Of a DNA stretch of 44,227 bases, positions 1 to 44,227 are shown one piece after another (within the stretch, counting starts at the first letter, position 1; the number at the start of each line of letters is the position of its first letter). The notes under the pieces were generated by a model. That model was not told where the DNA came from. It made no database searches and was given only the letters and a program-made list of their open reading frames with translations. Location of the stretch: the IMG/VR virus record IMGVR_UViG_3300045131_001670, positions 1 through 44,227 of that record; one strand, 5' to 3'. A program made the translations under genes and the position numbers. This DNA comes from a virus (taxonomy: Duplodnaviria; Caudoviricetes).

Positions 1-3000
1 TGTTTTTGAACCGATAGCTATATCAAATGTCATAGCATCAGCAGTTGCCGGAATATCTAAAATAATACTCGCACTCACCACTTGCTTGCGTTGCAATAAC
101 GGCTGTTCCCATCTTGCTGTTTCGTGATGGATATTACTAAATGCTCCAGTAAACTTATCGTAAAGCACAAGACTGGTTGATGCTGATGCGTTGACGTTTG
201 CTCCGATCGCATCGCCGGAATGCAACACCACAGTATGACCTGTAGAAATGCTTGATGTATTCCGTACCCACTTACCGCCAACGTCAAACTGATAACGATA
301 ACTGTCGGCAGCAGATGCCCCATCCGCAGGGAATGTTATTTCGTACCAGTGCTTATCCGGATAGTATACAGCGTATGCATTCTGTTTCTGTGTGGCAGTC
401 AAAGCACTGATGCGTTTGCGGATGCCTTTCAGTTCAACTATCTGCTCACCATTGAAAGAGTAAACGCTGTTATTACCTAACCAGCACAGTACTGAGTTTT
501 CGCACAGTTGAATGCTCTCGTGGCTATCGCACCCGATGGTATCATCAACAGGTGACATACCAAAATTAGTTTGTCCTGGATCTCCGGATATTCTCCATAC
601 CCCACGATTCTTAAATGCGAATACAAAGCCGCCGTACATTCCCAAACCTGTCAGTGCTTCGCCGTTTCCAACATCTATCCATCCGCCCATTTCCGGAGGG
701 GTGTCATCGAAGAATATGTCCGGACAATAATCAGCACGATTAATGCTTGATATGTAAATGCGGTTGTTTTTCGTATACCACATCCTGTTATGGTGTTCTG
801 ATATAATCTGACACCCTGCCGGAGGGCGGCTTGCATACGCCACCATAAATGGCTTGTTGTCCAAATTAATACCCAACATATGCACTGATGTTTTATCGGC
901 TTCAATGCTTGTCAGTAACACGAAGTCTGGTGATGTCGGGGTCGATATATAGATGTTTGTATATTTCGCTGTTGCACCGGCTTCCAGATAAATAGTAAAT
1001 CCGGATGTGGCACGATTAACATCAAAGGACATCTGCTCTGTCTGTCTGGATTCCACATAACCCATTTCGTCACGATAGATGTATGAATATCGCAGGTAAT
1101 AAGTACCCTGAGTTATGGGATTCGTAGTAGCAGTGTCCAGTGATACAACAGGCTTTACTTTAGGTGGTTGATAATCATCAAGAGTATAAACGCTTTGAAT
1201 CGTATTAGTGAAGAATTCCACTAATTGGACCCGATAATTTTCGCTGTCAACGACTGCTATTGTCCCATCATTTAATTGCTCTAATCCTAATGGGTTATTG
1301 AATTGTCCCGGTGCTGACCCATACGAACCGAAAAAGTAATAACTGTCATCAGCAAGAGTATATTTGCCAACACGATGGTTCTGATTATCGGTTAAGTAAA
1401 CATATGCATTATCATTTGACAACAGTAATCCTGCAATTTTAGTTGTCGTATCAGTAATAGTAAAAGTTTTAATTGTTGCACCAGTCGTTAAATTAAACTG
1501 ATAGAAAACGTTATTTCCTGTACTGTAATATCCAATACCATTTTTTACAGTCATCACTGTAGCGTTATTATTAGCCAATGTACACAATAAAGAATTATCT
1601 TTAAATGTGACAGTATATACACCAGAACCAGATTTTTCTAATTGAGTAATATAAACACGGCTTGCTCCGGAACTGGTATGAACACCTAACACATAATAAA
1701 ACGCAGAATCATAACTAATAGATGTACACGTTACGCCTGACGCTAAATTTGCTGTAGGACTGTACTCACCATTTCCATGACACCATAAAGCAGAATCTGT
1801 AATCGTGGTATTTACTACAATGTTATTTGTATCACCATAAAAAATACCAATAGTCGCTCCACCTATATTTGTAGCAGGAGTTACAGATGAAACGGAATTT
1901 GATAAAAGTCGTGGATAATATCTGCTGAAATATGTGTAATCATAATACAAAGCTTCCGATGTGACCATATCTGTCGAATATACAACACCATTTAACTGGT
2001 AATATATTTGTCCGGAATTATCAATATATAATCTGGCGTATATATTAGAAGAATTGCTTATTTTATAACTGGTTGGAGTTATAGGTGTCGTGGTTGTTTC
2101 ATCAAACTTAAACTTATAAATGTATGTATCAGTTCCCGGTACGTACACATAAATTAAATATATCCATCCACCATGTTCTTGAATACAATAATTAACATTG
2201 TTGACACCCAAATCATTATAGTGACTTGTTGCCACGTCATAAACTTTTCCATCAACTCCAGCATTAATAGCATATCTTGTGTTATCTGCTTGTACTTCAG
2301 TTGCTAAGTCAAGCAATGGAGGTTTGTATATCAAGTCATTATATTCTTGAATTCTAATGTTAGGAGATGCGTCTAAGTTATACGGCTTTCCAACAACTGC
2401 TATATGTTCGACACCTGATTCCATAACACTTTTAACAGCAATGGGAACCTGATTGTTTTTATACGAAGGCGAATTAGCCGCCGGTAAATACCCGGCACCT
2501 GGTGCTAAATCTCCCGGCGAAGATGACACGGCGTTTTTCAGTGGTGTTCCAAATATTTTTTTTACACGTGCTGTCCCATCAACAAAATACATACCGCCAT
2601 TTAACTCAGCAGCACGGATGGGATTAGCATGGTTAAGATTAATATCGCAGTCCAACTTTGATGTGGAAAACTTCATGGCATCGCTGTTGGTTATCATAAT
2701 GTCTGATGTTGTTCCGGATGCATTAGCAGTGTATAACACTAACCTCTTGCCACCAGTCACTGTATCGTAATCAGTGCGAGTTTCGTAATGCTCCCACAAT
2801 CTAACCTTTGTGCCACCACTGGTGATGGTAGCCGTTTCCCTTGCGACATCTGACTTTACCATCTTTGCTCCGGATGGTGTCAGCAGAACGTTCGCATTCT
2901 CCCAACAATCGTCATCACCTAATAACGAACGGCTATCGGTATCAAGATTGATACCTTTGTTAAACGTTATCACTTTTCCGATGTTGTTGTTCTTAGGCAT
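1..3000 (-). CDS. Tail nozzle / tail tubular protein B-like (P22 gp10-type) protein with internal NHL-repeat region; 3' end runs off the window
   Basis: Manual translation from ATG at 3000 (MPKNNNIGKVITFNKGINLDTDSRSLLGDDDCWENANVLL...) stays open for 1000 codons to position 1 (...FDIAIGSKT). Follows the adaptor gene. Has nozzle-like segments (HNRMWY..NRIYISS, IGCDSHESI) and an NHL repeat FGSYGSAPGQFNNPLGL...IAVVDSENYRVQ. Confidence 0.75.
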   Translation of the reverse strand, partial: MPKNNNIGKVITFNKGINLDTDSRSLLGDDDCWENANVLLTPSGAKMVKSDVARETATITSGGTKVRLWEHYETRTDYDTVTGGKRLVLYTANASGTTSDIMITNSDAMKFSTSKLDCDINLNHANPIRAAELNGGMYFVDGTARVKKIFGTPLKNAVSSSPGDLAPGAGYLPAANSPSYKNNQVPIAVKSVMESGVEHIAVVGKPYNLDASPNIRIQEYNDLIYKPPLLDLATEVQADNTRYAINAGVDGKVYDVATSHYNDLGVNNVNYCIQEHGGWIYLIYVYVPGTDTYIYKFKFDETTTTPITPTSYKISNSSNIYARLYIDNSGQIYYQLNGVVYSTDMVTSEALYYDYTYFSRYYPRLLSNSVSSVTPATNIGGATIGIFYGDTNNIVVNTTITDSALWCHGNGEYSPTANLASGVTCTSISYDSAFYYVLGVHTSSGASRVYITQLEKSGSGVYTVTFKDNSLLCTLANNNATVMTVKNGIGYYSTGNNVFYQFNLTTGATIKTFTITDTTTKIAGLLLSNDNAYVYLTDNQNHRVGKYTLADDSYYFFGSYGSAPGQFNNPLGLEQLNDGTIAVVDSENYRVQLVEFFTNTIQSVYTLDDYQPPKVKPVVSLDTATTNPITQGTYYLRYSYIYRDEMGYVESRQTEQMSFDVNRATSGFTIYLEAGATAKYTNIYISTPTSPDFVLLTSIEADKTSVHMLGINLDNKPFMVAYASRPPAGCQIISEHHNRMWYTKNNRIYISSINRADYCPDIFFDDTPPEMGGWIDVGNGEALTGLGMYGGFVFAFKNRGVWRISGDPGQTNFGMSPVDDTIGCDSHESIQLCENSVLCWLGNNSVYSFNGEQIVELKGIRKRISALTATQKQNAYAVYYPDKHWYEITFPADGASAADSYRYQFDVGGKWVRNTSSISTGHTVVLHSGDAIGANVNASASTSLVLYDKFTGAFSNIHHETARWEQPLLQRKQVVSASIILDIPATADAMTFDIAIGSKT

Positions 3001-3748
3001 AAATTGTCTGAGTCCTCTGGATGTCGCAAGCTTCATTCCATAATGACATTGCCGCTTGCGCCCTCGCAACACACGCAGGATCATCTGCAAGGATAGTCAT
3101 TCCTATACGACCGACCGCATAGAATATCGGTGCTTCTTCTACTTCCGGACGCAACACGAAAGATGACGCTCCGGAGGTGAGGACACCATACATACCTGTT
3201 CCCGGTGTGGCAACAGGGAAACATCGGATATTGAGTATCAGCGAATGAGTTGTGGTGATTTCTGTGGTGACATCGGTGATGATTGTTTCTACCGCAGGAA
3301 CTGTCGGACACGGCAGCAGGATGATAGATGGAACTGATGACGATGTGCTTGCCGACTGTTTTGAAACCCATGCGTATGTTGCCGGACCTGTATAGTTATT
3401 CTTTAAATAAGCTAATCCAAAATTGCTGATGGCTTCGGCTTCAGTAATAAACGTTATGTCACGATACTGATATGTAAACGTGGGTGTTCCACCATCTATT
3501 TTTGTCTGGATTGTTGTCTTATATACTATCCCTTTGATAGTTATTAAATCTTTAGGCAAGGCGTATTCCGCTGTTCCGGATACGATAGCGATGGTATCTT
3601 CACGATTAAGACAGTTGGTTTCCCGGCAAAACCTTGCGTAGCCATCGTTCAGATAACGCTCAACCATAGTTGAAGTCAAATGACTGTTATTAGTCGATGG
3701 CTCTTTAAGCATTTCGTATACTCTTGCTGTTGCATCTGTTAATGTCAT
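2993..3748 (-). CDS. Head-tail adaptor / tail tubular protein A-like
   Basis: N-terminus with YLNDGYARFCRETNCL then IVSGTAEYALPKD typical of podophage adaptor proteins; directly upstream of the nozzle-like gene. Confidence 0.7.
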   Translation of the reverse strand: MTLTDATARVYEMLKEPSTNNSHLTSTMVERYLNDGYARFCRETNCLNREDTIAIVSGTAEYALPKDLITIKGIVYKTTIQTKIDGGTPTFTYQYRDITFITEAEAISNFGLAYLKNNYTGPATYAWVSKQSASTSSSVPSIILLPCPTVPAVETIITDVTTEITTTHSLILNIRCFPVATPGTGMYGVLTSGASSFVLRPEVEEAPIFYAVGRIGMTILADDPACVARAQAAMSLWNEACDIQRTQTIYA

Positions 3749-3759
3749 TTCTTATCCCC

Positions 3760-4704
3760 TCACATAAATATAATCTGCGGTACAAACGCTGATACAACTG
3801 GTGCATCTGATTTTAAAACAAAATGTTGGTATGCATACCCAGTGTCCAGATATGCAGGATTATTACCTGTTGCGTATGTACCTGTTATACCAGATAAATT
3901 ATTAGGATATTTTCTTACTGCACCTCCATCTGTGGCTGATACCCAAACATTATCGTCACTATCTATAGCAACACCCAACGCACCAACAGAACCATAAACT
4001 GCAACTTCTGTTCCGGAACTATTAAGTTTAATAATACTTCCGTGGGTATAGTTAGTTACAAACATATTATTATTTGAATCAAGTGCTATAGCGAAACACC
4101 CTGCTCTTGTAGTATAAGATTCCATTACAGCACCAGTTGCGCCATTGATTTTGCGTACACGGTCGGCACCAAAACAACATATTAAAATATTGCCGTCTAA
4201 GTCAGCACATAACTGTTTAGGAGAGTCACCAGCAGTTAAGGCGAAGGTAGTCACTGTTCCATTAGCCACTGTTATCCTTGATACGCTATTGCTTGTTGAA
4301 TTAGTACACCACACGTAACCATTGCAATCTGCTGTTATACCATACGCAAAAGTTTCAACAGTATATGTAGCAAGAACTGTACCATCAGTATCGATTTTAG
4401 TTACAGTATTGCCTGTTCCATCACCACCATTAGCTGTCCATATTTTTCCGTCTTTATCAAGACAGCACGAAAATGCTGCAGGTAAAGAGTTATTATAAGT
4501 CCATAAACTTCCTAAGTCTAATGTCGCTTTATAAAGATAACCATTTAAACCGACTGACCACACATAGCCGTTAATGTCTACAGCAGTTCCGATAGCGTTT
4601 GTCATTGTGCGGTCTGCGACAAAACTACCATCAGCTTTGTTTAACTGTCGTACAATATTACCTGTATAGCATGGCACATAAATATGTGGTGTAACAATAG
4701 CCAT
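3760..4704 (-). CDS. Vgb/NHL-like beta-propeller protein, probable virion component
   Basis: About 40-aa repeats such as GTAVDINGYVW, CLDKDGKIWTAN, GITADCNGYVWCTN, AIALDSNNNMFVTN, GVAIDSDDNVWVS; lies in the tail cluster. Confidence 0.75.
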   Translation of the reverse strand: MAIVTPHIYVPCYTGNIVRQLNKADGSFVADRTMTNAIGTAVDINGYVWSVGLNGYLYKATLDLGSLWTYNNSLPAAFSCCLDKDGKIWTANGGDGTGNTVTKIDTDGTVLATYTVETFAYGITADCNGYVWCTNSTSNSVSRITVANGTVTTFALTAGDSPKQLCADLDGNILICCFGADRVRKINGATGAVMESYTTRAGCFAIALDSNNNMFVTNYTHGSIIKLNSSGTEVAVYGSVGALGVAIDSDDNVWVSATDGGAVRKYPNNLSGITGTYATGNNPAYLDTGYAYQHFVLKSDAPVVSAFVPQIIFM

Positions 4705-5240
4705 TATTTATACTCCAATACTACCCTTAAACCTTTGGGAGCAGTAGTTGATACGCCAGTCACATAAATCTTAATCAAGTCGTTTGTCGCCACGTCATCA
4801 TAAGACGCATTTACAGTTCCAACAGTAGCAAGAGTGTCTCCACTTGCAATGGAAATAGCAGTTGATAAGGCATCATTGCTTGCATACTTAGTCATATTCC
4901 GGACTTGTATCGTTGTCGCATTAGTTGTCCCTGCGGTAGTCACATCAGCTATAGCACGTTGCAATGTCATTCCATTATAATTAGATGGAATACGGACATA
5001 CGCTATCTGACTTGCCACATCTGTATCATCAGCAACTAACTGAACCTGAAATGATTCGTTTCGTATAGCAGGATATAACGTATCTGTATACGCTTTTATA
5101 GTAGCTTTGACATTAGCCCATGTAACCTTTTTTAGTTTGCTACTATCGGCACTGTCTACAATAGCAATAGTATCTGCGTCAACAGGAGTTGTCTTCGCTG
5201 TTGCGCTTTTCATTAGTACATCTAATTTTGTCTTTTCCAT
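4704..5240 (-). CDS. Putative tail fibre-associated structural protein
   Basis: TAKTTPVDADTIAIVDSADSSKLKKVTWANVKA motif resembles repeats common in phage fibre proteins; tail cluster context. Confidence 0.55.
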   Translation of the reverse strand: MEKTKLDVLMKSATAKTTPVDADTIAIVDSADSSKLKKVTWANVKATIKAYTDTLYPAIRNESFQVQLVADDTDVASQIAYVRIPSNYNGMTLQRAIADVTTAGTTNATTIQVRNMTKYASNDALSTAISIASGDTLATVGTVNASYDDVATNDLIKIYVTGVSTTAPKGLRVVLEYK

Positions 5241-5251
5241 TACATTACCCC

Positions 5252-6688
5252 TTACGATTCAAAACCTTTAATATTTGATTTCAGCACATCAGCTAACTGA
5301 TAGTATCCATATCGTGTCGGATGAAGTCCATCATTATATTTCATAACACTTGATACGTTTCTTATATTAGGTGTCGATAGTTCTTGTGTAAAATTATTAA
5401 TAGTATCTAAATTAATATGATATGGTAACGCATATACATTAGTAAAAGAGTTTGAATTAAGATAACTTAAAATAGATTCATTTAATAAATATCTATTTCT
5501 TGCATACCTCTTTTGAGTTAATCCATTATTATAATTATCTCCAAACGCTTCCTGATAATAACACGGTGCAATAGTCATTAATACGCCAATTTTTAAATTA
5601 GCATTATATGCTTTAATGTTATTTATTAACGCTAACAAATTGCTATTGTATGTTGTTAAAACAGGATATAAAGTTGCATCTGTATTATAACCTGTTATAT
5701 CATTAATACCGGTATGAATATATACCCAATCATTATCATTTAAAGTAAAAGAATTATCAGACATATATTTTGTAAAGTTTAACGCTCCATTTCTAAAGAA
5801 AAAGTTTAATTTTATAGATGCGTCTACATTACTTGTATACGTAACTGTAGCACTACCTGTAATAGCATAGCCTCCTTCTGCTGTTAACGTAATAACTCCG
5901 TCACCAGTCCTACTTCCAGAAGCAACCTTGGTTGTATATGTAGCGTCTTTATAAACTCCAAGAGTTCTTGTTGTTCCGCTATTAGTTAATCGTAAATATA
6001 TAATTCCTAATTCCGTTGTATCATTTATTGTAAAGTTATCAAAAGTATAATTAGTTATAGATGTTCCAACGTTTGTTGCTACACCTGTATTGTTTACATA
6101 ATATGATAATCTCCAACCGCTTCTTCCTTCGTGATTAACTGTTCTTGAATATCCATCTGAATCCCAATTAGCCGTTACTATAGAACCAACAGTATTAATA
6201 TCCATTACATCAGCAGTAGAACCAGATGCAGGTGAAGCACGATTATACTTAAACAAATTAACTAATTCTGCTAATACATAACCATTTGCTGTAGTAGAAT
6301 CACCAATCATCATTATATTTTTAGTTACACCATTCCCTACACTTAACGCTTTTGTAACAACAGTGCAAGTTATTTTCTTAATTAATACTTCATTATAATA
6401 TATATCTAAAGTCCACGTAACACTCCCAGCATCACTGACAGTAGGTGTATATGTCCAACGATTATCTTCCTGCTTTCCTTTTGTACAAGTAACATCAAAA
6501 CGATATTCTAAACCTAAGTCAAAAACATCGGTAGACATTCTTAAAAAAGAATCCCAGTATATATTTAATTCTCTACCTTCTAATGCGTATATTGTGGAAG
6601 GTAAACAATGGTTTACCACTGTCCTGTCATCAGGATAAAGACTATAATTATACATTTCGCTACCTTCTAAAAATAATGGTTTTCTCAT
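5252..6688 (-). CDS. SGNH/GDSL hydrolase (esterase/deacetylase), probably virion-associated
   Basis: All four SGNH blocks present: IGDSTT, HEGRSGW, HTGINDI, DGLHP. Markedly AT-rich. Confidence 0.85.
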   Translation of the reverse strand: MRKPLFLEGSEMYNYSLYPDDRTVVNHCLPSTIYALEGRELNIYWDSFLRMSTDVFDLGLEYRFDVTCTKGKQEDNRWTYTPTVSDAGSVTWTLDIYYNEVLIKKITCTVVTKALSVGNGVTKNIMMIGDSTTANGYVLAELVNLFKYNRASPASGSTADVMDINTVGSIVTANWDSDGYSRTVNHEGRSGWRLSYYVNNTGVATNVGTSITNYTFDNFTINDTTELGIIYLRLTNSGTTRTLGVYKDATYTTKVASGSRTGDGVITLTAEGGYAITGSATVTYTSNVDASIKLNFFFRNGALNFTKYMSDNSFTLNDNDWVYIHTGINDITGYNTDATLYPVLTTYNSNLLALINNIKAYNANLKIGVLMTIAPCYYQEAFGDNYNNGLTQKRYARNRYLLNESILSYLNSNSFTNVYALPYHINLDTINNFTQELSTPNIRNVSSVMKYNDGLHPTRYGYYQLADVLKSNIKGFES

Positions 6689-6703
6689 TTCAAAACCTTT
6701 TGT

Positions 6704-6729
6704 TATAGGGGCAGTTTCCCACCCCTATA
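6704..6729 (-). terminator. Hairpin, possible intrinsic terminator
   Basis: Stem tatagggg/cccctata right after the stop of 6732-7214; U-tract is weak. Confidence 0.4.
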
Positions 6730-6731
6730 GA

Positions 6732-7214
6732 TTAGTTGCGTTCACAGGTCAACTCTACGCTAAACTGTTGTCCGCTTGTCGGTGTTGTCGTTCCAGTCAT
6801 TAACTGCAACACACCATAGATGTTCATATCAGCAACCTGATTATATGCAAATGTTCCGGTCCATTCTGACATGGCACACGCTGTCCCTACCGCTTGCATA
6901 ACAGGCATATCAATAAAACCTATTTCATTGCCTGTGTCAGTGATATTTAATGCGGCGTTGTCAACAGCAACAGAATATGAACTTGATTTGAAAAGCCATA
7001 TTCTGCACTGTGCCAGAAATAACGGATTGTTTGTTTTGAGCAGTACCTTAGTGATATAACCACTGCCGCCTGTGTTGCTCGATGCCAAAAAGGTCAACAA
7101 AGTTGTTGCTGTCTTTGAATTAGTTATGGCATCACCCGGAGTATAATCTACTACAGGTGACTCGGTCGGACGGCTAAAGGTTGCTCTCGTTACATTTTGT
7201 TCACCGAATGGCAT
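6732..7214 (-). CDS. Putative virion structural protein
   Basis: 160-aa T/S-rich, beta-rich ORF in the structural operon. Confidence 0.55.
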   Translation of the reverse strand: MPFGEQNVTRATFSRPTESPVVDYTPGDAITNSKTATTLLTFLASSNTGGSGYITKVLLKTNNPLFLAQCRIWLFKSSSYSVAVDNAALNITDTGNEIGFIDMPVMQAVGTACAMSEWTGTFAYNQVADMNIYGVLQLMTGTTTPTSGQQFSVELTCERN

Positions 7215-7226
7215 TTTACACCGCCT

Positions 7227-8063
7227 TTAAACGTTATAAGTCATTGTGCAATCGCTTGCATTAGATACGTACCATTTTGTACCATCGCAAAAGATTCTGG
7301 CTACTGCTCCTATCTTTTCACTGGAAGTCTTAAACTCACAGGAAACTATAGCGGCACTACCTTTAGCAACTAACTCACCAGCGGTCTGCGGAGATATGGT
7401 AATATCGTTATCTTGCGTATTAATAACAGTAAAACAAACACCTTTTCTGGCAGAAGCCATTGTCGGTAATACTAATGTTCTTGCACCATTATACGACAAT
7501 GTTATAACCGCATTAGCAACAGTATTATTTATAGTTGTAGATTGTGTGGCATAATCTAATATCTGCGAATACAAAATAGGCTGTGATACAGAATTACCAA
7601 TTTGAGTTAACAACATAGCACCAGTACTTGCATTATATGTTGCACCTGCATCAGTTTTTGGTGCAAGGTTTCCGGTTGCATCTTCAAACAACGCAACATA
7701 ACAAGTGGTATCAGTGGTATCGGCAACAACAACCTGAGTAGCAGCACCAGTTAACGCACCAACGAAAGTTGTTGCGGTACAAACACCGCCGACAAAGGTT
7801 ACGCCTTCGATAGTGATGTTCTTTCCAGTGTATGCGTTAATTGTGCTGTTAGCGTTAGTCAACGCTGTTATGGTAGTTCCATCAACTTCCCAGTGACCAT
7901 CAAGAACGATGTCCTGTCCGGCTAAAGGAGTGATGTTGATATCTCCAGAGGTAGATGATATTGTATTGCCGTCCAGCAAAATGTTGTCCACAGCCACTTT
8001 TTCGGTCAGCAATTCATCGCACTGGAGTTTTGTGAAAAATGTATAATCGATTTGTCTTGCCAT
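7227..8063 (-). CDS. Putative virion structural / head fibre protein
   Basis: Follows the capsid gene. Segments DNILLDGNTISSTSGDINITP and TLVLPTMASARKGVCFTVIN...IFCDGTKWY resemble fibre/decoration proteins. Confidence 0.55.
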   Translation of the reverse strand: MARQIDYTFFTKLQCDELLTEKVAVDNILLDGNTISSTSGDINITPLAGQDIVLDGHWEVDGTTITALTNANSTINAYTGKNITIEGVTFVGGVCTATTFVGALTGAATQVVVADTTDTTCYVALFEDATGNLAPKTDAGATYNASTGAMLLTQIGNSVSQPILYSQILDYATQSTTINNTVANAVITLSYNGARTLVLPTMASARKGVCFTVINTQDNDITISPQTAGELVAKGSAAIVSCEFKTSSEKIGAVARIFCDGTKWYVSNASDCTMTYNV

Positions 8064-8084
8064 TTTTTTTACTCCGAAAATAAA

Positions 8085-8112
8085 TAAGGGGAGAGTATTT
8101 CGTCTCCCCTTA
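8085..8112 (-). terminator. Intrinsic terminator after the major capsid gene
   Basis: 10-bp stem taaggggaga/tctcccctta followed by tttatttt on the minus strand. Confidence 0.7.
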
Positions 8113-8123
8113 AGTTTAGTTAG

Positions 8124-9065
8124 TTAAACACCGGTAGATCCGACCCATCCACGCCAGTCTTTCGCTCCAACCTGGAAACCGAAGATTGCGTCATGGATAG
8201 TACTCTTTAAGTTGTTATCCTTGTACATCGTCTGTTCCAACGGCTGGGAAACCTTGCAGATAGTCTTGGTGTCGGCGGCTTTTACAAACCATGCGTGGGA
8301 ATCGTCTAACCACGGACATACAACTGGCTTGATGCCTTTCTTCGCTAAAGCGTTCGGGGTGTTGTTGCCAGTGTCTGGTCGCCATCCGGCGTGACCGAGA
8401 ACTTCATCGGCGATGAACTGCATATCAGTTGGGACCCACAGTTCAGCGGCTTTGTAATTCATCTTGTTGCCACGATCATCCTTGGTGTTTTCCAACAGGT
8501 TAACGGCTGTCTGTAAGGATGTTACGGATAATGCGCCGGTTGTTAAGTTGGAGCAGGTTAAACCATTCAGAAGTTTGTGTGCTGCGGAGAAGAAGTATAC
8601 ATTATCTGTTGCGTTCCAGACAGTTGTAAACCCTTCGTTCAGATAAGAGAACGCAAATTTCTGTCGGGTGATTTGAGCCTGTTTAGCCAGTGACGAAACC
8701 ATGTCCGCCATGACTTCCCGGTATTGCAGAAATTTCATGAACTTCCATGAGAAGGCGATACCATCTCTCCAGAACTTCTGAACCAGAGTGGTTGCGTACA
8801 TCATATCGATGTTCTGTAACCGCTGACCTGATTCGCCATCCCAGTCATGGAAGTCGGTTAACCCGGCGAATCCCTGTGATGTTTCCTGTATCATGTCGGT
8901 GTTAGACACTTTAAAGGCACGAGGAATCCAGTCTTCCACTGAGTCCACTTCGGTGATGAATAAATCAGCGAGGGATTTCAAATACAATGGAATCGGCAGG
9001 GTTCCGGCAGGAGTTGACACTCCAGTAGTGAACTGATTATAAGTTGTTGGTCCAAGTGCTGGCAT
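8124..9065 (-). CDS. Major capsid protein (HK97 fold, Mu gpT-like)
   Basis: 313 aa; FFSAAH, LWVPTDMQFIADEVL, PVVCPWLDDSHAWFV and DWRGWVGSTG end motifs; follows scaffold/decoration genes and precedes a terminator. Confidence 0.85.
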   Translation of the reverse strand: MPALGPTTYNQFTTGVSTPAGTLPIPLYLKSLADLFITEVDSVEDWIPRAFKVSNTDMIQETSQGFAGLTDFHDWDGESGQRLQNIDMMYATTLVQKFWRDGIAFSWKFMKFLQYREVMADMVSSLAKQAQITRQKFAFSYLNEGFTTVWNATDNVYFFSAAHKLLNGLTCSNLTTGALSVTSLQTAVNLLENTKDDRGNKMNYKAAELWVPTDMQFIADEVLGHAGWRPDTGNNTPNALAKKGIKPVVCPWLDDSHAWFVKAADTKTICKVSQPLEQTMYKDNNLKSTIHDAIFGFQVGAKDWRGWVGSTGV

Positions 9066-9069
9066 TGTG

Positions 9070-9495
9070 TTATCCTCCTACTAAGTTTTGGTTTGCACCG
9101 GAAACAGGCTTAACCCATGCTTTTTTAGTGTTGTTAGGGTCAAGTGCTGAAATGAATAAAATGTCGTATCCTGCCTCGTTATCATTGAGGACAGCATCGC
9201 CGGAGGTAACTGTTATTCCAGAAGGAACACCAACATTGCCCTGACCGACTGCATTTTCAGTTTCGATGAGTATCTCTACTCCATCAAGAAACGGAAGAAA
9301 TGTAATAGGGGAATCTTCAGCAGCACCGGCGTTAAGACCAATGCCGATTACTTTAACGCCATTAGTAGCTACTTCTTTTAACTTTCCGTTAGTTTCGAGG
9401 TAGAGTAAGGCATTTGCGTGGGTAGCACCATAAGCAACACCATTCATGGTTGCTGGCATACCGGTTCCAGTCGTAGTTCGTACTTCGTATATCAT
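9070..9495 (-). CDS. Putative capsid decoration/cement protein
   Basis: 141-aa G/A/V-rich ORF directly upstream of the capsid gene. Confidence 0.55.
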   Translation of the reverse strand: MIYEVRTTTGTGMPATMNGVAYGATHANALLYLETNGKLKEVATNGVKVIGIGLNAGAAEDSPITFLPFLDGVEILIETENAVGQGNVGVPSGITVTSGDAVLNDNEAGYDILFISALDPNNTKKAWVKPVSGANQNLVGG

Positions 9496-9573
9496 GGGAT
9501 TTCCTCACGATACAGTGGAAATAATCAGACCGGATCCGGTATGTAAAAGATTTACCAGAAAGAAGGATTCTGA

Positions 9574-10218
9574 TTATTCAATTTTTATGGACGCTTGCGG
9601 CGAAGTAACTACATCACCAAAACCTCTGGTGTCTATTCGGGAAACCATTTCATTACGCCCCTCTCGGAGTGTATTGTTTTTTTCTGCTTCTCGTTTTTTA
9701 GCTACATATGCCATGCGAGCATCACAATGCTTTTGTGTTTCCACTGCCAGAACACAATCAGCATAACGTGCCATTCCATCGGGTCCACGTGTTATCATGG
9801 ACATATTCTCGATGTAGTTTGGCGCATCCTGATACTTTAGATACACTACATCATTTCTGGAATACAAAGCCATCGCGCCTGGTGTAGCCATAACAGGTGT
9901 TACGACATAGCCGGGTTTAGCAATTATGGGATGTTTTCCATCAACTGATGGTGGTGCAAATTCATCGCTCAACAATAACGAGTCCTGAGGAGCAGGAGTG
10001 TTCGTGTCTTCTGTAATAACGGCGATGGTTTCTTTTTCTTCGATTTTTGCTTCGATCTGAGTCGGTTGTACCGGCTCCATAGCTGGAGGTGGCGGTACTG
10101 GGGGTAACCCAGATTTTGGTTTTTCTGCTGGTTTCGGAGTCGGCTTCTTAACGGTTTCCGGTTGCAGGGCGTTAAGCTTGGACGAGTCCTTGATTAATTC
10201 TGTTGGTATTTTAGGCAT
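9574..10218 (-). CDS. Hypothetical head-module protein with Pro-rich N-terminus
   Basis: ORF with RBS between the scaffold and decoration genes. Confidence 0.6.
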   Translation of the reverse strand: MPKIPTELIKDSSKLNALQPETVKKPTPKPAEKPKSGLPPVPPPPAMEPVQPTQIEAKIEEKETIAVITEDTNTPAPQDSLLLSDEFAPPSVDGKHPIIAKPGYVVTPVMATPGAMALYSRNDVVYLKYQDAPNYIENMSMITRGPDGMARYADCVLAVETQKHCDARMAYVAKKREAEKNNTLREGRNEMVSRIDTRGFGDVVTSPQASIKIE

Positions 10219-10247
10219 ATCATTTCCTTTTTGTCAATAGACAATAA

Positions 10248-11207
10248 TTATTTTTTCGCAGTATTTTTTAATACTGATTTGACAGCTTGCTCTTCTGTCC
10301 AGTTGAACTGGCTCATTAACTGTTGAGCATAAGCACGGAGAGTAGGATTTAAGTCAGCGGCGGTGGTAGGATTACTGCCTTTACCGGCAACTGACGTGGG
10401 CGGTACATCCGGAGTGCCGGGTTTACCTTTTGCCCTATTCTGATAGTATGACCCGATAGCCATCTGATGGGCGGCTTCAGCCAACTTCGTTTTTGTTTGT
10501 GGGTCGATACCCAGCCATGCGTCATCACTGATGCCCAATTTATTCAACTCGGCTTTCATTGCTACCGCTGTTATTCTGGCATCTTTGCCGGGAACTAACT
10601 GTTCTATTTCCCGACCAATGATGTCAACACCAACTGTCTGGTAAACCTGCGGAAGTGCCGATTTGATAGCGGCATCAACACGTTGCTGAATAATGCGGTC
10701 CTGATAAACGGCATCGTCCCACGCTTTCTGCTGTGCTGTTTCGTGGTCGTAGTTCTGTTCTACTAACTCGTAATACCGCTTTGAATAATCATCTTTAACT
10801 CTGGCGTATATCTGGTCACGGCTCTCGCCTGATGCCATCATACCTGCGTCCGGAGTCAATCCTGTTTGTTCTGCGGCGGCAGTAGTCGGATTAATCTTTC
10901 CCTGCTGTAATCGGGTAGTATAAGCTTGAAGTTCTTTGTAGCCACGCTCCAGTTCCGCAACTGAGCGATACTTATCCGCAAGCAATCTGTCCTGTCCGGC
11001 AGGTGCGATAGGATTTTCATCCACATCCGCATCCGCATCACTGTCGTCACCACCACCAGTAAAGTCGTCATCTGAACCACCTGTTTCTTCATCACCTCGC
11101 AGTGAATCAGGAACTAAGTCATCCATGTCCGAATCTTCAACGTCTATGTTGCCATCAGGCACAAGATCGCTGTAATCCGTGAAGTCATCAATAGGATTGG
11201 TCATCAT
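10248..11207 (-). CDS. Capsid scaffolding protein
   Basis: Very acidic N-terminus, LLADKYRSVAELERGYKELQ motif typical of podophage scaffolds, coiled-coil body; lies between portal and capsid. Confidence 0.75.
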   Translation of the reverse strand: MMTNPIDDFTDYSDLVPDGNIDVEDSDMDDLVPDSLRGDEETGGSDDDFTGGGDDSDADADVDENPIAPAGQDRLLADKYRSVAELERGYKELQAYTTRLQQGKINPTTAAAEQTGLTPDAGMMASGESRDQIYARVKDDYSKRYYELVEQNYDHETAQQKAWDDAVYQDRIIQQRVDAAIKSALPQVYQTVGVDIIGREIEQLVPGKDARITAVAMKAELNKLGISDDAWLGIDPQTKTKLAEAAHQMAIGSYYQNRAKGKPGTPDVPPTSVAGKGSNPTTAADLNPTLRAYAQQLMSQFNWTEEQAVKSVLKNTAKK

Positions 11208-11493
11208 CTTCCCCCTTTGTTATATGGTTTTTATCGCCCATTTCGTATTGCAGTTCCGCTATCCGTTTTGCCGGATATTCGATAACTGCCAATATAGCTT
11301 TGGCTTCTGCTATGCGTTCTATGTGCTTTGCGAATTCCGCCTTATCTCCTATAAGTGACGAGATATCCGCTGTGCATATTTCCTGTTGCAGGTGCTTTAG
11401 TCGTTTGTGTTGTTCAAGAACGAGATTACTCCATCCGGCGTTTTTAATTAAACCCATCAGAGTATTCATTTCTGTTCGCTTTTCTTGACTCAT
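11188..11493 (-). CDS. Small helical head-module protein
   Basis: 101 aa between portal and scaffold, a common position in podophages. Confidence 0.6.
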   Translation of the reverse strand: MSQEKRTEMNTLMGLIKNAGWSNLVLEQHKRLKHLQQEICTADISSLIGDKAEFAKHIERIAEAKAILAVIEYPAKRIAELQYEMGDKNHITKGEDDDQSY

Positions 11494-11498
11494 ATAGT

Positions 11499-13502
11499 TT
11501 AAATACCTTCTTCCACGTTAGGACCCGAACGATGCTCAGGGTCATTAACTGTTTCTGGCGGCGGCGGTGTAACGCCTTCCGGCAATGGTGCTGAACCAGG
11601 ACCACCTTCACCGCCTGACAGGTCAAACTCTGACATATCAGCACCCGATGCTCCCGGAGGAACAACTCCTTGTGACTGTGCTAATGCTGCGGCAGCCTGT
11701 TCCTGTTGACGCTTAAACATTTCTATGGATTCTTCTTCAGTGCCGATATAGCGTTCCGGAGTCAAACCTTTGGATTTAATCAAGTCGTACGTCAGGTTAT
11801 AAACATATTTGGGATTCTGGGCAACCAGCGGAGATCCGATTAACTGATAGATTTCCTGCACTGACTGGTTATAGCGTTCTTTAGATGCGGTAGTTGTGCC
11901 GCCGCCGGTGCAGAATATTTTCATGTATTCCATCTGGTCAAATGCCATCTCGATGGGGATTGCGTATCTTTCGGCACAAGCTATGTCCCAGCGTTTCTTT
12001 ACGAACTCTGAACCCTGGTGCTGATAATACAATGACGCTATCATCGCACCAAGTTTATCGATCTCACGTGTAATGCGTTGCGTCATCTGTGCTTTGATTT
12101 CCTGACCGCTGGCAATCATTCTTTCCACTTCTCTTGCGGTGGTGTTGCCGCCGGACTTAGCACCCATTTCGGTAAAGGATTCTCCCACCATCAACTGTGC
12201 TTTGGTATCCAGATATACCTGCAAACCTTGCGCCATTGTTGGTGCGAACCCTGTTATTCGCTGTGTGTATAATTCGAGGAATTCTTTCAGATTAGGAATA
12301 GGAACAACTTTCCCTGGACCACGATTCGCTCTATCCTGTATGCGTTGAAGTTTATCATCACCCAGTCTTGCATCGATAAACTCTTCCGGCATTAAGCCTA
12401 ATGACATACTGTCCAGAGTTAATCGCAGAAGGAATGTTTGCGCCTGTTGGAAGTCCCCGGCTAAATCCGCAAGGCTATCCGAGATAATACCATGCTTTGA
12501 TAACTGTGGCTTAATAACTACCACAGGACGCTGTCCATGCCACCACTGATTTGGGCGGAAGGATAACACTATGTTGGTCGGTTTATGCATGACCATGACC
12601 CAGTCTTCCGCCGCCGTATCTTCAGCGTTTTTCGGGTTATAGTGAAAATATACTTCGTAGATATCATACGGATTGGCGAGGAAGTTAAACGGATCATTCG
12701 TGGGTTGCTGATTAATTCCGGCTTGCTCTTCATCGTTGGATTTCTTAGCTTCAGTTTCCGGAGTGCGGTACTGTTCGGAAAGTTTCTTTACAGCGTCCTT
12801 ATCGTAAATCCCAACTTCAACGCCTTGCAGCAATTCATTCCCGGTCACATTCTTTTTAATCCATAACCCAAATGACCTTTGAACATCGCCGTCAACGGAA
12901 GGTATTGTTCCAAAGTTTTCAATGGTCAATAATGAAACAACCGGACTGTCGCTGATAATCTCTTTTTTAGCGTTGGCTTTACGCTGATAGTCATCTTCTA
13001 CTACAGCGTCCTCTCCTGTATCCCATCGGGTTTTGCGACCCATCAGGCGTTCCCAGCAAACGTACATACCGGCAGTGCCGTCATCCAAAGCACTCTTCAT
13101 AACAGTTTCCATAACCTCTTCCATGCCCATCGTTTCTGTTATTTCCTGCTGCAGGAATGTCTGTATACTTTCAGCAAAAGGTTTCTTTGTTTCCCCTCTG
13201 CCGTCCACTGTCAGTACAGGATCGTTGCCAAATACCGCTCTCATCAACTGTGCTTCCATTGCGTTGCGTGATGTCTTAAGCATCGGCACTACCAGTTCGC
13301 ACTGACCTTCCCAGCGGAAATTGCTGACAGGCTGAGCAGAGTCGTATAATTTGCGATTCTCCATGATTTTATCCATCAGCACACTGCGGTCCTCGATGGA
13401 TGAATCAATGAAGGAATCTATCATTAGAAAAGCTTGAGTAGCCTCATCTTCATCTACATGAATTGGGGTTCGGTATTCTTTAACTGGATTTTTCTCTATC
13501 AT
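11499..13502 (-). CDS. Portal protein (P22-like)
   Basis: 667 aa directly after terL. Segments SALDDGTAGMYVCW, ISDSLADLAGDFQQ and TTAREVERM, plus an acidic/Pro-rich tail. Confidence 0.85.
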   Translation of the reverse strand: MIEKNPVKEYRTPIHVDEDEATQAFLMIDSFIDSSIEDRSVLMDKIMENRKLYDSAQPVSNFRWEGQCELVVPMLKTSRNAMEAQLMRAVFGNDPVLTVDGRGETKKPFAESIQTFLQQEITETMGMEEVMETVMKSALDDGTAGMYVCWERLMGRKTRWDTGEDAVVEDDYQRKANAKKEIISDSPVVSLLTIENFGTIPSVDGDVQRSFGLWIKKNVTGNELLQGVEVGIYDKDAVKKLSEQYRTPETEAKKSNDEEQAGINQQPTNDPFNFLANPYDIYEVYFHYNPKNAEDTAAEDWVMVMHKPTNIVLSFRPNQWWHGQRPVVVIKPQLSKHGIISDSLADLAGDFQQAQTFLLRLTLDSMSLGLMPEEFIDARLGDDKLQRIQDRANRGPGKVVPIPNLKEFLELYTQRITGFAPTMAQGLQVYLDTKAQLMVGESFTEMGAKSGGNTTAREVERMIASGQEIKAQMTQRITREIDKLGAMIASLYYQHQGSEFVKKRWDIACAERYAIPIEMAFDQMEYMKIFCTGGGTTTASKERYNQSVQEIYQLIGSPLVAQNPKYVYNLTYDLIKSKGLTPERYIGTEEESIEMFKRQQEQAAAALAQSQGVVPPGASGADMSEFDLSGGEGGPGSAPLPEGVTPPPPETVNDPEHRSGPNVEEGI

Positions 13503-14917
13503 AACCCTGCCCTGCCAAAAAGATTTTTGCGTGTTGTCGGGTCTTTGTACATCGACAATTCTTTGCGGTACTGATTGAAGAACTCGTCCACTGTAACGAC
13601 TTCTCTTTTCGTTTCAGTCCTGTTCCACAACTCTGATAACGCCGTACTGCCCAAAGGTTTACACGCTAACGCCAACGCAATAACAGTGTCATCGTGCATC
13701 CCGTTGGGTGCATTATACTGTACCAGACCTGATTGTGGCAATACTTTCATCACATAACTTTTCAGTTCATCTTTTCGCACAGGATCGTCTAAAACCTTCA
13801 AAGTATTAGTCTGGAATCCCAATGATAATCTATCCATCAATTGCTTTTTAGCCCTGTTGTGATTGTCCCATGCGTCCACATTCAAACCCATTGCAGTCAG
13901 TGATTCAATAATCGGGTCGCCGATGGAGTTCTTCTCCGCTATGATGTATGTCGGTTTCCACAACTTCGACAACAACATCAACCGGATTGCCTGGACCGAA
14001 TAATCCACCTGATTTGACCTGTCCAGATATACCTCTTCCTGTGCGGTTAAATCGACAACAGACATTGCTGTATAGTCGTTTGTCTTGCCCCAGTCCACAC
14101 CAATTGAGTAAGTGTGTTCCGGGTTGTAAACTCTCGACCCCGGCTGAATGCAACAGCAATTCTCAATATTTGTGAACGCACCACCGGCATCGTCCATAAA
14201 TTCTGCCAATATTTCCTGACGAAACGAATATTCCGGCATTGTCTGGAATGCGTCCAGTATTTCCTCAAACGGAATCAATGGGTTTTCCAACGGATGCGGT
14301 ACACGAACAAGAGTACCATTGGAAATTTCACACCCTACTGTCGGAGCAACGAATGATTCCATTGACCCATCTTTGCAACCCATCGCCCTGATATGTTCAC
14401 GATAATACCAGTTCCGTCCTTTAGGTGTTCCGCCGATTAACGCACCGCCACGTGTCGTCATCAGCATCGGTCTTAAAACTTCATACCACGCCTTTTCGCC
14501 TACGTCACCAGCTTCGTCTATCAGCACGTCATCAGCAGTAAAACCACGTGCGTTGTCCGGGTCATCCAATGACCGGAACATTATCTTTCCGTGCTTGTGC
14601 GATGGATTAGATGGATTATAAAATTGCAGTGTCTGTTCCGATTTTCGTGGCTCATAAAATCGGTAATCTCTTAACGCTCTTTCGCAGAAGTCCCATCCAA
14701 TACTTACCTGGTCAGCGGTTGGCGCACCCCAAAATAAGTCCCTGCCATCACGCACTGAACCCATAATCGCACGAATAGCGAATGTTGTAGTCTTAAACCA
14801 TCGTCTTCCTGCACTCAGGAAAACGAAACGTGCCTGTGAATTAAGAACTGCCTGTTGTCCGGGATGGGGATGAGGTAAATCAATACGAGCGTTAGTGGTG
14901 GAGTTAAGTCGTGCCAT
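13499..14917 (-). CDS. terL: Terminase large subunit
   Basis: PHPGQ adenine motif, Walker A-like AGRRWFKT, Walker B VLIDEA, GTPKG motif III, nuclease IGVDWG and HDDTVIALALA. Confidence 0.95.
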   Translation of the reverse strand: MARLNSTTNARIDLPHPHPGQQAVLNSQARFVFLSAGRRWFKTTTFAIRAIMGSVRDGRDLFWGAPTADQVSIGWDFCERALRDYRFYEPRKSEQTLQFYNPSNPSHKHGKIMFRSLDDPDNARGFTADDVLIDEAGDVGEKAWYEVLRPMLMTTRGGALIGGTPKGRNWYYREHIRAMGCKDGSMESFVAPTVGCEISNGTLVRVPHPLENPLIPFEEILDAFQTMPEYSFRQEILAEFMDDAGGAFTNIENCCCIQPGSRVYNPEHTYSIGVDWGKTNDYTAMSVVDLTAQEEVYLDRSNQVDYSVQAIRLMLLSKLWKPTYIIAEKNSIGDPIIESLTAMGLNVDAWDNHNRAKKQLMDRLSLGFQTNTLKVLDDPVRKDELKSYVMKVLPQSGLVQYNAPNGMHDDTVIALALACKPLGSTALSELWNRTETKREVVTVDEFFNQYRKELSMYKDPTTRKNLFGRAGL

Positions 14918-15431
14918 CTGTATCCACCTCCTCTGTGATGTTAATTTCCGGCATCTCCGCTACTATTTCCTGTTCCTCGTTTCCGGTCTTCTTAACTCCC
15001 CAGTCATTAACGAAATTAAACTCCACCTTAATCGTTCCCTGTTTCGCCAAATCAACCAGATTGTTATTCCTGCTGCCGACATCTCCAGTCATCTCTAACA
15101 GCATCCTCCGGTCATTATAGCCATCTCTGCCTGGTGCCGTAGCTGTTTCAATGGAAGCCTTCAACACCTCAGGAATGATATCAAGCAAAGCCGATCGGCG
15201 TAACTCGGTCAGTCGTTGCTGCAACTTTGGATTGCACAAATAACTCGACACAGTTCTCAGTGGAATCCCGGTGTCAATACTCATCTGTTTCTGAGTCTTT
15301 TTATAATTCTCAGGATTCAACGCATACACAACAAAGCCGTAGAGTTTTGGATTTTCCAGAATCTTCCGGTCCAACTCTTCGACTATGTCTTCCATCTTCG
15401 CAACCTTAGACGCAAGTTTCGCAACACTCAT
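14904..15431 (-). CDS. terS: Terminase small subunit (HTH-containing)
   Basis: HTH-like TQKQMSIDTGIPLRTVSSY; overlaps the terL start. Confidence 0.7.
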   Translation of the reverse strand: MSVAKLASKVAKMEDIVEELDRKILENPKLYGFVVYALNPENYKKTQKQMSIDTGIPLRTVSSYLCNPKLQQRLTELRRSALLDIIPEVLKASIETATAPGRDGYNDRRMLLEMTGDVGSRNNNLVDLAKQGTIKVEFNFVNDWGVKKTGNEEQEIVAEMPEINITEEVDTDGTT

Positions 15432-15437
15432 GCATTT

Positions 15438-15467
15438 ATTTTATTCACTACATCAAAAAAAAGTCAA
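15438..15467 (-). promoter_or_regulatory. Sigma70-type promoter immediately before terS
   Basis: TTGACT-18 nt-TAAAAT on the minus strand, 6 nt before the terS ATG. Confidence 0.55.
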
Positions 15468-15475
15468 TAGGTTTT

Positions 15476-15685
15476 TTAATCTCTTTTGTTATGAACATCG
15501 ATGTCACGCAATGATGCTGAATGAGTCAGGAAAAATACTGCCAAAAGCAACAGCAAATCCAACGCCAGCCAACCCATCTTCACCACCAGGTCATCACTGT
15601 TTTCAACATGGTTATGCAATACTCTCATCAGATAACCGCATATCAAACCGCCTATGCTGTACAGAAAATTAGAATGTTTCTTCAT
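15476..15685 (-). CDS. Small membrane protein
   Basis: 69 aa, two hydrophobic segments, GGGAG RBS. Confidence 0.55.
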   Translation of the reverse strand: MKKHSNFLYSIGGLICGYLMRVLHNHVENSDDLVVKMGWLALDLLLLLAVFFLTHSASLRDIDVHNKRD

Positions 15686-15822
15686 ATCTCAACTCCCACA
15701 AAATAAAAAAGTCCTCCGGGATCTAAGTAACTCAGTCTATAATCAAGACGTTCTTAAAGCGGAGGACTATTTGTAACCTGCACCGGGATTCCTCCCCTGC
15801 CATTTGCTACAAAAAAATAATA

Positions 15823-16209
15823 CTACTCGGATTCTTCATTGTCAAGCAGGGATAATTCCTCTGCCAACTTATTATCGGTTTCAGTGATAACCGGCTCACT
15901 ATCACTTTCGGTTTTTCTCGCCCACAAGAATATCGGGTTAGGATATACTTCATGCAGTTTAGTTGCGTTCATTCTCGCCAGAAACTTCGCAGCACTTTCT
16001 AATGTCATATTCAACTGATTGCTAATTGCCACTATCAGCAACGATGAATCATAAACAACAATCGACCGCAAAACAACATCAGGACACAAAATGTGACTCA
16101 ACCCGATAATGCAGTCATCCAGTCCATGCAGTTTTAAAATAGGATATTCCACGCCATCCACATTCAAACTGACTAATTCTACCAAGCCTTCATCTTTCTT
16201 TTCAGACAT
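15823..16209 (-). CDS. Hypothetical phage protein
   Basis: LHGLDDCIIGL...VVYD motif resembles a widespread uncharacterised phage family. Confidence 0.65.
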   Translation of the reverse strand: MSEKKDEGLVELVSLNVDGVEYPILKLHGLDDCIIGLSHILCPDVVLRSIVVYDSSLLIVAISNQLNMTLESAAKFLARMNATKLHEVYPNPIFLWARKTESDSEPVITETDNKLAEELSLLDNEESE

Positions 16210-16235
16210 CGATTTCCCACTTCAAAAGTAAAACC

Positions 16236-16347
16236 CTCTAAGCAAGCACCGGAGAGTTAAGGGTCGGTATACACGCTTGCGTCACCCACCACCTTAGCGA
16301 CATTCGCCGATCCAGTAGTTCGCATTTAGAATACTACTCACTAAGAG
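16236..16347 (-). ncRNA. Candidate structured intergenic RNA
   Basis: Minus-strand closing stem CTCTTAGTGAGTA/TGCTTGCTTAGAG (with G-U pairs) enclosing helices CTGGA/TCCGG, GGCGA/TCGCT and AAGG..ACGC-AA-GCGT..CCTT. Confidence 0.4.
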
Positions 16348-16353
16348 CAGTTG

Positions 16354-16986
16354 TCAACCACATCTAAAAGCTTTAGATCTTTTTTTCTCCAGTTCCTTAT
16401 CACGGATAGAAACACGCAGGTCCATCAGTTCAGTTCTGCACAAAGAATGGCTGTCCTTCTCCGCAATCAACTCACGCTGACAATCAATTAGTTGTCGTTG
16501 CAAAACTTTTATTTGAGTATCCTCTGAATCGTTAACCGGTTCAGACATTTCTTTTTGACTCATACGATTAATTATTTCCTCCAAATGCTCCTTAAGCTTT
16601 TTATTCTCAAGCAATATACTATTGGCGTAATTAACCACAGGGTCGCCCGGTTGATAACGAATACCCAACAACATCTTGAATTGAGATTGGGCAGATTCCA
16701 ACTCTTCCTTAAGCCGAAGGTTCTCAGCAATTATATCTTCCTCAACACCTCTGAAAACATCCTCGCCCTCAACAGGTTTCCAGTCCTTCGCAATTGCCTT
16801 GTCGAAAACCTCACGCAACGTTTCACCAGAAGCTATCGCCGCAAACAACTGCTTCTCAACGTTCATATGCTCGATAGTCCACAAACCTTCAACAGAGTAC
16901 AAGCAACAGTCGGATTTCTTTAAACCTTTTAAAAAGTCTAACAAATCGCAATCACCGCAAATGCGGTTGCATTCTATGCACTTCAT
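16354..16986 (-). CDS. Hypothetical protein, N-terminal Cys cluster plus coiled coil
   Basis: CxxCxxxCxxC start, heptad-rich C-terminal half, AAGGGGG RBS. Confidence 0.65.
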   Translation of the reverse strand: MKCIECNRICGDCDLLDFLKGLKKSDCCLYSVEGLWTIEHMNVEKQLFAAIASGETLREVFDKAIAKDWKPVEGEDVFRGVEEDIIAENLRLKEELESAQSQFKMLLGIRYQPGDPVVNYANSILLENKKLKEHLEEIINRMSQKEMSEPVNDSEDTQIKVLQRQLIDCQRELIAEKDSHSLCRTELMDLRVSIRDKELEKKRSKAFRCG

Positions 16987-17008
16987 TCTTTTTCCCCCTT
17001 TTTAATAT

Positions 17009-17081
17009 TGGGCAGGGTGTGGGACTCGAACCCACAATACAGAGAGCGACTCTGCCACGATACCATTTCATCAACCCCACC
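17009..17081 (-). tRNA. Atypical tRNA-like gene (nominal anticodon CGC, Ala; possibly a pseudo-tRNA)
   Basis: G GTGGGGT TG ATGA-AATGGTA-TCGT G GCAGA-GTCGCTC-TCTGT ATT GTGGG-TTCGAGT-CCCAC ACCCTGC CCA. Full cloverleaf with canonical D and T loops and a non-canonical anticodon loop. Confidence 0.7.
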
Positions 17082-17095
17082 TAACAACTAAAAAT

Positions 17096-17124
17096 AGTCT
17101 ACCACCCACTTTAAACTTTTACAA
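17096..17124 (-). promoter_or_regulatory. Leftward promoter for the tRNA-like gene and downstream ORFs
   Basis: TTGTAA-17 nt-TAGACT with TG extension on the minus strand, about 15 nt upstream of the tRNA-like gene. Confidence 0.55.
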
Positions 17125-17133
17125 TACTTTTTA

Positions 17134-17162
17134 TTGACTTTTACAAATTAATTTGATAAAAT
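17134..17162 (+). promoter_or_regulatory. Rightward sigma70-type promoter
   Basis: TTGACT-17 nt-TAAAAT, back-to-back with the leftward promoter. Confidence 0.65.
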
Positions 17163-17189
17163 ATTAAAAAATTATGAAAGGCTAACAAA

Positions 17190-17354
17190 ATGAAAACAAA
17201 AAAACGACAAATTAACATCCACGTCACTGAACAACTCTACGACAAAATCAAACAACTCGCTGTAAAAGAAACCGCCAACACCGGAGAAATAACCTCTGTC
17301 CTCGACTACGCAACAGCAGTATTATTAAAACACGTTGCCGAAAAGAGCAAATAA
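17190..17354 (+). CDS. Small ribbon-helix-helix-like DNA-binding protein (54 aa, below the ORF track cutoff)
   Basis: MKTKKRQINIHVTEQLYDKIKQLAVKETANTGEITSVLDYATAVLLKHVAEKSK: alternating beta strand followed by two helices. Confidence 0.6.
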   Translation: MKTKKRQINIHVTEQLYDKIKQLAVKETANTGEITSVLDYATAVLLKHVAEKSK

Positions 17355-17356
17355 GA

Positions 17357-17731
17357 ATGTCTAAAAAATGGTGGTTTAAAATGCCAACCGAGTTATACAA
17401 AGAGCGGAACTATCTGCTTAAAGAAAGAGATGGCGGGTTAATCTATTCCATATACATCGCTATGCTTTCCGAAAGCGTTAAGTATAACGGCAAACTGATG
17501 ATGTCACAATCACAACCACACACCAAAGAATCATTAGTCAAACTAATAGGCATAGGAAACATCAGAACCATGAACAGAGTAATCGATATCCTACAAGCAC
17601 ACAAGCTTATAGAATATAGCGAAAAACACAAATACTACTTTATGACTGAAATACCAGAATTAACCATGTCCAGGCAAACACTTGCATCATATAGAGCAAA
17701 CAACAGATATAAAGAAATAGACGAAAAATAA
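17357..17731 (+). CDS. Phage replisome-organizer N-terminal domain protein (stand-alone or truncated)
   Basis: WWFKMPTELY...GGLIYSIYIAMLSES..NGKL...PHTKESLVKL...LIEY matches my recollection of the Phage_rep_org_N pattern; only 124 aa. Confidence 0.7.
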   Translation: MSKKWWFKMPTELYKERNYLLKERDGGLIYSIYIAMLSESVKYNGKLMMSQSQPHTKESLVKLIGIGNIRTMNRVIDILQAHKLIEYSEKHKYYFMTEIPELTMSRQTLASYRANNRYKEIDEK

Positions 17732-17797
17732 CCAAATGTTTCGTCAAAGTTTGACCAAACATTTACGAAACTTTAACCAAAGTTTGACCAAACTTTT
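17731..17797. repeat. Iteron-like direct repeats (possible origin)
   Basis: CAAAGTTTGACCAAAC occurs twice, with degenerate copies (ACCAAATGTTTCGT, GAAACTTTAACC), directly after the replisome-organizer ORF. Confidence 0.6.
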
Positions 17798-18693
17798 ACT
17801 CTCACTCCCTCTCAAAAAAAACATACAGTTGGTATACAAAACGGTATACACAGTTATAATAAGATGTAGCTTTGAGATCGTGGGGTATTCCGGCATACGC
17901 CGTACCCCCGACACGGCACGAAGCGCATAAAGCCAATTCTACACAAAACACAAACCCACAAAAAAAATACCACCCACTACCACGCTAACAACAACCGCCA
18001 AAGCACCACCCTTTCGGTATTTGAGATGTTGGGAAAATGGGGCGAGGGGGTATGATGACATAAATGGAACGGGCGGTCGGCGAACGGGTTCGCTACTACC
18101 CTACACACAAAACCACCTATTGGAACGCTCCAAATGAATGCTGATTGACCTGATTGGATCCAGTAATCAGGCAGAATGATACCAATGAAGGGGGAGGGGT
18201 GGGGATTGGCATTGCTGCAGGAAGATCGCAGCAGGTTGCCCGGACAATACCGCCATTTGGCAATTAACGTCTGATAATGACCATTTTGTAAAGTGAATTT
18301 AGCATCATTACAACATTTTACAACACCTGTTTAGCAGATGTAGCTTTAATACCGATTATTGCGGACAAATGCAGGATTTCTGGCCGCCAGGCGGATTCTG
18401 GGCATTTGGCGCAAATGTGCTATTCGTTGAGAGGGCGGAGTAGCATTATTGTGCCAAATTGGAGTTATCACCCTATGCGTCCGTGTATCGGGAGCGGTTC
18501 CGGTGGCAACCTATCATATCTCCCTTCTCCCCGTCATTTTTCTATAAATCCTTCATTTTGCCGCTATTTTCGCCATTTCCATCCTTATATATGCAATAGC
18601 CGTATTAGGTACGATTTAAATCATTATTTCCTTCTCATCGACATTATTTTTCAATTATTTTCAAAAAAAGTGGTAAAATTGACCAAAAAGGGG

Positions 18694-18722
18694 TTGACGC
18701 CCCTTGCTACGAGGTATATTAT
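18694..18722 (+). promoter_or_regulatory. Strong early promoter of the plus-strand cassette
   Basis: TTGACG-17 nt-TATTAT preceded by A/T tracts (UP-element-like). Confidence 0.8.
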
Positions 18723-18775
18723 AGGTATCAGGATAGCGATTTGAGAGGGAATCCTCAGTAATATGTTTCTATTTG

Positions 18776-18843
18776 CCTTTAGTAGCGGTCTGGACGAACT
18801 CCAGAAGATACCATTTAAACGTGGTGATAAGACGGTCTGAGGC
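18776..18843 (+). ncRNA. Unclassified three-way-junction RNA candidate
   Basis: Closing GCCTT(T)AG/CTGAGGC; hairpins TCTGGA-CGAAC-TCCAGA and TACCA-TTTAAACG-TGGTG; purine-rich linkers. Confidence 0.45.
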
Positions 18844-18845
18844 TA

Positions 18846-18909
18846 TATGATGTCATGGCGGTATTTTCCGCTATCTGACGATGGTCTAATTTAAGACCGA
18901 AACATTATA
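18846..18909 (+). ncRNA. Hammerhead ribozyme, type III
   Basis: Stem III TATGATGT/ACATTATA, GTC cleavage triplet (cut after 18854), stem I ATGGCGG/CCGCTAT, core CTGACGA(T), stem II GGTCT/AGACC, GAAA. Confidence 0.9.
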
Positions 18910-18922
18910 GAGGGGTAATATC

Positions 18923-19144
18923 ATGGGTTTCTACAAACGTTATAACACACGGCGATCGCTTTATGTTACTAAGGCTCGCTTTGACAGCACCTGTGCTGAA
19001 ACCGGACAGCTTATTAAGACTGGAGAAGAGATGGTTTACGACCCTAATACACGGCAGTGTTACCATTCTAATAGTATTCAAGCTAAAGAGACCAGACAGC
19101 AAGCATGGAATGAAGCTAACTGCATGGCTGATAGCAATTGGTAG
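18923..19144 (+). CDS. Small early phage protein
   Basis: AGAGGGG RBS; KARFDSTCAETGQLIKTGEEMVY motif; first ORF after the promoter and hammerhead. Confidence 0.75.
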   Translation: MGFYKRYNTRRSLYVTKARFDSTCAETGQLIKTGEEMVYDPNTRQCYHSNSIQAKETRQQAWNEANCMADSNW

Positions 19145-19208
19145 AATACTCGCACTGACGAGCGGTATGCGATAATCAAAATATAATCGCAAAATAAGGG
19201 GTGTTATC

Positions 19209-19385
19209 ATGAAAATCTATGTTGTGTGGGAAATTCCACGTGGTGGAGATTATGAAGAATTCCGTGGTGAGTTTTCCAACCGAATTAATGCAATTAACTT
19301 TGCGTCTAACCTTTCGGGTAAAATCCGGATAGCGGTAATTGATATGGCTATACCGCCGCGCTTTGACCGATCATTATTGCGTTAA
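19209..19385 (+). CDS. Small early phage protein (58 aa, not in the ORF track)
   Basis: AAGGGGTG RBS; MKIYVVWEIPRGGDYEEFRGEFSNRINAINFASNLSGKIRIAVIDMAIPPRFDRSLLR. Confidence 0.7.
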   Translation: MKIYVVWEIPRGGDYEEFRGEFSNRINAINFASNLSGKIRIAVIDMAIPPRFDRSLLR

Positions 19386-19417
19386 CCATTTTCTCCCCGA
19401 TCGTTCTTCGGTCGGGG

Positions 19418-19481
19418 TCTTCTAACTCTACTACCGCTTAATGGTAGCTGTCGGCAGTCAGCATTGAAGAGGACCGGAAGG
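19418..19481 (+). ncRNA. Twister ribozyme, P1 type
   Basis: P1 TCTTC/GAAGG; T^AA (cut at 19423/19424); P2 CTCT/AGAG; P3 TACC/GGTA; P4 GCTG/CAGC; L4 TCGGCAGT; pseudoknot T1 CGG/CCG after the conserved GA; pseudoknot T2 AC/GT. Confidence 0.88.
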
Positions 19482-19491
19482 GGGAAATCCA

Positions 19492-19815
19492 ATGATCGTG
19501 TTAACTTACACACGTCCTGACACTGAGGGCGACATCTTACAGTGGCGGTTCCCGACAGTGGGGCATCTGCTTGATTCCCATGATTGGGACAACGATGGCT
19601 ATCTGGATGCGATTTATGACGGCATCCGGCAGAACGATGCTGATATCGATGTCATCATCTGCGAGATTGAAGACGAGGGCAATCAGTATGACTGGACCTT
19701 GTATATGACTAACGCCATTAGTGAGCAGGACTTCTGCGATTACTGGAATCTTTACACTGAAGAATGGTGCAGTCCTGAGGGCATCGCTCCGGTTTGGCGA
19801 GCGAGTGTCGAATAG
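19492..19815 (+). CDS. Small highly acidic early protein
   Basis: AAGGGGG RBS; 107 aa with 24 D/E, 4 R and no K. Confidence 0.75.
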   Translation: MIVLTYTRPDTEGDILQWRFPTVGHLLDSHDWDNDGYLDAIYDGIRQNDADIDVIICEIEDEGNQYDWTLYMTNAISEQDFCDYWNLYTEEWCSPEGIAPVWRASVE

Positions 19816-19817
19816 TA

Positions 19818-19882
19818 TCTGCTCTGACGATGGGTCGTTGACTCCGACCCGAAACCGCAAGGATGCGGTCAGCAGAAGTCAA
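19818..19882 (+). ncRNA. Hammerhead ribozyme, type I with loop-II pseudoknot
   Basis: Stem I TCTGCT/AGCAGA, core CTGACGA(T), stem II GGGTCG/CGACCC, GAAA, stem III ACCGCA/TGCGGT, GTC (cut after 19870). Loop II TTGACT is complementary to AGTCAA at 19877-19882. Confidence 0.93.
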
Positions 19883-19911
19883 TTACTGCAAAATTAAGGG
19901 GGGACCATATT

Positions 19912-20178
19912 ATGGTAATAACTTGTCATGACCACGGCGATAGCGTAGCTGACCGCTTTAGCGTGGTATTCTGGAGCGAATTTGATGAAGAGTCAGGTTT
20001 ATATCCAGTTACGTTTTTTTCAGCCGATTGTGATAAACCGAATGGTGTTTGCCAGCATGATGCTATTCCTGAAAAGTGGATAGCTAATCTGGGTGTGCAG
20101 ATAGAATTCGAAGAGATGCCGAAAGCTTGCCAGAAGGTTGCTAACAGGGAAATGGACGAATTAATGGGGAGGCTTTAA
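19912..20178 (+). CDS. Small acidic early phage protein
   Basis: Poly-G RBS; DHGDSVADRFSVVF...PNGVCQH...LGVQIEFEEMP resembles an uncharacterised phage family. Confidence 0.75.
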   Translation: MVITCHDHGDSVADRFSVVFWSEFDEESGLYPVTFFSADCDKPNGVCQHDAIPEKWIANLGVQIEFEEMPKACQKVANREMDELMGRL

Positions 20179-20179
20179 G

Positions 20180-20452
20180 ATGGCTGTTCATTCATATGAT
20201 TGCTTCTTGCATCCGTTTATTTCGGGGCAAGTCAACCGATTGTTGATTAATGGTAATACTGCCGCAAGGCGTGACGCTCAGGGTCAAGTGGCGGTATACG
20301 TTAATGTGTGGGGTCGCCGCCATCAGGGCATTATGCTGCGCTTGTGCAAGGCTCTGGAACATGGCGGTGTCGACTATGCGTTGCTGTCCGGAAAAATAGA
20401 CAGCGGTGTCGTTCTGGACGAAAATAACGAGATTATTGGGGAGGTTATATAA
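20180..20452 (+). CDS. Hypothetical early protein
   Basis: GGGGAGG RBS; abuts both neighbours. Confidence 0.7.
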   Translation: MAVHSYDCFLHPFISGQVNRLLINGNTAARRDAQGQVAVYVNVWGRRHQGIMLRLCKALEHGGVDYALLSGKIDSGVVLDENNEIIGEVI

Positions 20453-20745
20453 TGCCAATGATTGCCGTTGTGCTTCCGCCGTCAGTCGTCCTGCATGGCT
20501 CTGGTTGCGATAAATTCCGCTATGTCACCGGATTAACTACTGACATCGTCAATCACGCTGTAGCGATCGGTGGCGAGGGCGTAATATTACTCCAACATTC
20601 GCATACTCGCTATCGTGGTGAGCGGTACAAGATGATAATACCTTACCGCAATCTCAAGCGGTGGCAGTTCCGGTCCGTGCCTAATCGTAAATTCGATGAT
20701 GGGCAAATATTTATAATTGAGGAGATGTCGAATGAAGAAGTTTAA
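20452..20745 (+). CDS. Hypothetical early protein
   Basis: GGGGAGG RBS; TAATG coupling with the previous gene. Confidence 0.7.
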   Translation: MPMIAVVLPPSVVLHGSGCDKFRYVTGLTTDIVNHAVAIGGEGVILLQHSHTRYRGERYKMIIPYRNLKRWQFRSVPNRKFDDGQIFIIEEMSNEEV

Positions 20746-20905
20746 AGAGAACCTGATAATGGTGGTTCTGATCCTACTTGTTTGGGCGGTAACCTTCCCT
20801 GTAGCGTTTGTCGAGTATACTAAGACAGGTTACTGCTTTTCCCTGCTAATACTCCCATGTTTGGGGGTGTGGGGCATTGAAGAGATCTTAAAACGTATCC
20901 GATAA
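20732..20905 (+). CDS. Small two-TM membrane protein
   Basis: Start MKKFKENL after a GAGGAG RBS; two hydrophobic segments; last gene before the terminator. Confidence 0.65.
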   Translation: MKKFKENLIMVVLILLVWAVTFPVAFVEYTKTGYCFSLLILPCLGVWGIEEILKRIR

Positions 20906-20913
20906 TGAATCCG

Positions 20914-20958
20914 GCGGTCCAGTTGGGGATAAAACCCTGATTGGACCGCTTTTTTTTT
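20914..20958 (+). terminator. Intrinsic terminator closing the early cassette
   Basis: 15-bp stem GCGGTCCAGTTGGGG/CCCTGATTGGACCGC followed by T9. Confidence 0.9.
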
Positions 20959-21384
20959 GGCTATTATTTGAATCGTTCCAAATTGACCTGTGTTGGTTGC
21001 GATTTGGGTTGGTGGGGGGTAAGGTGCTGTGGATTCTGACCTGAGGGATTTTATTGGGGAAAGTTGGCAAAATTTGGGTATAGCCGGGGCGGTGGATGGT
21101 GGCATAATTCATCACCTGGACAGTTGGCTGCCAATTCCGTGGTGCCAGGAAAATGGTACTTCGCTGCCAACTTTCGGGCGGTCCAGGGGGAGGGGACGGC
21201 AGGGGTCGCCGGGGTGTCCGGGCGGTGCTATGGGGAGTTGCAACCAAAACCACCTGATGGCGATATTTTCAAATTTTCGGTTTGGGTGAAATATTTCAGA
21301 AAACGGAAAGATTCCGGTCACGCACCATACCCGACCGGAATCTTACTGACAAAACGTTATTCAGTTATCCAGATTACCAAAACT

Positions 21385-21636
21385 TTATATTGCATCACCT
21401 CCTTTTTCTTTCTGTTGGCGGATGTCGGCTTCATCTATCCTGCGTGGGACGACCCGGATGTCGATATCTACGGCGAATGTGGATTGGCACTTGCGGCAGG
21501 TGGCGATGTTTCTGATTAAAGTTTTATCTTTTATTTGCCGCTCAGTGAAAAATGCCAGTGTCTGGTCGGGATCTCCGCATCGTGGGCAGGTGGTTTTAAA
21601 TATCATCGCTGTTCTCCTCGTCCATCTCTCCAACAC
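21385..21636 (-). CDS. Small zinc-ribbon protein (start probably MIFKTTC at 21606)
   Basis: CPRC...CRKC. Confidence 0.6.
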   Translation of the reverse strand: MLERWTRRTAMIFKTTCPRCGDPDQTLAFFTERQIKDKTLIRNIATCRKCQSTFAVDIDIRVVPRRIDEADIRQQKEKGGDAI

Positions 21637-21841
21637 CGAACTCTTTAATGTACATGGTGTTATGCGTCCGGATGGCGTTTAGCCGGGTGTTGGCGTTATC
21701 GGATTGTTCGCAGCAGTCTACGCACAGGACGTAGAACTCTTCAATGCCGGTGACAAATTCGGATGTCACCACGTTGTTGGATGATCCGCAGATCAGGCAC
21801 GGATAGAGTTTATGATTATTCGTTGCAGGTGTTGCTGACAT
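21596..21841 (-). CDS. Lar-family restriction alleviation-like protein
   Basis: LYPCLICGS...YVLCVDC...AIRTHN resembles the Lar pattern (LKPCPFCG...C..C...AI..WN). Confidence 0.65.
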   Translation of the reverse strand: MSATPATNNHKLYPCLICGSSNNVVTSEFVTGIEEFYVLCVDCCEQSDNANTRLNAIRTHNTMYIKEFGVGEMDEENSDDI

Positions 21842-21863
21842 ATTTTACCTCCCCATCAAGTAG

Positions 21864-22250
21864 TTAGATTTCGTATTTTAATAACCTTTCTAAAACATCA
21901 CTGGATGTATGACCATCCCATTCTGGTGCTTTATTTATAGTTTCCGCAAACTCGCAGTCATTCCAAAATCTTAATGGTAAATGATATGTAATTTGTTGCC
22001 CTTTTTCTTTACCAACCCCCATTATAAACCACCCTGTAAAACCCTTTCCATCGCTGTGTAATAAACTTTTCCATACTATTAATTCATCGCCATAGTGATT
22101 ACGCTTATCACCATGATAACGAAAACGCTGTATTGATTTACAAAAAGCAATATATAATACTACTCTGTGTTCATACAATTCATCAAAAGTGTGATAACCA
22201 TCTGATATATCACCATTTACAATTTCAAACTTTTTATTTGTTGCTGACAT
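21864..22250 (-). CDS. WDGH-domain phage protein
   Basis: SDGYHTFDELYEHR, QITYHLP and WDGHTSSDVLERL motifs. Confidence 0.8.
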   Translation of the reverse strand: MSATNKKFEIVNGDISDGYHTFDELYEHRVVLYIAFCKSIQRFRYHGDKRNHYGDELIVWKSLLHSDGKGFTGWFIMGVGKEKGQQITYHLPLRFWNDCEFAETINKAPEWDGHTSSDVLERLLKYEI

Positions 22251-22413
22251 CTCTCACATTCTCCTCGTTGTACTGAACGATAAACTTATACTGACACTTG
22301 TTGCACATCTCTATGGTGCAGAAAGCTTGCTTGCTTGCCCAGGTTATCTCGATGTGTTCAACGTGACCACACTGTGGACATTTGTAGTTGACCGCTATCA
22401 CTTCGCCTTCCAT
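22234..22413 (-). CDS. Small zinc-ribbon protein (59 aa, not in the ORF track)
   Basis: MEGEVIAVNYKCPQCGHVEH...CNKCQYKFIVQ; GGGAGG RBS. Confidence 0.6.
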   Translation of the reverse strand: MEGEVIAVNYKCPQCGHVEHIEITWASKQAFCTIEMCNKCQYKFIVQYNEENVRDVSNK

Positions 22414-22694
22414 ACGTTCCTCCCTTTGCGTTTCAACAGGTCGTCTATGACTTTCTTGCCGTTGGAGTAGACATCGTCCACATTGTCCCAGATAGCACCT
22501 GTAGCAATAAATCTTTTGACTGAGCCGTTTTCGTGTCTACTAACCACGATGCAATCGTACTTTTCGCAGGTGTGCGTTTTAGGTACAGGCTTGATGAATA
22601 AACCCCGGTACTCAATGGTGTTTTCTATCACCCACTGAGTGATATCTTTCATTCGGGTTCTCATCGCCTTTTCTTTCACAGGATCCCAACTCAT
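22398..22694 (-). CDS. Hypothetical protein
   Basis: Part of track ORF 22398-22772; likely start MSWDP after an AAGGGG RBS. Confidence 0.6.
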   Translation of the reverse strand: MSWDPVKEKAMRTRMKDITQWVIENTIEYRGLFIKPVPKTHTCEKYDCIVVSRHENGSVKRFIATGAIWDNVDDVYSNGKKVIDDLLKRKGRNVWKAK

Positions 22695-22725
22695 AGTTTC
22701 CCCCTTTAGAGTTAGTTTGATTATA

Positions 22726-23196
22726 TTACTTTTTAGTCCAGAATTCCATATTTTCGATATCGGATAATTCAATTTTGTAGATAGTTATTTCGATTCGTGG
22801 CACATCGCCGTAAACCTTATAGGGAATCGCCATCACTATCTGGCAGTCATCTTTAAAGAATACTTCATTCAGAGCGTCAAACACACTTTTAGTCAAATTA
22901 TCCACGTCCGGACGAGAAGTATGAAGTGATGGAGCGTCATCTCGCAGTAAATGGCTGTTTTTACCTGTCCGATAATGGTTTTTAGGACGTGCAAATACAC
23001 ATTTGACTTTGATGCCGATAGGACCTGTCCACGGTGTGTCAGGTTTATATTGCAATGCTTGCGCAAGTAGCGAACGTTCTGCATCAACAGTTTTCTTCGG
23101 TGTGTACATTGTTGCGAACTTTCCCCTGATTGCTACTTTTGCTCTTCCTTTGGCAACCGGCGTTCCGAGTACTTGAAAAGTTATTATTTCACCCAT
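22726..23196 (-). CDS. rusA: RusA Holliday junction resolvase
   Basis: PDVDNLTKSVFDALN...DDCQIV catalytic motif. Confidence 0.92.
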   Translation of the reverse strand: MGEIITFQVLGTPVAKGRAKVAIRGKFATMYTPKKTVDAERSLLAQALQYKPDTPWTGPIGIKVKCVFARPKNHYRTGKNSHLLRDDAPSLHTSRPDVDNLTKSVFDALNEVFFKDDCQIVMAIPYKVYGDVPRIEITIYKIELSDIENMEFWTKK

Positions 23197-23482
23197 TATC
23201 TTTCTCCTTTCTTAATTTCTTTATATGATAATTCTTCAGAGATCCCTTCCGGTTAATCTCTTTCCGGCATTGCTTACACTCAACTAAACCTTTTGCACGG
23301 TTTTTAATGTAAGCATTTTCACCCTGTACCCATTCACCGCACTGATTGCACTTGTGGGGGTGGTACATTTCCCCAATTGCACAACATTCAATGTTTAGGC
23401 ATCTTTCTGATACTGCATATTGGCGATGGTTGCAGATACGGCAGATATACTCTCGTTGTTCGGTCTTATAGGAATACTTCAT
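23189..23482 (-). CDS. Cys-rich hypothetical protein
   Basis: Multiple CxxC pairs; translationally coupled. Confidence 0.6.
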   Translation of the reverse strand: MKYSYKTEQREYICRICNHRQYAVSERCLNIECCAIGEMYHPHKCNQCGEWVQGENAYIKNRAKGLVECKQCRKEINRKGSLKNYHIKKLRKEKDNG

Positions 23483-23745
23483 TTGCTCTCCTCTATATTA
23501 TTATTTTTTTCATCTAAAAATATACGTGCATTTCTAATACACTGATTAATATAGTTTTTATCATCACCCATTAGCAACTCTTCTAACGCATATGCAATCT
23601 GTTGTGATACTTTATTTACATTGTTAAGACAGAATGATTTACCTTCTATATCAAATGGATTCTGTGGCGTTCGGTGTGCTAATATGCCACTTATTTGATA
23701 TATCTCAACTAAAACTTCTCTTTGATAACGTGTAAAATTATTCAT
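23479..23745 (-). CDS. Hypothetical protein (AT-rich)
   Basis: ATGA-coupled on both sides. Confidence 0.6.
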   Translation of the reverse strand: MNNFTRYQREVLVEIYQISGILAHRTPQNPFDIEGKSFCLNNVNKVSQQIAYALEELLMGDDKNYINQCIRNARIFLDEKNNNIEESK

Positions 23746-24164
23746 TTGCTCTCCTTTAACAATTCCGGCGTATCAAATACGTTACCCACAATTTCGCATT
23801 GTTCATACCAATAATCATGGGTATAACATTTTAAAGTAAAATTGTTGTTTTCATAAACAACTTCTGCAATCTTTTCTGGATAGTACTCTTCAAAATATCC
23901 ATACCATCCTGACTTTGTTTTCACAACGTCACCTTCAAAAATCATTTTTCCATTGCGGTCTTTCAATCCGGTGTACTGGCTGACTGTGTCGGGGTCAACT
24001 TCATACAATCCCTCAAAAGTGTGTAAGTTATATTTTTTGCTTGGTGTTTTGAGTATTTGATTGCCACCTGTTATAAAAGCGTATCCACTATGGATAATTA
24101 AACTACCCTTAACCCATTCGCCATTGTCTACCCGCTTAGCTTTGAATAATATCTCACGTTTCAT
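23742..24164 (-). CDS. YopX family protein
   Basis: REILFKAKRVDNGEWVKG...QYTGLKDRNGKMIFEGDVV...EIVGNVFDTPELL. Confidence 0.9.
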   Translation of the reverse strand: MKREILFKAKRVDNGEWVKGSLIIHSGYAFITGGNQILKTPSKKYNLHTFEGLYEVDPDTVSQYTGLKDRNGKMIFEGDVVKTKSGWYGYFEEYYPEKIAEVVYENNNFTLKCYTHDYWYEQCEIVGNVFDTPELLKESK

Positions 24165-24394
24165 AATTTCCCCCTTCCGCATTTTTCGCAACTATCCATA
24201 ATATCAGAATGTTTTTTTTGTGATTGATGTGTAAACTTAGCATAACACTGAATACACATATCTTTATGAGTTTTATCACTTGGTTGCATATAATATTCAC
24301 CACGATTAATAATCTTGCCTGGTCTTTGGCATAGTTCATATTCGCATTTCATTATTGTTCTTGCCATCATTGTGATATAAATTACTTTATTCAT
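24161..24394 (-). CDS. Cys-rich hypothetical protein
   Basis: 3' part of track ORF 24161-24466; likely start MNKVIY coupled to the upstream stop. Confidence 0.5.
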   Translation of the reverse strand: MNKVIYITMMARTIMKCEYELCQRPGKIINRGEYYMQPSDKTHKDMCIQCYAKFTHQSQKKHSDIMDSCEKCGRGKL

Positions 24395-24711
24395 TACCAC
24401 TTTCCCCTTCCGCAATTTTCGCAAGGCTCTTGTACCGTGGAATGTACTTCTGTCGATTGATTCCACGTGTCATGCTCCGGAAAGTTTTCCCCAGAATCGC
24501 AGAACCTACAGTCATACATTAACTCAACTGTCCAATCATCACGCAGCGTATAAGACGCAGGACAATGGTAACAGTCACAAACAATCACTCCATGTTCGTG
24601 CAGGTCTTTCAACTTACCCCACACTTCATCACTGTCAATGTAGCAATCTTCACCGCATGATGGACATTTAATTGTCCCTGGATGCGATACGTATTCTGAA
24701 ACTGTCATCAT
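24394..24711 (-). CDS. Zinc-finger hypothetical protein
   Basis: CPSC, CYHC, CRFC and CENC pairs. Confidence 0.6.
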   Translation of the reverse strand: MMTVSEYVSHPGTIKCPSCGEDCYIDSDEVWGKLKDLHEHGVIVCDCYHCPASYTLRDDWTVELMYDCRFCDSGENFPEHDTWNQSTEVHSTVQEPCENCGRGKW

Positions 24712-24989
24712 ATTTTTAACCCCATATTTCTTTTGTTCTCATTCACTTTCTCTGTATAATACTCTTCTGTAAATAACGGCTCTGTTTCTAATTCACCGGC
24801 TAATGGTATCTTAGCGGTAATTACTTCATCGTTCAAAGATGAGTAAGCATACATAAACTCAACTTTACTTTCATCAGGCATCAAAACAAAGTAAGTGCCT
24901 GTTACCGGTATACGCCCTTCTTTGTGCATTTTCAGCAACAATAATTCTAATTCGTTCATATTACTCATAAATCCACCTTCATATGGCAA
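24708..24989 (-). CDS. Hypothetical protein (start probably MSNMNE at 24968)
   Basis: Coupled ORF in the middle operon. Confidence 0.55.
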   Translation of the reverse strand: MPYEGGFMSNMNELELLLLKMHKEGRIPVTGTYFVLMPDESKVEFMYAYSSLNDEVITAKIPLAGELETEPLFTEEYYTEKVNENKRNMGLKI

Positions 24990-25225
24990 TACTTATTTTG
25001 ATAAATTAACTCATTGCATAAACCCATATAAACTCGTGATAAGCGACATTTAAAATCGATTAAATTAACCTCATCTGCCGATTCAACTGTGTAGTAAAAC
25101 CATATATCAGAAAATAATATATGTTTTCCTTCTTTAACATAGTGAAATATTGGTGATGGATATTCACTTCGGAATATTCCCCAATCATTAACTTCTAACA
25201 ATTTCATTAATTTGTATTTTGTCAT
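24965..25225 (-). CDS. Hypothetical protein (AT-rich)
   Basis: AAGGGGG RBS; preceded by a TAGACA/TATAAT promoter-like sequence. Confidence 0.6.
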   Translation of the reverse strand: MTKYKLMKLLEVNDWGIFRSEYPSPIFHYVKEGKHILFSDIWFYYTVESADEVNLIDFKCRLSRVYMGLCNELIYQNKYCHMKVDL

Positions 25226-25289
25226 TTTATCCCCCTTTTTTATTTCATGTCTAATTATAAAACCTTGATTCTGTTTTGTCTATAGGTTT

Positions 25290-26159
25290 TCATTTGTAAT
25301 CCTCAAACTTTTCGCAAGTTTTGAAAATAAACCTGTTATTAACCCATCTTGCCATCCGCTTAATTTTACGATCGGCACACTTTTTATTGTAAATCATCAC
25401 GTATGGATCGTACTTTAATTCACGCAATTTATATATGCGTTCCAAATCCTGCTCCAACGTTGTGTTATAATTAACCAGAACGTATACGCATAATTTACGT
25501 GAAGTCCACGGCATCAATGGACGAAAATATTTAAGTTTTTCATATGTCGAAAACTCATAATTGTCCCACGCAAAATGAAACATCTTAGCTTTCATATCTC
25601 TTAGTAATTTTGCTCTTTTATCTGTCATAAACCTAATATCCAAACCAGACTGAAAATCGATGTATGCTCCAGTGTCCACAAGTTCTTGCAAAAGGCTATC
25701 AGCATCACGACACGCTAAAATGTTTGGATCCAGCAACACTATTTCTTTTTGATCTTTATAAAAGTTATGTAAAGATGCTACCTGTACTGAAGTTGTGCCT
25801 TCTTTTGTTCCTACAATGCAAAATGGGCATTTGCGTGGACATCCTCTTGTAAGATATCCATATGCTGATGAAGTATTATATAAACCATAATCAGGATACA
25901 TCAATTCAACTTCTGCTGGTAAATCTGTTGTTAAATCGTAACCTGTACCACCTCGGATAATATCACCGCAATTTATAACTTGCTCATAATGTTTTGATTC
26001 GGTGAATACTTTTGACATATAAACTCGGTCGTATTTGCCCCCAAATAAACCATTATAAAATGATACTTCGTGATTCTGTTGTTTGTGATATGCTGATATT
26101 TTCATTAATGCCAGATTAGGAAAATTATGAGAGTCTACGTCTATAAGTCCTATTTTCAT
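25290..26159 (-). CDS. Phage radical SAM protein
   Basis: TRGCPRKCPFC CxxxCxxC motif; MKIGLIDVDSHNFPNLALMKIS N-terminus of a common phage family. Confidence 0.9.
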   Translation of the reverse strand: MKIGLIDVDSHNFPNLALMKISAYHKQQNHEVSFYNGLFGGKYDRVYMSKVFTESKHYEQVINCGDIIRGGTGYDLTTDLPAEVELMYPDYGLYNTSSAYGYLTRGCPRKCPFCIVGTKEGTTSVQVASLHNFYKDQKEIVLLDPNILACRDADSLLQELVDTGAYIDFQSGLDIRFMTDKRAKLLRDMKAKMFHFAWDNYEFSTYEKLKYFRPLMPWTSRKLCVYVLVNYNTTLEQDLERIYKLRELKYDPYVMIYNKKCADRKIKRMARWVNNRFIFKTCEKFEDYK

Positions 26160-26437
26160 AAATCATTCCCACCCTTAATAATTCCCTGTAATTGCTGTAG
26201 TATCTCGCCTTCTGGTTGGTCCAGGCGCAATTGACAGGGTGTCCGGGTCATCACGATGGCGGCAGGAGCGTCAAAGGTTTTAAGACTTTTCGCCAGTGCC
26301 TGACTGGATTTATGAGTCAAATCGTACAGTGCCAATGGGCAATCTGTTTTACTGCACACGCTTTTCATCGTGGTCACAATTTTATGATCCCATTGGGATG
26401 TGTAGAACAGGTATATTGCTGGTTTATTATTTGTCAT
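26156..26437 (-). CDS. Hypothetical protein (possible degenerate thioredoxin fold)
   Basis: YLFYTSQW...ALAKSLKTFDAPAAIV pattern but no CxxC at the active-site position. Confidence 0.5.
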   Translation of the reverse strand: MTNNKPAIYLFYTSQWDHKIVTTMKSVCSKTDCPLALYDLTHKSSQALAKSLKTFDAPAAIVMTRTPCQLRLDQPEGEILQQLQGIIKGGNDL

Positions 26438-26723
26438 TTTTTACCCCTGCAAGAACTTCATACTGATAATCTGTAAGTTCTTTTAATCCTAAAACCACGT
26501 ATCCTTCTTGAAGTCCACCTATTTCCCCATGATAAATATAAGAAATTGATTTAATTATGGAACGTCCGGTTTCATAGCCGTTTTCATCAATGCTTATAAG
26601 TTCAAGAAAATCGTATTGGTGAAAATCGCGGTCGTTTTTTCTAACTTCAAAGTTTTTAATACCAAGAGCAACAGCATCGTAGTATTCTTTTAGCGTTTTT
26701 AGTTTATGTAATCTGTTTTGCAT
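26427..26723 (-). CDS. DUF3850 / ASCH-PUA domain protein
   Basis: HKLKTLKEYYDAVALGIKNFEVRKNDRDF...TGRSI...GLQEGYVVLG. Confidence 0.85.
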   Translation of the reverse strand: MQNRLHKLKTLKEYYDAVALGIKNFEVRKNDRDFHQYDFLELISIDENGYETGRSIIKSISYIYHGEIGGLQEGYVVLGLKELTDYQYEVLAGVKNDK

Positions 26724-26746
26724 ATGTCCCCCTGTTTTGATAACTA

Positions 26747-27097
26747 TTATCGTGGTAATATCCCCTGTTTCTGGAGTTCGTTTCTATCCTTCAATCCCTG
26801 CCGATACTGAGCAACCTGCGCATCAGTCCAGTCAGTGCTGTTAGCGATGCATCCGGAGATGTCGTAAACGATGGATGGGTCTTTAAGGAAATAGAAAGTT
26901 TCTCGGTCGCCCATCATGGCGCAATGCCCACATCGTGTGCGTTTCTTGCCGTCAGGGGAAAAGATGTCCATATTGTAAAATGGACAGTTCTCTAATCCTT
27001 GCACAAACACAGTGTTCCGCTCTACTGTTTCCATCTCCATCGGTGGGAGATCTCTGGTGATGCTGTCTAAAACATCTTGAAATGGGTTATTCGACAT
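26747..27097 (-). CDS. Hypothetical protein downstream of the replication initiator
   Basis: AAGGAG RBS; Cys-containing. Confidence 0.6.
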   Translation of the reverse strand: MSNNPFQDVLDSITRDLPPMEMETVERNTVFVQGLENCPFYNMDIFSPDGKKRTRCGHCAMMGDRETFYFLKDPSIVYDISGCIANSTDWTDAQVAQYRQGLKDRNELQKQGILPR

Positions 27098-27108
27098 CGT
27101 TTTCTCCT

Positions 27109-28077
27109 TTATCTTTTCGCACGAACTTTCCCTCCGGTATTTTGTTCTATCAACTGAGCGATTAACGCCCTATCTTCCGCAGATGCAAGCTTTGCTGGCT
27201 CTTCTGGTTTGAATAAAGGAACGACATCTGGCTCTGCCTGTTTTTTATTGTCCAGTGTTGTCAGATAGCGAATTGACGCTGATGCGATGTCGGACAACGC
27301 CCGGACAACTACTGTGGCTTGCTGCAGCTTAAGACTGTTGGATGAGTAGTTAAGTTGTCCAATCATGTAAGTGCCGTAGTCGTTACCAGTTTTCTTGCAC
27401 AGATCGTAAACCTGTCGAAGGTTCTCTTCGCATGATGTTATCAGTGCAGGGGTTACTGCGTCAACTATGGGACGCTTGCTGTATTTGCGGATCGTAGCTA
27501 CCAGTGGCTGTAACAGCAAGCTGTGTTGGGTGTTGATGGTAAAATCGTCATGGACGTGCATTGGTGCAGGGTTATCAACATCTACTGTCCAGATTTCGTC
27601 AGCGTTAGCGTTATTTTCGTTGTTGTCGTTGGGTGCGGATGCACTACAACTATCTTCTCTTATCTTATCTTCTCTTATCTTATCTATATTACGCTCGGCG
27701 TTATGTTTTTCTGTAACACTTGTTACGCTATTGTTACGTTGAAAGTTACGCATTTTACTCATTCTCTTCGCTGATAATCCTCTTTGCTTTGCTGTTTCTG
27801 AATTGTGGCGGTCATAATTAGGTAAACATAATTTATCACCATCTTCTATTATCCACCCTACCTGTAACATTGCATCACAAAATCCGCTACAAGTGATACG
27901 GTCTAAAAGTAACTTCACCGTAACATCTGTTACGCCATCTGTAGTATTTAAATCAAACCATGCCCAGATACGACAGCATTTACCAGTGACAGAATCAATA
28001 TCAATATTAAGTATTTTTGCCATCTGAAAAATTTCTATCTTATCAGGAGTATGTGATTCTAATTTTATCCACGCCAT
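27109..28077 (-). CDS. Phage replication initiation protein
   Basis: MAWIKLESHTPDKIEI...RIWAWFD...GFCDAMLQVGW...LPNYDRHN N-domain, DKIREDKIRED linker and internal GTTACG repeats. Confidence 0.85.
   Translation of the reverse strand: MAWIKLESHTPDKIEIFQMAKILNIDIDSVTGKCCRIWAWFDLNTTDGVTDVTVKLLLDRITCSGFCDAMLQVGWIIEDGDKLCLPNYDRHNSETAKQRGLSAKRMSKMRNFQRNNSVTSVTEKHNAERNIDKIREDKIREDSCSASAPNDNNENNANADEIWTVDVDNPAPMHVHDDFTINTQHSLLLQPLVATIRKYSKRPIVDAVTPALITSCEENLRQVYDLCKKTGNDYGTYMIGQLNYSSNSLKLQQATVVVRALSDIASASIRYLTTLDNKKQAEPDVVPLFKPEEPAKLASAEDRALIAQLIEQNTGGKVRAKR
27711..27752. repeat. Iteron-like repeats within the initiator gene (probable origin)
   Basis: CTGTAACACT-TGTTACG-CTAT-TGTTACG-TTGAAA-GTTACG; a related GTAACATCTGTTAC lies near 27920. 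Confidence 0.55.
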
Positions 28078-28098
28078 AATTAACCGCCTTTATATTAG

Positions 28099-28440
28099 TC
28101 AATAATCTACCTTTAGATTATTGACTAAAGATTGACAATGAAGTCTACACTCTTGTTCTGTAAAAAAAATAGAAGAAATATAATATGTAATTTCATCTTC
28201 TGGTGTAATCCCATTTTTTATTATAACTATATCACCTATTGACTTAATTTTTTCTGATTCAAAAATATCAATAATTATAATATCAGGTGTTATAGTCAAA
28301 CAATATATTTTATCTTCATTTTCTATTGCATCTAAAATTTTTCTCATTTTAGCAACTGAATATTTTAATATTGGCATTTGGTTTTCTCCTATCGTTTTCT
28401 TCTTCGCTGTATAATTGAATGATGATATATTTTTTCGCAA
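28099..28440 (-). CDS. Hypothetical protein (very AT-rich; start probably MPILKY at 28377)
   Basis: AGGAG RBS before MPILK. Confidence 0.55.
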   Translation of the reverse strand: MRKNISSFNYTAKKKTIGENQMPILKYSVAKMRKILDAIENEDKIYCLTITPDIIIIDIFESEKIKSIGDIVIIKNGITPEDEITYYISSIFFTEQECRLHCQSLVNNLKVDY

Positions 28441-28619
28441 TTAATACAACGAACTGATCCTGTCGGGCTGGTTACTCTAAGATTTTCACCCCAGATTAAC
28501 AAACCACAATTATAGCAAGTACGATATACAATCGTTCTCACATTACACACCGGGCAAACCATGTGTTTCATAATTTTCTGACAGTTATTGCATTTTCTGT
28601 CTGTAATTTTATTCGCCAT
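28389..28619 (-). CDS. Zinc-finger hypothetical protein
   Basis: Four CxxC pairs; AAGGAG RBS. Confidence 0.65.
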   Translation of the reverse strand: MANKITDRKCNNCQKIMKHMVCPVCNVRTIVYRTCYNCGLLIWGENLRVTSPTGSVRCINCEKIYHHSIIQRRRKR

Positions 28620-28636
28620 GATATCTCCTTGCTAAG

Positions 28637-28665
28637 AGGTTAACAAATATAGTTAACAATGTCAA
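28637..28665 (-). promoter_or_regulatory. Promoter of the replication gene block with repeated GTTAAC sites
   Basis: TTGACA-17 nt-TAACCT on the minus strand; two TTGTTAAC copies overlap the spacer and -10. Confidence 0.6.
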
Positions 28666-28683
28666 TAGATTTCAAAAATATTT

Positions 28684-28857
28684 TTATGGATTGTTTTGTT
28701 TAACACTGTACGGCTGTAAACCAGTGTTGATGTTCCGCCAGCATTTTTGACAATAGCTGTGATTATTATGCCTGACGTATACCGTGGATTTCGGAATTAC
28801 TTTACCGCACGTATCGCAGGTAATGGCGGTTTTGCTATAGTCGGATTGTGCTGTCAT
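28684..28857 (-). CDS. Small zinc-finger protein (57 aa, not in the ORF track)
   Basis: MTAQSDYSKTAITCDTCGKVIP...YCQKCW. Confidence 0.6.
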   Translation of the reverse strand: MTAQSDYSKTAITCDTCGKVIPKSTVYVRHNNHSYCQKCWRNINTGLQPYSVKQNNP

Positions 28858-29057
28858 GGTTTTACCTCATTTTTGATACAATCATCACATCGTTTAAAAT
28901 TAGAAGTAAAACCGCTAATATAATATAACGGCTCTAAAAATACTAAACAGATAAAATTAATACCTCCTAATTCAGCCTTAATTTTAAATCTGCAATTATC
29001 GCAATACTGATTTTTGTCACCAGTTGTAGTAGGCAACTGAACCTTAATAGTTGTCAT
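28854..29057 (-). CDS. Small Cys-rich protein
   Basis: CDNC...C...RCDDC; ATGA-coupled. Confidence 0.6.
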   Translation of the reverse strand: MTTIKVQLPTTTGDKNQYCDNCRFKIKAELGGINFICLVFLEPLYYISGFTSNFKRCDDCIKNEVKP

Positions 29058-29239
29058 GGTTTTTCTCCTTTAATTTCTAAAACAATATTAAAAATTAACC
29101 ATGCAAAAACTAATACTATACATACTGTATTCCATGTCATTTGCATATCATTTTGTATATCATTTTGTATTAAATAAAATCTTTTACAAAACATACTTGC
29201 AAATACTAACCCTATCAAAAAGCCATTTAATATATTCAT
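29054..29239 (-). CDS. Small two-TM membrane protein
   Basis: Two hydrophobic segments; AAGGGGG RBS. Confidence 0.6.
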   Translation of the reverse strand: MNILNGFLIGLVFASMFCKRFYLIQNDIQNDMQMTWNTVCIVLVFAWLIFNIVLEIKGEKP

Positions 29240-29325
29240 ACTAAATCCCCCTTCTTTACTTCTTTAATTCCGTTTCGTTCACGGTCTGCAATTTCCGGCG
29301 GCAGTCTATTACCGCCGGAGATTAG

Positions 29326-29730
29326 TTAGCGAATAAGCTTTTCGATGATCCGGCGGAGGAAGCTTATGTCCTGTTCGTATTTTTTTAATTCCATGTCAGA
29401 TTTTGACACTTCACGAACTAAGGATTCATTAGCTTTTCCTAACTCTGCAATACGCTGTTGAAAATTTTGTTCTCTTTCCATCAGTCTTCGGTTGCTTTCG
29501 TTGACTTCCGAAAGTTGTTTTTCGAGAGTTGCTATGCGTTCGTTTTTCATAATCAACTCTGCAAATGTTACTTTCTTTTTACTCAGAAAAGCTTTCATGT
29601 AGTCAGCCAGTTTATAAACTGATATCTTGTGGTATTTGCAGAATAACTCTGCTGAGCGTGACGATATAACGAATGCATCCGCCAGTTGGTCGCTGTTATC
29701 GTAATCGATTTCTCTATCTTTCGGTGGCAT
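29326..29730 (-). CDS. Coiled-coil hypothetical protein
   Basis: GGGGAGG RBS; heptad repeats. Confidence 0.65.
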   Translation of the reverse strand: MPPKDREIDYDNSDQLADAFVISSRSAELFCKYHKISVYKLADYMKAFLSKKKVTFAELIMKNERIATLEKQLSEVNESNRRLMEREQNFQQRIAELGKANESLVREVSKSDMELKKYEQDISFLRRIIEKLIR

Positions 29731-29903
29731 TATACGTCCTCCCCTTTAGTTACCTTACCACGGCGGTGGTACTGGCATTTAACGCAAAACCATTGATGGG
29801 CGGTATGGTCGTATTTCCATCCCTTCCCACGCTTTGCCATTGTCGGCATAAGCTTTCCGCATTTTCCACATGAACTGATACTGGTGAATGGTTTGATTGG
29901 CAT
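29730..29903 (-). CDS. Small zinc-finger protein (57 aa, not in the ORF track)
   Basis: MPIKPFTSISSCGKCGKLMP...WFCVKCQY; AAGGGGG RBS. Confidence 0.6.
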   Translation of the reverse strand: MPIKPFTSISSCGKCGKLMPTMAKRGKGWKYDHTAHQWFCVKCQYHRRGKVTKGEDV

Positions 29904-29967
29904 TTTATTTATTCCCCCTTTAGTAAAATATTCTCCCGGCTTTCACACCGGGAGAAACGCAATATGA

Positions 29968-31164
29968 TTATTCTTCTTCCTGGAACGGATCATCTACGTC
30001 TGTCGGCAGTTCCGGCGCATTGGCAATCTGTTCACGCTCAGTTTTTAGTTCTAAGAAGTACTGGCGTATCGCAGGATATTTGTAAATGCTTACCGCTTTT
30101 TCATACGGCATTCCAAAACGCTCCTGACATGATGCGTCTAACTCCACAGGACCGGTGAAAAGGAAACGTGCTAACGCTGTAACCTGTTTCATCAGTTCGT
30201 CCTGACTTGACATATCACTATCCGTTACAGTATTCCTTGCAGGTGCTTGTGGCGGTGCAGGAGCGGTAACTGGTGCTTTGGGTGCTTTAACCGCTTTTGA
30301 CTTAACCACAGGCTCTACAGTGGGTTCTGGTGCAGATTCTGGAACGTCAGCCACGACTGGTGTGGCTGGTGCTGTCGCAACAGGTTTAGTTGCCACTGGT
30401 TGAATGTTGTCTTCCATGTCGGGACGAAACTCAGGCTCTGGATTAATCTGCTCCGGCTCAATGCTGTATTCGCCATCAAAAACTTCACCTGTAGCAGGGT
30501 CGGTAGTAATCTGCTGCGGTACGGATTGCTGTCCCATTGCAGATTCTTTTAACTTCTCTGCAAAGCCGGAAGCACTTGCCCGATTCTGGCGTTTAATCTC
30601 TTCAATTTCGTCTGGATCATATGCGGTGATGCCATCGCCAATAACATCCGGACAGTAGAATCTCTGTCCATTGCTGATGGCACGAGCGAATAACATATTC
30701 TTCGGACTATTACGCCAATTAATCTTTCCGGTCAGTCCGGCTTTCTGTGCTTCCTCGATGGTATAAGACGACTCGCCAATTTCATCGCCGTTTTCATAGA
30801 ACTTAATTACGCATTTCTGCGGAGTGTGTTCTACTACACGATAGTCATACAGTTTAGACTTCTTAATGGCGGTCGCTCTCCAGTTTGCCCTAATGGAAAT
30901 GTTACCATCAAAGCAGTCTAAGTTCATTATGCTTTGCATGGTATTCATACCCAATTCCTGACCAATCATAATCTTAGTTATGGCTTGGTTAGGCGTTAGA
31001 GCCTTTCCAAAAAAACCACTGTCGGTCAAAATCGTTGCTACCTGCCCGACAGTAAATCCCAACTCGTTGATGACTGGGAGTTGTTTCTTTTCAGATGCTT
31101 TTTCAATCTGATTTTCTGGCACTTGTGTCATATGACACCCCCTTTTTATAATCTCCTCGACCAC
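29968..31164 (-). CDS. Single-strand annealing recombinase (RecT/Redbeta-like) with long Pro/Ala-rich linker
   Basis: KIMIGQELGMNTMQS...YTIEEAQKAGL...NWRNSPKNMLFARAIS...CPDV; directly downstream of the exonuclease. Confidence 0.8.
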   Translation of the reverse strand: MVEEIIKRGCHMTQVPENQIEKASEKKQLPVINELGFTVGQVATILTDSGFFGKALTPNQAITKIMIGQELGMNTMQSIMNLDCFDGNISIRANWRATAIKKSKLYDYRVVEHTPQKCVIKFYENGDEIGESSYTIEEAQKAGLTGKINWRNSPKNMLFARAISNGQRFYCPDVIGDGITAYDPDEIEEIKRQNRASASGFAEKLKESAMGQQSVPQQITTDPATGEVFDGEYSIEPEQINPEPEFRPDMEDNIQPVATKPVATAPATPVVADVPESAPEPTVEPVVKSKAVKAPKAPVTAPAPPQAPARNTVTDSDMSSQDELMKQVTALARFLFTGPVELDASCQERFGMPYEKAVSIYKYPAIRQYFLELKTEREQIANAPELPTDVDDPFQEEE

Positions 31165-32042
31165 GTAGGTTGAGTTAATGAGCGGATATTGCTGTCGCCG
31201 TATCCGAGATATTTTAATTCACCGCTAATAAAATCACGCAATCGCTTAAGGTTATGATTAATTAGCAAGTCAGCGGTTTCCAGATATGCGCCATCCATTA
31301 TATAAATCATAGGTGGCATAAATGGATTTTTCTTTTCACAGGCAACAAATGAGAAATTATTTACCCATGTTCCTGTTACTTCGACAACACCACGTAAGTA
31401 CCATGCGCTTTGGACATCGTACCAGTACTTTTCAACGTCACGAGCGAACGATCCCTCAGAGCAATCATCTGTTGATTTTATATCAACCATTGCTGGTAGA
31501 TCAAAATTAATCCAGTCAGGTCGGCACTTACACAAAAGTCCAGTACAATCGTCTATCCAGAAATAAGAACGTTCTGCTACACCAGATGCAAATAACGCCT
31601 GACAGGTCGGGTCGGCTTTAACACGCCGGGCGACATCTTCAGCTATGAGCATTTGCTCTGGGGTCACAACTTGTTTCCCTGTGTGTTCAAGAAACAAAGC
31701 TTCTTTCTCTGCCTTACCAGCATTGGTGCGGAGGTTTAACTCCGGAAGAACAAACACATCGGTTTCTTTTTTGTGTGGCTCCAGGACCATCGTATGAATC
31801 AAAGTACCGAGAATCAGTGCAGGTTTATCTTCTTCTTCATCATTCTTCTTTGCCAGATATTCCTTGTATTTTGCAGGTGATTGGCAGAATGCTTTAAAAG
31901 CTGACGATGATAACCCCGGCATAGCGTGGTATTCTTCGTTCGATAACAGGTCAGTAAAGAATGGACATAGTGATTGTAGGTCATCAATGTTGCAATTGAC
32001 AATATTTATAACATCTGTCATTACTCTGCCTCTTGAAGCCAT
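31146..32042 (-). CDS. RecE/exonuclease VIII-like PD-(D/E)XK nuclease (DUF3799)
   Basis: LSNEEYHA..GLSSS, GTLIHTMVLEP, CKCRPDW...DIKST, YDVQSAWY. Confidence 0.9.
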   Translation of the reverse strand: MASRGRVMTDVINIVNCNIDDLQSLCPFFTDLLSNEEYHAMPGLSSSAFKAFCQSPAKYKEYLAKKNDEEEDKPALILGTLIHTMVLEPHKKETDVFVLPELNLRTNAGKAEKEALFLEHTGKQVVTPEQMLIAEDVARRVKADPTCQALFASGVAERSYFWIDDCTGLLCKCRPDWINFDLPAMVDIKSTDDCSEGSFARDVEKYWYDVQSAWYLRGVVEVTGTWVNNFSFVACEKKNPFMPPMIYIMDGAYLETADLLINHNLKRLRDFISGELKYLGYGDSNIRSLTQPTWSRRL

Positions 32043-32257
32043 GCTACATAAGCATCATAAAATAATTCGCACTCATTATAGTACTTTGCACAATCTCTTG
32101 TGATGCGAAATTGTCTGCCAGAAGAAAAAGTTATATCTACACACGCCATGTCTTCTATATTATGTACTGTATCACATTTTACCAATGCAATATCAATACA
32201 TTTAAACTGTATGATAGTACTCTTATCTTGGCTAATATAATAAGATTTAGCTTTCAT
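32021..32257 (-). CDS. Hypothetical protein
   Basis: AAGGGGG RBS; between the HTH and exonuclease genes. Confidence 0.6.
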   Translation of the reverse strand: MKAKSYYISQDKSTIIQFKCIDIALVKCDTVHNIEDMACVDITFSSGRQFRITRDCAKYYNECELFYDAYVAWLQEAE

Positions 32258-32266
32258 TTTTCCCCC

Positions 32267-32467
32267 TTATTCATCTATAAAGCTTTTCTTAAACTTGCGA
32301 TATCCAATACCGAAGGCTTCGGCAAGCTTGATAATGGTTTGTTTGGATAATCGCTTTCGTTCGCCACGCCTGATTTTATTAACGTGGCTTTCGCCCAAAC
32401 CTGTGTATCGGGCAATTACCTGGTCGCTAAGACCTGACTCATTAATCAAGTCTTGTAATTTTGACAT
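32267..32467 (-). CDS. Cro/XRE-type HTH regulator
   Basis: GLSDQVIARYTGLGESHVNKIRRGE...TIIKLAEAFG; AGGAGG RBS; first gene of the middle operon. Confidence 0.9.
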   Translation of the reverse strand: MSKLQDLINESGLSDQVIARYTGLGESHVNKIRRGERKRLSKQTIIKLAEAFGIGYRKFKKSFIDE

Positions 32468-32585
32468 CTACACCTCCTAATCTGTGGAGTCCGTGATGCG
32501 CCGGACTCCGGGGGGTTACCACGCGTATCTATGCTGATTTGGTAATAGTAAGCAGTTGTCGCATCCTTCCCTGCTCCTGACTTTA

Positions 32586-32614
32586 ATTATAAGCAATCGT
32601 ACCGTACAAGTCAA
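32586..32614 (-). promoter_or_regulatory. Near-consensus sigma70 promoter of the HTH/recombination operon
   Basis: TTGACT-17 nt-TATAAT on the minus strand. Confidence 0.85.
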
Positions 32615-32649
32615 TACGAATTTAGGCTTTTTTTAAACTTTTTTTAAAA

Positions 32650-32683
32650 TAAAAAACCCCCACAGAACTCTACCTGTAGGGGT
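32650..32683 (-). terminator. Intrinsic terminator after the lysis cassette
   Basis: Minus strand CCCCTACAG-GTAGAGTT-CTGTGGGGG followed by a T6 tract. Confidence 0.7.
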
Positions 32684-32709
32684 CGTTATTGACGCAAGAG
32701 GGATTAACG

Positions 32710-32877
32710 TCAATTCTTTATTTCGACTATATCTTTTTCGGCGATAGTAATAACGTGTTTACCTTGCACTTCGATTGTCAGTCCCTTATAACTGGTATAG
32801 ATACGCAGTTTCAAACGAATGAACGATAAAATGCCCGGCAACTTAAAGTCGCATGAGATGTCAATCACTTTAATCAT
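32710..32877 (-). CDS. Small hypothetical protein after the holin (55 aa, not in the ORF track)
   Basis: ATGA-coupled to the holin; MIKVIDISCDFKLPGILSFIRLKLRIY... Confidence 0.5.
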   Translation of the reverse strand: MIKVIDISCDFKLPGILSFIRLKLRIYTSYKGLTIEVQGKHVITIAEKDIVEIKN

Positions 32878-33056
32878 TTCTTCACCTGTGCCTCAACAAC
32901 ACGAATGCCGAAATAACCGAGTATTAATGCAATTGCCGGTCCAGTGATTTGTGTTACTGTCGCCTCACCAGTTATCACAGATACCACTAATGCCAACAGT
33001 GCTGATACAACAGTCCAGAACTTGTGCGATTTGTAAAAGGGATGCATTGGGATCAT
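32874..33056 (-). CDS. Holin
   Basis: YKSHKFWTVVSALLALV start, two TM segments, basic tail; coupled to the amidase. Confidence 0.8.
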   Translation of the reverse strand: MIPMHPFYKSHKFWTVVSALLALVVSVITGEATVTQITGPAIALILGYFGIRVVEAQVKK

Positions 33057-33571
33057 TTGGTTAACCTCCTTCTAAATTCTTCCCACGGGAAGTTTTGTGG
33101 GTCTATTTTTCTACCTTTAGGAATGCAGATATCTTTATGTCCAACGATGTGGCTTATCGGTATCTGCCATTTATTCATCAGTAGTTCGCAGATGTCCACC
33201 ACTGCTGTTAATTGCTCGTCAGTCCAGTCCTGATGCCCATCCACGTGTTCCATCTCGATGCCGATGGATATCCGGTTAATGGACTCTTTAGGTGCAGTCT
33301 TGCGTGGTAGCATTACGCCGTCATTAGGAAAACGGCTTACTCCGGCGTGGAACGCTGTATCCGATGTATCGCACAACTGAGTGATATCGCCGTTCCTGCT
33401 GACCACATAATGTGCTGACACATCGCTATCTTTATTCATCAACCACGATACTGCACTCTCGTACGATCCACCTGTGGAATGCAGGACGATTACCGAGGGA
33501 GATTTCCCTTTACGTCCAACTAAGAAATTCGGTGTCTGTTTTGACTTCACCTGACGGCTGCCAATTCGCAT
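33053..33571 (-). CDS. Endolysin, N-acetylmuramoyl-L-alanine amidase (Amidase_2)
   Basis: IVLHST, VSAHYVV, AFHAG, SIGIE, IVGHKDI...KIDP. Confidence 0.95.
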   Translation of the reverse strand: MRIGSRQVKSKQTPNFLVGRKGKSPSVIVLHSTGGSYESAVSWLMNKDSDVSAHYVVSRNGDITQLCDTSDTAFHAGVSRFPNDGVMLPRKTAPKESINRISIGIEMEHVDGHQDWTDEQLTAVVDICELLMNKWQIPISHIVGHKDICIPKGRKIDPQNFPWEEFRRRLTK

Positions 33572-33595
33572 TTGTTCCCCCTTTGATAGATAAGA

Positions 33596-33886
33596 TTATT
33601 TCATAAACTTTAAGACAACCTGTATAACCGCTGTAACCATAAATCCAATAATAATCCAGAATCCATCTATCTTGCTTTTTGTGATTTCATCCAGTTTTGC
33701 AAAAATGAGTTTGTTAGTTTCCTTTATGTCATGAACTTCGTTCTGGATATTCGCCACGTTAGTTAACGCCTTATTGACGGCAACGCATTGAGATTCACAA
33801 TCTCTGCGGTCTGGTGGTGCAGGAACAGCCTTAGCCTTATTGCTTAGGTACTCTTCCCATTCATTATTCGTTAACTGACGTGTCAT
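33596..33886 (-). CDS. Coiled-coil protein with C-terminal TM (lysis-associated)
   Basis: Coiled coil plus C-terminal hydrophobic helix, upstream of the endolysin. Confidence 0.6.
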   Translation of the reverse strand: MTRQLTNNEWEEYLSNKAKAVPAPPDRRDCESQCVAVNKALTNVANIQNEVHDIKETNKLIFAKLDEITKSKIDGFWIIIGFMVTAVIQVVLKFMK

Positions 33887-33931
33887 TGGTAATCTCCACT
33901 TCTTTTTTTGACATTATAGTGAAAAATGGTG

Positions 33932-36900
33932 TTACTTGTACACCCCTTTTTTATATTTTTTCACAATTGTGTTGTATTCTTCTGGTGTTAATTTAACCTT
34001 GTTCTCTTTTTCGTAATTTTCCAAAGTTAATTTAATCAGCGAATCATTTAACACACGCTCGTCCAGAATCTTGTTCTTGTCATTATTCAAGAACAGCAAC
34101 AGTTTCCGTTTTGCATCATGTATGTTGGTATTCGGGTCATCTAATTCAAACCCGATCGGTTTATTCCGCAACAACTCTTGAACATCTTCAGAATCAAATT
34201 GCCGCACAATCTTTTCGGCTTTAGTTGTCGCCGATATCATATTAAGCTTGCCTGATAATTCAGCGTAATGCAGATACTCCATCGGGTTTAGTTCTTTATA
34301 TAATGGAGAACCTTTTTTACCTTCTGTCAGTCGGCGTTCGTACTTTTTAATATCTTCATAAACATCGTTCTGCTGCTGGGATATCATGCCTTCCTTTGGA
34401 ACCCAACTGGAGATACCGGGCATTTTCTCTTGCAGGTCAATGCTCGGCTGTGGCGGCAGTAACTTACCTTTACCCACAAGACCTATAATATCTAAAACAT
34501 AACCGCCTAATCGCCCTGCATGACCTGTAAACAGCGTCTGGATAACTCGTGGTGATTGCATTAACTGGGTCACGGAATTGCTGACACCTGTTTGTTTTTC
34601 AGCCATTGCAATCATCTTACCGATTACCATCGCACCCTTGCTTGTATTAGCACCTGCTTGCATATAACCCGGCAATCTCTTTTCGGATTCCGGAATTAAC
34701 GGAGTACCTGCAAATGTCCTGTTCCAATATATTTGCATTTCTGGAGATATGGCAGTAATTGGGAATGGTGTTGCAGGTGACTGAGCAAGTATGCTTTGCT
34801 CAATATGCCGCCAAGCTTTCGGGTCCTTTTCAACTGCTGTTCTCAGTATACGCTCAGGAATAGCCTTAAACAGCAACCCATACATATACGGCAACGGAAC
34901 CATCACAACGCCTTTCGGTGTGCGTACCCAGAATATTTTATCACGGATATAATCTGGTAATCTGTTATAATCCTCATCGTCTTTATTGCGGAAATATAAA
35001 ATTGTTGCCGGTAAAGTTAATCCCAGTACACCACGCATAATTGCCATTCCACGTGTTTCCGGATTGCGTAGTGTGCGGTAGTCACGATAGTTACCTTGCA
35101 GGTTACTATTCAAAAACGCCCATACCTTGTTGGCTCCGGTTTTCTTTACCCATTCACCTTTCTGTTGGAATGGCATCTGGTCGATAGCGTCATATACTGC
35201 CTGTACCAACTCATCACGAGTTTTGGCATCTGCCCATTTTACCTGTGACCCATAGTGCGTAAATTTGGCGTACAGGTCAGTCATGGAAATGAAATCTTTA
35301 TAACTGTTATAGCCATTGGAAAACACCTGTATAAACCGCTCTCTCATGTTCTGAGGAGGACGCATCTTATCGAGTGCTTCCTTAACTCTCACACGATCCG
35401 CTCCAACAAGTGATGCTCCATAACCCACAGATATATTAAACTGTTGCCATACTGAGTCAGGTGCTTTACCTGTAGCAATATATTTCCATGCGTTAATCAT
35501 GTCTTTGGGAGTAATCTTAACTGTCCGGTTAATCATGATGGCTTGCATATCACGCACAAGGTTAGCTGACATAAAGTCAGGGTTATCGATTGCGCCGATG
35601 CGCAGGAACTCGGTCATTTGTTTTAACGCTTTCCATGTGTTTGGTTCAGTGACAGTTAACATTCGGAAAATGTCGGGAGCAACTTCATAGAATTCCGCTT
35701 TGCCGTTTCTGTATATTCTGACGACATTGCTCTTGCCGTTATATGACCCACCGGGAATAAACAAGGTCCTATCTTTCTGGATGTCTACCAATGACCCAAT
35801 GCTTTGTCCTTCCGCAGCAGATACAATATCCTCAATGGTTAACGTTTGCATCTTCATTGGTGCAGGAATTGGGTCGGCGAATACGCCACCACCACGAATG
35901 CGTCTGGCTAAATCGACAGTAGTGGTAATCATTTCGTTTCTTGCAGCGATGGAATGATAAAGATATGTATCACGAATGATAGACATTATCGGGTCATGCA
36001 TTGGCAATAATGAACCTTTGCGTTCATAGGACTTTTTAGATATTTCTCCGCCCTTCTGTTTGCCACCAGTTTCCATTTCGACATCACGATACAACGGCAC
36101 ATAGTGCGGTCGTTTCTGTCGCCATGCCTTCGCATCTTCTGCTGATATTAATCCTTGCTCAACACGGAAGTTAAGCAAGTGTTCCTGATATCTATATATG
36201 CGGTCAGCCAACGCTTTATATTTGGCTTCCGTCTGTTTCACCACGGCTTCATACGTTTCTTTCGGCAACGGAACAACTTCGTCATTACCTTTCTCGTTGA
36301 TGTAGTCAATGGATTCTTTCGCAATCAGGTAACTGCTGAATTCTTTCATCTCTTCCGGCGACAATCCCTTCACGATGTCCTGTAACGGCTCGGAAATGAT
36401 TTTATTCATATTATCCGTAACACCTTTACTAATCCACGCAGAGGGAACGCCAGACACCTTAGCAAGTGCGGATAAAACCTTCGGGTTGCTGGTTGCCGGA
36501 AGTTTTGTGCCAGTCTGGTTTTCGTACATCTGCACCATCTGTTGCAGTACAATCTCGTCATCAAACAATGCCCGAATAACTTTATTTTCCCCGGTCAGGA
36601 CGCTATCAGATTTTGGTTTCTGTGGGTCAGTAACGATTGTCGACATCACCTGTTGCAATGCTGACTGGTTCTTAAACGACAGCACCTGCTTTCGCAACAA
36701 CTGGATGCCTTTGGACAACTCGGCGTTCTTACCGAGCTGGGATTCAAAGTATTTATAGAATGTCGGAGCGTCAGCCAACGCCTTCGCCGGATCGTAAATA
36801 TAATCTACCATCCATTCGGCAAATCCTTCAGTCATTTTATCTTTAGCACCAGCATACGCTAATGGTTCGAGTTCCGGAGCGAACGCTGGCGGTATCGGCT

Positions 36901-39900
36901 TGAGATTACGTCCGGACATTCCAATCACAACACTGTGGAAGAAGTGACCATTCTCGTGAATCATTGTCTGGATGTCGCCGGGCGTTTTGATGCGAATAAC
37001 ATCTGTAAACGGCTTAAATATACCAAGCACACCTTTACCGGCACGGAATCCACCTTTACGGCTTTTCAGTCCGATGCTGTTTAGTGTGTCGATAATATCG
37101 TTCAGAGTATATACTTCATCGTTAGGAACGCCTGGACCATAAGTTGGTGCAGCCTGTTTTTTATTGCCCATGCTTGTTGACATCAGCACTTCTTCCGGCG
37201 GCGGTGGCGGTACAGGTTTGCCATTGCTATCCAGAGTTGTCGGCATCGGCACTGGCATCAGATTTTTCTTATATCCTTCCTTAAGAAATTCGGTGACTTG
37301 TTCGTTTCCTTCTTTAGCCACTGATAACAGTTGTTTGCCATCAAAGAATGCATGACCATTACGCATATCCACAGGAAGGAATTTTACTGTCTTTTTATCG
37401 TGGTCAAGTTTATAGAACAGGTAATCTTTTTTCCCGAATGCGGTAGAGTAATCAATAGGTCTATCCATTGCCACCATTTGTTTTCCGTCTGTGGTAATGG
37501 CTACATATGGTGGTAACCCATTAGTTTCAGTCACTTCTCCTGTTATATCATCTACAATTATACGTGCCTTTGCAGTATTCCAATCAGGCAATACCTTGTT
37601 CATTACTTCGTCATACTTGTGTTCGGTGGCTGTGGAAAACTTTTCCGTCTTTGCCGTTTCCTGCCCCGTAGCGAGTGATGCTTCTGGTTTTGGGGGAATA
37701 GGTGCAGTAGTTAAATCAGGGTAATTTGTAAGCACTTCTGGCGGTACGTTTTTACCTTTAGATAACGCATAAATAATATCTTTTTTAGTAAATCCAAAAT
37801 TATCTGGTATTTCTTCGGGCTTTCCTTGTTTATTCCAAAAATTTACTTCTGTATTTTTAATTTTTTCTTTTGCTATATCAATTAGATTTTTAGGTATGTT
37901 TATACCGTTTGACATATTTTTAATTTTATTTAAATCTTTATTGTTAAGTGTTTTTTCGTGAGAAAACGGCAAATCAGAATCTAACAATATTTCATTATCA
38001 CCACCTCTTGTTTTAGATAATTCACCTTTTAATATATGTGGTTTAGCATTACCTTGAATAAAATTATATTCTAATATATTTTTAGCCATAGTTTGTATTA
38101 ATTCTTTAGCTTTTAATTCTAAAGATTCTCCAACTCTTGACCTTACAACAGTTTCAATATAATTTGGAAATATATTATTAACACTTATACCATCTTCGTT
38201 TATATTAAAATTAGCAGCATTTTTACTTTTTTCTCCAATTTTAGGAATAGTTTTTGAATATCTTATAACAAGATTTTCACCATTTAAAACTCTATTAAAA
38301 ATATTTTCAACAGATTCTATCGTTTTGTTAACGTCAACAACTTGATTAGGTTTAACAGGTGCGGATTGTGGTGTTTTCTGCTCTTCCGATTCTTTTAAAC
38401 CTTTTTCGGATTTGGTACTAAACCTTATATCCGAATTCTTCCCACTGAAGTCGCCGTTGTTGCCTGTGGCGGACTTTATTTGGGTATCGTTGAAGGCAAA
38501 AATGACATCATTTTCAAGAGGAATACCATCGTATCCGTTTTTAAATATGATTCCATCTTTACCTTTGTTTTGTGCTTCATATACTGCGTTATTTTTAAAA
38601 CCATTAATATCATATATTTTCTTACCATTAATTTTAAAATACATATTTTCTGTATGATATTGCTCTGCATATTTTTTAGCGTCAATGATAAGAGGATTTT
38701 TTAAGCTGACATATAAATCCATTATATTGTCAGTCTTTTTTACACCACGCTGTTGTTCTTTAACAGTATATTTATCATTATAATATTTAGCTACCTCTTT
38801 TGAAGTTGTCAACCATATCCCATCAACTTTATTTTGATCGCCAAATCTCGTATTGGTTTTCGTATCAAATACAGTAAATTCCGCATTTGTCCCATGATAA
38901 ACCACCATAGGTCTACCCTGCTCGTCAACAACCTTAGAATCCCCGAACCACTTGTTGAAGTTTTTAATGCCTTCTTCAGTCGGGTGGATAGGCTGACCGA
39001 GAGAGTTTTCGGATTTGGTGGAGAACTGCTTGCTGCTGGGAGTTGTTTTTGCTGCCAAACGCTGAGCATCTTTAATAGACTTGTCCATAGCTTTAGCGGC
39101 TTTCTCTTGAGCCTTAGCCACTTCTACCTGAGCAGGACTCATCAACTGTCCTTTATACTCAACAGTATCACGTTTCCATTTTATAGGCATCTTATCATTT
39201 AATATATCATTAACCGCCTTATCAACGGACGGCATATGTGGGTCTTCTATCGGAGGAGCATAACCTTTCAGCATCTCCTGATTAAGCTTGTCATCAAAAA
39301 TAGGCTTAACGGCTTTTTGTTCAATAAATTGTCCCTCGTTATTATAAATCTTTCTGTCAATAATTAACTTATAATAATCTGGATTTATTTTTAACTTAGG
39401 GTCATATCGATACGGCAAACCTTCGCCATCTGCGGATATCTTTTTACCAGTAGGTTCTCCTTTTTCGTACACAAACTGAGGGAAGACTGGAGTGATACCA
39501 TAGTCTTCGCACATTTCAAGATATTTCTGTACATTTCCTTTATGTTCTTTAAACGGCGGTGTTACTAATTTGAAATCAGTTGAACCTGCTGTTTTACCAA
39601 CACCCCACGCACCACCATATTTTTCATTCTTTTTCATGTTATCTTGAACAATTTGTTTTTCTTCCGCTGATAAACGCCCTCTACGCCATCCTGCTATTTT
39701 ACTACCCTGGGTCTCTGTGTAGTCTGTAAAATCCATATTTAACGCCATTCTTCTTACTACACCTAATCCTGACCTGTGGTACGGAATAATATAGTCAATG
39801 TTTTTATCTGCCATCAATGCCCATATATGCTCGTCAGATGCCCCGATAGCAACAGTACCAACAGTATCACTATATAATTTACGTAACTCTAAAGCTATCT

Positions 39901-42900
39901 CTAATGGCATCCCTTCTATAGGGTCAAACATTAATTTACCTTCAGCATCAAATCCCGGCTTTAAACCTTTTATTGATACTGGTATTAATGATAAATTAAT
40001 CATCATTCCTGTCTTGCCAAATGCCCTTGCAAAGTCCGGAACTTTTGTATAGGCGTGTCCTTTTAATCCGACCATGCTCATATCTACGATAGCTTGCATA
40101 CCATCAAGAAGATGATGTAGTTCAAAGTCTGACCATGATTGCCATCGTTGTCCTGATTCGTCATTTGCTAATTCTAAATATTCTCGTCCTTTCTTAGATG
40201 AATAAAACTTTCTTATCTCATCGCTGTACTCAGTACGAGTTTCTGTAGCCTTAGCGTTTACCGCAGAAAATATAGCACGGACATCTTCAAACGGATGGCG
40301 ATATTTATTGCTATCTGCTTTATTAGGGTCGTACTTAGGGTTATCGTAATTATATTTAGGGTTATCAGATTTCATATCTGCCAATAAAGTATCTAACCCT
40401 TTTTGCGTAAGGAAATACTCTTTCGGAATATTAGGGAATCTGTCCATAACTTCATTCAATAAATTGCCAACAAACATTCGTTTGGTTTCTACATAACATG
40501 GTCCACACGAAACAGCAATTCCATTATTTTTTAAAATCTCACGAATATACAAGAACTCAGAATCATTTACCGCTCGTCCCAGTTTCATCTGAACTGATTC
40601 TATTGTAGCTTGCATAATATATCTTTTCATACATAACGTAGAAAAGTCTACAGATTTTTTATAATGTGGGTCTGAATTATTTTTTAATGGAGAATATAAA
40701 TCTGACGGCACATAGTCTAATCCTAAATCAGCATTCTCAATAATAAAAGCAGTCACATTGTCTAACGATTTAACCCAATCATTAACTTCTTTCTCAGAAA
40801 TATTATGATCTTTTGCCCATTGAATAACTTGTTCACGTTCTCTTTGCCATGAACCAATAGAAAACTTACTGCTTGGTGCAATAGCATCTGCTGACTCACT
40901 CATAATAACACTGTCTACCGCAGCGTTAAACTCTTCTGACAATTGCTTATTTGCCGCTTTTTCTTTTAAGTTCTTCTTCTCAATACCAGCAACATCTAAT
41001 TCTTGTGGCTTTCTGTTCCAAACCTCGCCTGACCGCATCTGTGAAAAGATTCTTTCTGCTGCGGCATTGTTCGGTGTCAGTATCTTATTGACAATGTTCT
41101 GGAAGAATCTTTTAATCTTTCCGAATATTGTATTCGGAACAGGCTTATCATTCCAGTTCTCATAAGCTATGGCAATATTTTCTTCGTTGCCATACTTGCG
41201 TACTAACGCCGTATATTCTTTTTCTGTTATTGCTCCCATCTTGAATGCGGCGTGAGCAACCTCGTGGTATACAGTTCTGCCTGTACCGATGTTAAAAGGT
41301 TTCTCGGCTGTCCCACGTGCGATACTGATGACACCATCAATGCCTAAAATTTTCTTACCATCAGCGTCTACAATATCGAACATACCATTAGCGTAGTAGC
41401 CTTCCTGTAAATCCGCATTGTCAATTTTATCTGGATTTTTAAAGCGGAATTTTCTACCGCCAATTTCAACATCAAAACTGCCATCTTCTAATTGCACCAC
41501 AGATGTCGCTGTCGGCATTGCCGCTTTAATCATGTTGGCATTTAAGCCGTTGACCGGGTTATCATTATGGTCACGAATGTCCCAGTTTTTATTTTTCGGA
41601 TTCCACTCTACTTTTAACCCTGTACCATCTTCATGCACAACAACAAATCCCTTGCCTGTTTTATACACGTCAGACATCGGGAAATGGTTATATATATTCT
41701 GCATAGCAGATTCCATGATAGGAGAAGATGGGACTACCTCGGCATTTTTCAGTGGTATTCCTTCGGGAAAATATTTTTCCATAATGTCAGGATACTTTAA
41801 TGCCATAACCTTAATCATCGGGGTAATTCTTTTTCCTTCAATTGCCCTGACAATAATGTCATGCTCAGCAGAACCTTTATTTCCATTCAATTCTACAGTT
41901 AAGTTTCTTGACCATTCTCCCGACTCTTGTTGGCGTACTATTTCACCTTCTTTAGTTAACGGAATAAAAGGCTCATACTCTCCAACTTCCTGTTTATACT
42001 TTTCTTCCCACTGATAAGCCTTGCCCATACTCTCTTTCTTTTTTTCTTCTACCTGAGCAACAAAGGCTTCTTTGTCATCAACGACAAAGTACCCCAAATT
42101 AGGATCGCTATTAATAATCTCATCCTGAGTTCGCTTATCAAACTTCGTAAAGGTTTCTTTTGATTTGATTAACTGTTGGTCAAAAGATTCAAGAGCCTGT
42201 TGCAACTGGTCAATAGTTTCGCCTTCCTGTGCCTTAGTCGGGTCTTCCTGTAACTCTTTAATCCTTTCTTCAATACCACGTTTGGATATTTCAAGATACC
42301 TGATAGCCTTAGCAGTGCTTTCAGCGGATTGACGCTTAACACGAATCTTCGTTCTATCCCCCTGTACTGCCCCTATTGCCCCAAGTACGCCGAATAAGGC
42401 ATTCTCGTATGTAAACAACTCTGGCGACATCTGGAGAGCCATGTTGGTCAAAACACCCATTGTTGCGCCGGTAGCACCCTTTGCTACTTCACGCCCTACC
42501 TTGCTTGCTACATTGTCCATGAGCGGTGTCAGTTTACCAGTGATAGCATGAGATAATCCACCAACAACATTCATGTGGATAATTTCTCTCTTCAGTTCTT
42601 CCGGATCAATTTTCTCGCCAGCCATCGCACGACCGATTGCGCCTTCCAACGGAATCGCTGTATTAACCATGATGGTGGATAACGCTTCACGCATCCCCGG
42701 CTTAAGCGAACCCAACACGCCTTCAGCAGTTGTTGCTGTATTGGCAATCTTTTTAGCGATATAGCTTTTCTCTAAAATCTTTTCGGGGATAAGTATCTTA
42801 GACGCTAATTTAGCGGCGGCTTCCCCTCCCCACATAAATTGTGGCAGTTGTGCCGTTAAGCTTGCAGATGCATATACTTTTGGGTCTACCTGCAAATCCT

Positions 42901-43942
42901 CAGGATTGATAAGAGATTCGCCGATAAAAGGAATCTGAGATATACCTGCAGCAGTAATGGTCAAGCCTGTCGTTGCTGACTTCTCATCTTTCTTGCTGAT
43001 GGCACGTGTCGCCGCCGCATTCTCCTGGTCCTTAATAGCGTTCTGCCATCGTTTCTGTTGTTCCGGCGACCACGAGTTATAACCAGTAGGAACAGGCATC
43101 TGACCTTTCTGCCACGGAGTTAACTCAGTAAGAATATCAGGCTTTTTCTCCGGTGTTAATCCATATGATTTGATATACCCGACTGCCTTATTTAGCGTTG
43201 CGTCAAGCTTCTGAAATTTCTGTTCTTCCATAATATCCGGAATGCTTAACCCTGATAGAGCGTGAGTTGTTGATGCTTTAAACTCTTCACTTCTGTTCTG
43301 AGCGGTAGAGTATGCTAACTCCAGATTAGTTTTCTTCAGTGACTCAGCACCCTTAGGGTCAAGTTTGGCGTATCTGGCAATAATATCCTTAGGAAGATAT
43401 ACATCAGTTCTTCCGCTATCAATAATTGCGGTCCAGGCGACAATACTGTTAAGCAGATGCTGTCGTTCGTCAACGGATAGCGGAGCGTCCCATGCTTTCT
43501 TTGCCAACGCATTGACTGATTTATTAAAAACCTGCAAGGCTTGAATAGGTGCTTTCTGTCCCGGCGGTGCGTATAGTTTGTGATATTGTGCTAATGCTTT
43601 GGCTTCATCGGCTTTGTATTTTTCATGCTTGATAGTATTGTATGTGCTTTCGATTAAACTTGCAGCATTTGTTAAAACATTACCTTCTAATTTACCTTCA
43701 AGTATTGGAGGTAAAGTTATTTTACCCGATGGTTTAGGGTTAGCTTTTTCATAAGCTTCATAAAATTCTAAATCTGAAAAAGATGCTTTTCGTGTAACAG
43801 GCGGAGCAACAGGCGGCAACGGCACAAACGGCTTTACAGCCGGAGCAGAGAACACTGGATAATCGTCCGGCAGTTCTATTGGTGCGGATGACACTGACTG
43901 CTCAGGATAATCGTCTGGCAATAATATCGGTTCGTTGCTCAT
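33932..43942 (-). CDS. Giant polyvalent internal virion (ejection) protein with HExxH peptidase-like motifs, ART-PolyVal-like and LPD38-like domains
   Basis: 3336 aa. HEVAH and HENGH motifs; KWFGDSKVVDEQGRPMVVYHGT...QIKSATGNNGDF (ART-PolyVal pattern); C-terminal DEDYNRLPDYIRD...VPLPYMYGLLFKAIPER (LPD38 pattern). Confidence 0.85.
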   Translation of the reverse strand: MSNEPILLPDDYPEQSVSSAPIELPDDYPVFSAPAVKPFVPLPPVAPPVTRKASFSDLEFYEAYEKANPKPSGKITLPPILEGKLEGNVLTNAASLIESTYNTIKHEKYKADEAKALAQYHKLYAPPGQKAPIQALQVFNKSVNALAKKAWDAPLSVDERQHLLNSIVAWTAIIDSGRTDVYLPKDIIARYAKLDPKGAESLKKTNLELAYSTAQNRSEEFKASTTHALSGLSIPDIMEEQKFQKLDATLNKAVGYIKSYGLTPEKKPDILTELTPWQKGQMPVPTGYNSWSPEQQKRWQNAIKDQENAAATRAISKKDEKSATTGLTITAAGISQIPFIGESLINPEDLQVDPKVYASASLTAQLPQFMWGGEAAAKLASKILIPEKILEKSYIAKKIANTATTAEGVLGSLKPGMREALSTIMVNTAIPLEGAIGRAMAGEKIDPEELKREIIHMNVVGGLSHAITGKLTPLMDNVASKVGREVAKGATGATMGVLTNMALQMSPELFTYENALFGVLGAIGAVQGDRTKIRVKRQSAESTAKAIRYLEISKRGIEERIKELQEDPTKAQEGETIDQLQQALESFDQQLIKSKETFTKFDKRTQDEIINSDPNLGYFVVDDKEAFVAQVEEKKKESMGKAYQWEEKYKQEVGEYEPFIPLTKEGEIVRQQESGEWSRNLTVELNGNKGSAEHDIIVRAIEGKRITPMIKVMALKYPDIMEKYFPEGIPLKNAEVVPSSPIMESAMQNIYNHFPMSDVYKTGKGFVVVHEDGTGLKVEWNPKNKNWDIRDHNDNPVNGLNANMIKAAMPTATSVVQLEDGSFDVEIGGRKFRFKNPDKIDNADLQEGYYANGMFDIVDADGKKILGIDGVISIARGTAEKPFNIGTGRTVYHEVAHAAFKMGAITEKEYTALVRKYGNEENIAIAYENWNDKPVPNTIFGKIKRFFQNIVNKILTPNNAAAERIFSQMRSGEVWNRKPQELDVAGIEKKNLKEKAANKQLSEEFNAAVDSVIMSESADAIAPSSKFSIGSWQREREQVIQWAKDHNISEKEVNDWVKSLDNVTAFIIENADLGLDYVPSDLYSPLKNNSDPHYKKSVDFSTLCMKRYIMQATIESVQMKLGRAVNDSEFLYIREILKNNGIAVSCGPCYVETKRMFVGNLLNEVMDRFPNIPKEYFLTQKGLDTLLADMKSDNPKYNYDNPKYDPNKADSNKYRHPFEDVRAIFSAVNAKATETRTEYSDEIRKFYSSKKGREYLELANDESGQRWQSWSDFELHHLLDGMQAIVDMSMVGLKGHAYTKVPDFARAFGKTGMMINLSLIPVSIKGLKPGFDAEGKLMFDPIEGMPLEIALELRKLYSDTVGTVAIGASDEHIWALMADKNIDYIIPYHRSGLGVVRRMALNMDFTDYTETQGSKIAGWRRGRLSAEEKQIVQDNMKKNEKYGGAWGVGKTAGSTDFKLVTPPFKEHKGNVQKYLEMCEDYGITPVFPQFVYEKGEPTGKKISADGEGLPYRYDPKLKINPDYYKLIIDRKIYNNEGQFIEQKAVKPIFDDKLNQEMLKGYAPPIEDPHMPSVDKAVNDILNDKMPIKWKRDTVEYKGQLMSPAQVEVAKAQEKAAKAMDKSIKDAQRLAAKTTPSSKQFSTKSENSLGQPIHPTEEGIKNFNKWFGDSKVVDEQGRPMVVYHGTNAEFTVFDTKTNTRFGDQNKVDGIWLTTSKEVAKYYNDKYTVKEQQRGVKKTDNIMDLYVSLKNPLIIDAKKYAEQYHTENMYFKINGKKIYDINGFKNNAVYEAQNKGKDGIIFKNGYDGIPLENDVIFAFNDTQIKSATGNNGDFSGKNSDIRFSTKSEKGLKESEEQKTPQSAPVKPNQVVDVNKTIESVENIFNRVLNGENLVIRYSKTIPKIGEKSKNAANFNINEDGISVNNIFPNYIETVVRSRVGESLELKAKELIQTMAKNILEYNFIQGNAKPHILKGELSKTRGGDNEILLDSDLPFSHEKTLNNKDLNKIKNMSNGINIPKNLIDIAKEKIKNTEVNFWNKQGKPEEIPDNFGFTKKDIIYALSKGKNVPPEVLTNYPDLTTAPIPPKPEASLATGQETAKTEKFSTATEHKYDEVMNKVLPDWNTAKARIIVDDITGEVTETNGLPPYVAITTDGKQMVAMDRPIDYSTAFGKKDYLFYKLDHDKKTVKFLPVDMRNGHAFFDGKQLLSVAKEGNEQVTEFLKEGYKKNLMPVPMPTTLDSNGKPVPPPPPEEVLMSTSMGNKKQAAPTYGPGVPNDEVYTLNDIIDTLNSIGLKSRKGGFRAGKGVLGIFKPFTDVIRIKTPGDIQTMIHENGHFFHSVVIGMSGRNLKPIPPAFAPELEPLAYAGAKDKMTEGFAEWMVDYIYDPAKALADAPTFYKYFESQLGKNAELSKGIQLLRKQVLSFKNQSALQQVMSTIVTDPQKPKSDSVLTGENKVIRALFDDEIVLQQMVQMYENQTGTKLPATSNPKVLSALAKVSGVPSAWISKGVTDNMNKIISEPLQDIVKGLSPEEMKEFSSYLIAKESIDYINEKGNDEVVPLPKETYEAVVKQTEAKYKALADRIYRYQEHLLNFRVEQGLISAEDAKAWRQKRPHYVPLYRDVEMETGGKQKGGEISKKSYERKGSLLPMHDPIMSIIRDTYLYHSIAARNEMITTTVDLARRIRGGGVFADPIPAPMKMQTLTIEDIVSAAEGQSIGSLVDIQKDRTLFIPGGSYNGKSNVVRIYRNGKAEFYEVAPDIFRMLTVTEPNTWKALKQMTEFLRIGAIDNPDFMSANLVRDMQAIMINRTVKITPKDMINAWKYIATGKAPDSVWQQFNISVGYGASLVGADRVRVKEALDKMRPPQNMRERFIQVFSNGYNSYKDFISMTDLYAKFTHYGSQVKWADAKTRDELVQAVYDAIDQMPFQQKGEWVKKTGANKVWAFLNSNLQGNYRDYRTLRNPETRGMAIMRGVLGLTLPATILYFRNKDDEDYNRLPDYIRDKIFWVRTPKGVVMVPLPYMYGLLFKAIPERILRTAVEKDPKAWRHIEQSILAQSPATPFPITAISPEMQIYWNRTFAGTPLIPESEKRLPGYMQAGANTSKGAMVIGKMIAMAEKQTGVSNSVTQLMQSPRVIQTLFTGHAGRLGGYVLDIIGLVGKGKLLPPQPSIDLQEKMPGISSWVPKEGMISQQQNDVYEDIKKYERRLTEGKKGSPLYKELNPMEYLHYAELSGKLNMISATTKAEKIVRQFDSEDVQELLRNKPIGFELDDPNTNIHDAKRKLLLFLNNDKNKILDERVLNDSLIKLTLENYEKENKVKLTPEEYNTIVKKYKKGVYK

Positions 43943-44227
43943 TTATTTCCCCTTTTTATTCAATACCAAAGGCGGTTGACCATTTGCTTTCAACATACTA
44001 TTAACTCTTGCTAAAGCCTGGTCTTGTGTCATACCTGACGTAATGTAATCATTCAAAACTTCGGGAGCAGTTTTAACTTTTCCGCTTTTTGTTTTAAATG
44101 TCGGCAATGTCCCACTTGTGCTTTTAGCCTGTGGCGCAACAGGCTTTGTCGCAGTCGTCTTATTTCCTGACGGCGGAGCAACAGGCGGATTAGTTCTTTT
44201 CGTGGTAGTCGTGGTTGTTGTTGGCGG
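43943..44227 (-). CDS. C-terminal end of a probable internal virion protein (start outside the window)
   Basis: Open frame PPTTTTTTTKRTNPPVAPP...PLVLNKKGK* ending immediately before the ATG of the giant gene. Confidence 0.65.
   Translation of the reverse strand, partial: PPTTTTTTTKRTNPPVAPPSGNKTTATKPVAPQAKSTSGTLPTFKTKSGKVKTAPEVLNDYITSGMTQDQALARVNSMLKANGQPPLVLNKKGK

What the first reader, a model, noticed from the sequence alone, without database searches (positions are those of the whole stretch)
18694..20958. Ribozyme-punctuated early operon: hammerhead and twister ribozymes predicted to cut one transcript into gene-sized pieces
Seen in sequence: one promoter (18694) and one terminator (20914) enclose seven small ORFs on the opposite strand to nearly all other genes. 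Each spacer before the first four ORFs holds a ribozyme or a relic just ahead of the RBS: type III hammerhead (cut 18854), decayed hammerhead (19155), twister (cut 19423), type I hammerhead (cut 19870). Established: both classes self-cleave to leave 5'-OH and 2',3'-cyclic phosphate ends, they are known to cluster near small phage genes with unclear purpose, and T7 has its early mRNA cut by host RNase III. Inference: this is a host-independent RNA-processing system for host-takeover/anti-defence genes, using interchangeable ribozyme classes. Predicted products are about 125 nt, 569 nt, 447 nt and about 1.09 kb.
Basis: partly seen in the sequence, partly recalled or inferred. Interest (0 to 1): 0.92.

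Follow-up and report, generated by a model that had tools for sequence, protein, structure and literature searches.

The report
Ribozyme scaffold with swappable phage genes
An uncultured freshwater phage places three self-cutting RNA motifs between the small genes of one operon, and a close relative keeps the same three motifs in order with different sequence between them, so they likely cut the message into separate pieces that insulate swappable genes, a layout known in prophages since 2011.

Summary
A type III hammerhead (cut 18854), a P1-type twister (19423) and a type I hammerhead with a 6-bp pseudoknot (19870) are intact. Related strains show compensatory base changes in all three. The 19155 'relic' looks like a type I hammerhead that lost its middle and cannot cut. 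Promoter, terminator, seven ORFs and fragment sizes match. The idea is not new: clustered hammerheads cutting prophage operons were described and tested in vitro in 2011 (PMC3088659), and this scan found the layout before on other DNA. Cleavage and expression are untested. An anti-defence role of these seven ORFs is unsupported. Verdict: real, new member of a known kind.

The parts
18694..18722 (+). sigma-70-type promoter (-35 TTGACG, 17 nt, -10 TATTAT), A/T-rich upstream; start site predicted near 18729
   Evidence: 10 of 12; one of 7 strict consensus sites in the window; 18690-18750 present at >=99% identity in related-strain contigs
18775..18843 (+). conserved structured leader of unknown class: irregular closing helix, two hairpins (about 18789-18805 and 18809-18826), invariant junctions
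   Evidence: fold. Strain B has 9 substitutions and 6 indels in 18788-18827 that keep both hairpins (worked out by hand), and no listed change in 18772-18787 or 18828-18845. No Rfam family near its cut-off
18846..18909 (+). type III hammerhead with extra U after A9; predicted cut after C18854
   Evidence: (z -3.6). Strain C: two double compensatory changes in stem II, two G.U to Watson-Crick changes, one loop change
18923..19144 (+). ORF1, 73 aa, hypothetical phage protein
   Evidence: ESM Atlas look-alikes at 0.95-0.96, viral hypothetical clusters; no PHROGs or Pfam hit; absent between the same ribozymes in strain B
19150..19172 (+). probable relic of a type I hammerhead: stem I, CUGACGA and GUA triplet kept; stems II/III and GAAA missing; cannot cleave
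   Evidence: only such pattern in the window; 1 of 5000 spacer shuffles, descriptor defined after seeing it; model R1 15.1 bits, E 0.02
19209..19385 (+). ORF2, 58 aa, unknown
   Evidence: absent in strain B
19395..19417 (+). P0 hairpin ahead of the twister; would be the 3' hairpin of the ORF1-2 fragment
   Evidence: 9 bp; inside the block kept in strain B, which begins at 19389
19419..19480 (+). P1-type twister ribozyme with P3; predicted cut after U19423
   Evidence: P1, P2, P3, P4, T1 and T2 all pair; aligns in register with 32 phage twisters, with compensatory T1/T2 changes; two double changes in P3 in strain B
19492..19815 (+). ORF3, 107 aa, very acidic (24 D/E, 4 K/R), unknown
   Evidence: no usable Atlas hit; replaced by 242 other nt in strain B
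19818..19882 (+). type I hammerhead with extra U after A9 and a 6-bp pseudoknot (loop II 19838-19843 with 19877-19882); predicted cut after C19870
   Evidence: 58.9 bits, E 8e-16 with a model built from 59 other phage hammerheads; C-G to G-C change in stem III in strain B
19912..20178 (+). ORF4, 88 aa, member of an unannotated small-protein family common in phages
   Evidence: 25 relatives at E<=0.001; confident model, pLDDT 93; no solved fold match; skipped in strain B
20180..20905 (+). ORF5-ORF7 (90, 97, 57 aa), tightly coupled, no ribozyme between them
20913..20958 (+). intrinsic terminator
   Evidence: z -5.9

Best explanation
The three motifs are intact hammerhead and twister ribozymes that are predicted to cut one promoter-to-terminator transcript into a 126-nt leader and three mRNAs (ORF1-2, ORF3, ORF4-7), and they likely act as natural insulators at the joints of a gene-swapping array. 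Shown: intact cores and tertiary contacts, compensatory changes in relatives, and retention of all three ribozyme/RBS blocks while the sequence between them is replaced. Inferred: each cut gives the downstream cargo a fixed 5'-OH end 41-68 nt ahead of its start codon and leaves structure on the upstream piece (P0 hairpin, or hammerhead stems II/III). Translation and lifetime of a gene would then not depend on its upstream neighbour. The conserved blocks would also offer homology for recombination that exchanges cargo between co-infecting relatives.
For: Structures. Of 17 single-letter differences tested in the three ribozymes, 12 keep a pair (10 of them as 5 double changes), 4 are unpaired, and 1 breaks the outermost stem III pair. 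One 1495-nt contig in run X13 joins 18759-18916, 303 other nt, 19389-19486, 242 other nt and 19819-19904, then runs into an ORF5-like start; run X12 shows the same joints. In other phages, 62 of 76 type I hammerheads of this set lie within 30 nt of the upstream stop codon and 49 of 71 within 60 nt of an SD-led ATG, against 412 of 4300 random positions and 2 of 98 on the opposite strand. 21 of 52 hammerhead-bearing loci hold two or more on one strand, none on both strands. Three similar arrays cleaved to the expected sizes in vitro and one in E. coli (PMC3088659, passages).
Against: No cleavage or transcript was observed for this locus. Insulation or stabilisation is inferred; the host and its RNases are unknown. 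ORF4-family genes mostly do without a detected ribozyme: 5 of 80 loci have one nearby on the same strand and 1 of 80 directly upstream. ORF5-7 have none between them. The slot before ORF2 has decayed, so a cut is dispensable there. I did not see the inserts of strain B, so that they encode ORFs is inferred from their length and position behind an RBS. Runs X12 and X13 may come from one sampling campaign. Folding gave no consistent gain in SD access after cutting.
Confidence: 0.6

Rival explanations
1. Cutting is a timer: the 5'-OH and cyclic-phosphate ends would send the pieces to host nucleases, so these genes are expressed in a short burst.
For: glmS self-cleavage is followed by RNase degradation (PMC6765202 section 13). 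After the type I cut at 19870 the downstream mRNA starts with a short, weakly structured end.
Against: Pieces retain hairpins at their ends (stem I of the type III hammerhead at the 5' end of ORF1-2; P0 at its 3' end). Each gene keeps a strong G-rich SD.
Confidence: 0.2
2. The ribozyme blocks persist mainly as recombination anchors or hitch-hiking elements in a hypervariable region, and cutting is of little use to the phage.
For: Junctions between strains fall at the edges of the ribozyme/RBS blocks. One slot has decayed. Near-identical hammerhead repeats occur within single arrays in other phages.
Against: Changes are compensatory and catalytic cores and pseudoknots are invariant, which points to selection on the fold. 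The three blocks here are unlike each other, so they cannot recombine within the genome.
Confidence: 0.1
3. Cutting switches on translation by removing upstream sequence that hides the SD, as an anti-SD at 19388-19396 could for ORF3.
For: The block kept in strain B begins at 19389, and this tract can pair with the SD (-8.1 kcal/mol). Unconstrained folding raises SD access after cutting for ORF1 (0.31 to 0.57) and ORF3 (0.51 to 0.64).
Against: With the twister helices enforced, the anti-SD helix adds no stability (-28.6 against -29.5) and SD access falls after cutting (0.44 to 0.19). ORF4 hardly changes (0.40 to 0.44).
Confidence: 0.07
4. Pieces bounded by a 5'-OH and a cyclic phosphate are ligated into circular mRNAs.
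For: The end chemistry of the 569- and 447-nt pieces would allow it (established chemistry).
Against: No circular or spliced products were detected for similar arrays (PMC3088659). No RNA ligase was among the 30 window proteins scanned against PHROGs.
Confidence: 0.03

Closest known systems
Clustered hammerhead ribozymes flanking single genes or short gene blocks in prophages (Perreault et al. 2011, PMC3088659; passages read)
   Same: Several ribozymes on one strand, each between small variable genes; processing to operon- or gene-length mRNAs proposed; pseudoknot-stabilised hammerheads; gene identities 'not constant'.
   Different: Here two hammerhead topologies and a twister share one array with a defined promoter and terminator. 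Cargo exchange is seen between close strains with ribozyme order kept. No ardA. Cleavage was not tested here.
Bacterial and phage self-cleaving ribozymes of several classes lying near each other (reviews PMC6765202 and PMC6155905; passages and section 13 read)
   Same: Different motifs close together flanking small non-conserved ORFs; purpose stated as open.
   Different: Nothing in kind; this is a compact, fully bounded example.
Type-P1 twister ribozyme (Rfam RF03160)
   Same: UAA at the cut, GA before T1, P1-P4, both pseudoknots and the 8-nt L4 loop.
   Different: T1 is CGG/CCG, T2 is AC/GU, and C replaces A at the trans A.A pair. A-to-C there was tolerated in PMC11662667 (passages), and L479 has the same C. 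No Rfam hit.
Hammerheads with an extra core nucleotide (De la Pena and Flores 2001; only the title seen in reference lists; its position between A9 and G10.1 is recalled)
   Same: One extra base after A9.
   Different: Here it is a U, in a large phage family of types I and III: 92 of 105 hammerheads in loci selected by a pattern that demands it.
HK022 put RNA (PMC9378689; passages read), for the leader only
   Same: About 70 nt, two adjacent stem-loops, just downstream of a phage promoter.
   Different: The leader has an extra closing helix and short hairpins. No sequence comparison with put was run; it is a lead only.
RNase III processing of T7 early mRNA; synthetic ribozyme insulators such as RiboJ (both recalled, no call)
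   Same: A polycistronic phage message is cut ahead of ribosome-binding sites; a ribozyme fixes the 5' end of an mRNA.
   Different: No host nuclease is needed, and ends are 5'-OH rather than 5'-phosphate; natural rather than engineered.

Membership tests
Hammerhead ribozyme (18846-18909 type III; 19818-19876 type I) | Core CUGANGA, GAAA, UH with A15.1-U16.1 | tested here: met
   both carry one extra U after A9
Hammerhead ribozyme (18846-18909 type III; 19818-19876 type I) | Three stems closing the core, with covariation | tested here: met
Hammerhead ribozyme (18846-18909 type III; 19818-19876 type I) | Tertiary contact between stems I and II | tested here: inconclusive
   Met for type I: 6-bp pseudoknot; in the family 43 of 74 have >=4 pairs against a mean of 19.8 (max 30) with shuffled partners. 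For type III only a U-starting loop I and A-ending loop II seen by eye
Hammerhead ribozyme (18846-18909 type III; 19818-19876 type I) | Score above an Rfam hammerhead cut-off | tested here: not met
   Rfam also missed this type in 12 other phage loci, so this is a library cut-off, not a structural feature
Hammerhead ribozyme (18846-18909 type III; 19818-19876 type I) | Self-cleavage | not testable with these tools
   no RNA holder listed
Hammerhead ribozyme (19150-19172 relic) | GAAA and stems II and III | tested here: not met
Type-P1 twister | P1, P2, P4 and pseudoknots T1, T2 | tested here: met
Type-P1 twister | Catalytic A after the cut, general-base G, conserved L1/L4 residues | tested here: met
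   UAA, GA and L4 UCGGCAGU; the one departure, A to C, was reported as tolerated (PMC11662667)
Type-P1 twister | Score above the RF03160 cut-off | tested here: not met
   the same cut-off caught a twister in 2 of 8 phage twister loci
Type-P1 twister | Self-cleavage | not testable with these tools
   needs an in vitro assay
Clustered prophage ribozyme arrays (Perreault 2011) | Two or more ribozymes on one strand flanking single genes or short blocks in a phage | tested here: met
Clustered prophage ribozyme arrays (Perreault 2011) | Variable gene content between ribozymes | tested here: met
   (inserts differ; their coding content was not seen)
Anti-defence / host-takeover operon | Cargo with a known anti-defence family or fold | tested here: inconclusive
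   no family or fold assigned; other arrays carry ArdC-N (1 of 59) and Mu Gam-like genes (5 of 115)
put-like antiterminator (leader) | RNA-only antitermination through RNA polymerase binding | not testable with these tools
   only position and two-hairpin shape match

The most novel reading that the evidence does not exclude
The array is a natural insulated expression chassis: fixed ribozyme/RBS posts let phage relatives exchange anti-host cargo genes without changing their expression. The conserved three-way-junction leader ahead of the first hammerhead is a new functional RNA class, either a put-like antiterminator that carries polymerase through the hairpin-rich array or an undescribed self-cleaving motif.
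Probability: 0.2. Interest if true: 0.75.

Novelty: new member of a known kind. Interest (0 to 1): 0.42.

Why it matters
Why bacteria and phages carry clustered self-cleaving ribozymes is stated as open in the reviews read (PMC6765202, PMC6155905). This 2.3-kb unit has a clear promoter, terminator and three cut sites, and natural strains differ between the ribozymes but not in the ribozymes. It can therefore be used directly to test insulation against timed decay. The extra-U hammerhead family (about 530 viral stretches estimated to match the pattern; 52 of 75 loci examined passed the structure test) is missed by Rfam, so such arrays are undercounted. The leader is a lead for a new RNA motif.

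Tried and rejected
Rfam on the window and on the leader: no ribozyme family; best hits far below cut-off. Expression: no RNA holder listed. Run X20 gave two 151-nt contigs of depth 2 and X19 none, which is uninformative. Relatives by protein: ORF3 gave one spurious 9-aa match, ORF1 none. The word-index search returned only self for ORF4 and ORF1. tblastn of ORF1 and ORF4 in GenBank phages gave no match. The terminase search gave one identical contig that lacks the array and five distant ones; its best isolate hits are about 30% identical, so no host could be assigned. The variant-twister pattern gave 66 loci, 0 real twisters. Leader homologs: 4 metagenome matches and 2 viral matches were chance, and nhmmer over the loci held found nothing. 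By eye the leader did not fit twister, pistol, hatchet, hairpin, HDV-like or twister-sister consensus; these were recalled, not tested. Class swap ahead of homologous genes: none among 85 first-position proteins, where all 18 homologous pairs had the same class; the one case found is L452. ORF3 model unusable (pLDDT 44). ORF4 fold: no match in PDB (best Z 5.2), only uncharacterised phage proteins. Anti-SD switch not supported (the P0 helix was mis-specified and redone). The genome collection scan gave a descriptor hammerhead in 9 of 122 loci. Literature searches listed no paper on cargo exchange between fixed ribozymes, but the library lacks most subscription papers. Roth 2014 and Weinberg 2015 were not read, and no supplements were opened; Perreault's Dataset S1 may already hold the extra-U family.
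Full report
Setting. The window is a 44.2-kb virus record of a tailed phage: terminase, portal, head proteins, RecT/exonuclease, RusA, amidase and a 3336-aa protein with ART-PolyVal and LPD38 domains. Listed runs that hold the stretch are labelled lake or freshwater metagenomes; 9 of them may be its source. The host could not be assigned.

Observation. The promoter-like site, seven SD-led ORFs and terminator are at the stated places. Promoter-like sites alone are not above chance in this region (11 against 9.1). Rfam reports no ribozyme, so I wrote structure descriptors. On both strands of the window they return the type III hammerhead (cut 18854), the type I hammerhead (cut 19870), the twister (cut 19423) and two weak twister-like hits elsewhere. 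Twelve shuffles gave 3 loose and 0 strict hits. Every tested pair is complementary, including twister T1 and T2 and a 6-bp pseudoknot between loop II and the 3' tail of the type I hammerhead. A covariance model built from 59 hammerheads of other phages ranks the type I motif first (58.9 bits), the type III core second and the 19148-19182 element third (15.1 bits, E 0.02). That element keeps stem I, CUGACGA and a GUA triplet but lacks GAAA and stems II/III. It lies 5 nt after the ORF1 stop, where type I hammerheads of this family sit (median 2 nt), so a deletion relic is plausible, and it cannot cut. The twister aligns in register with 32 phage twisters. Those sequences were selected by structure, so their covariation is partly circular. 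Pair-preserving T1/T2 swaps retained activity in PMC5113685 (whole text read), and A-to-C at the A.A pair was tolerated in PMC11662667 (passages).

Relatives. Contigs laid on the region show two other strains. Strain C (X12 record 3, X13 record 8; depth 5.8 and 2.9) keeps ORF1 (and ORF2 in X12) and differs at seven positions in the type III hammerhead: two double compensatory changes, two G.U to Watson-Crick changes and one loop change. Strain B has two double changes in twister P3 and one in stem III of the type I hammerhead; one change breaks the outermost stem III pair of the type III motif. A single 1495-nt contig of strain B (X13 record 9; same joints in X12) runs leader/hammerhead III/RBS, 303 other nt, P0/twister/RBS, 242 other nt, hammerhead I/RBS, then directly into an ORF5-like start. 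ORF1-2 and ORF3 are replaced and ORF4 is absent, while the three ribozymes keep class and order. The inserted letters were not shown, so their coding content is inferred. The two runs may be one campaign, and two indel rows were hidden.

Between promoter and first hammerhead, about 18775-18843 folds as a closing helix with two hairpins. Strain B has 15 listed differences in 18788-18827, which by hand reconstruction keep both hairpins, and none in the flanking junction strands. It matches no Rfam family, and I found no homolog elsewhere. Its position and size recall HK022 put RNA (PMC9378689, passages), which is a lead only. Covariation rests on one divergent strain.

How general. A pattern for hammerheads with an extra U after A9 returned 124 viral stretches, about 530 estimated. 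After dropping 5 overlapping or twin loci from the first 80, 52 of 75 held a descriptor hammerhead and 21 held two or more on one strand; some arrays are close relatives of each other. The layout stop codon, ribozyme, SD, small ORF is strongly preferred. In the 3 of those arrays that mix types I and III, type III comes first, as here. Mixed hammerhead-twister arrays occurred in 3 of 53 twister-bearing loci from 126 examined. Cargo is mostly unannotated: 4 of 59 first-position proteins (59 of 61 sent) and 22 of 115 nearby proteins (115 of 128 sent, near-duplicates dropped) had a Pfam hit. These include ArdC-N, five Mu Gam-like, GemA and LPD11. ORF4 belongs to a small family. Of 80 phage loci picked by that family alone, 4 had a descriptor ribozyme on the same strand and 0 on the opposite, and Rfam added L452. 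L452 has four type II hammerheads, one directly ahead of the ORF4 homolog (33% identity). Ribozyme type ahead of a homologous gene can therefore differ, but 75 of 80 loci showed no ribozyme by these tests.

Mechanism. Shown: intact ribozyme anatomy under purifying selection, and exchange of the sequence between fixed ribozyme blocks. Inferred with high confidence (about 0.9): cutting at the three sites. Inferred with moderate confidence (0.6): insulation, in which each cargo block gets a standard 5'-OH end and structured termini regardless of its neighbour, and the blocks double as recombination homology. Timed decay (0.2), neutral anchors (0.1), SD unmasking (0.07) and circles (0.03) are the rivals. 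Anti-defence function of these ORFs is untested; ORF3 is the most acidic protein among the 7 array ORFs and 52 minus-strand ORFs scored.

Comparison and novelty. Perreault et al. 2011 (PMC3088659, passages) already described multiple hammerheads flanking single genes or short blocks in prophages, with variable genes. They proposed processing to gene-length mRNAs, showed cleavage of three arrays and saw no circles. Reviews note mixed motifs near small ORFs and call the purpose open (PMC6765202, PMC6155905, PMC8782182; passages). Earlier notes of this scan report the same layout, including twister-hammerhead mixes, on other genomes; I had reached that reading from the paper before the look-up. 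The finding is real and well preserved but a new member of a known kind. Its value lies in the strain-level scaffold evidence, the Rfam-invisible hammerhead family and the unexplained leader. Interest 0.42.

Noticed in passing
window 18775-18843 (+): Conserved two-hairpin, three-way-junction leader ahead of the first hammerhead, with structure-preserving changes in strain B; no Rfam match and no homolog found.
   Followed up: partly
window 17010-17080 (-): tRNA-Ala (CGC) called by ARAGORN, not reached by Rfam gathering.
   Followed up: no
window 17734-17799: Two near-identical direct repeats with dyad elements right after the replisome-organizer-like gene 17357-17731; candidate replication origin.
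   Followed up: no
window 17800-18690 and 20960-21385: Long stretches without a convincing gene flank the array on both sides; the 3' one is well conserved in related strains.
   Followed up: no
window 33932-43942 (-): 3336-aa large polyvalent protein with ART-PolyVal and LPD38 domains.
   Followed up: no
L003-L126 (loci): Large phage family of type I and III hammerheads with an extra U after A9, often with a loop II pseudoknot, missed by Rfam gathering.
   Followed up: partly
L206, L223, L247, L268 and others, near position 2470-3060 on the match strand: Twister ribozymes lie shortly upstream of Mu Gam-like and GemA genes in several Mu-like phages.
   Followed up: no
L452 2901-5901: Array of four type II hammerheads, each ahead of an SD-led small ORF; the first precedes an ORF4 homolog.
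   Followed up: partly
window 19611-19803, run X12 record 6: A further variant contig shares only part of ORF3, with unrelated sequence on its 5' side and a jump to 20175 on its 3' side (ORF3 end, type I hammerhead and ORF4 skipped), so a junction inside a gene and loss of a ribozyme also occur.
   Followed up: no

Follow-up and report, generated by a model that had tools for sequence, protein, structure and literature searches.

What is the RNA that lies between the predicted transcription start and the first hammerhead of a small-gene phage operon, and does it act before or after the hammerhead has cut? The window, i.e., the whole stretch of DNA that was analysed, is a virus record of 44,227 bases and encodes terminase, portal, RecT-like, RusA-like and endolysin genes. 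The public runs containing its sequence were lake and freshwater metagenomes; host identification was attempted and no host was assigned. On the plus strand, an operon of small genes of unknown function extends from a sigma-70-like promoter to a terminator-like hairpin. It carries three ribozyme-like RNAs, which were recognised by core scan, folding and eye. The features discussed here are the following, "the relative" being a divergent version of the locus from two lake runs:

18694..18722, plus strand: sigma-70-like promoter (TTGACG 18694-99, 17 nt, TATTAT 18717-22), 10/12 consensus matches
18729..18774, plus strand: 5' part of the leader, with a small hairpin at 18745-18756 by folding; a single change (18766) in the relative
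18763..18840, plus strand: ATG ORF of 25 codons; SD-like string 13 nt upstream, within a hairpin
18775..18788, plus strand: P1 5' strand GCCTT(T)AG (18775-18782) and linker TAGCGG (18783-88), unchanged in the relative
18789..18805, plus strand: hairpin P2 with 6 pairs; in the relative, 8 Watson-Crick pairs and a changed loop
18806..18808, plus strand: junction linker AGA, unchanged between two rewritten hairpins
18809..18826, plus strand: hairpin P3, 5-6 pairs; 5 pairs and an altered loop in the relative
18827..18836, plus strand: linker ATAAGACGGT
18827..18846, plus strand: linker (A)TAAGA and P1 3' strand, with a predicted anti-ribozyme strand (18833-18846) by complementarity
18846..18909, plus strand: type III hammerhead with CUGACGA (18875-81) and GAAA (18899-902) as its core and a predicted cut after C18854
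18910..19144, plus strand: SD GAGGGG, then the 73-aa first gene (18923-19144) of a viral family with unassigned function; other sequence in the relative
19419..19480, plus strand: twister-like RNA by eye, both pseudoknots drawable; cut predicted after U19423
19818..19876, plus strand: type I hammerhead; cut predicted after C19870
20913..20950, plus strand: terminator-like hairpin at the operon end

Transcription plausibly starts near 18729, as predicted from the promoter, for which a scan gave 10 sites this good versus 7.8 in shuffles. From 18664 to 18788 the window and X14 record 19 have just 2 differences. Two palindromes lie over the promoter at 18690-18714, one with GGGG/CCCC around the -35 box and the second at 18702-18714; they are possible operator sites. 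A near copy of the second sits at 28627-28640. The 73-aa product of the first gene falls in an unnamed family of mainly viral members (57 matches at E 0.001; Atlas clusters 94-100% viral), and gave no match in Pfam and PHROG searches. Elsewhere in the window, ARAGORN annotated a tRNA-Ala(CGC) on the minus strand (17010-17080; Rfam 35.3 bits). Short AAAGTTTGACCAAA-type repeats at 17729-17807, directly after the replisome-organizer gene, are possibly origin iterons. A polyvalent protein of 3336 aa with ART-PolyVal and LPD38 domains is encoded at 33932-43942 on the minus strand. Scans of 30 and 18 window proteins found no reverse transcriptase.

A preliminary description of the locus had proposed a three-way junction in the leader. 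Its stems and linkers are all present, with the closing stem beginning at 18775 rather than 18776. The P1 3' strand CTGAGGC (18837-18843) pairs with 18775-18782, and three further predicted pairs (A18784-U18836, C18786-G18834, G18787-C18833) extend P1 toward the junction. When the isolated domain was folded, pair probabilities were 0.76-0.97 for P1 with its extension and 0.62-1.0 overall. The minus-strand RNA was rejected as the structured one, with -13.2 vs -18.4 kcal/mol on the plus strand. The folding energy of the whole leader had a z of +0.28 (125/200 shuffles equally good), and that of the junction a z of -1.3 (104/1000 shuffles as good) and -1.5 (16/200); three-way junctions at least as stable occurred in 11 of 1767 genome windows of 69 nt. 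The P2 and P3 hairpins alone had a z of -3.4, with 0/200 shuffles as good. By energy alone, the junction is not above chance and the two hairpins are exceptional. The junction is lifted above chance by the pairing kept in the relative.

We compared four runs over 18500-20100 and found the relative in X12 (record 13) and X14 (record 21); these two lake runs possibly belong to one campaign, so the relative was counted as one sequence. X14 record 21 retains 18759-18916, 19389-19486 and 19819-19904, with 303 and 242 other letters between them, and both of these joints recur in X12, so that the genes differ around RNA modules that are retained. The relative had 11 substitutions and 7 gaps over 18721-18916 (196 nt). 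Fifteen of these 18 differences fell within the 40-nt hairpin segment 18788-18827, where 3.7 were expected (scan-corrected P 5e-6). The 32-nt core of the fold had 0/18, an invariance no higher than that of the flanks, with 3 events in ~156 nt outside the hairpins. The P2 segment had 6 substitutions and 4 gaps. By hand count, P2 arrived at its 8 Watson-Crick pairs via a two-sided change plus two inserted pairs, P3 retained 5 pairs, and both loops changed. When an equal number of random changes was introduced, 1.5% of the trials left P2 with 6 pairs or more and 0.06% left it with 8, and P3 had 5 pairs in 16%. Both hairpins are still paired despite carrying 15 of the 18 differences, and are therefore real.

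The closing stem P1 is invariant in the relative and thus shows no covariation. The covariation for which the preliminary description had suggested a test was found for the hairpins, in one relative, and not for P1. We consider the two hairpins well supported and the junction moderately supported. The hammerhead region 18847-18916 is identical in the relative. Haplotypes nearer the window (X12 record 12, X14 record 20) may carry differences beyond those given here. One X11 contig (depth 3.5) tracks the leader to 18769 and continues with 107 unrelated letters, which hints that the junction can be exchanged and that another module may take its place.

The relative also bears on coding potential. 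The leader had been called ORF-less, which does not hold: besides the ATG ORF there is a TTG ORF of 25 codons at 18773-18850. The alignment gaps of the relative, from which its frame was derived by hand, shift the 25-codon ATG ORF (running gap sum +1, +2, +1, +2, +3, +2). The peptide is therefore not conserved, ruling out a conserved leader peptide.

The neighbouring RNAs frame the fold. The three-stem domain ends two bases before stem III of the type III hammerhead, which follows at zero-to-two-base spacing. This hammerhead is a predicted ribozyme with the full core, three stems and a GUC triplet (folding z -3.8; 0/200 shuffles as good). In the twister-like RNA the changes of the relative cluster in P3, a dispensable stem, and in the type I hammerhead we found a compensatory C19856G/G19867C. 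Searches of the whole Rfam library with E up to 10 detected none of these three RNAs; neither did RF00008 and RF03152 for 18846-18909, nor RF03160 for 19419-19480. A missing Rfam match is therefore weak evidence here. In the relative, ribozymes are kept and the genes between them (18916-19389, 19486-19819) are replaced; the ribozymes may act as constant joints across which genes are swapped. A piece released by two cuts would end in a 5'-OH and a cyclic phosphate, and ligation could close it into a circle. Past the type I hammerhead, the relative seems to lack gene 19912, and its loose end there looks like the beginning of gene 20180. The spacer 19140-19210, between the first two genes, is predicted to form a weak three-way junction hiding the next SD (z -1.25), and contains a CUGACGA heptamer without GAAA. 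Some other loci carrying homologs of the 73-aa gene also have structured RNAs. L133 has an array of three type II hammerheads at 2388-3439, the first just before the homolog, an arrangement found in L133 alone (1/20 loci scanned). L125-L127 have a structured RNA in common at ~2400-2500, directly before the homolog, for which Rfam gave no match in L127.

The three-stem fold itself, which the preliminary description had called unclassified, gave no Rfam match above a cut-off: the best one in the whole library was TUG1_2, with 21.6 bits vs a cut-off of 90. This negative includes hatchet, HDV-like and glmS and has low power, as clear neighbours are also missed. Several known classes were rejected on their structure. 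Hairpin ribozymes have two conserved internal loops, A and B; the fold, judged by eye, has a single internal loop, its AGAA and GUC are without the needed flanking helices, and AGAA is lost in the relative. Read by eye as a degenerate hammerhead, the best type I version (GUAGCGG and GAU) has 4/9 core bases, and a hammerhead core scan of 18775-18843 found none. Twister requires two pseudoknots made by a terminal loop; here L2 could form no more than 3 pairs, and L3 no more than 4, with a junction strand or with the other loop, and the relative has altered both loops. Twister sister has a three-way form, and its topology resembles that of the fold in the closing stem, internal loop, short stem and junction with two hairpins. 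The model RF02681 gave no match at E 10, in a set of Rfam models that also misses clear neighbours. The P4 terminal loop of twister sister is described as conserved (PMC6154101), whereas both loops here are rewritten in the relative. The six-pair pseudoknot that joins P1 loop and junction in pistol (PMC6154101) was not found in the fold. Resemblances to retron RNA, Y RNA and Csr decoys, judged by eye, were too weak to keep.

Searches for homologs returned this site alone, with little power for distant members. Linker-pattern scans gave 2 and 42 matches in viral contigs and 15 in metagenome contigs, none folding as the junction and none beside a hammerhead; they require exact linkers, so that diverged members are missed. 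BLASTN against phages and plasmids gave short chance matches only. Neighbour-gene loci numbered 0 for the first gene alone, 6 for the terminase and 1 for the replisome organizer, and the identical one of the terminase loci ends before the fold region. First-gene alignments added 24 viral and 5 genome loci, and the patterns gave 15 loci for hammerhead and 43 for twister, none of the latter twister-like. The covariance model R1, weak as it was built from a single sequence, found no real match in 99 of 124 loci (best 19 bits, hairpins absent), in 29 further loci, in 50 whole records (0/50) or in the rest of the window. A structure descriptor run over 156 loci and the window (1.1 Mb) recovered only this site. 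Runs X13, X15, X16 and X19 had nothing over 18690-18935. The listing of runs containing the window named no RNA run, and two 151-nt contigs from the RNA run X22 did not cover the junction and so speak neither for nor against the RNA. A description of the motif was not found in the literature, where subscription papers and the PMC5737381 supplement were outside the scope; the latter may hold a matching motif. Together, the covarying hairpins and the Rfam searches bear out the proposal of an unclassified structured RNA in a ribozyme-rich phage operon. The structured RNA is real, uncatalogued and confined so far to one phage group.

The P1 3' strand can also pair with the hammerhead core, which the preliminary description had missed; a role in cis before release is therefore at least as likely as one after it. 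The strand 18833-18846, which includes the P1 3' strand, is complementary to hammerhead 18894-99 (6 pairs) and 18881-87 (7 pairs). The alternative duplex is predicted to remove stem II of the hammerhead and two core bases. Its pairing with the hammerhead core (-13.1 kcal/mol) is matched by 0.21% of 14,715 genome 14-mers, and it is the best 14-mer of the leader in this respect. With position taken into account, a 14-mer this good occurs in 5.2% of the 879 stretches of 115 nt drawn from the genome, and the cross-pairing, at ~5% by chance, is suggestive only. The best upstream 14-mers for the other two ribozymes reach 3% and 7%, uncorrected. Pairing between the P1 5' strand and the SD is ordinary (11.5% of 12-mers as good). 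Both cross-pairing partners are invariant in the relative, giving no covariation for the switch or for P1.

Predicted ensembles do not settle on one state. Over 18775-18910 the energies were -41.6 with an active vs -39.9 with a blocked hammerhead, and over 18775-18925 they were -41.9 vs -45.1. The states are close, 2-3 kcal/mol apart in a direction dependent on the span. The folding model is unreliable here, with hammerhead stem III alone at just 0.05 within 18844-18925 and P1 ranging from 0.28 to 0.96 with transcript length. SD bases 18912-15 are predicted to be unpaired at 0.86-0.92 after cleavage, and 18909-13 at 0.01-0.02 in the precursor. A second blocking helix, 18763-69 with 18899-905 (P 0.94), was rejected as it is broken by the change at 18766 in the relative; a 7-pair complement of this kind occurs in 33% of stretches. 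Such predicted helices can therefore be chance. The 13-mer 18833-18845 is shared with L081, which has a type III hammerhead of its own whose cut site and stem I consist of these bases. That hammerhead lies at ~775-835 on the minus strand of an apparently unrelated phage, for which we found no terminase match and an empty BLASTN result. Across the 15 upstream regions of this comparison, 13-mers in common with the window occurred at one other place in the window.

We tentatively read the three-stem fold as a regulated gate on hammerhead cleavage, with a probability of roughly one in three, and rank this reading ahead of a released small RNA, of passive hairpins and of a new ribozyme, in that order. 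In the proposed mechanism, a closed junction would let the hammerhead fold and cut, and an opened junction would block cutting. P1 would form first in transcription and hide 18833-18846. It could then be shifted by a binder of the purine-rich junction, whether a small molecule or a protein of phage or host, or alternatively by a ribosome translating the short ORF that overlaps the fold. Once the junction is open, the strand 18833-18846 would pair with hammerhead 18881-87 and 18894-99, and the freed P1 5' strand could pair with the SD of the first gene. Cleavage would yield two products, a leader of 126 nt and an mRNA with a 5'-OH end, in which the SD is predicted to be more accessible. Modelled in this way, the layout is that of a sensor domain, a switching P1 and a ribozyme as output. 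The variable hairpins on a constant core are an aptamer-like pattern, and the twister-like RNA likewise varies in its dispensable stem. The phage genes suggest no ligand, and the gate comparison draws on one relative only. In the account given in PMC9481103, no known aptamer turned up within 2 kb of small self-cleaving ribozymes, and the prior for a gate is therefore low. More specifically, the unit might be a natural allosteric hammerhead, which we regard as a long shot: a new aptamer class would bind a host signal in its three-way junction, e.g., a nucleotide messenger of stress or anti-phage defence, P1 would close, and the freed hammerhead would switch on the first gene of the phage early operon.

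A constitutively cutting hammerhead offers another possible reading. The freed 126-nt leader, with a 5'-triphosphate and a 2',3'-cyclic phosphate, would be a functional small RNA whose junction binds a protein, e.g., serving in the early infection as a decoy for an RNA-binding factor or a factor of host defence. The promoter is near consensus, and the leader stayed almost unchanged throughout, also in the 46 nt that precede the junction, while the genes of the relative were replaced. In contrast, the upstream DNA of X14 record 16, a record tied to the relative phage through similar depth only, has 25 substitutions and 12 gaps over 18500-18693. The released RNA is predicted to fold into the junction (P1 0.83-0.87). 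A search of the phage genome for antisense targets gave nothing better than E 0.14, a result more in keeping with a protein partner than with pairing. However, no partner or mimicked RNA was identified, variation of the loops between phages excludes loop-displayed sites, and the cross-pairing with the hammerhead would be left unexplained. A cut made by the fold itself is unlikely. The active site of such a new small self-cleaving class would lie in the G/A-rich junction and the internal loop, in tandem with the hammerhead. The context is like that which yielded twister sister, pistol and hatchet, although other structures from such contexts did not cleave, as reported in PMC6765202. The operon holds three ribozyme-like RNAs, and the variable hairpins on a constant core are hammerhead-like. 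Yet the fold has no pseudoknot and no conserved loop, and a second cut <80 nt from the hammerhead, with no conserved gene between, has no evident use.

It is somewhat doubtful that the structure serves RNA stability or spacing only, as two protective hairpins with a closing stem formed by chance. The clustered compensations would then come from template switching or a single recombination event, the flanks would be conserved as promoter, ribozyme and recombination linker for gene swapping, and the 3' strand would possibly be a relic of an older hammerhead, as the 13-mer within the L081 hammerhead could suggest. A single template-switching event can turn a hairpin into a perfect one (bioRxiv 10.1101/2021.04.15.439925), and P2 of the relative is the perfect inverted repeat expected of such switching. 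The exceptional energy of the hairpins alone (z -3.4 vs -1.5) and the result that the searches run gave no homolog beyond the phage group point in the same direction, and the departure of the X11 contig at 18769 (depth 3.5) suggests that the junction may be dispensable. However, the AGA linker and both hairpin bases keep their exact register between the rewritten hairpins, the extended P1 is predicted at 0.76-0.97, and the neighbouring ribozymes share the core-constant, stem-variable pattern. If passive, the fold would be one more orphan phage RNA motif. If the gate is true, it would be a natural control of a small self-cleaving ribozyme, of a kind reported in PMC9481103 as not yet found. The relative also shows ribozymes fixed while the intervening genes were exchanged, and the 180-nt unit is a compact, directly testable candidate for an aptamer-ribozyme pair.

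RAGATH motifs are orphan structured RNAs near self-cleaving ribozymes. The fold shares this context, as it adjoins hammerhead and twister-like RNAs and their genes, and resembles RAGATH-type orphans in its phage-type operon, short genes and multistem structure. It differs in that it abuts the ribozyme and can cross-pair with it, and in its restriction so far to one phage group; no Rfam family matches it, and motifs absent from Rfam may do so. Clustered hammerheads of phages and prophages are described as several ribozymes cutting a polycistronic RNA of small genes (PMC3088659). The reason for which phages punctuate such operons with self-cleaving ribozymes is an open question (PMC6765202). In a haloviral case, 13 nt separate the hammerhead from the first gene that an early transcript carries (PMC3088659), and the hammerhead here also ends 13 nt before 18923. 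In contrast to the mixture of hammerhead and twister-like RNAs here, with its three-stem domain, the account of these clusters describes no such upstream domain. According to PMC9481103, aptamers have yet to be found next to small self-cleaving ribozymes, and such pairs might need undiscovered classes. The same source names a single natural allosteric ribozyme, in which a c-di-GMP-II aptamer is combined with a group I intron in Clostridioides difficile. The partner here is instead a small phage hammerhead, and the 5' domain is no known aptamer. In the intron system a structured 5' domain is positioned to direct the folding of an adjacent ribozyme through alternative pairing, and a similar arrangement is predicted for the leader described here.

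Follow-up and report, generated by a model that had tools for sequence, protein, structure and literature searches.

The closest described counterparts of the locus considered here are clusters of hammerhead ribozymes that flank phage genes of varying identity; cleavage has been shown for three of these clusters, and processing of their transcripts into gene-sized mRNAs has been proposed (PMC3088659). The role of self-cleaving ribozymes in phages is still a matter of suggestion, as the processing of polycistronic phage transcripts was put forward without proof and as an idea in need of it (PMC6765202). Twister ribozymes cut at 1–10 per minute and do not need their P1 stem to do so (PMC5408937), and they have been engineered to mask a Shine-Dalgarno (SD) sequence, where the format that uses P1 gave ∼5-fold activation and low output compared with ∼100-fold for the P3 format, the low output being ascribed to structure that remains beside the SD (PMC5052635). 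Translation that depends on cleavage has been reported in the 5′ UTR of a fungal virus, which is a different system (PMC13725137). Searches of the open full-text literature brought up no natural twister that masks an SD.

The window analyzed here is the whole of a linear IMG/VR virus record of 44,227 bases (IMGVR_UViG_3300045131_001670), which is estimated to be 54% complete and carries terminase, RusA and replisome-organizer genes; lake and freshwater metagenome contigs carry DNA near-identical to it. The ribozyme locus is a plus-strand island of seven small genes without assigned families, situated between a sigma-70-like promoter and a terminator. At its head is the putative sigma-70-type promoter TTGACG-17-TATTAT (18694–18722, 10 of 12 consensus positions), and then come a predicted type III hammerhead (18846–18909), ORFs of 73 residues (18923–19144) and 58 residues (19209–19385) without a family, a twister-fold element (19418–19481), the 107-residue ORF 19492 (19492–19815), a predicted type I hammerhead (19818–19882), four more small ORFs with no convincing family (19912–20905) and an intrinsic terminator with a 16-pair stem and a T run (20913–20958), all on the plus strand. 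The leader that separates the promoter from the first hammerhead (18729–18845, plus strand) is kept, with several indels, in contigs from runs X12 and X13. It has three short hairpins and, possibly, an outer stem of 6 bp with TAA after it, it contains no match to any twister descriptor and its fold is no better than that of shuffled sequence (z −0.14), and a 25-codon ORF within it is frameshifted in the related phage. The spacer 5′ of ORF 19209 (19145–19205, plus strand) has a CTGACGA word, two small hairpins and no GAAA core and is possibly a decayed hammerhead; the CTGANGA words at 19155 and 19757 were considered as hammerheads and failed the hammerhead descriptor.

The first-pass annotation of this DNA had drawn every twister helix and both pseudoknots, and pair tables confirm that each of them pairs within 19418–19481. 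The essential stems P1 (19418–19422/19477–19481; four Watson-Crick pairs and one U-G), P2 (19426–19429/19468–19471) and P4 (19447–19450/19459–19462) are all present and the element ends in P1, as in a type-P1 twister, with the optional P3 (19432–19435/19443–19446) and no P5. Pseudoknot T1 joins 19452–19454 to 19474–19476 (C-G, G-C, G-C) and T2 joins 19430–19431 to 19457–19458 (A-U, C-G), and all five pseudoknot pairs (25-49, 26-48 and 27-47 in T1, 13-31 and 14-30 in T2, as defined in PMC10249389) are Watson-Crick. The predicted U-A cut site with the catalytic A7 (U6/A7) falls at 19423/19424 and the catalytic G45 at 19472, where they had originally been placed, and A46 is at 19473. A strict descriptor, composed after the sequence was known and with position 28 unconstrained, matched once in the window and in none of 1000 dinucleotide-shuffled windows, while a loose one averaged 0.25 matches over 40 shuffled windows and had an additional, A/T-rich match on the minus strand of the window. 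We regard the twister fold as real, on the combined grounds of pair tables, descriptor, published mutants and the compensatory P3 pairs described below, and self-cleavage as a prediction.

Comparison with the Osa-1-4 sequence (PMC5113685 supplement) bears out the proposal that T1 and T2 are swapped relative to the Oryza sativa twister and brings the departures in the core to four, namely pairs 13-31, 26-48 and 27-47 and position 28, the last of which (C at 19455) had been missed and changes the A28-A46 contact of T1. Neither twister family of Rfam (RF03160, RF03154) matched this element at the gathering score, and we thus file it as a twister-fold variant and not as an Rfam member. The miss probably stems from the two rewritten pseudoknots together with C28, since the RF03160 model scores the pseudoknot letters as unpaired conserved sequence and these are altered here. 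In the Osa-1-4 mutant matrix (PMC5113685 supplement), read by column counting, the relative activity of G13A/C31U is 0.89 (single change, 0.17), that of C26G/G48C is 0.74 (0.09), that of C27G/G47C is 0.86 (0.13), that of A28C is 1.00 and that of A10U/U43A is 0.79, each value referring to one pair at a time, in another background and at a 2-hour end point that, as its authors warn, masks losses of rate. In 105 distinct natural twisters from one phage scaffold (L192–L330), pair 26-48 is A-U in 66, C-G in 25 and G-C in 6, and the T1 pairing covaries freely at this position; pair 27-47 is C-G in 97.

The same comparisons allow a less favorable reading, that the element is a slow or dead remnant which serves as a structured spacer, its activity cut by A28C, the rewritten pseudoknots and a competing helix. 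The lack of an Rfam match extends to E ≤ 10, position 28 is C in only 1 of the 105 natural twisters (A in the other 104), G-C at 27-47 occurs in none of them, and the mutant data cover the changes one by one. Yet each change is tolerated singly in Osa-1-4, three coordinated pseudoknot swaps would be unlikely in a decaying element, and in a related phage the core is unchanged and P3 covaries. We therefore give decay a very slight chance and consider it plausible, as far as the sequence can tell, that 19418–19481 is a divergent but viable twister.

That relative is a single related form present in two runs (X12 and X13), whose contigs connect 18916 with 19389, 19486 with 19819 and 19904 with 20189 and have other sequence in between. 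At these joints the flanked genes vary and the ribozymes stay, as in the described phage clusters. Within 19389–19486 only P3 and the P0 loop differ, P3 having two compensatory pairs (19433/19445 and 19434/19444) plus loop changes, and no difference falls in the catalytic core, P1 or the SD. A different reading frame begins 5 nt 3′ of the SD in the relative, which is to say that the SD and its overlap with P1 accompany the ribozyme to a different gene. Run X20 provided two 151-nt contigs, neither of them over the cut site, and in run X16 the ribozyme lies outside the coverage. A pattern made of loop 4 plus T1 had 48 viral matches, of which 0 had the flanking stems of this twister, and searches for close relatives gave 0 matches in genome contigs and no meaningful match among GenBank phages.

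The gene downstream of the twister encodes a very acidic protein of 107 residues (24 D+E, 4 K+R, 6 W), for which Pfam, PHROG and the Atlas gave no usable match; that it is an acidic DNA mimic is a guess. Two apparent protein-based relatives (L001, L050) were chance matches, and one true homologue, P0002, which comes without upstream DNA, backs the start codon by having the same first seven residues. P0002 is identical to the ORF 19492 protein from residue 41 on and differs before it, and this suggests recombination inside the gene. A contig from run X12 appears to encode the P0002-type form, and in it 19803 connects directly with 20175, which leaves out the type I hammerhead and ORF 19912.

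What sets this twister apart is its relation to the ribosome-binding site (RBS). The SD of ORF 19492, AAGGGGG (19478–19484), is 7 nt 5′ of the ATG at 19492 and has a predicted duplex energy of −10.8 kcal/mol with a 9-nt anti-SD, and the 3′ strand of P1 (GAAGG), which the first-pass annotation had rightly seen to overlap this site, covers its first four of seven bases, such that this part of the SD is base-paired to the fragment that lies 5′ of the cut, the arrangement of an ON switch. In nested folding predictions, which place the pseudoknots outside the model, and with the core held folded, the cost of opening the SD is 6.4–6.5 kcal/mol before the cut and 2.3–5.0 kcal/mol after it, depending on the downstream length folded; the short window gives a fall from ∼6.5 to 2.3 kcal/mol, a release of 4.2, and longer windows give smaller gains. 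For the wider RBS the predicted cost is ∼13 kcal/mol before and 3–11 kcal/mol after the cut, again by the window folded. All of the blocking strands lie on the 5′ fragment, as originally claimed, and the cleaved pieces are held by ∼4.7 kcal/mol (a difference of ensemble energies), so that the 5′ piece should depart after the cut. Cutting is thus likely, on these models, to ease translation of ORF 19492. T1-type structure can persist in the cleaved product of a twister (PMC8782182), and T1 ends two bases 5′ of the SD here.

The further claim that an outer helix and a hairpin bury the rest of the RBS held up only in part, in that both can be drawn. The 9-bp hairpin (19395–19417), which differs in related phages by loop insertions only, is the optional P0 stem of the family, a stem reported in 21% of annotated twisters (PMC6154101), and in our survey 58 of 86 phage twister clusters had a stable hairpin immediately upstream of P1. 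The outer helix pairs a U-rich strand (19388–19394), directly 3′ of the stop codon of the 58-residue ORF (19383–19385), with 19482–19488 and is weak: it has 7 bp, two of them U-G, contributes 1.5 kcal/mol and has a probability of 0.17 in a longer context. When the 40 nt upstream of the hairpin were shuffled 300 times, 184 of the shuffled versions hid the SD at least as well, and 85 did so for the wider RBS; the outer helix is at chance level, and we rejected it as a selected anti-SD. Six of its seven pairs are still possible in the related phage (read by hand), and a second X12 contig, which stops 5′ of the 3′ strand, has C to T at 19393 with a wobble pair kept; as transitions within a pyrimidine/purine tract, the two changes are a weak sign of retention. 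Separately, the tail of the upstream ORF (19363–19390) can pair with 19491–19505, the start and first codons of ORF 19492, and in the relative ∼7 pairs are possible by hand between the stop region and codons 2–4 of its different genes. Either chance or translational coupling of the ordinary kind could account for such pairing, and it was left uncounted here because it lies in the parts of the genes that are swapped in the relative.

How unusual is the overlap of SD and P1 was assessed among other phage twisters. The first viral scans, whose patterns demanded GAGGG and were thus biased to SD-like sequence, gave 101 twisters in 42 clusters, 32 of which had an SD and an ORF call (the other 10 were left out); the overlap is at least 2 nt in 7 of the 32 and at least 4 nt in 2, and the predicted release reaches at least 4 kcal/mol in 1. 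A second scan, free of this bias and limited to one scaffold and to 5 of the collection's 64 parts, gave 95 twisters in 86 clusters, and in the 40 that had an SD and an ATG (46 were left out) the corresponding numbers are 3, 2 and 0. The release of 4.2 kcal/mol predicted here exceeds that of 31 of the 32 and all 40 of these clusters. Three of the seven overlaps in the first set (L083, L113, L098) rest on a nearby TTG or GTG start that may be wrong, although L098 still overlaps, by eye, when its ATG is used. Start codons lie at continuously varying distances from P1 (7 to 40 nt in the first scan, 3 to 53 nt in the second), the overlaps are found where this distance is short, and the Rfam consensus for the 3′ strand of P1 is itself purine-rich. 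Hence the SD-in-P1 layout is in the upper tail and is not unique, and it appears to be tight packing at its short extreme. Seven IMG/VR loci (L055, L073, L098, L180, L263, L264 and L295) share a P1 3′ strand that overlaps a predicted SD before an ORF; unlike the twister here they have A28 and the usual form of T2, and L180 alone among them has a larger predicted release (6.8 kcal/mol). All five loci checked by cmscan matched RF03160, one of them above the gathering score, and the matching loci include L055, L073, L098 and L180. An estimated ∼1700 stored viral stretches match the twister pattern of the survey. Several matches between L051 and L077 (e.g., L056, L057 and L059) resemble circularly permuted twisters, with a separate SD and ATG directly after them.

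The two hammerheads provide an internal comparison. All three ribozyme motifs lie in the one plus-strand unit (18694–20958) with its single promoter-like and single terminator-like site. The hammerhead descriptor matched twice in the window, once each for the type III (predicted cut after 18854; fold z −3.55) and type I (predicted cut after 19870) forms, compared with 2 matches in 1000 shuffles. Rfam matched neither of them (18846–18909, 19818–19882) at E ≤ 10, and in each of them a single additional U sits between the core and stem II. The SD of ORF 18923 begins just 3′ of stem III of the type III hammerhead, while the type I hammerhead, also supported by its fold, has a 6-bp pseudoknot between loop II and the 3′ tail (read by hand) and a compensatory change in stem III (19856/19867) in the related phage. 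The predicted costs of opening the RBS before and after the cut are 6.4 and 6.0 for the one and 7.4 and 6.7 for the other, compared with 13.5 and 9.4 for the twister, and these values indicate that the two hammerheads do not hide or free their ribosome sites.

These results bear directly on whether the overlap is itself the product of selection, such that ORF 19492 would be silent on the uncut transcript and made from the processed mRNA after a short fixed delay. Such a role would fit an SD with four of its seven bases in P1 and the large modeled fall in RBS opening on cleavage, a release in the top tail of the surveyed twisters, the joint relocation of ribozyme and SD in the related phage, and the ∼5-fold activation of the engineered P1 format (PMC5052635). 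It fits less well with an outer helix that stays within its shuffles (184/300 for the SD and 85/300 for the wider RBS), with an SD outside P1 (overlap of less than 2 nt) in most surveyed phage twisters (25/32 and 37/40), with neighboring hammerheads that do not gate, or with a delay of under about a minute. On balance we judge selection for such a role to be unlikely, although it deserves more weight than either of the other alternatives that we considered. The stronger claim of the first-pass annotation, of a natural ON switch that acts as a timer or gate, was not sustained. No sensing domain is found in the fold, which lacks P5, has in P3 a 4–5 bp hairpin that varies in relatives and has an ordinary P0; cutting at 1–10 per minute would limit any delay to about a minute or less; and the hammerheads of the same unit do not gate. 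An input from a protein or a ribosome that acts on the twister is possible.

One such input was considered specifically. The U-rich strand might hold the RNA in an inactive fold that hides the SD, until a ribosome that ends translation of ORF 19209 melts this strand, the twister cuts and ORF 19492 is released. The inactive helix pairs 19416–19423 with 19468–19475 and so covers G45 and T1. Nested folding favors this alternative helix (P about 0.9), which also counts against constitutive processing: once 19482–19488 is present and the U-rich strand is free its probability is 0.91–0.99, but with the bases up to 19394 blocked it falls to 0.08–0.19 and that of P2 rises from 0.01–0.06 to 0.5–0.9. 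A ribosome at the stop codon of ORF 19209 would presumably block just these bases, if we assume a typical footprint length. The relative also has a stop codon 2 nt 5′ of the ribozyme block (read by hand, from a loose end) together with the six possible outer pairs. The folding model, however, leaves out both pseudoknots, and by the same measure misfolding is at least as strong in 29 of 122 natural twister clusters and in 83 of 200 shuffles of the upstream sequence, the misfolding gap, at 5.1 kcal/mol, sits at the survey median (5.0), and the core can fold before the 3′ strand of the outer helix exists (P2 ∼0.5 at transcript end 19482). Control of this kind accordingly seems to us improbable. 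Were the upstream ribosome to control cleavage, this would represent a novel form of translational coupling, in which translating one gene triggers an RNA self-cleavage that switches on the next.

We propose instead that the twister probably takes part in constitutive mRNA processing, with a modest gain in translation, and is not a timer or a gate. According to this proposal it would cut constitutively at 19423/19424 and, with the two predicted hammerheads, chop one operon transcript into gene-sized mRNAs, the predicted cuts yielding a 569-nt piece with two ORFs (18855–19423) and a 447-nt single-gene mRNA for ORF 19492 (19424–19870). With the ribozyme packed against the start codon, the P1 strand would double as the first four bases of the SD, and once the RNA is cut, the 5′ piece, attached through about 5 base pairs, would fall off and the ribosome site would open more easily. 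With no sensing input and a cut expected within about a minute, the result would be a fixed cut-then-translate layout and not a regulated switch. A catalytically dead mutant would likely be translated a few-fold worse, and such a drop is probably to be expected whether the element is a switch or constitutive. Constitutive processing does have to accommodate a release in the top tail and an SD overlap that moves with the ribozyme, as a selected gate would.

An operon with three predicted ribozymes, one of which overlaps an SD and two of which do not, would let cutting and the effects on stability and translation be compared directly within one reporter, at a time when a role of phage ribozymes in mRNA processing has been suggested and not proved. 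Moreover, twisters with rewritten pseudoknots escape Rfam, and counts of phage ribozymes are thus likely to be low.

When set beside the known systems, the element shares with type-P1 twisters (RF03160; Osa-1-4, PMC5408937, PMC5113685) the stems P1, P2 and P4, the optional P0 and P3, both pseudoknots and the U6/A7 cut site, A8, C14-G30, G23, U24, A29, G45 and A46, and it differs from them in having G-C rather than C-G at 26-48 and 27-47 of T1, A-U at 13-31 of T2 and C at position 28. With the hammerhead clusters of phages and prophages (PMC3088659) the locus has in common several ribozymes per transcript, each of them immediately upstream of a small gene, and genes between the ribozymes that differ among relatives; in contrast to those clusters it is mixed, with a type III hammerhead, a twister and a type I hammerhead, and one of its ribozymes overlaps an SD, while the sections of PMC3088659 on those clusters do not discuss SD masking. 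As in the engineered SD-masking twister platform (PMC5052635), the SD is in the 3′ strand of P1 and would be freed as the 5′ fragment leaves, and residual ribozyme structure would stay beside it, but the arrangement here is natural, places four of the seven SD bases in P1 and has no aptamer or other input.
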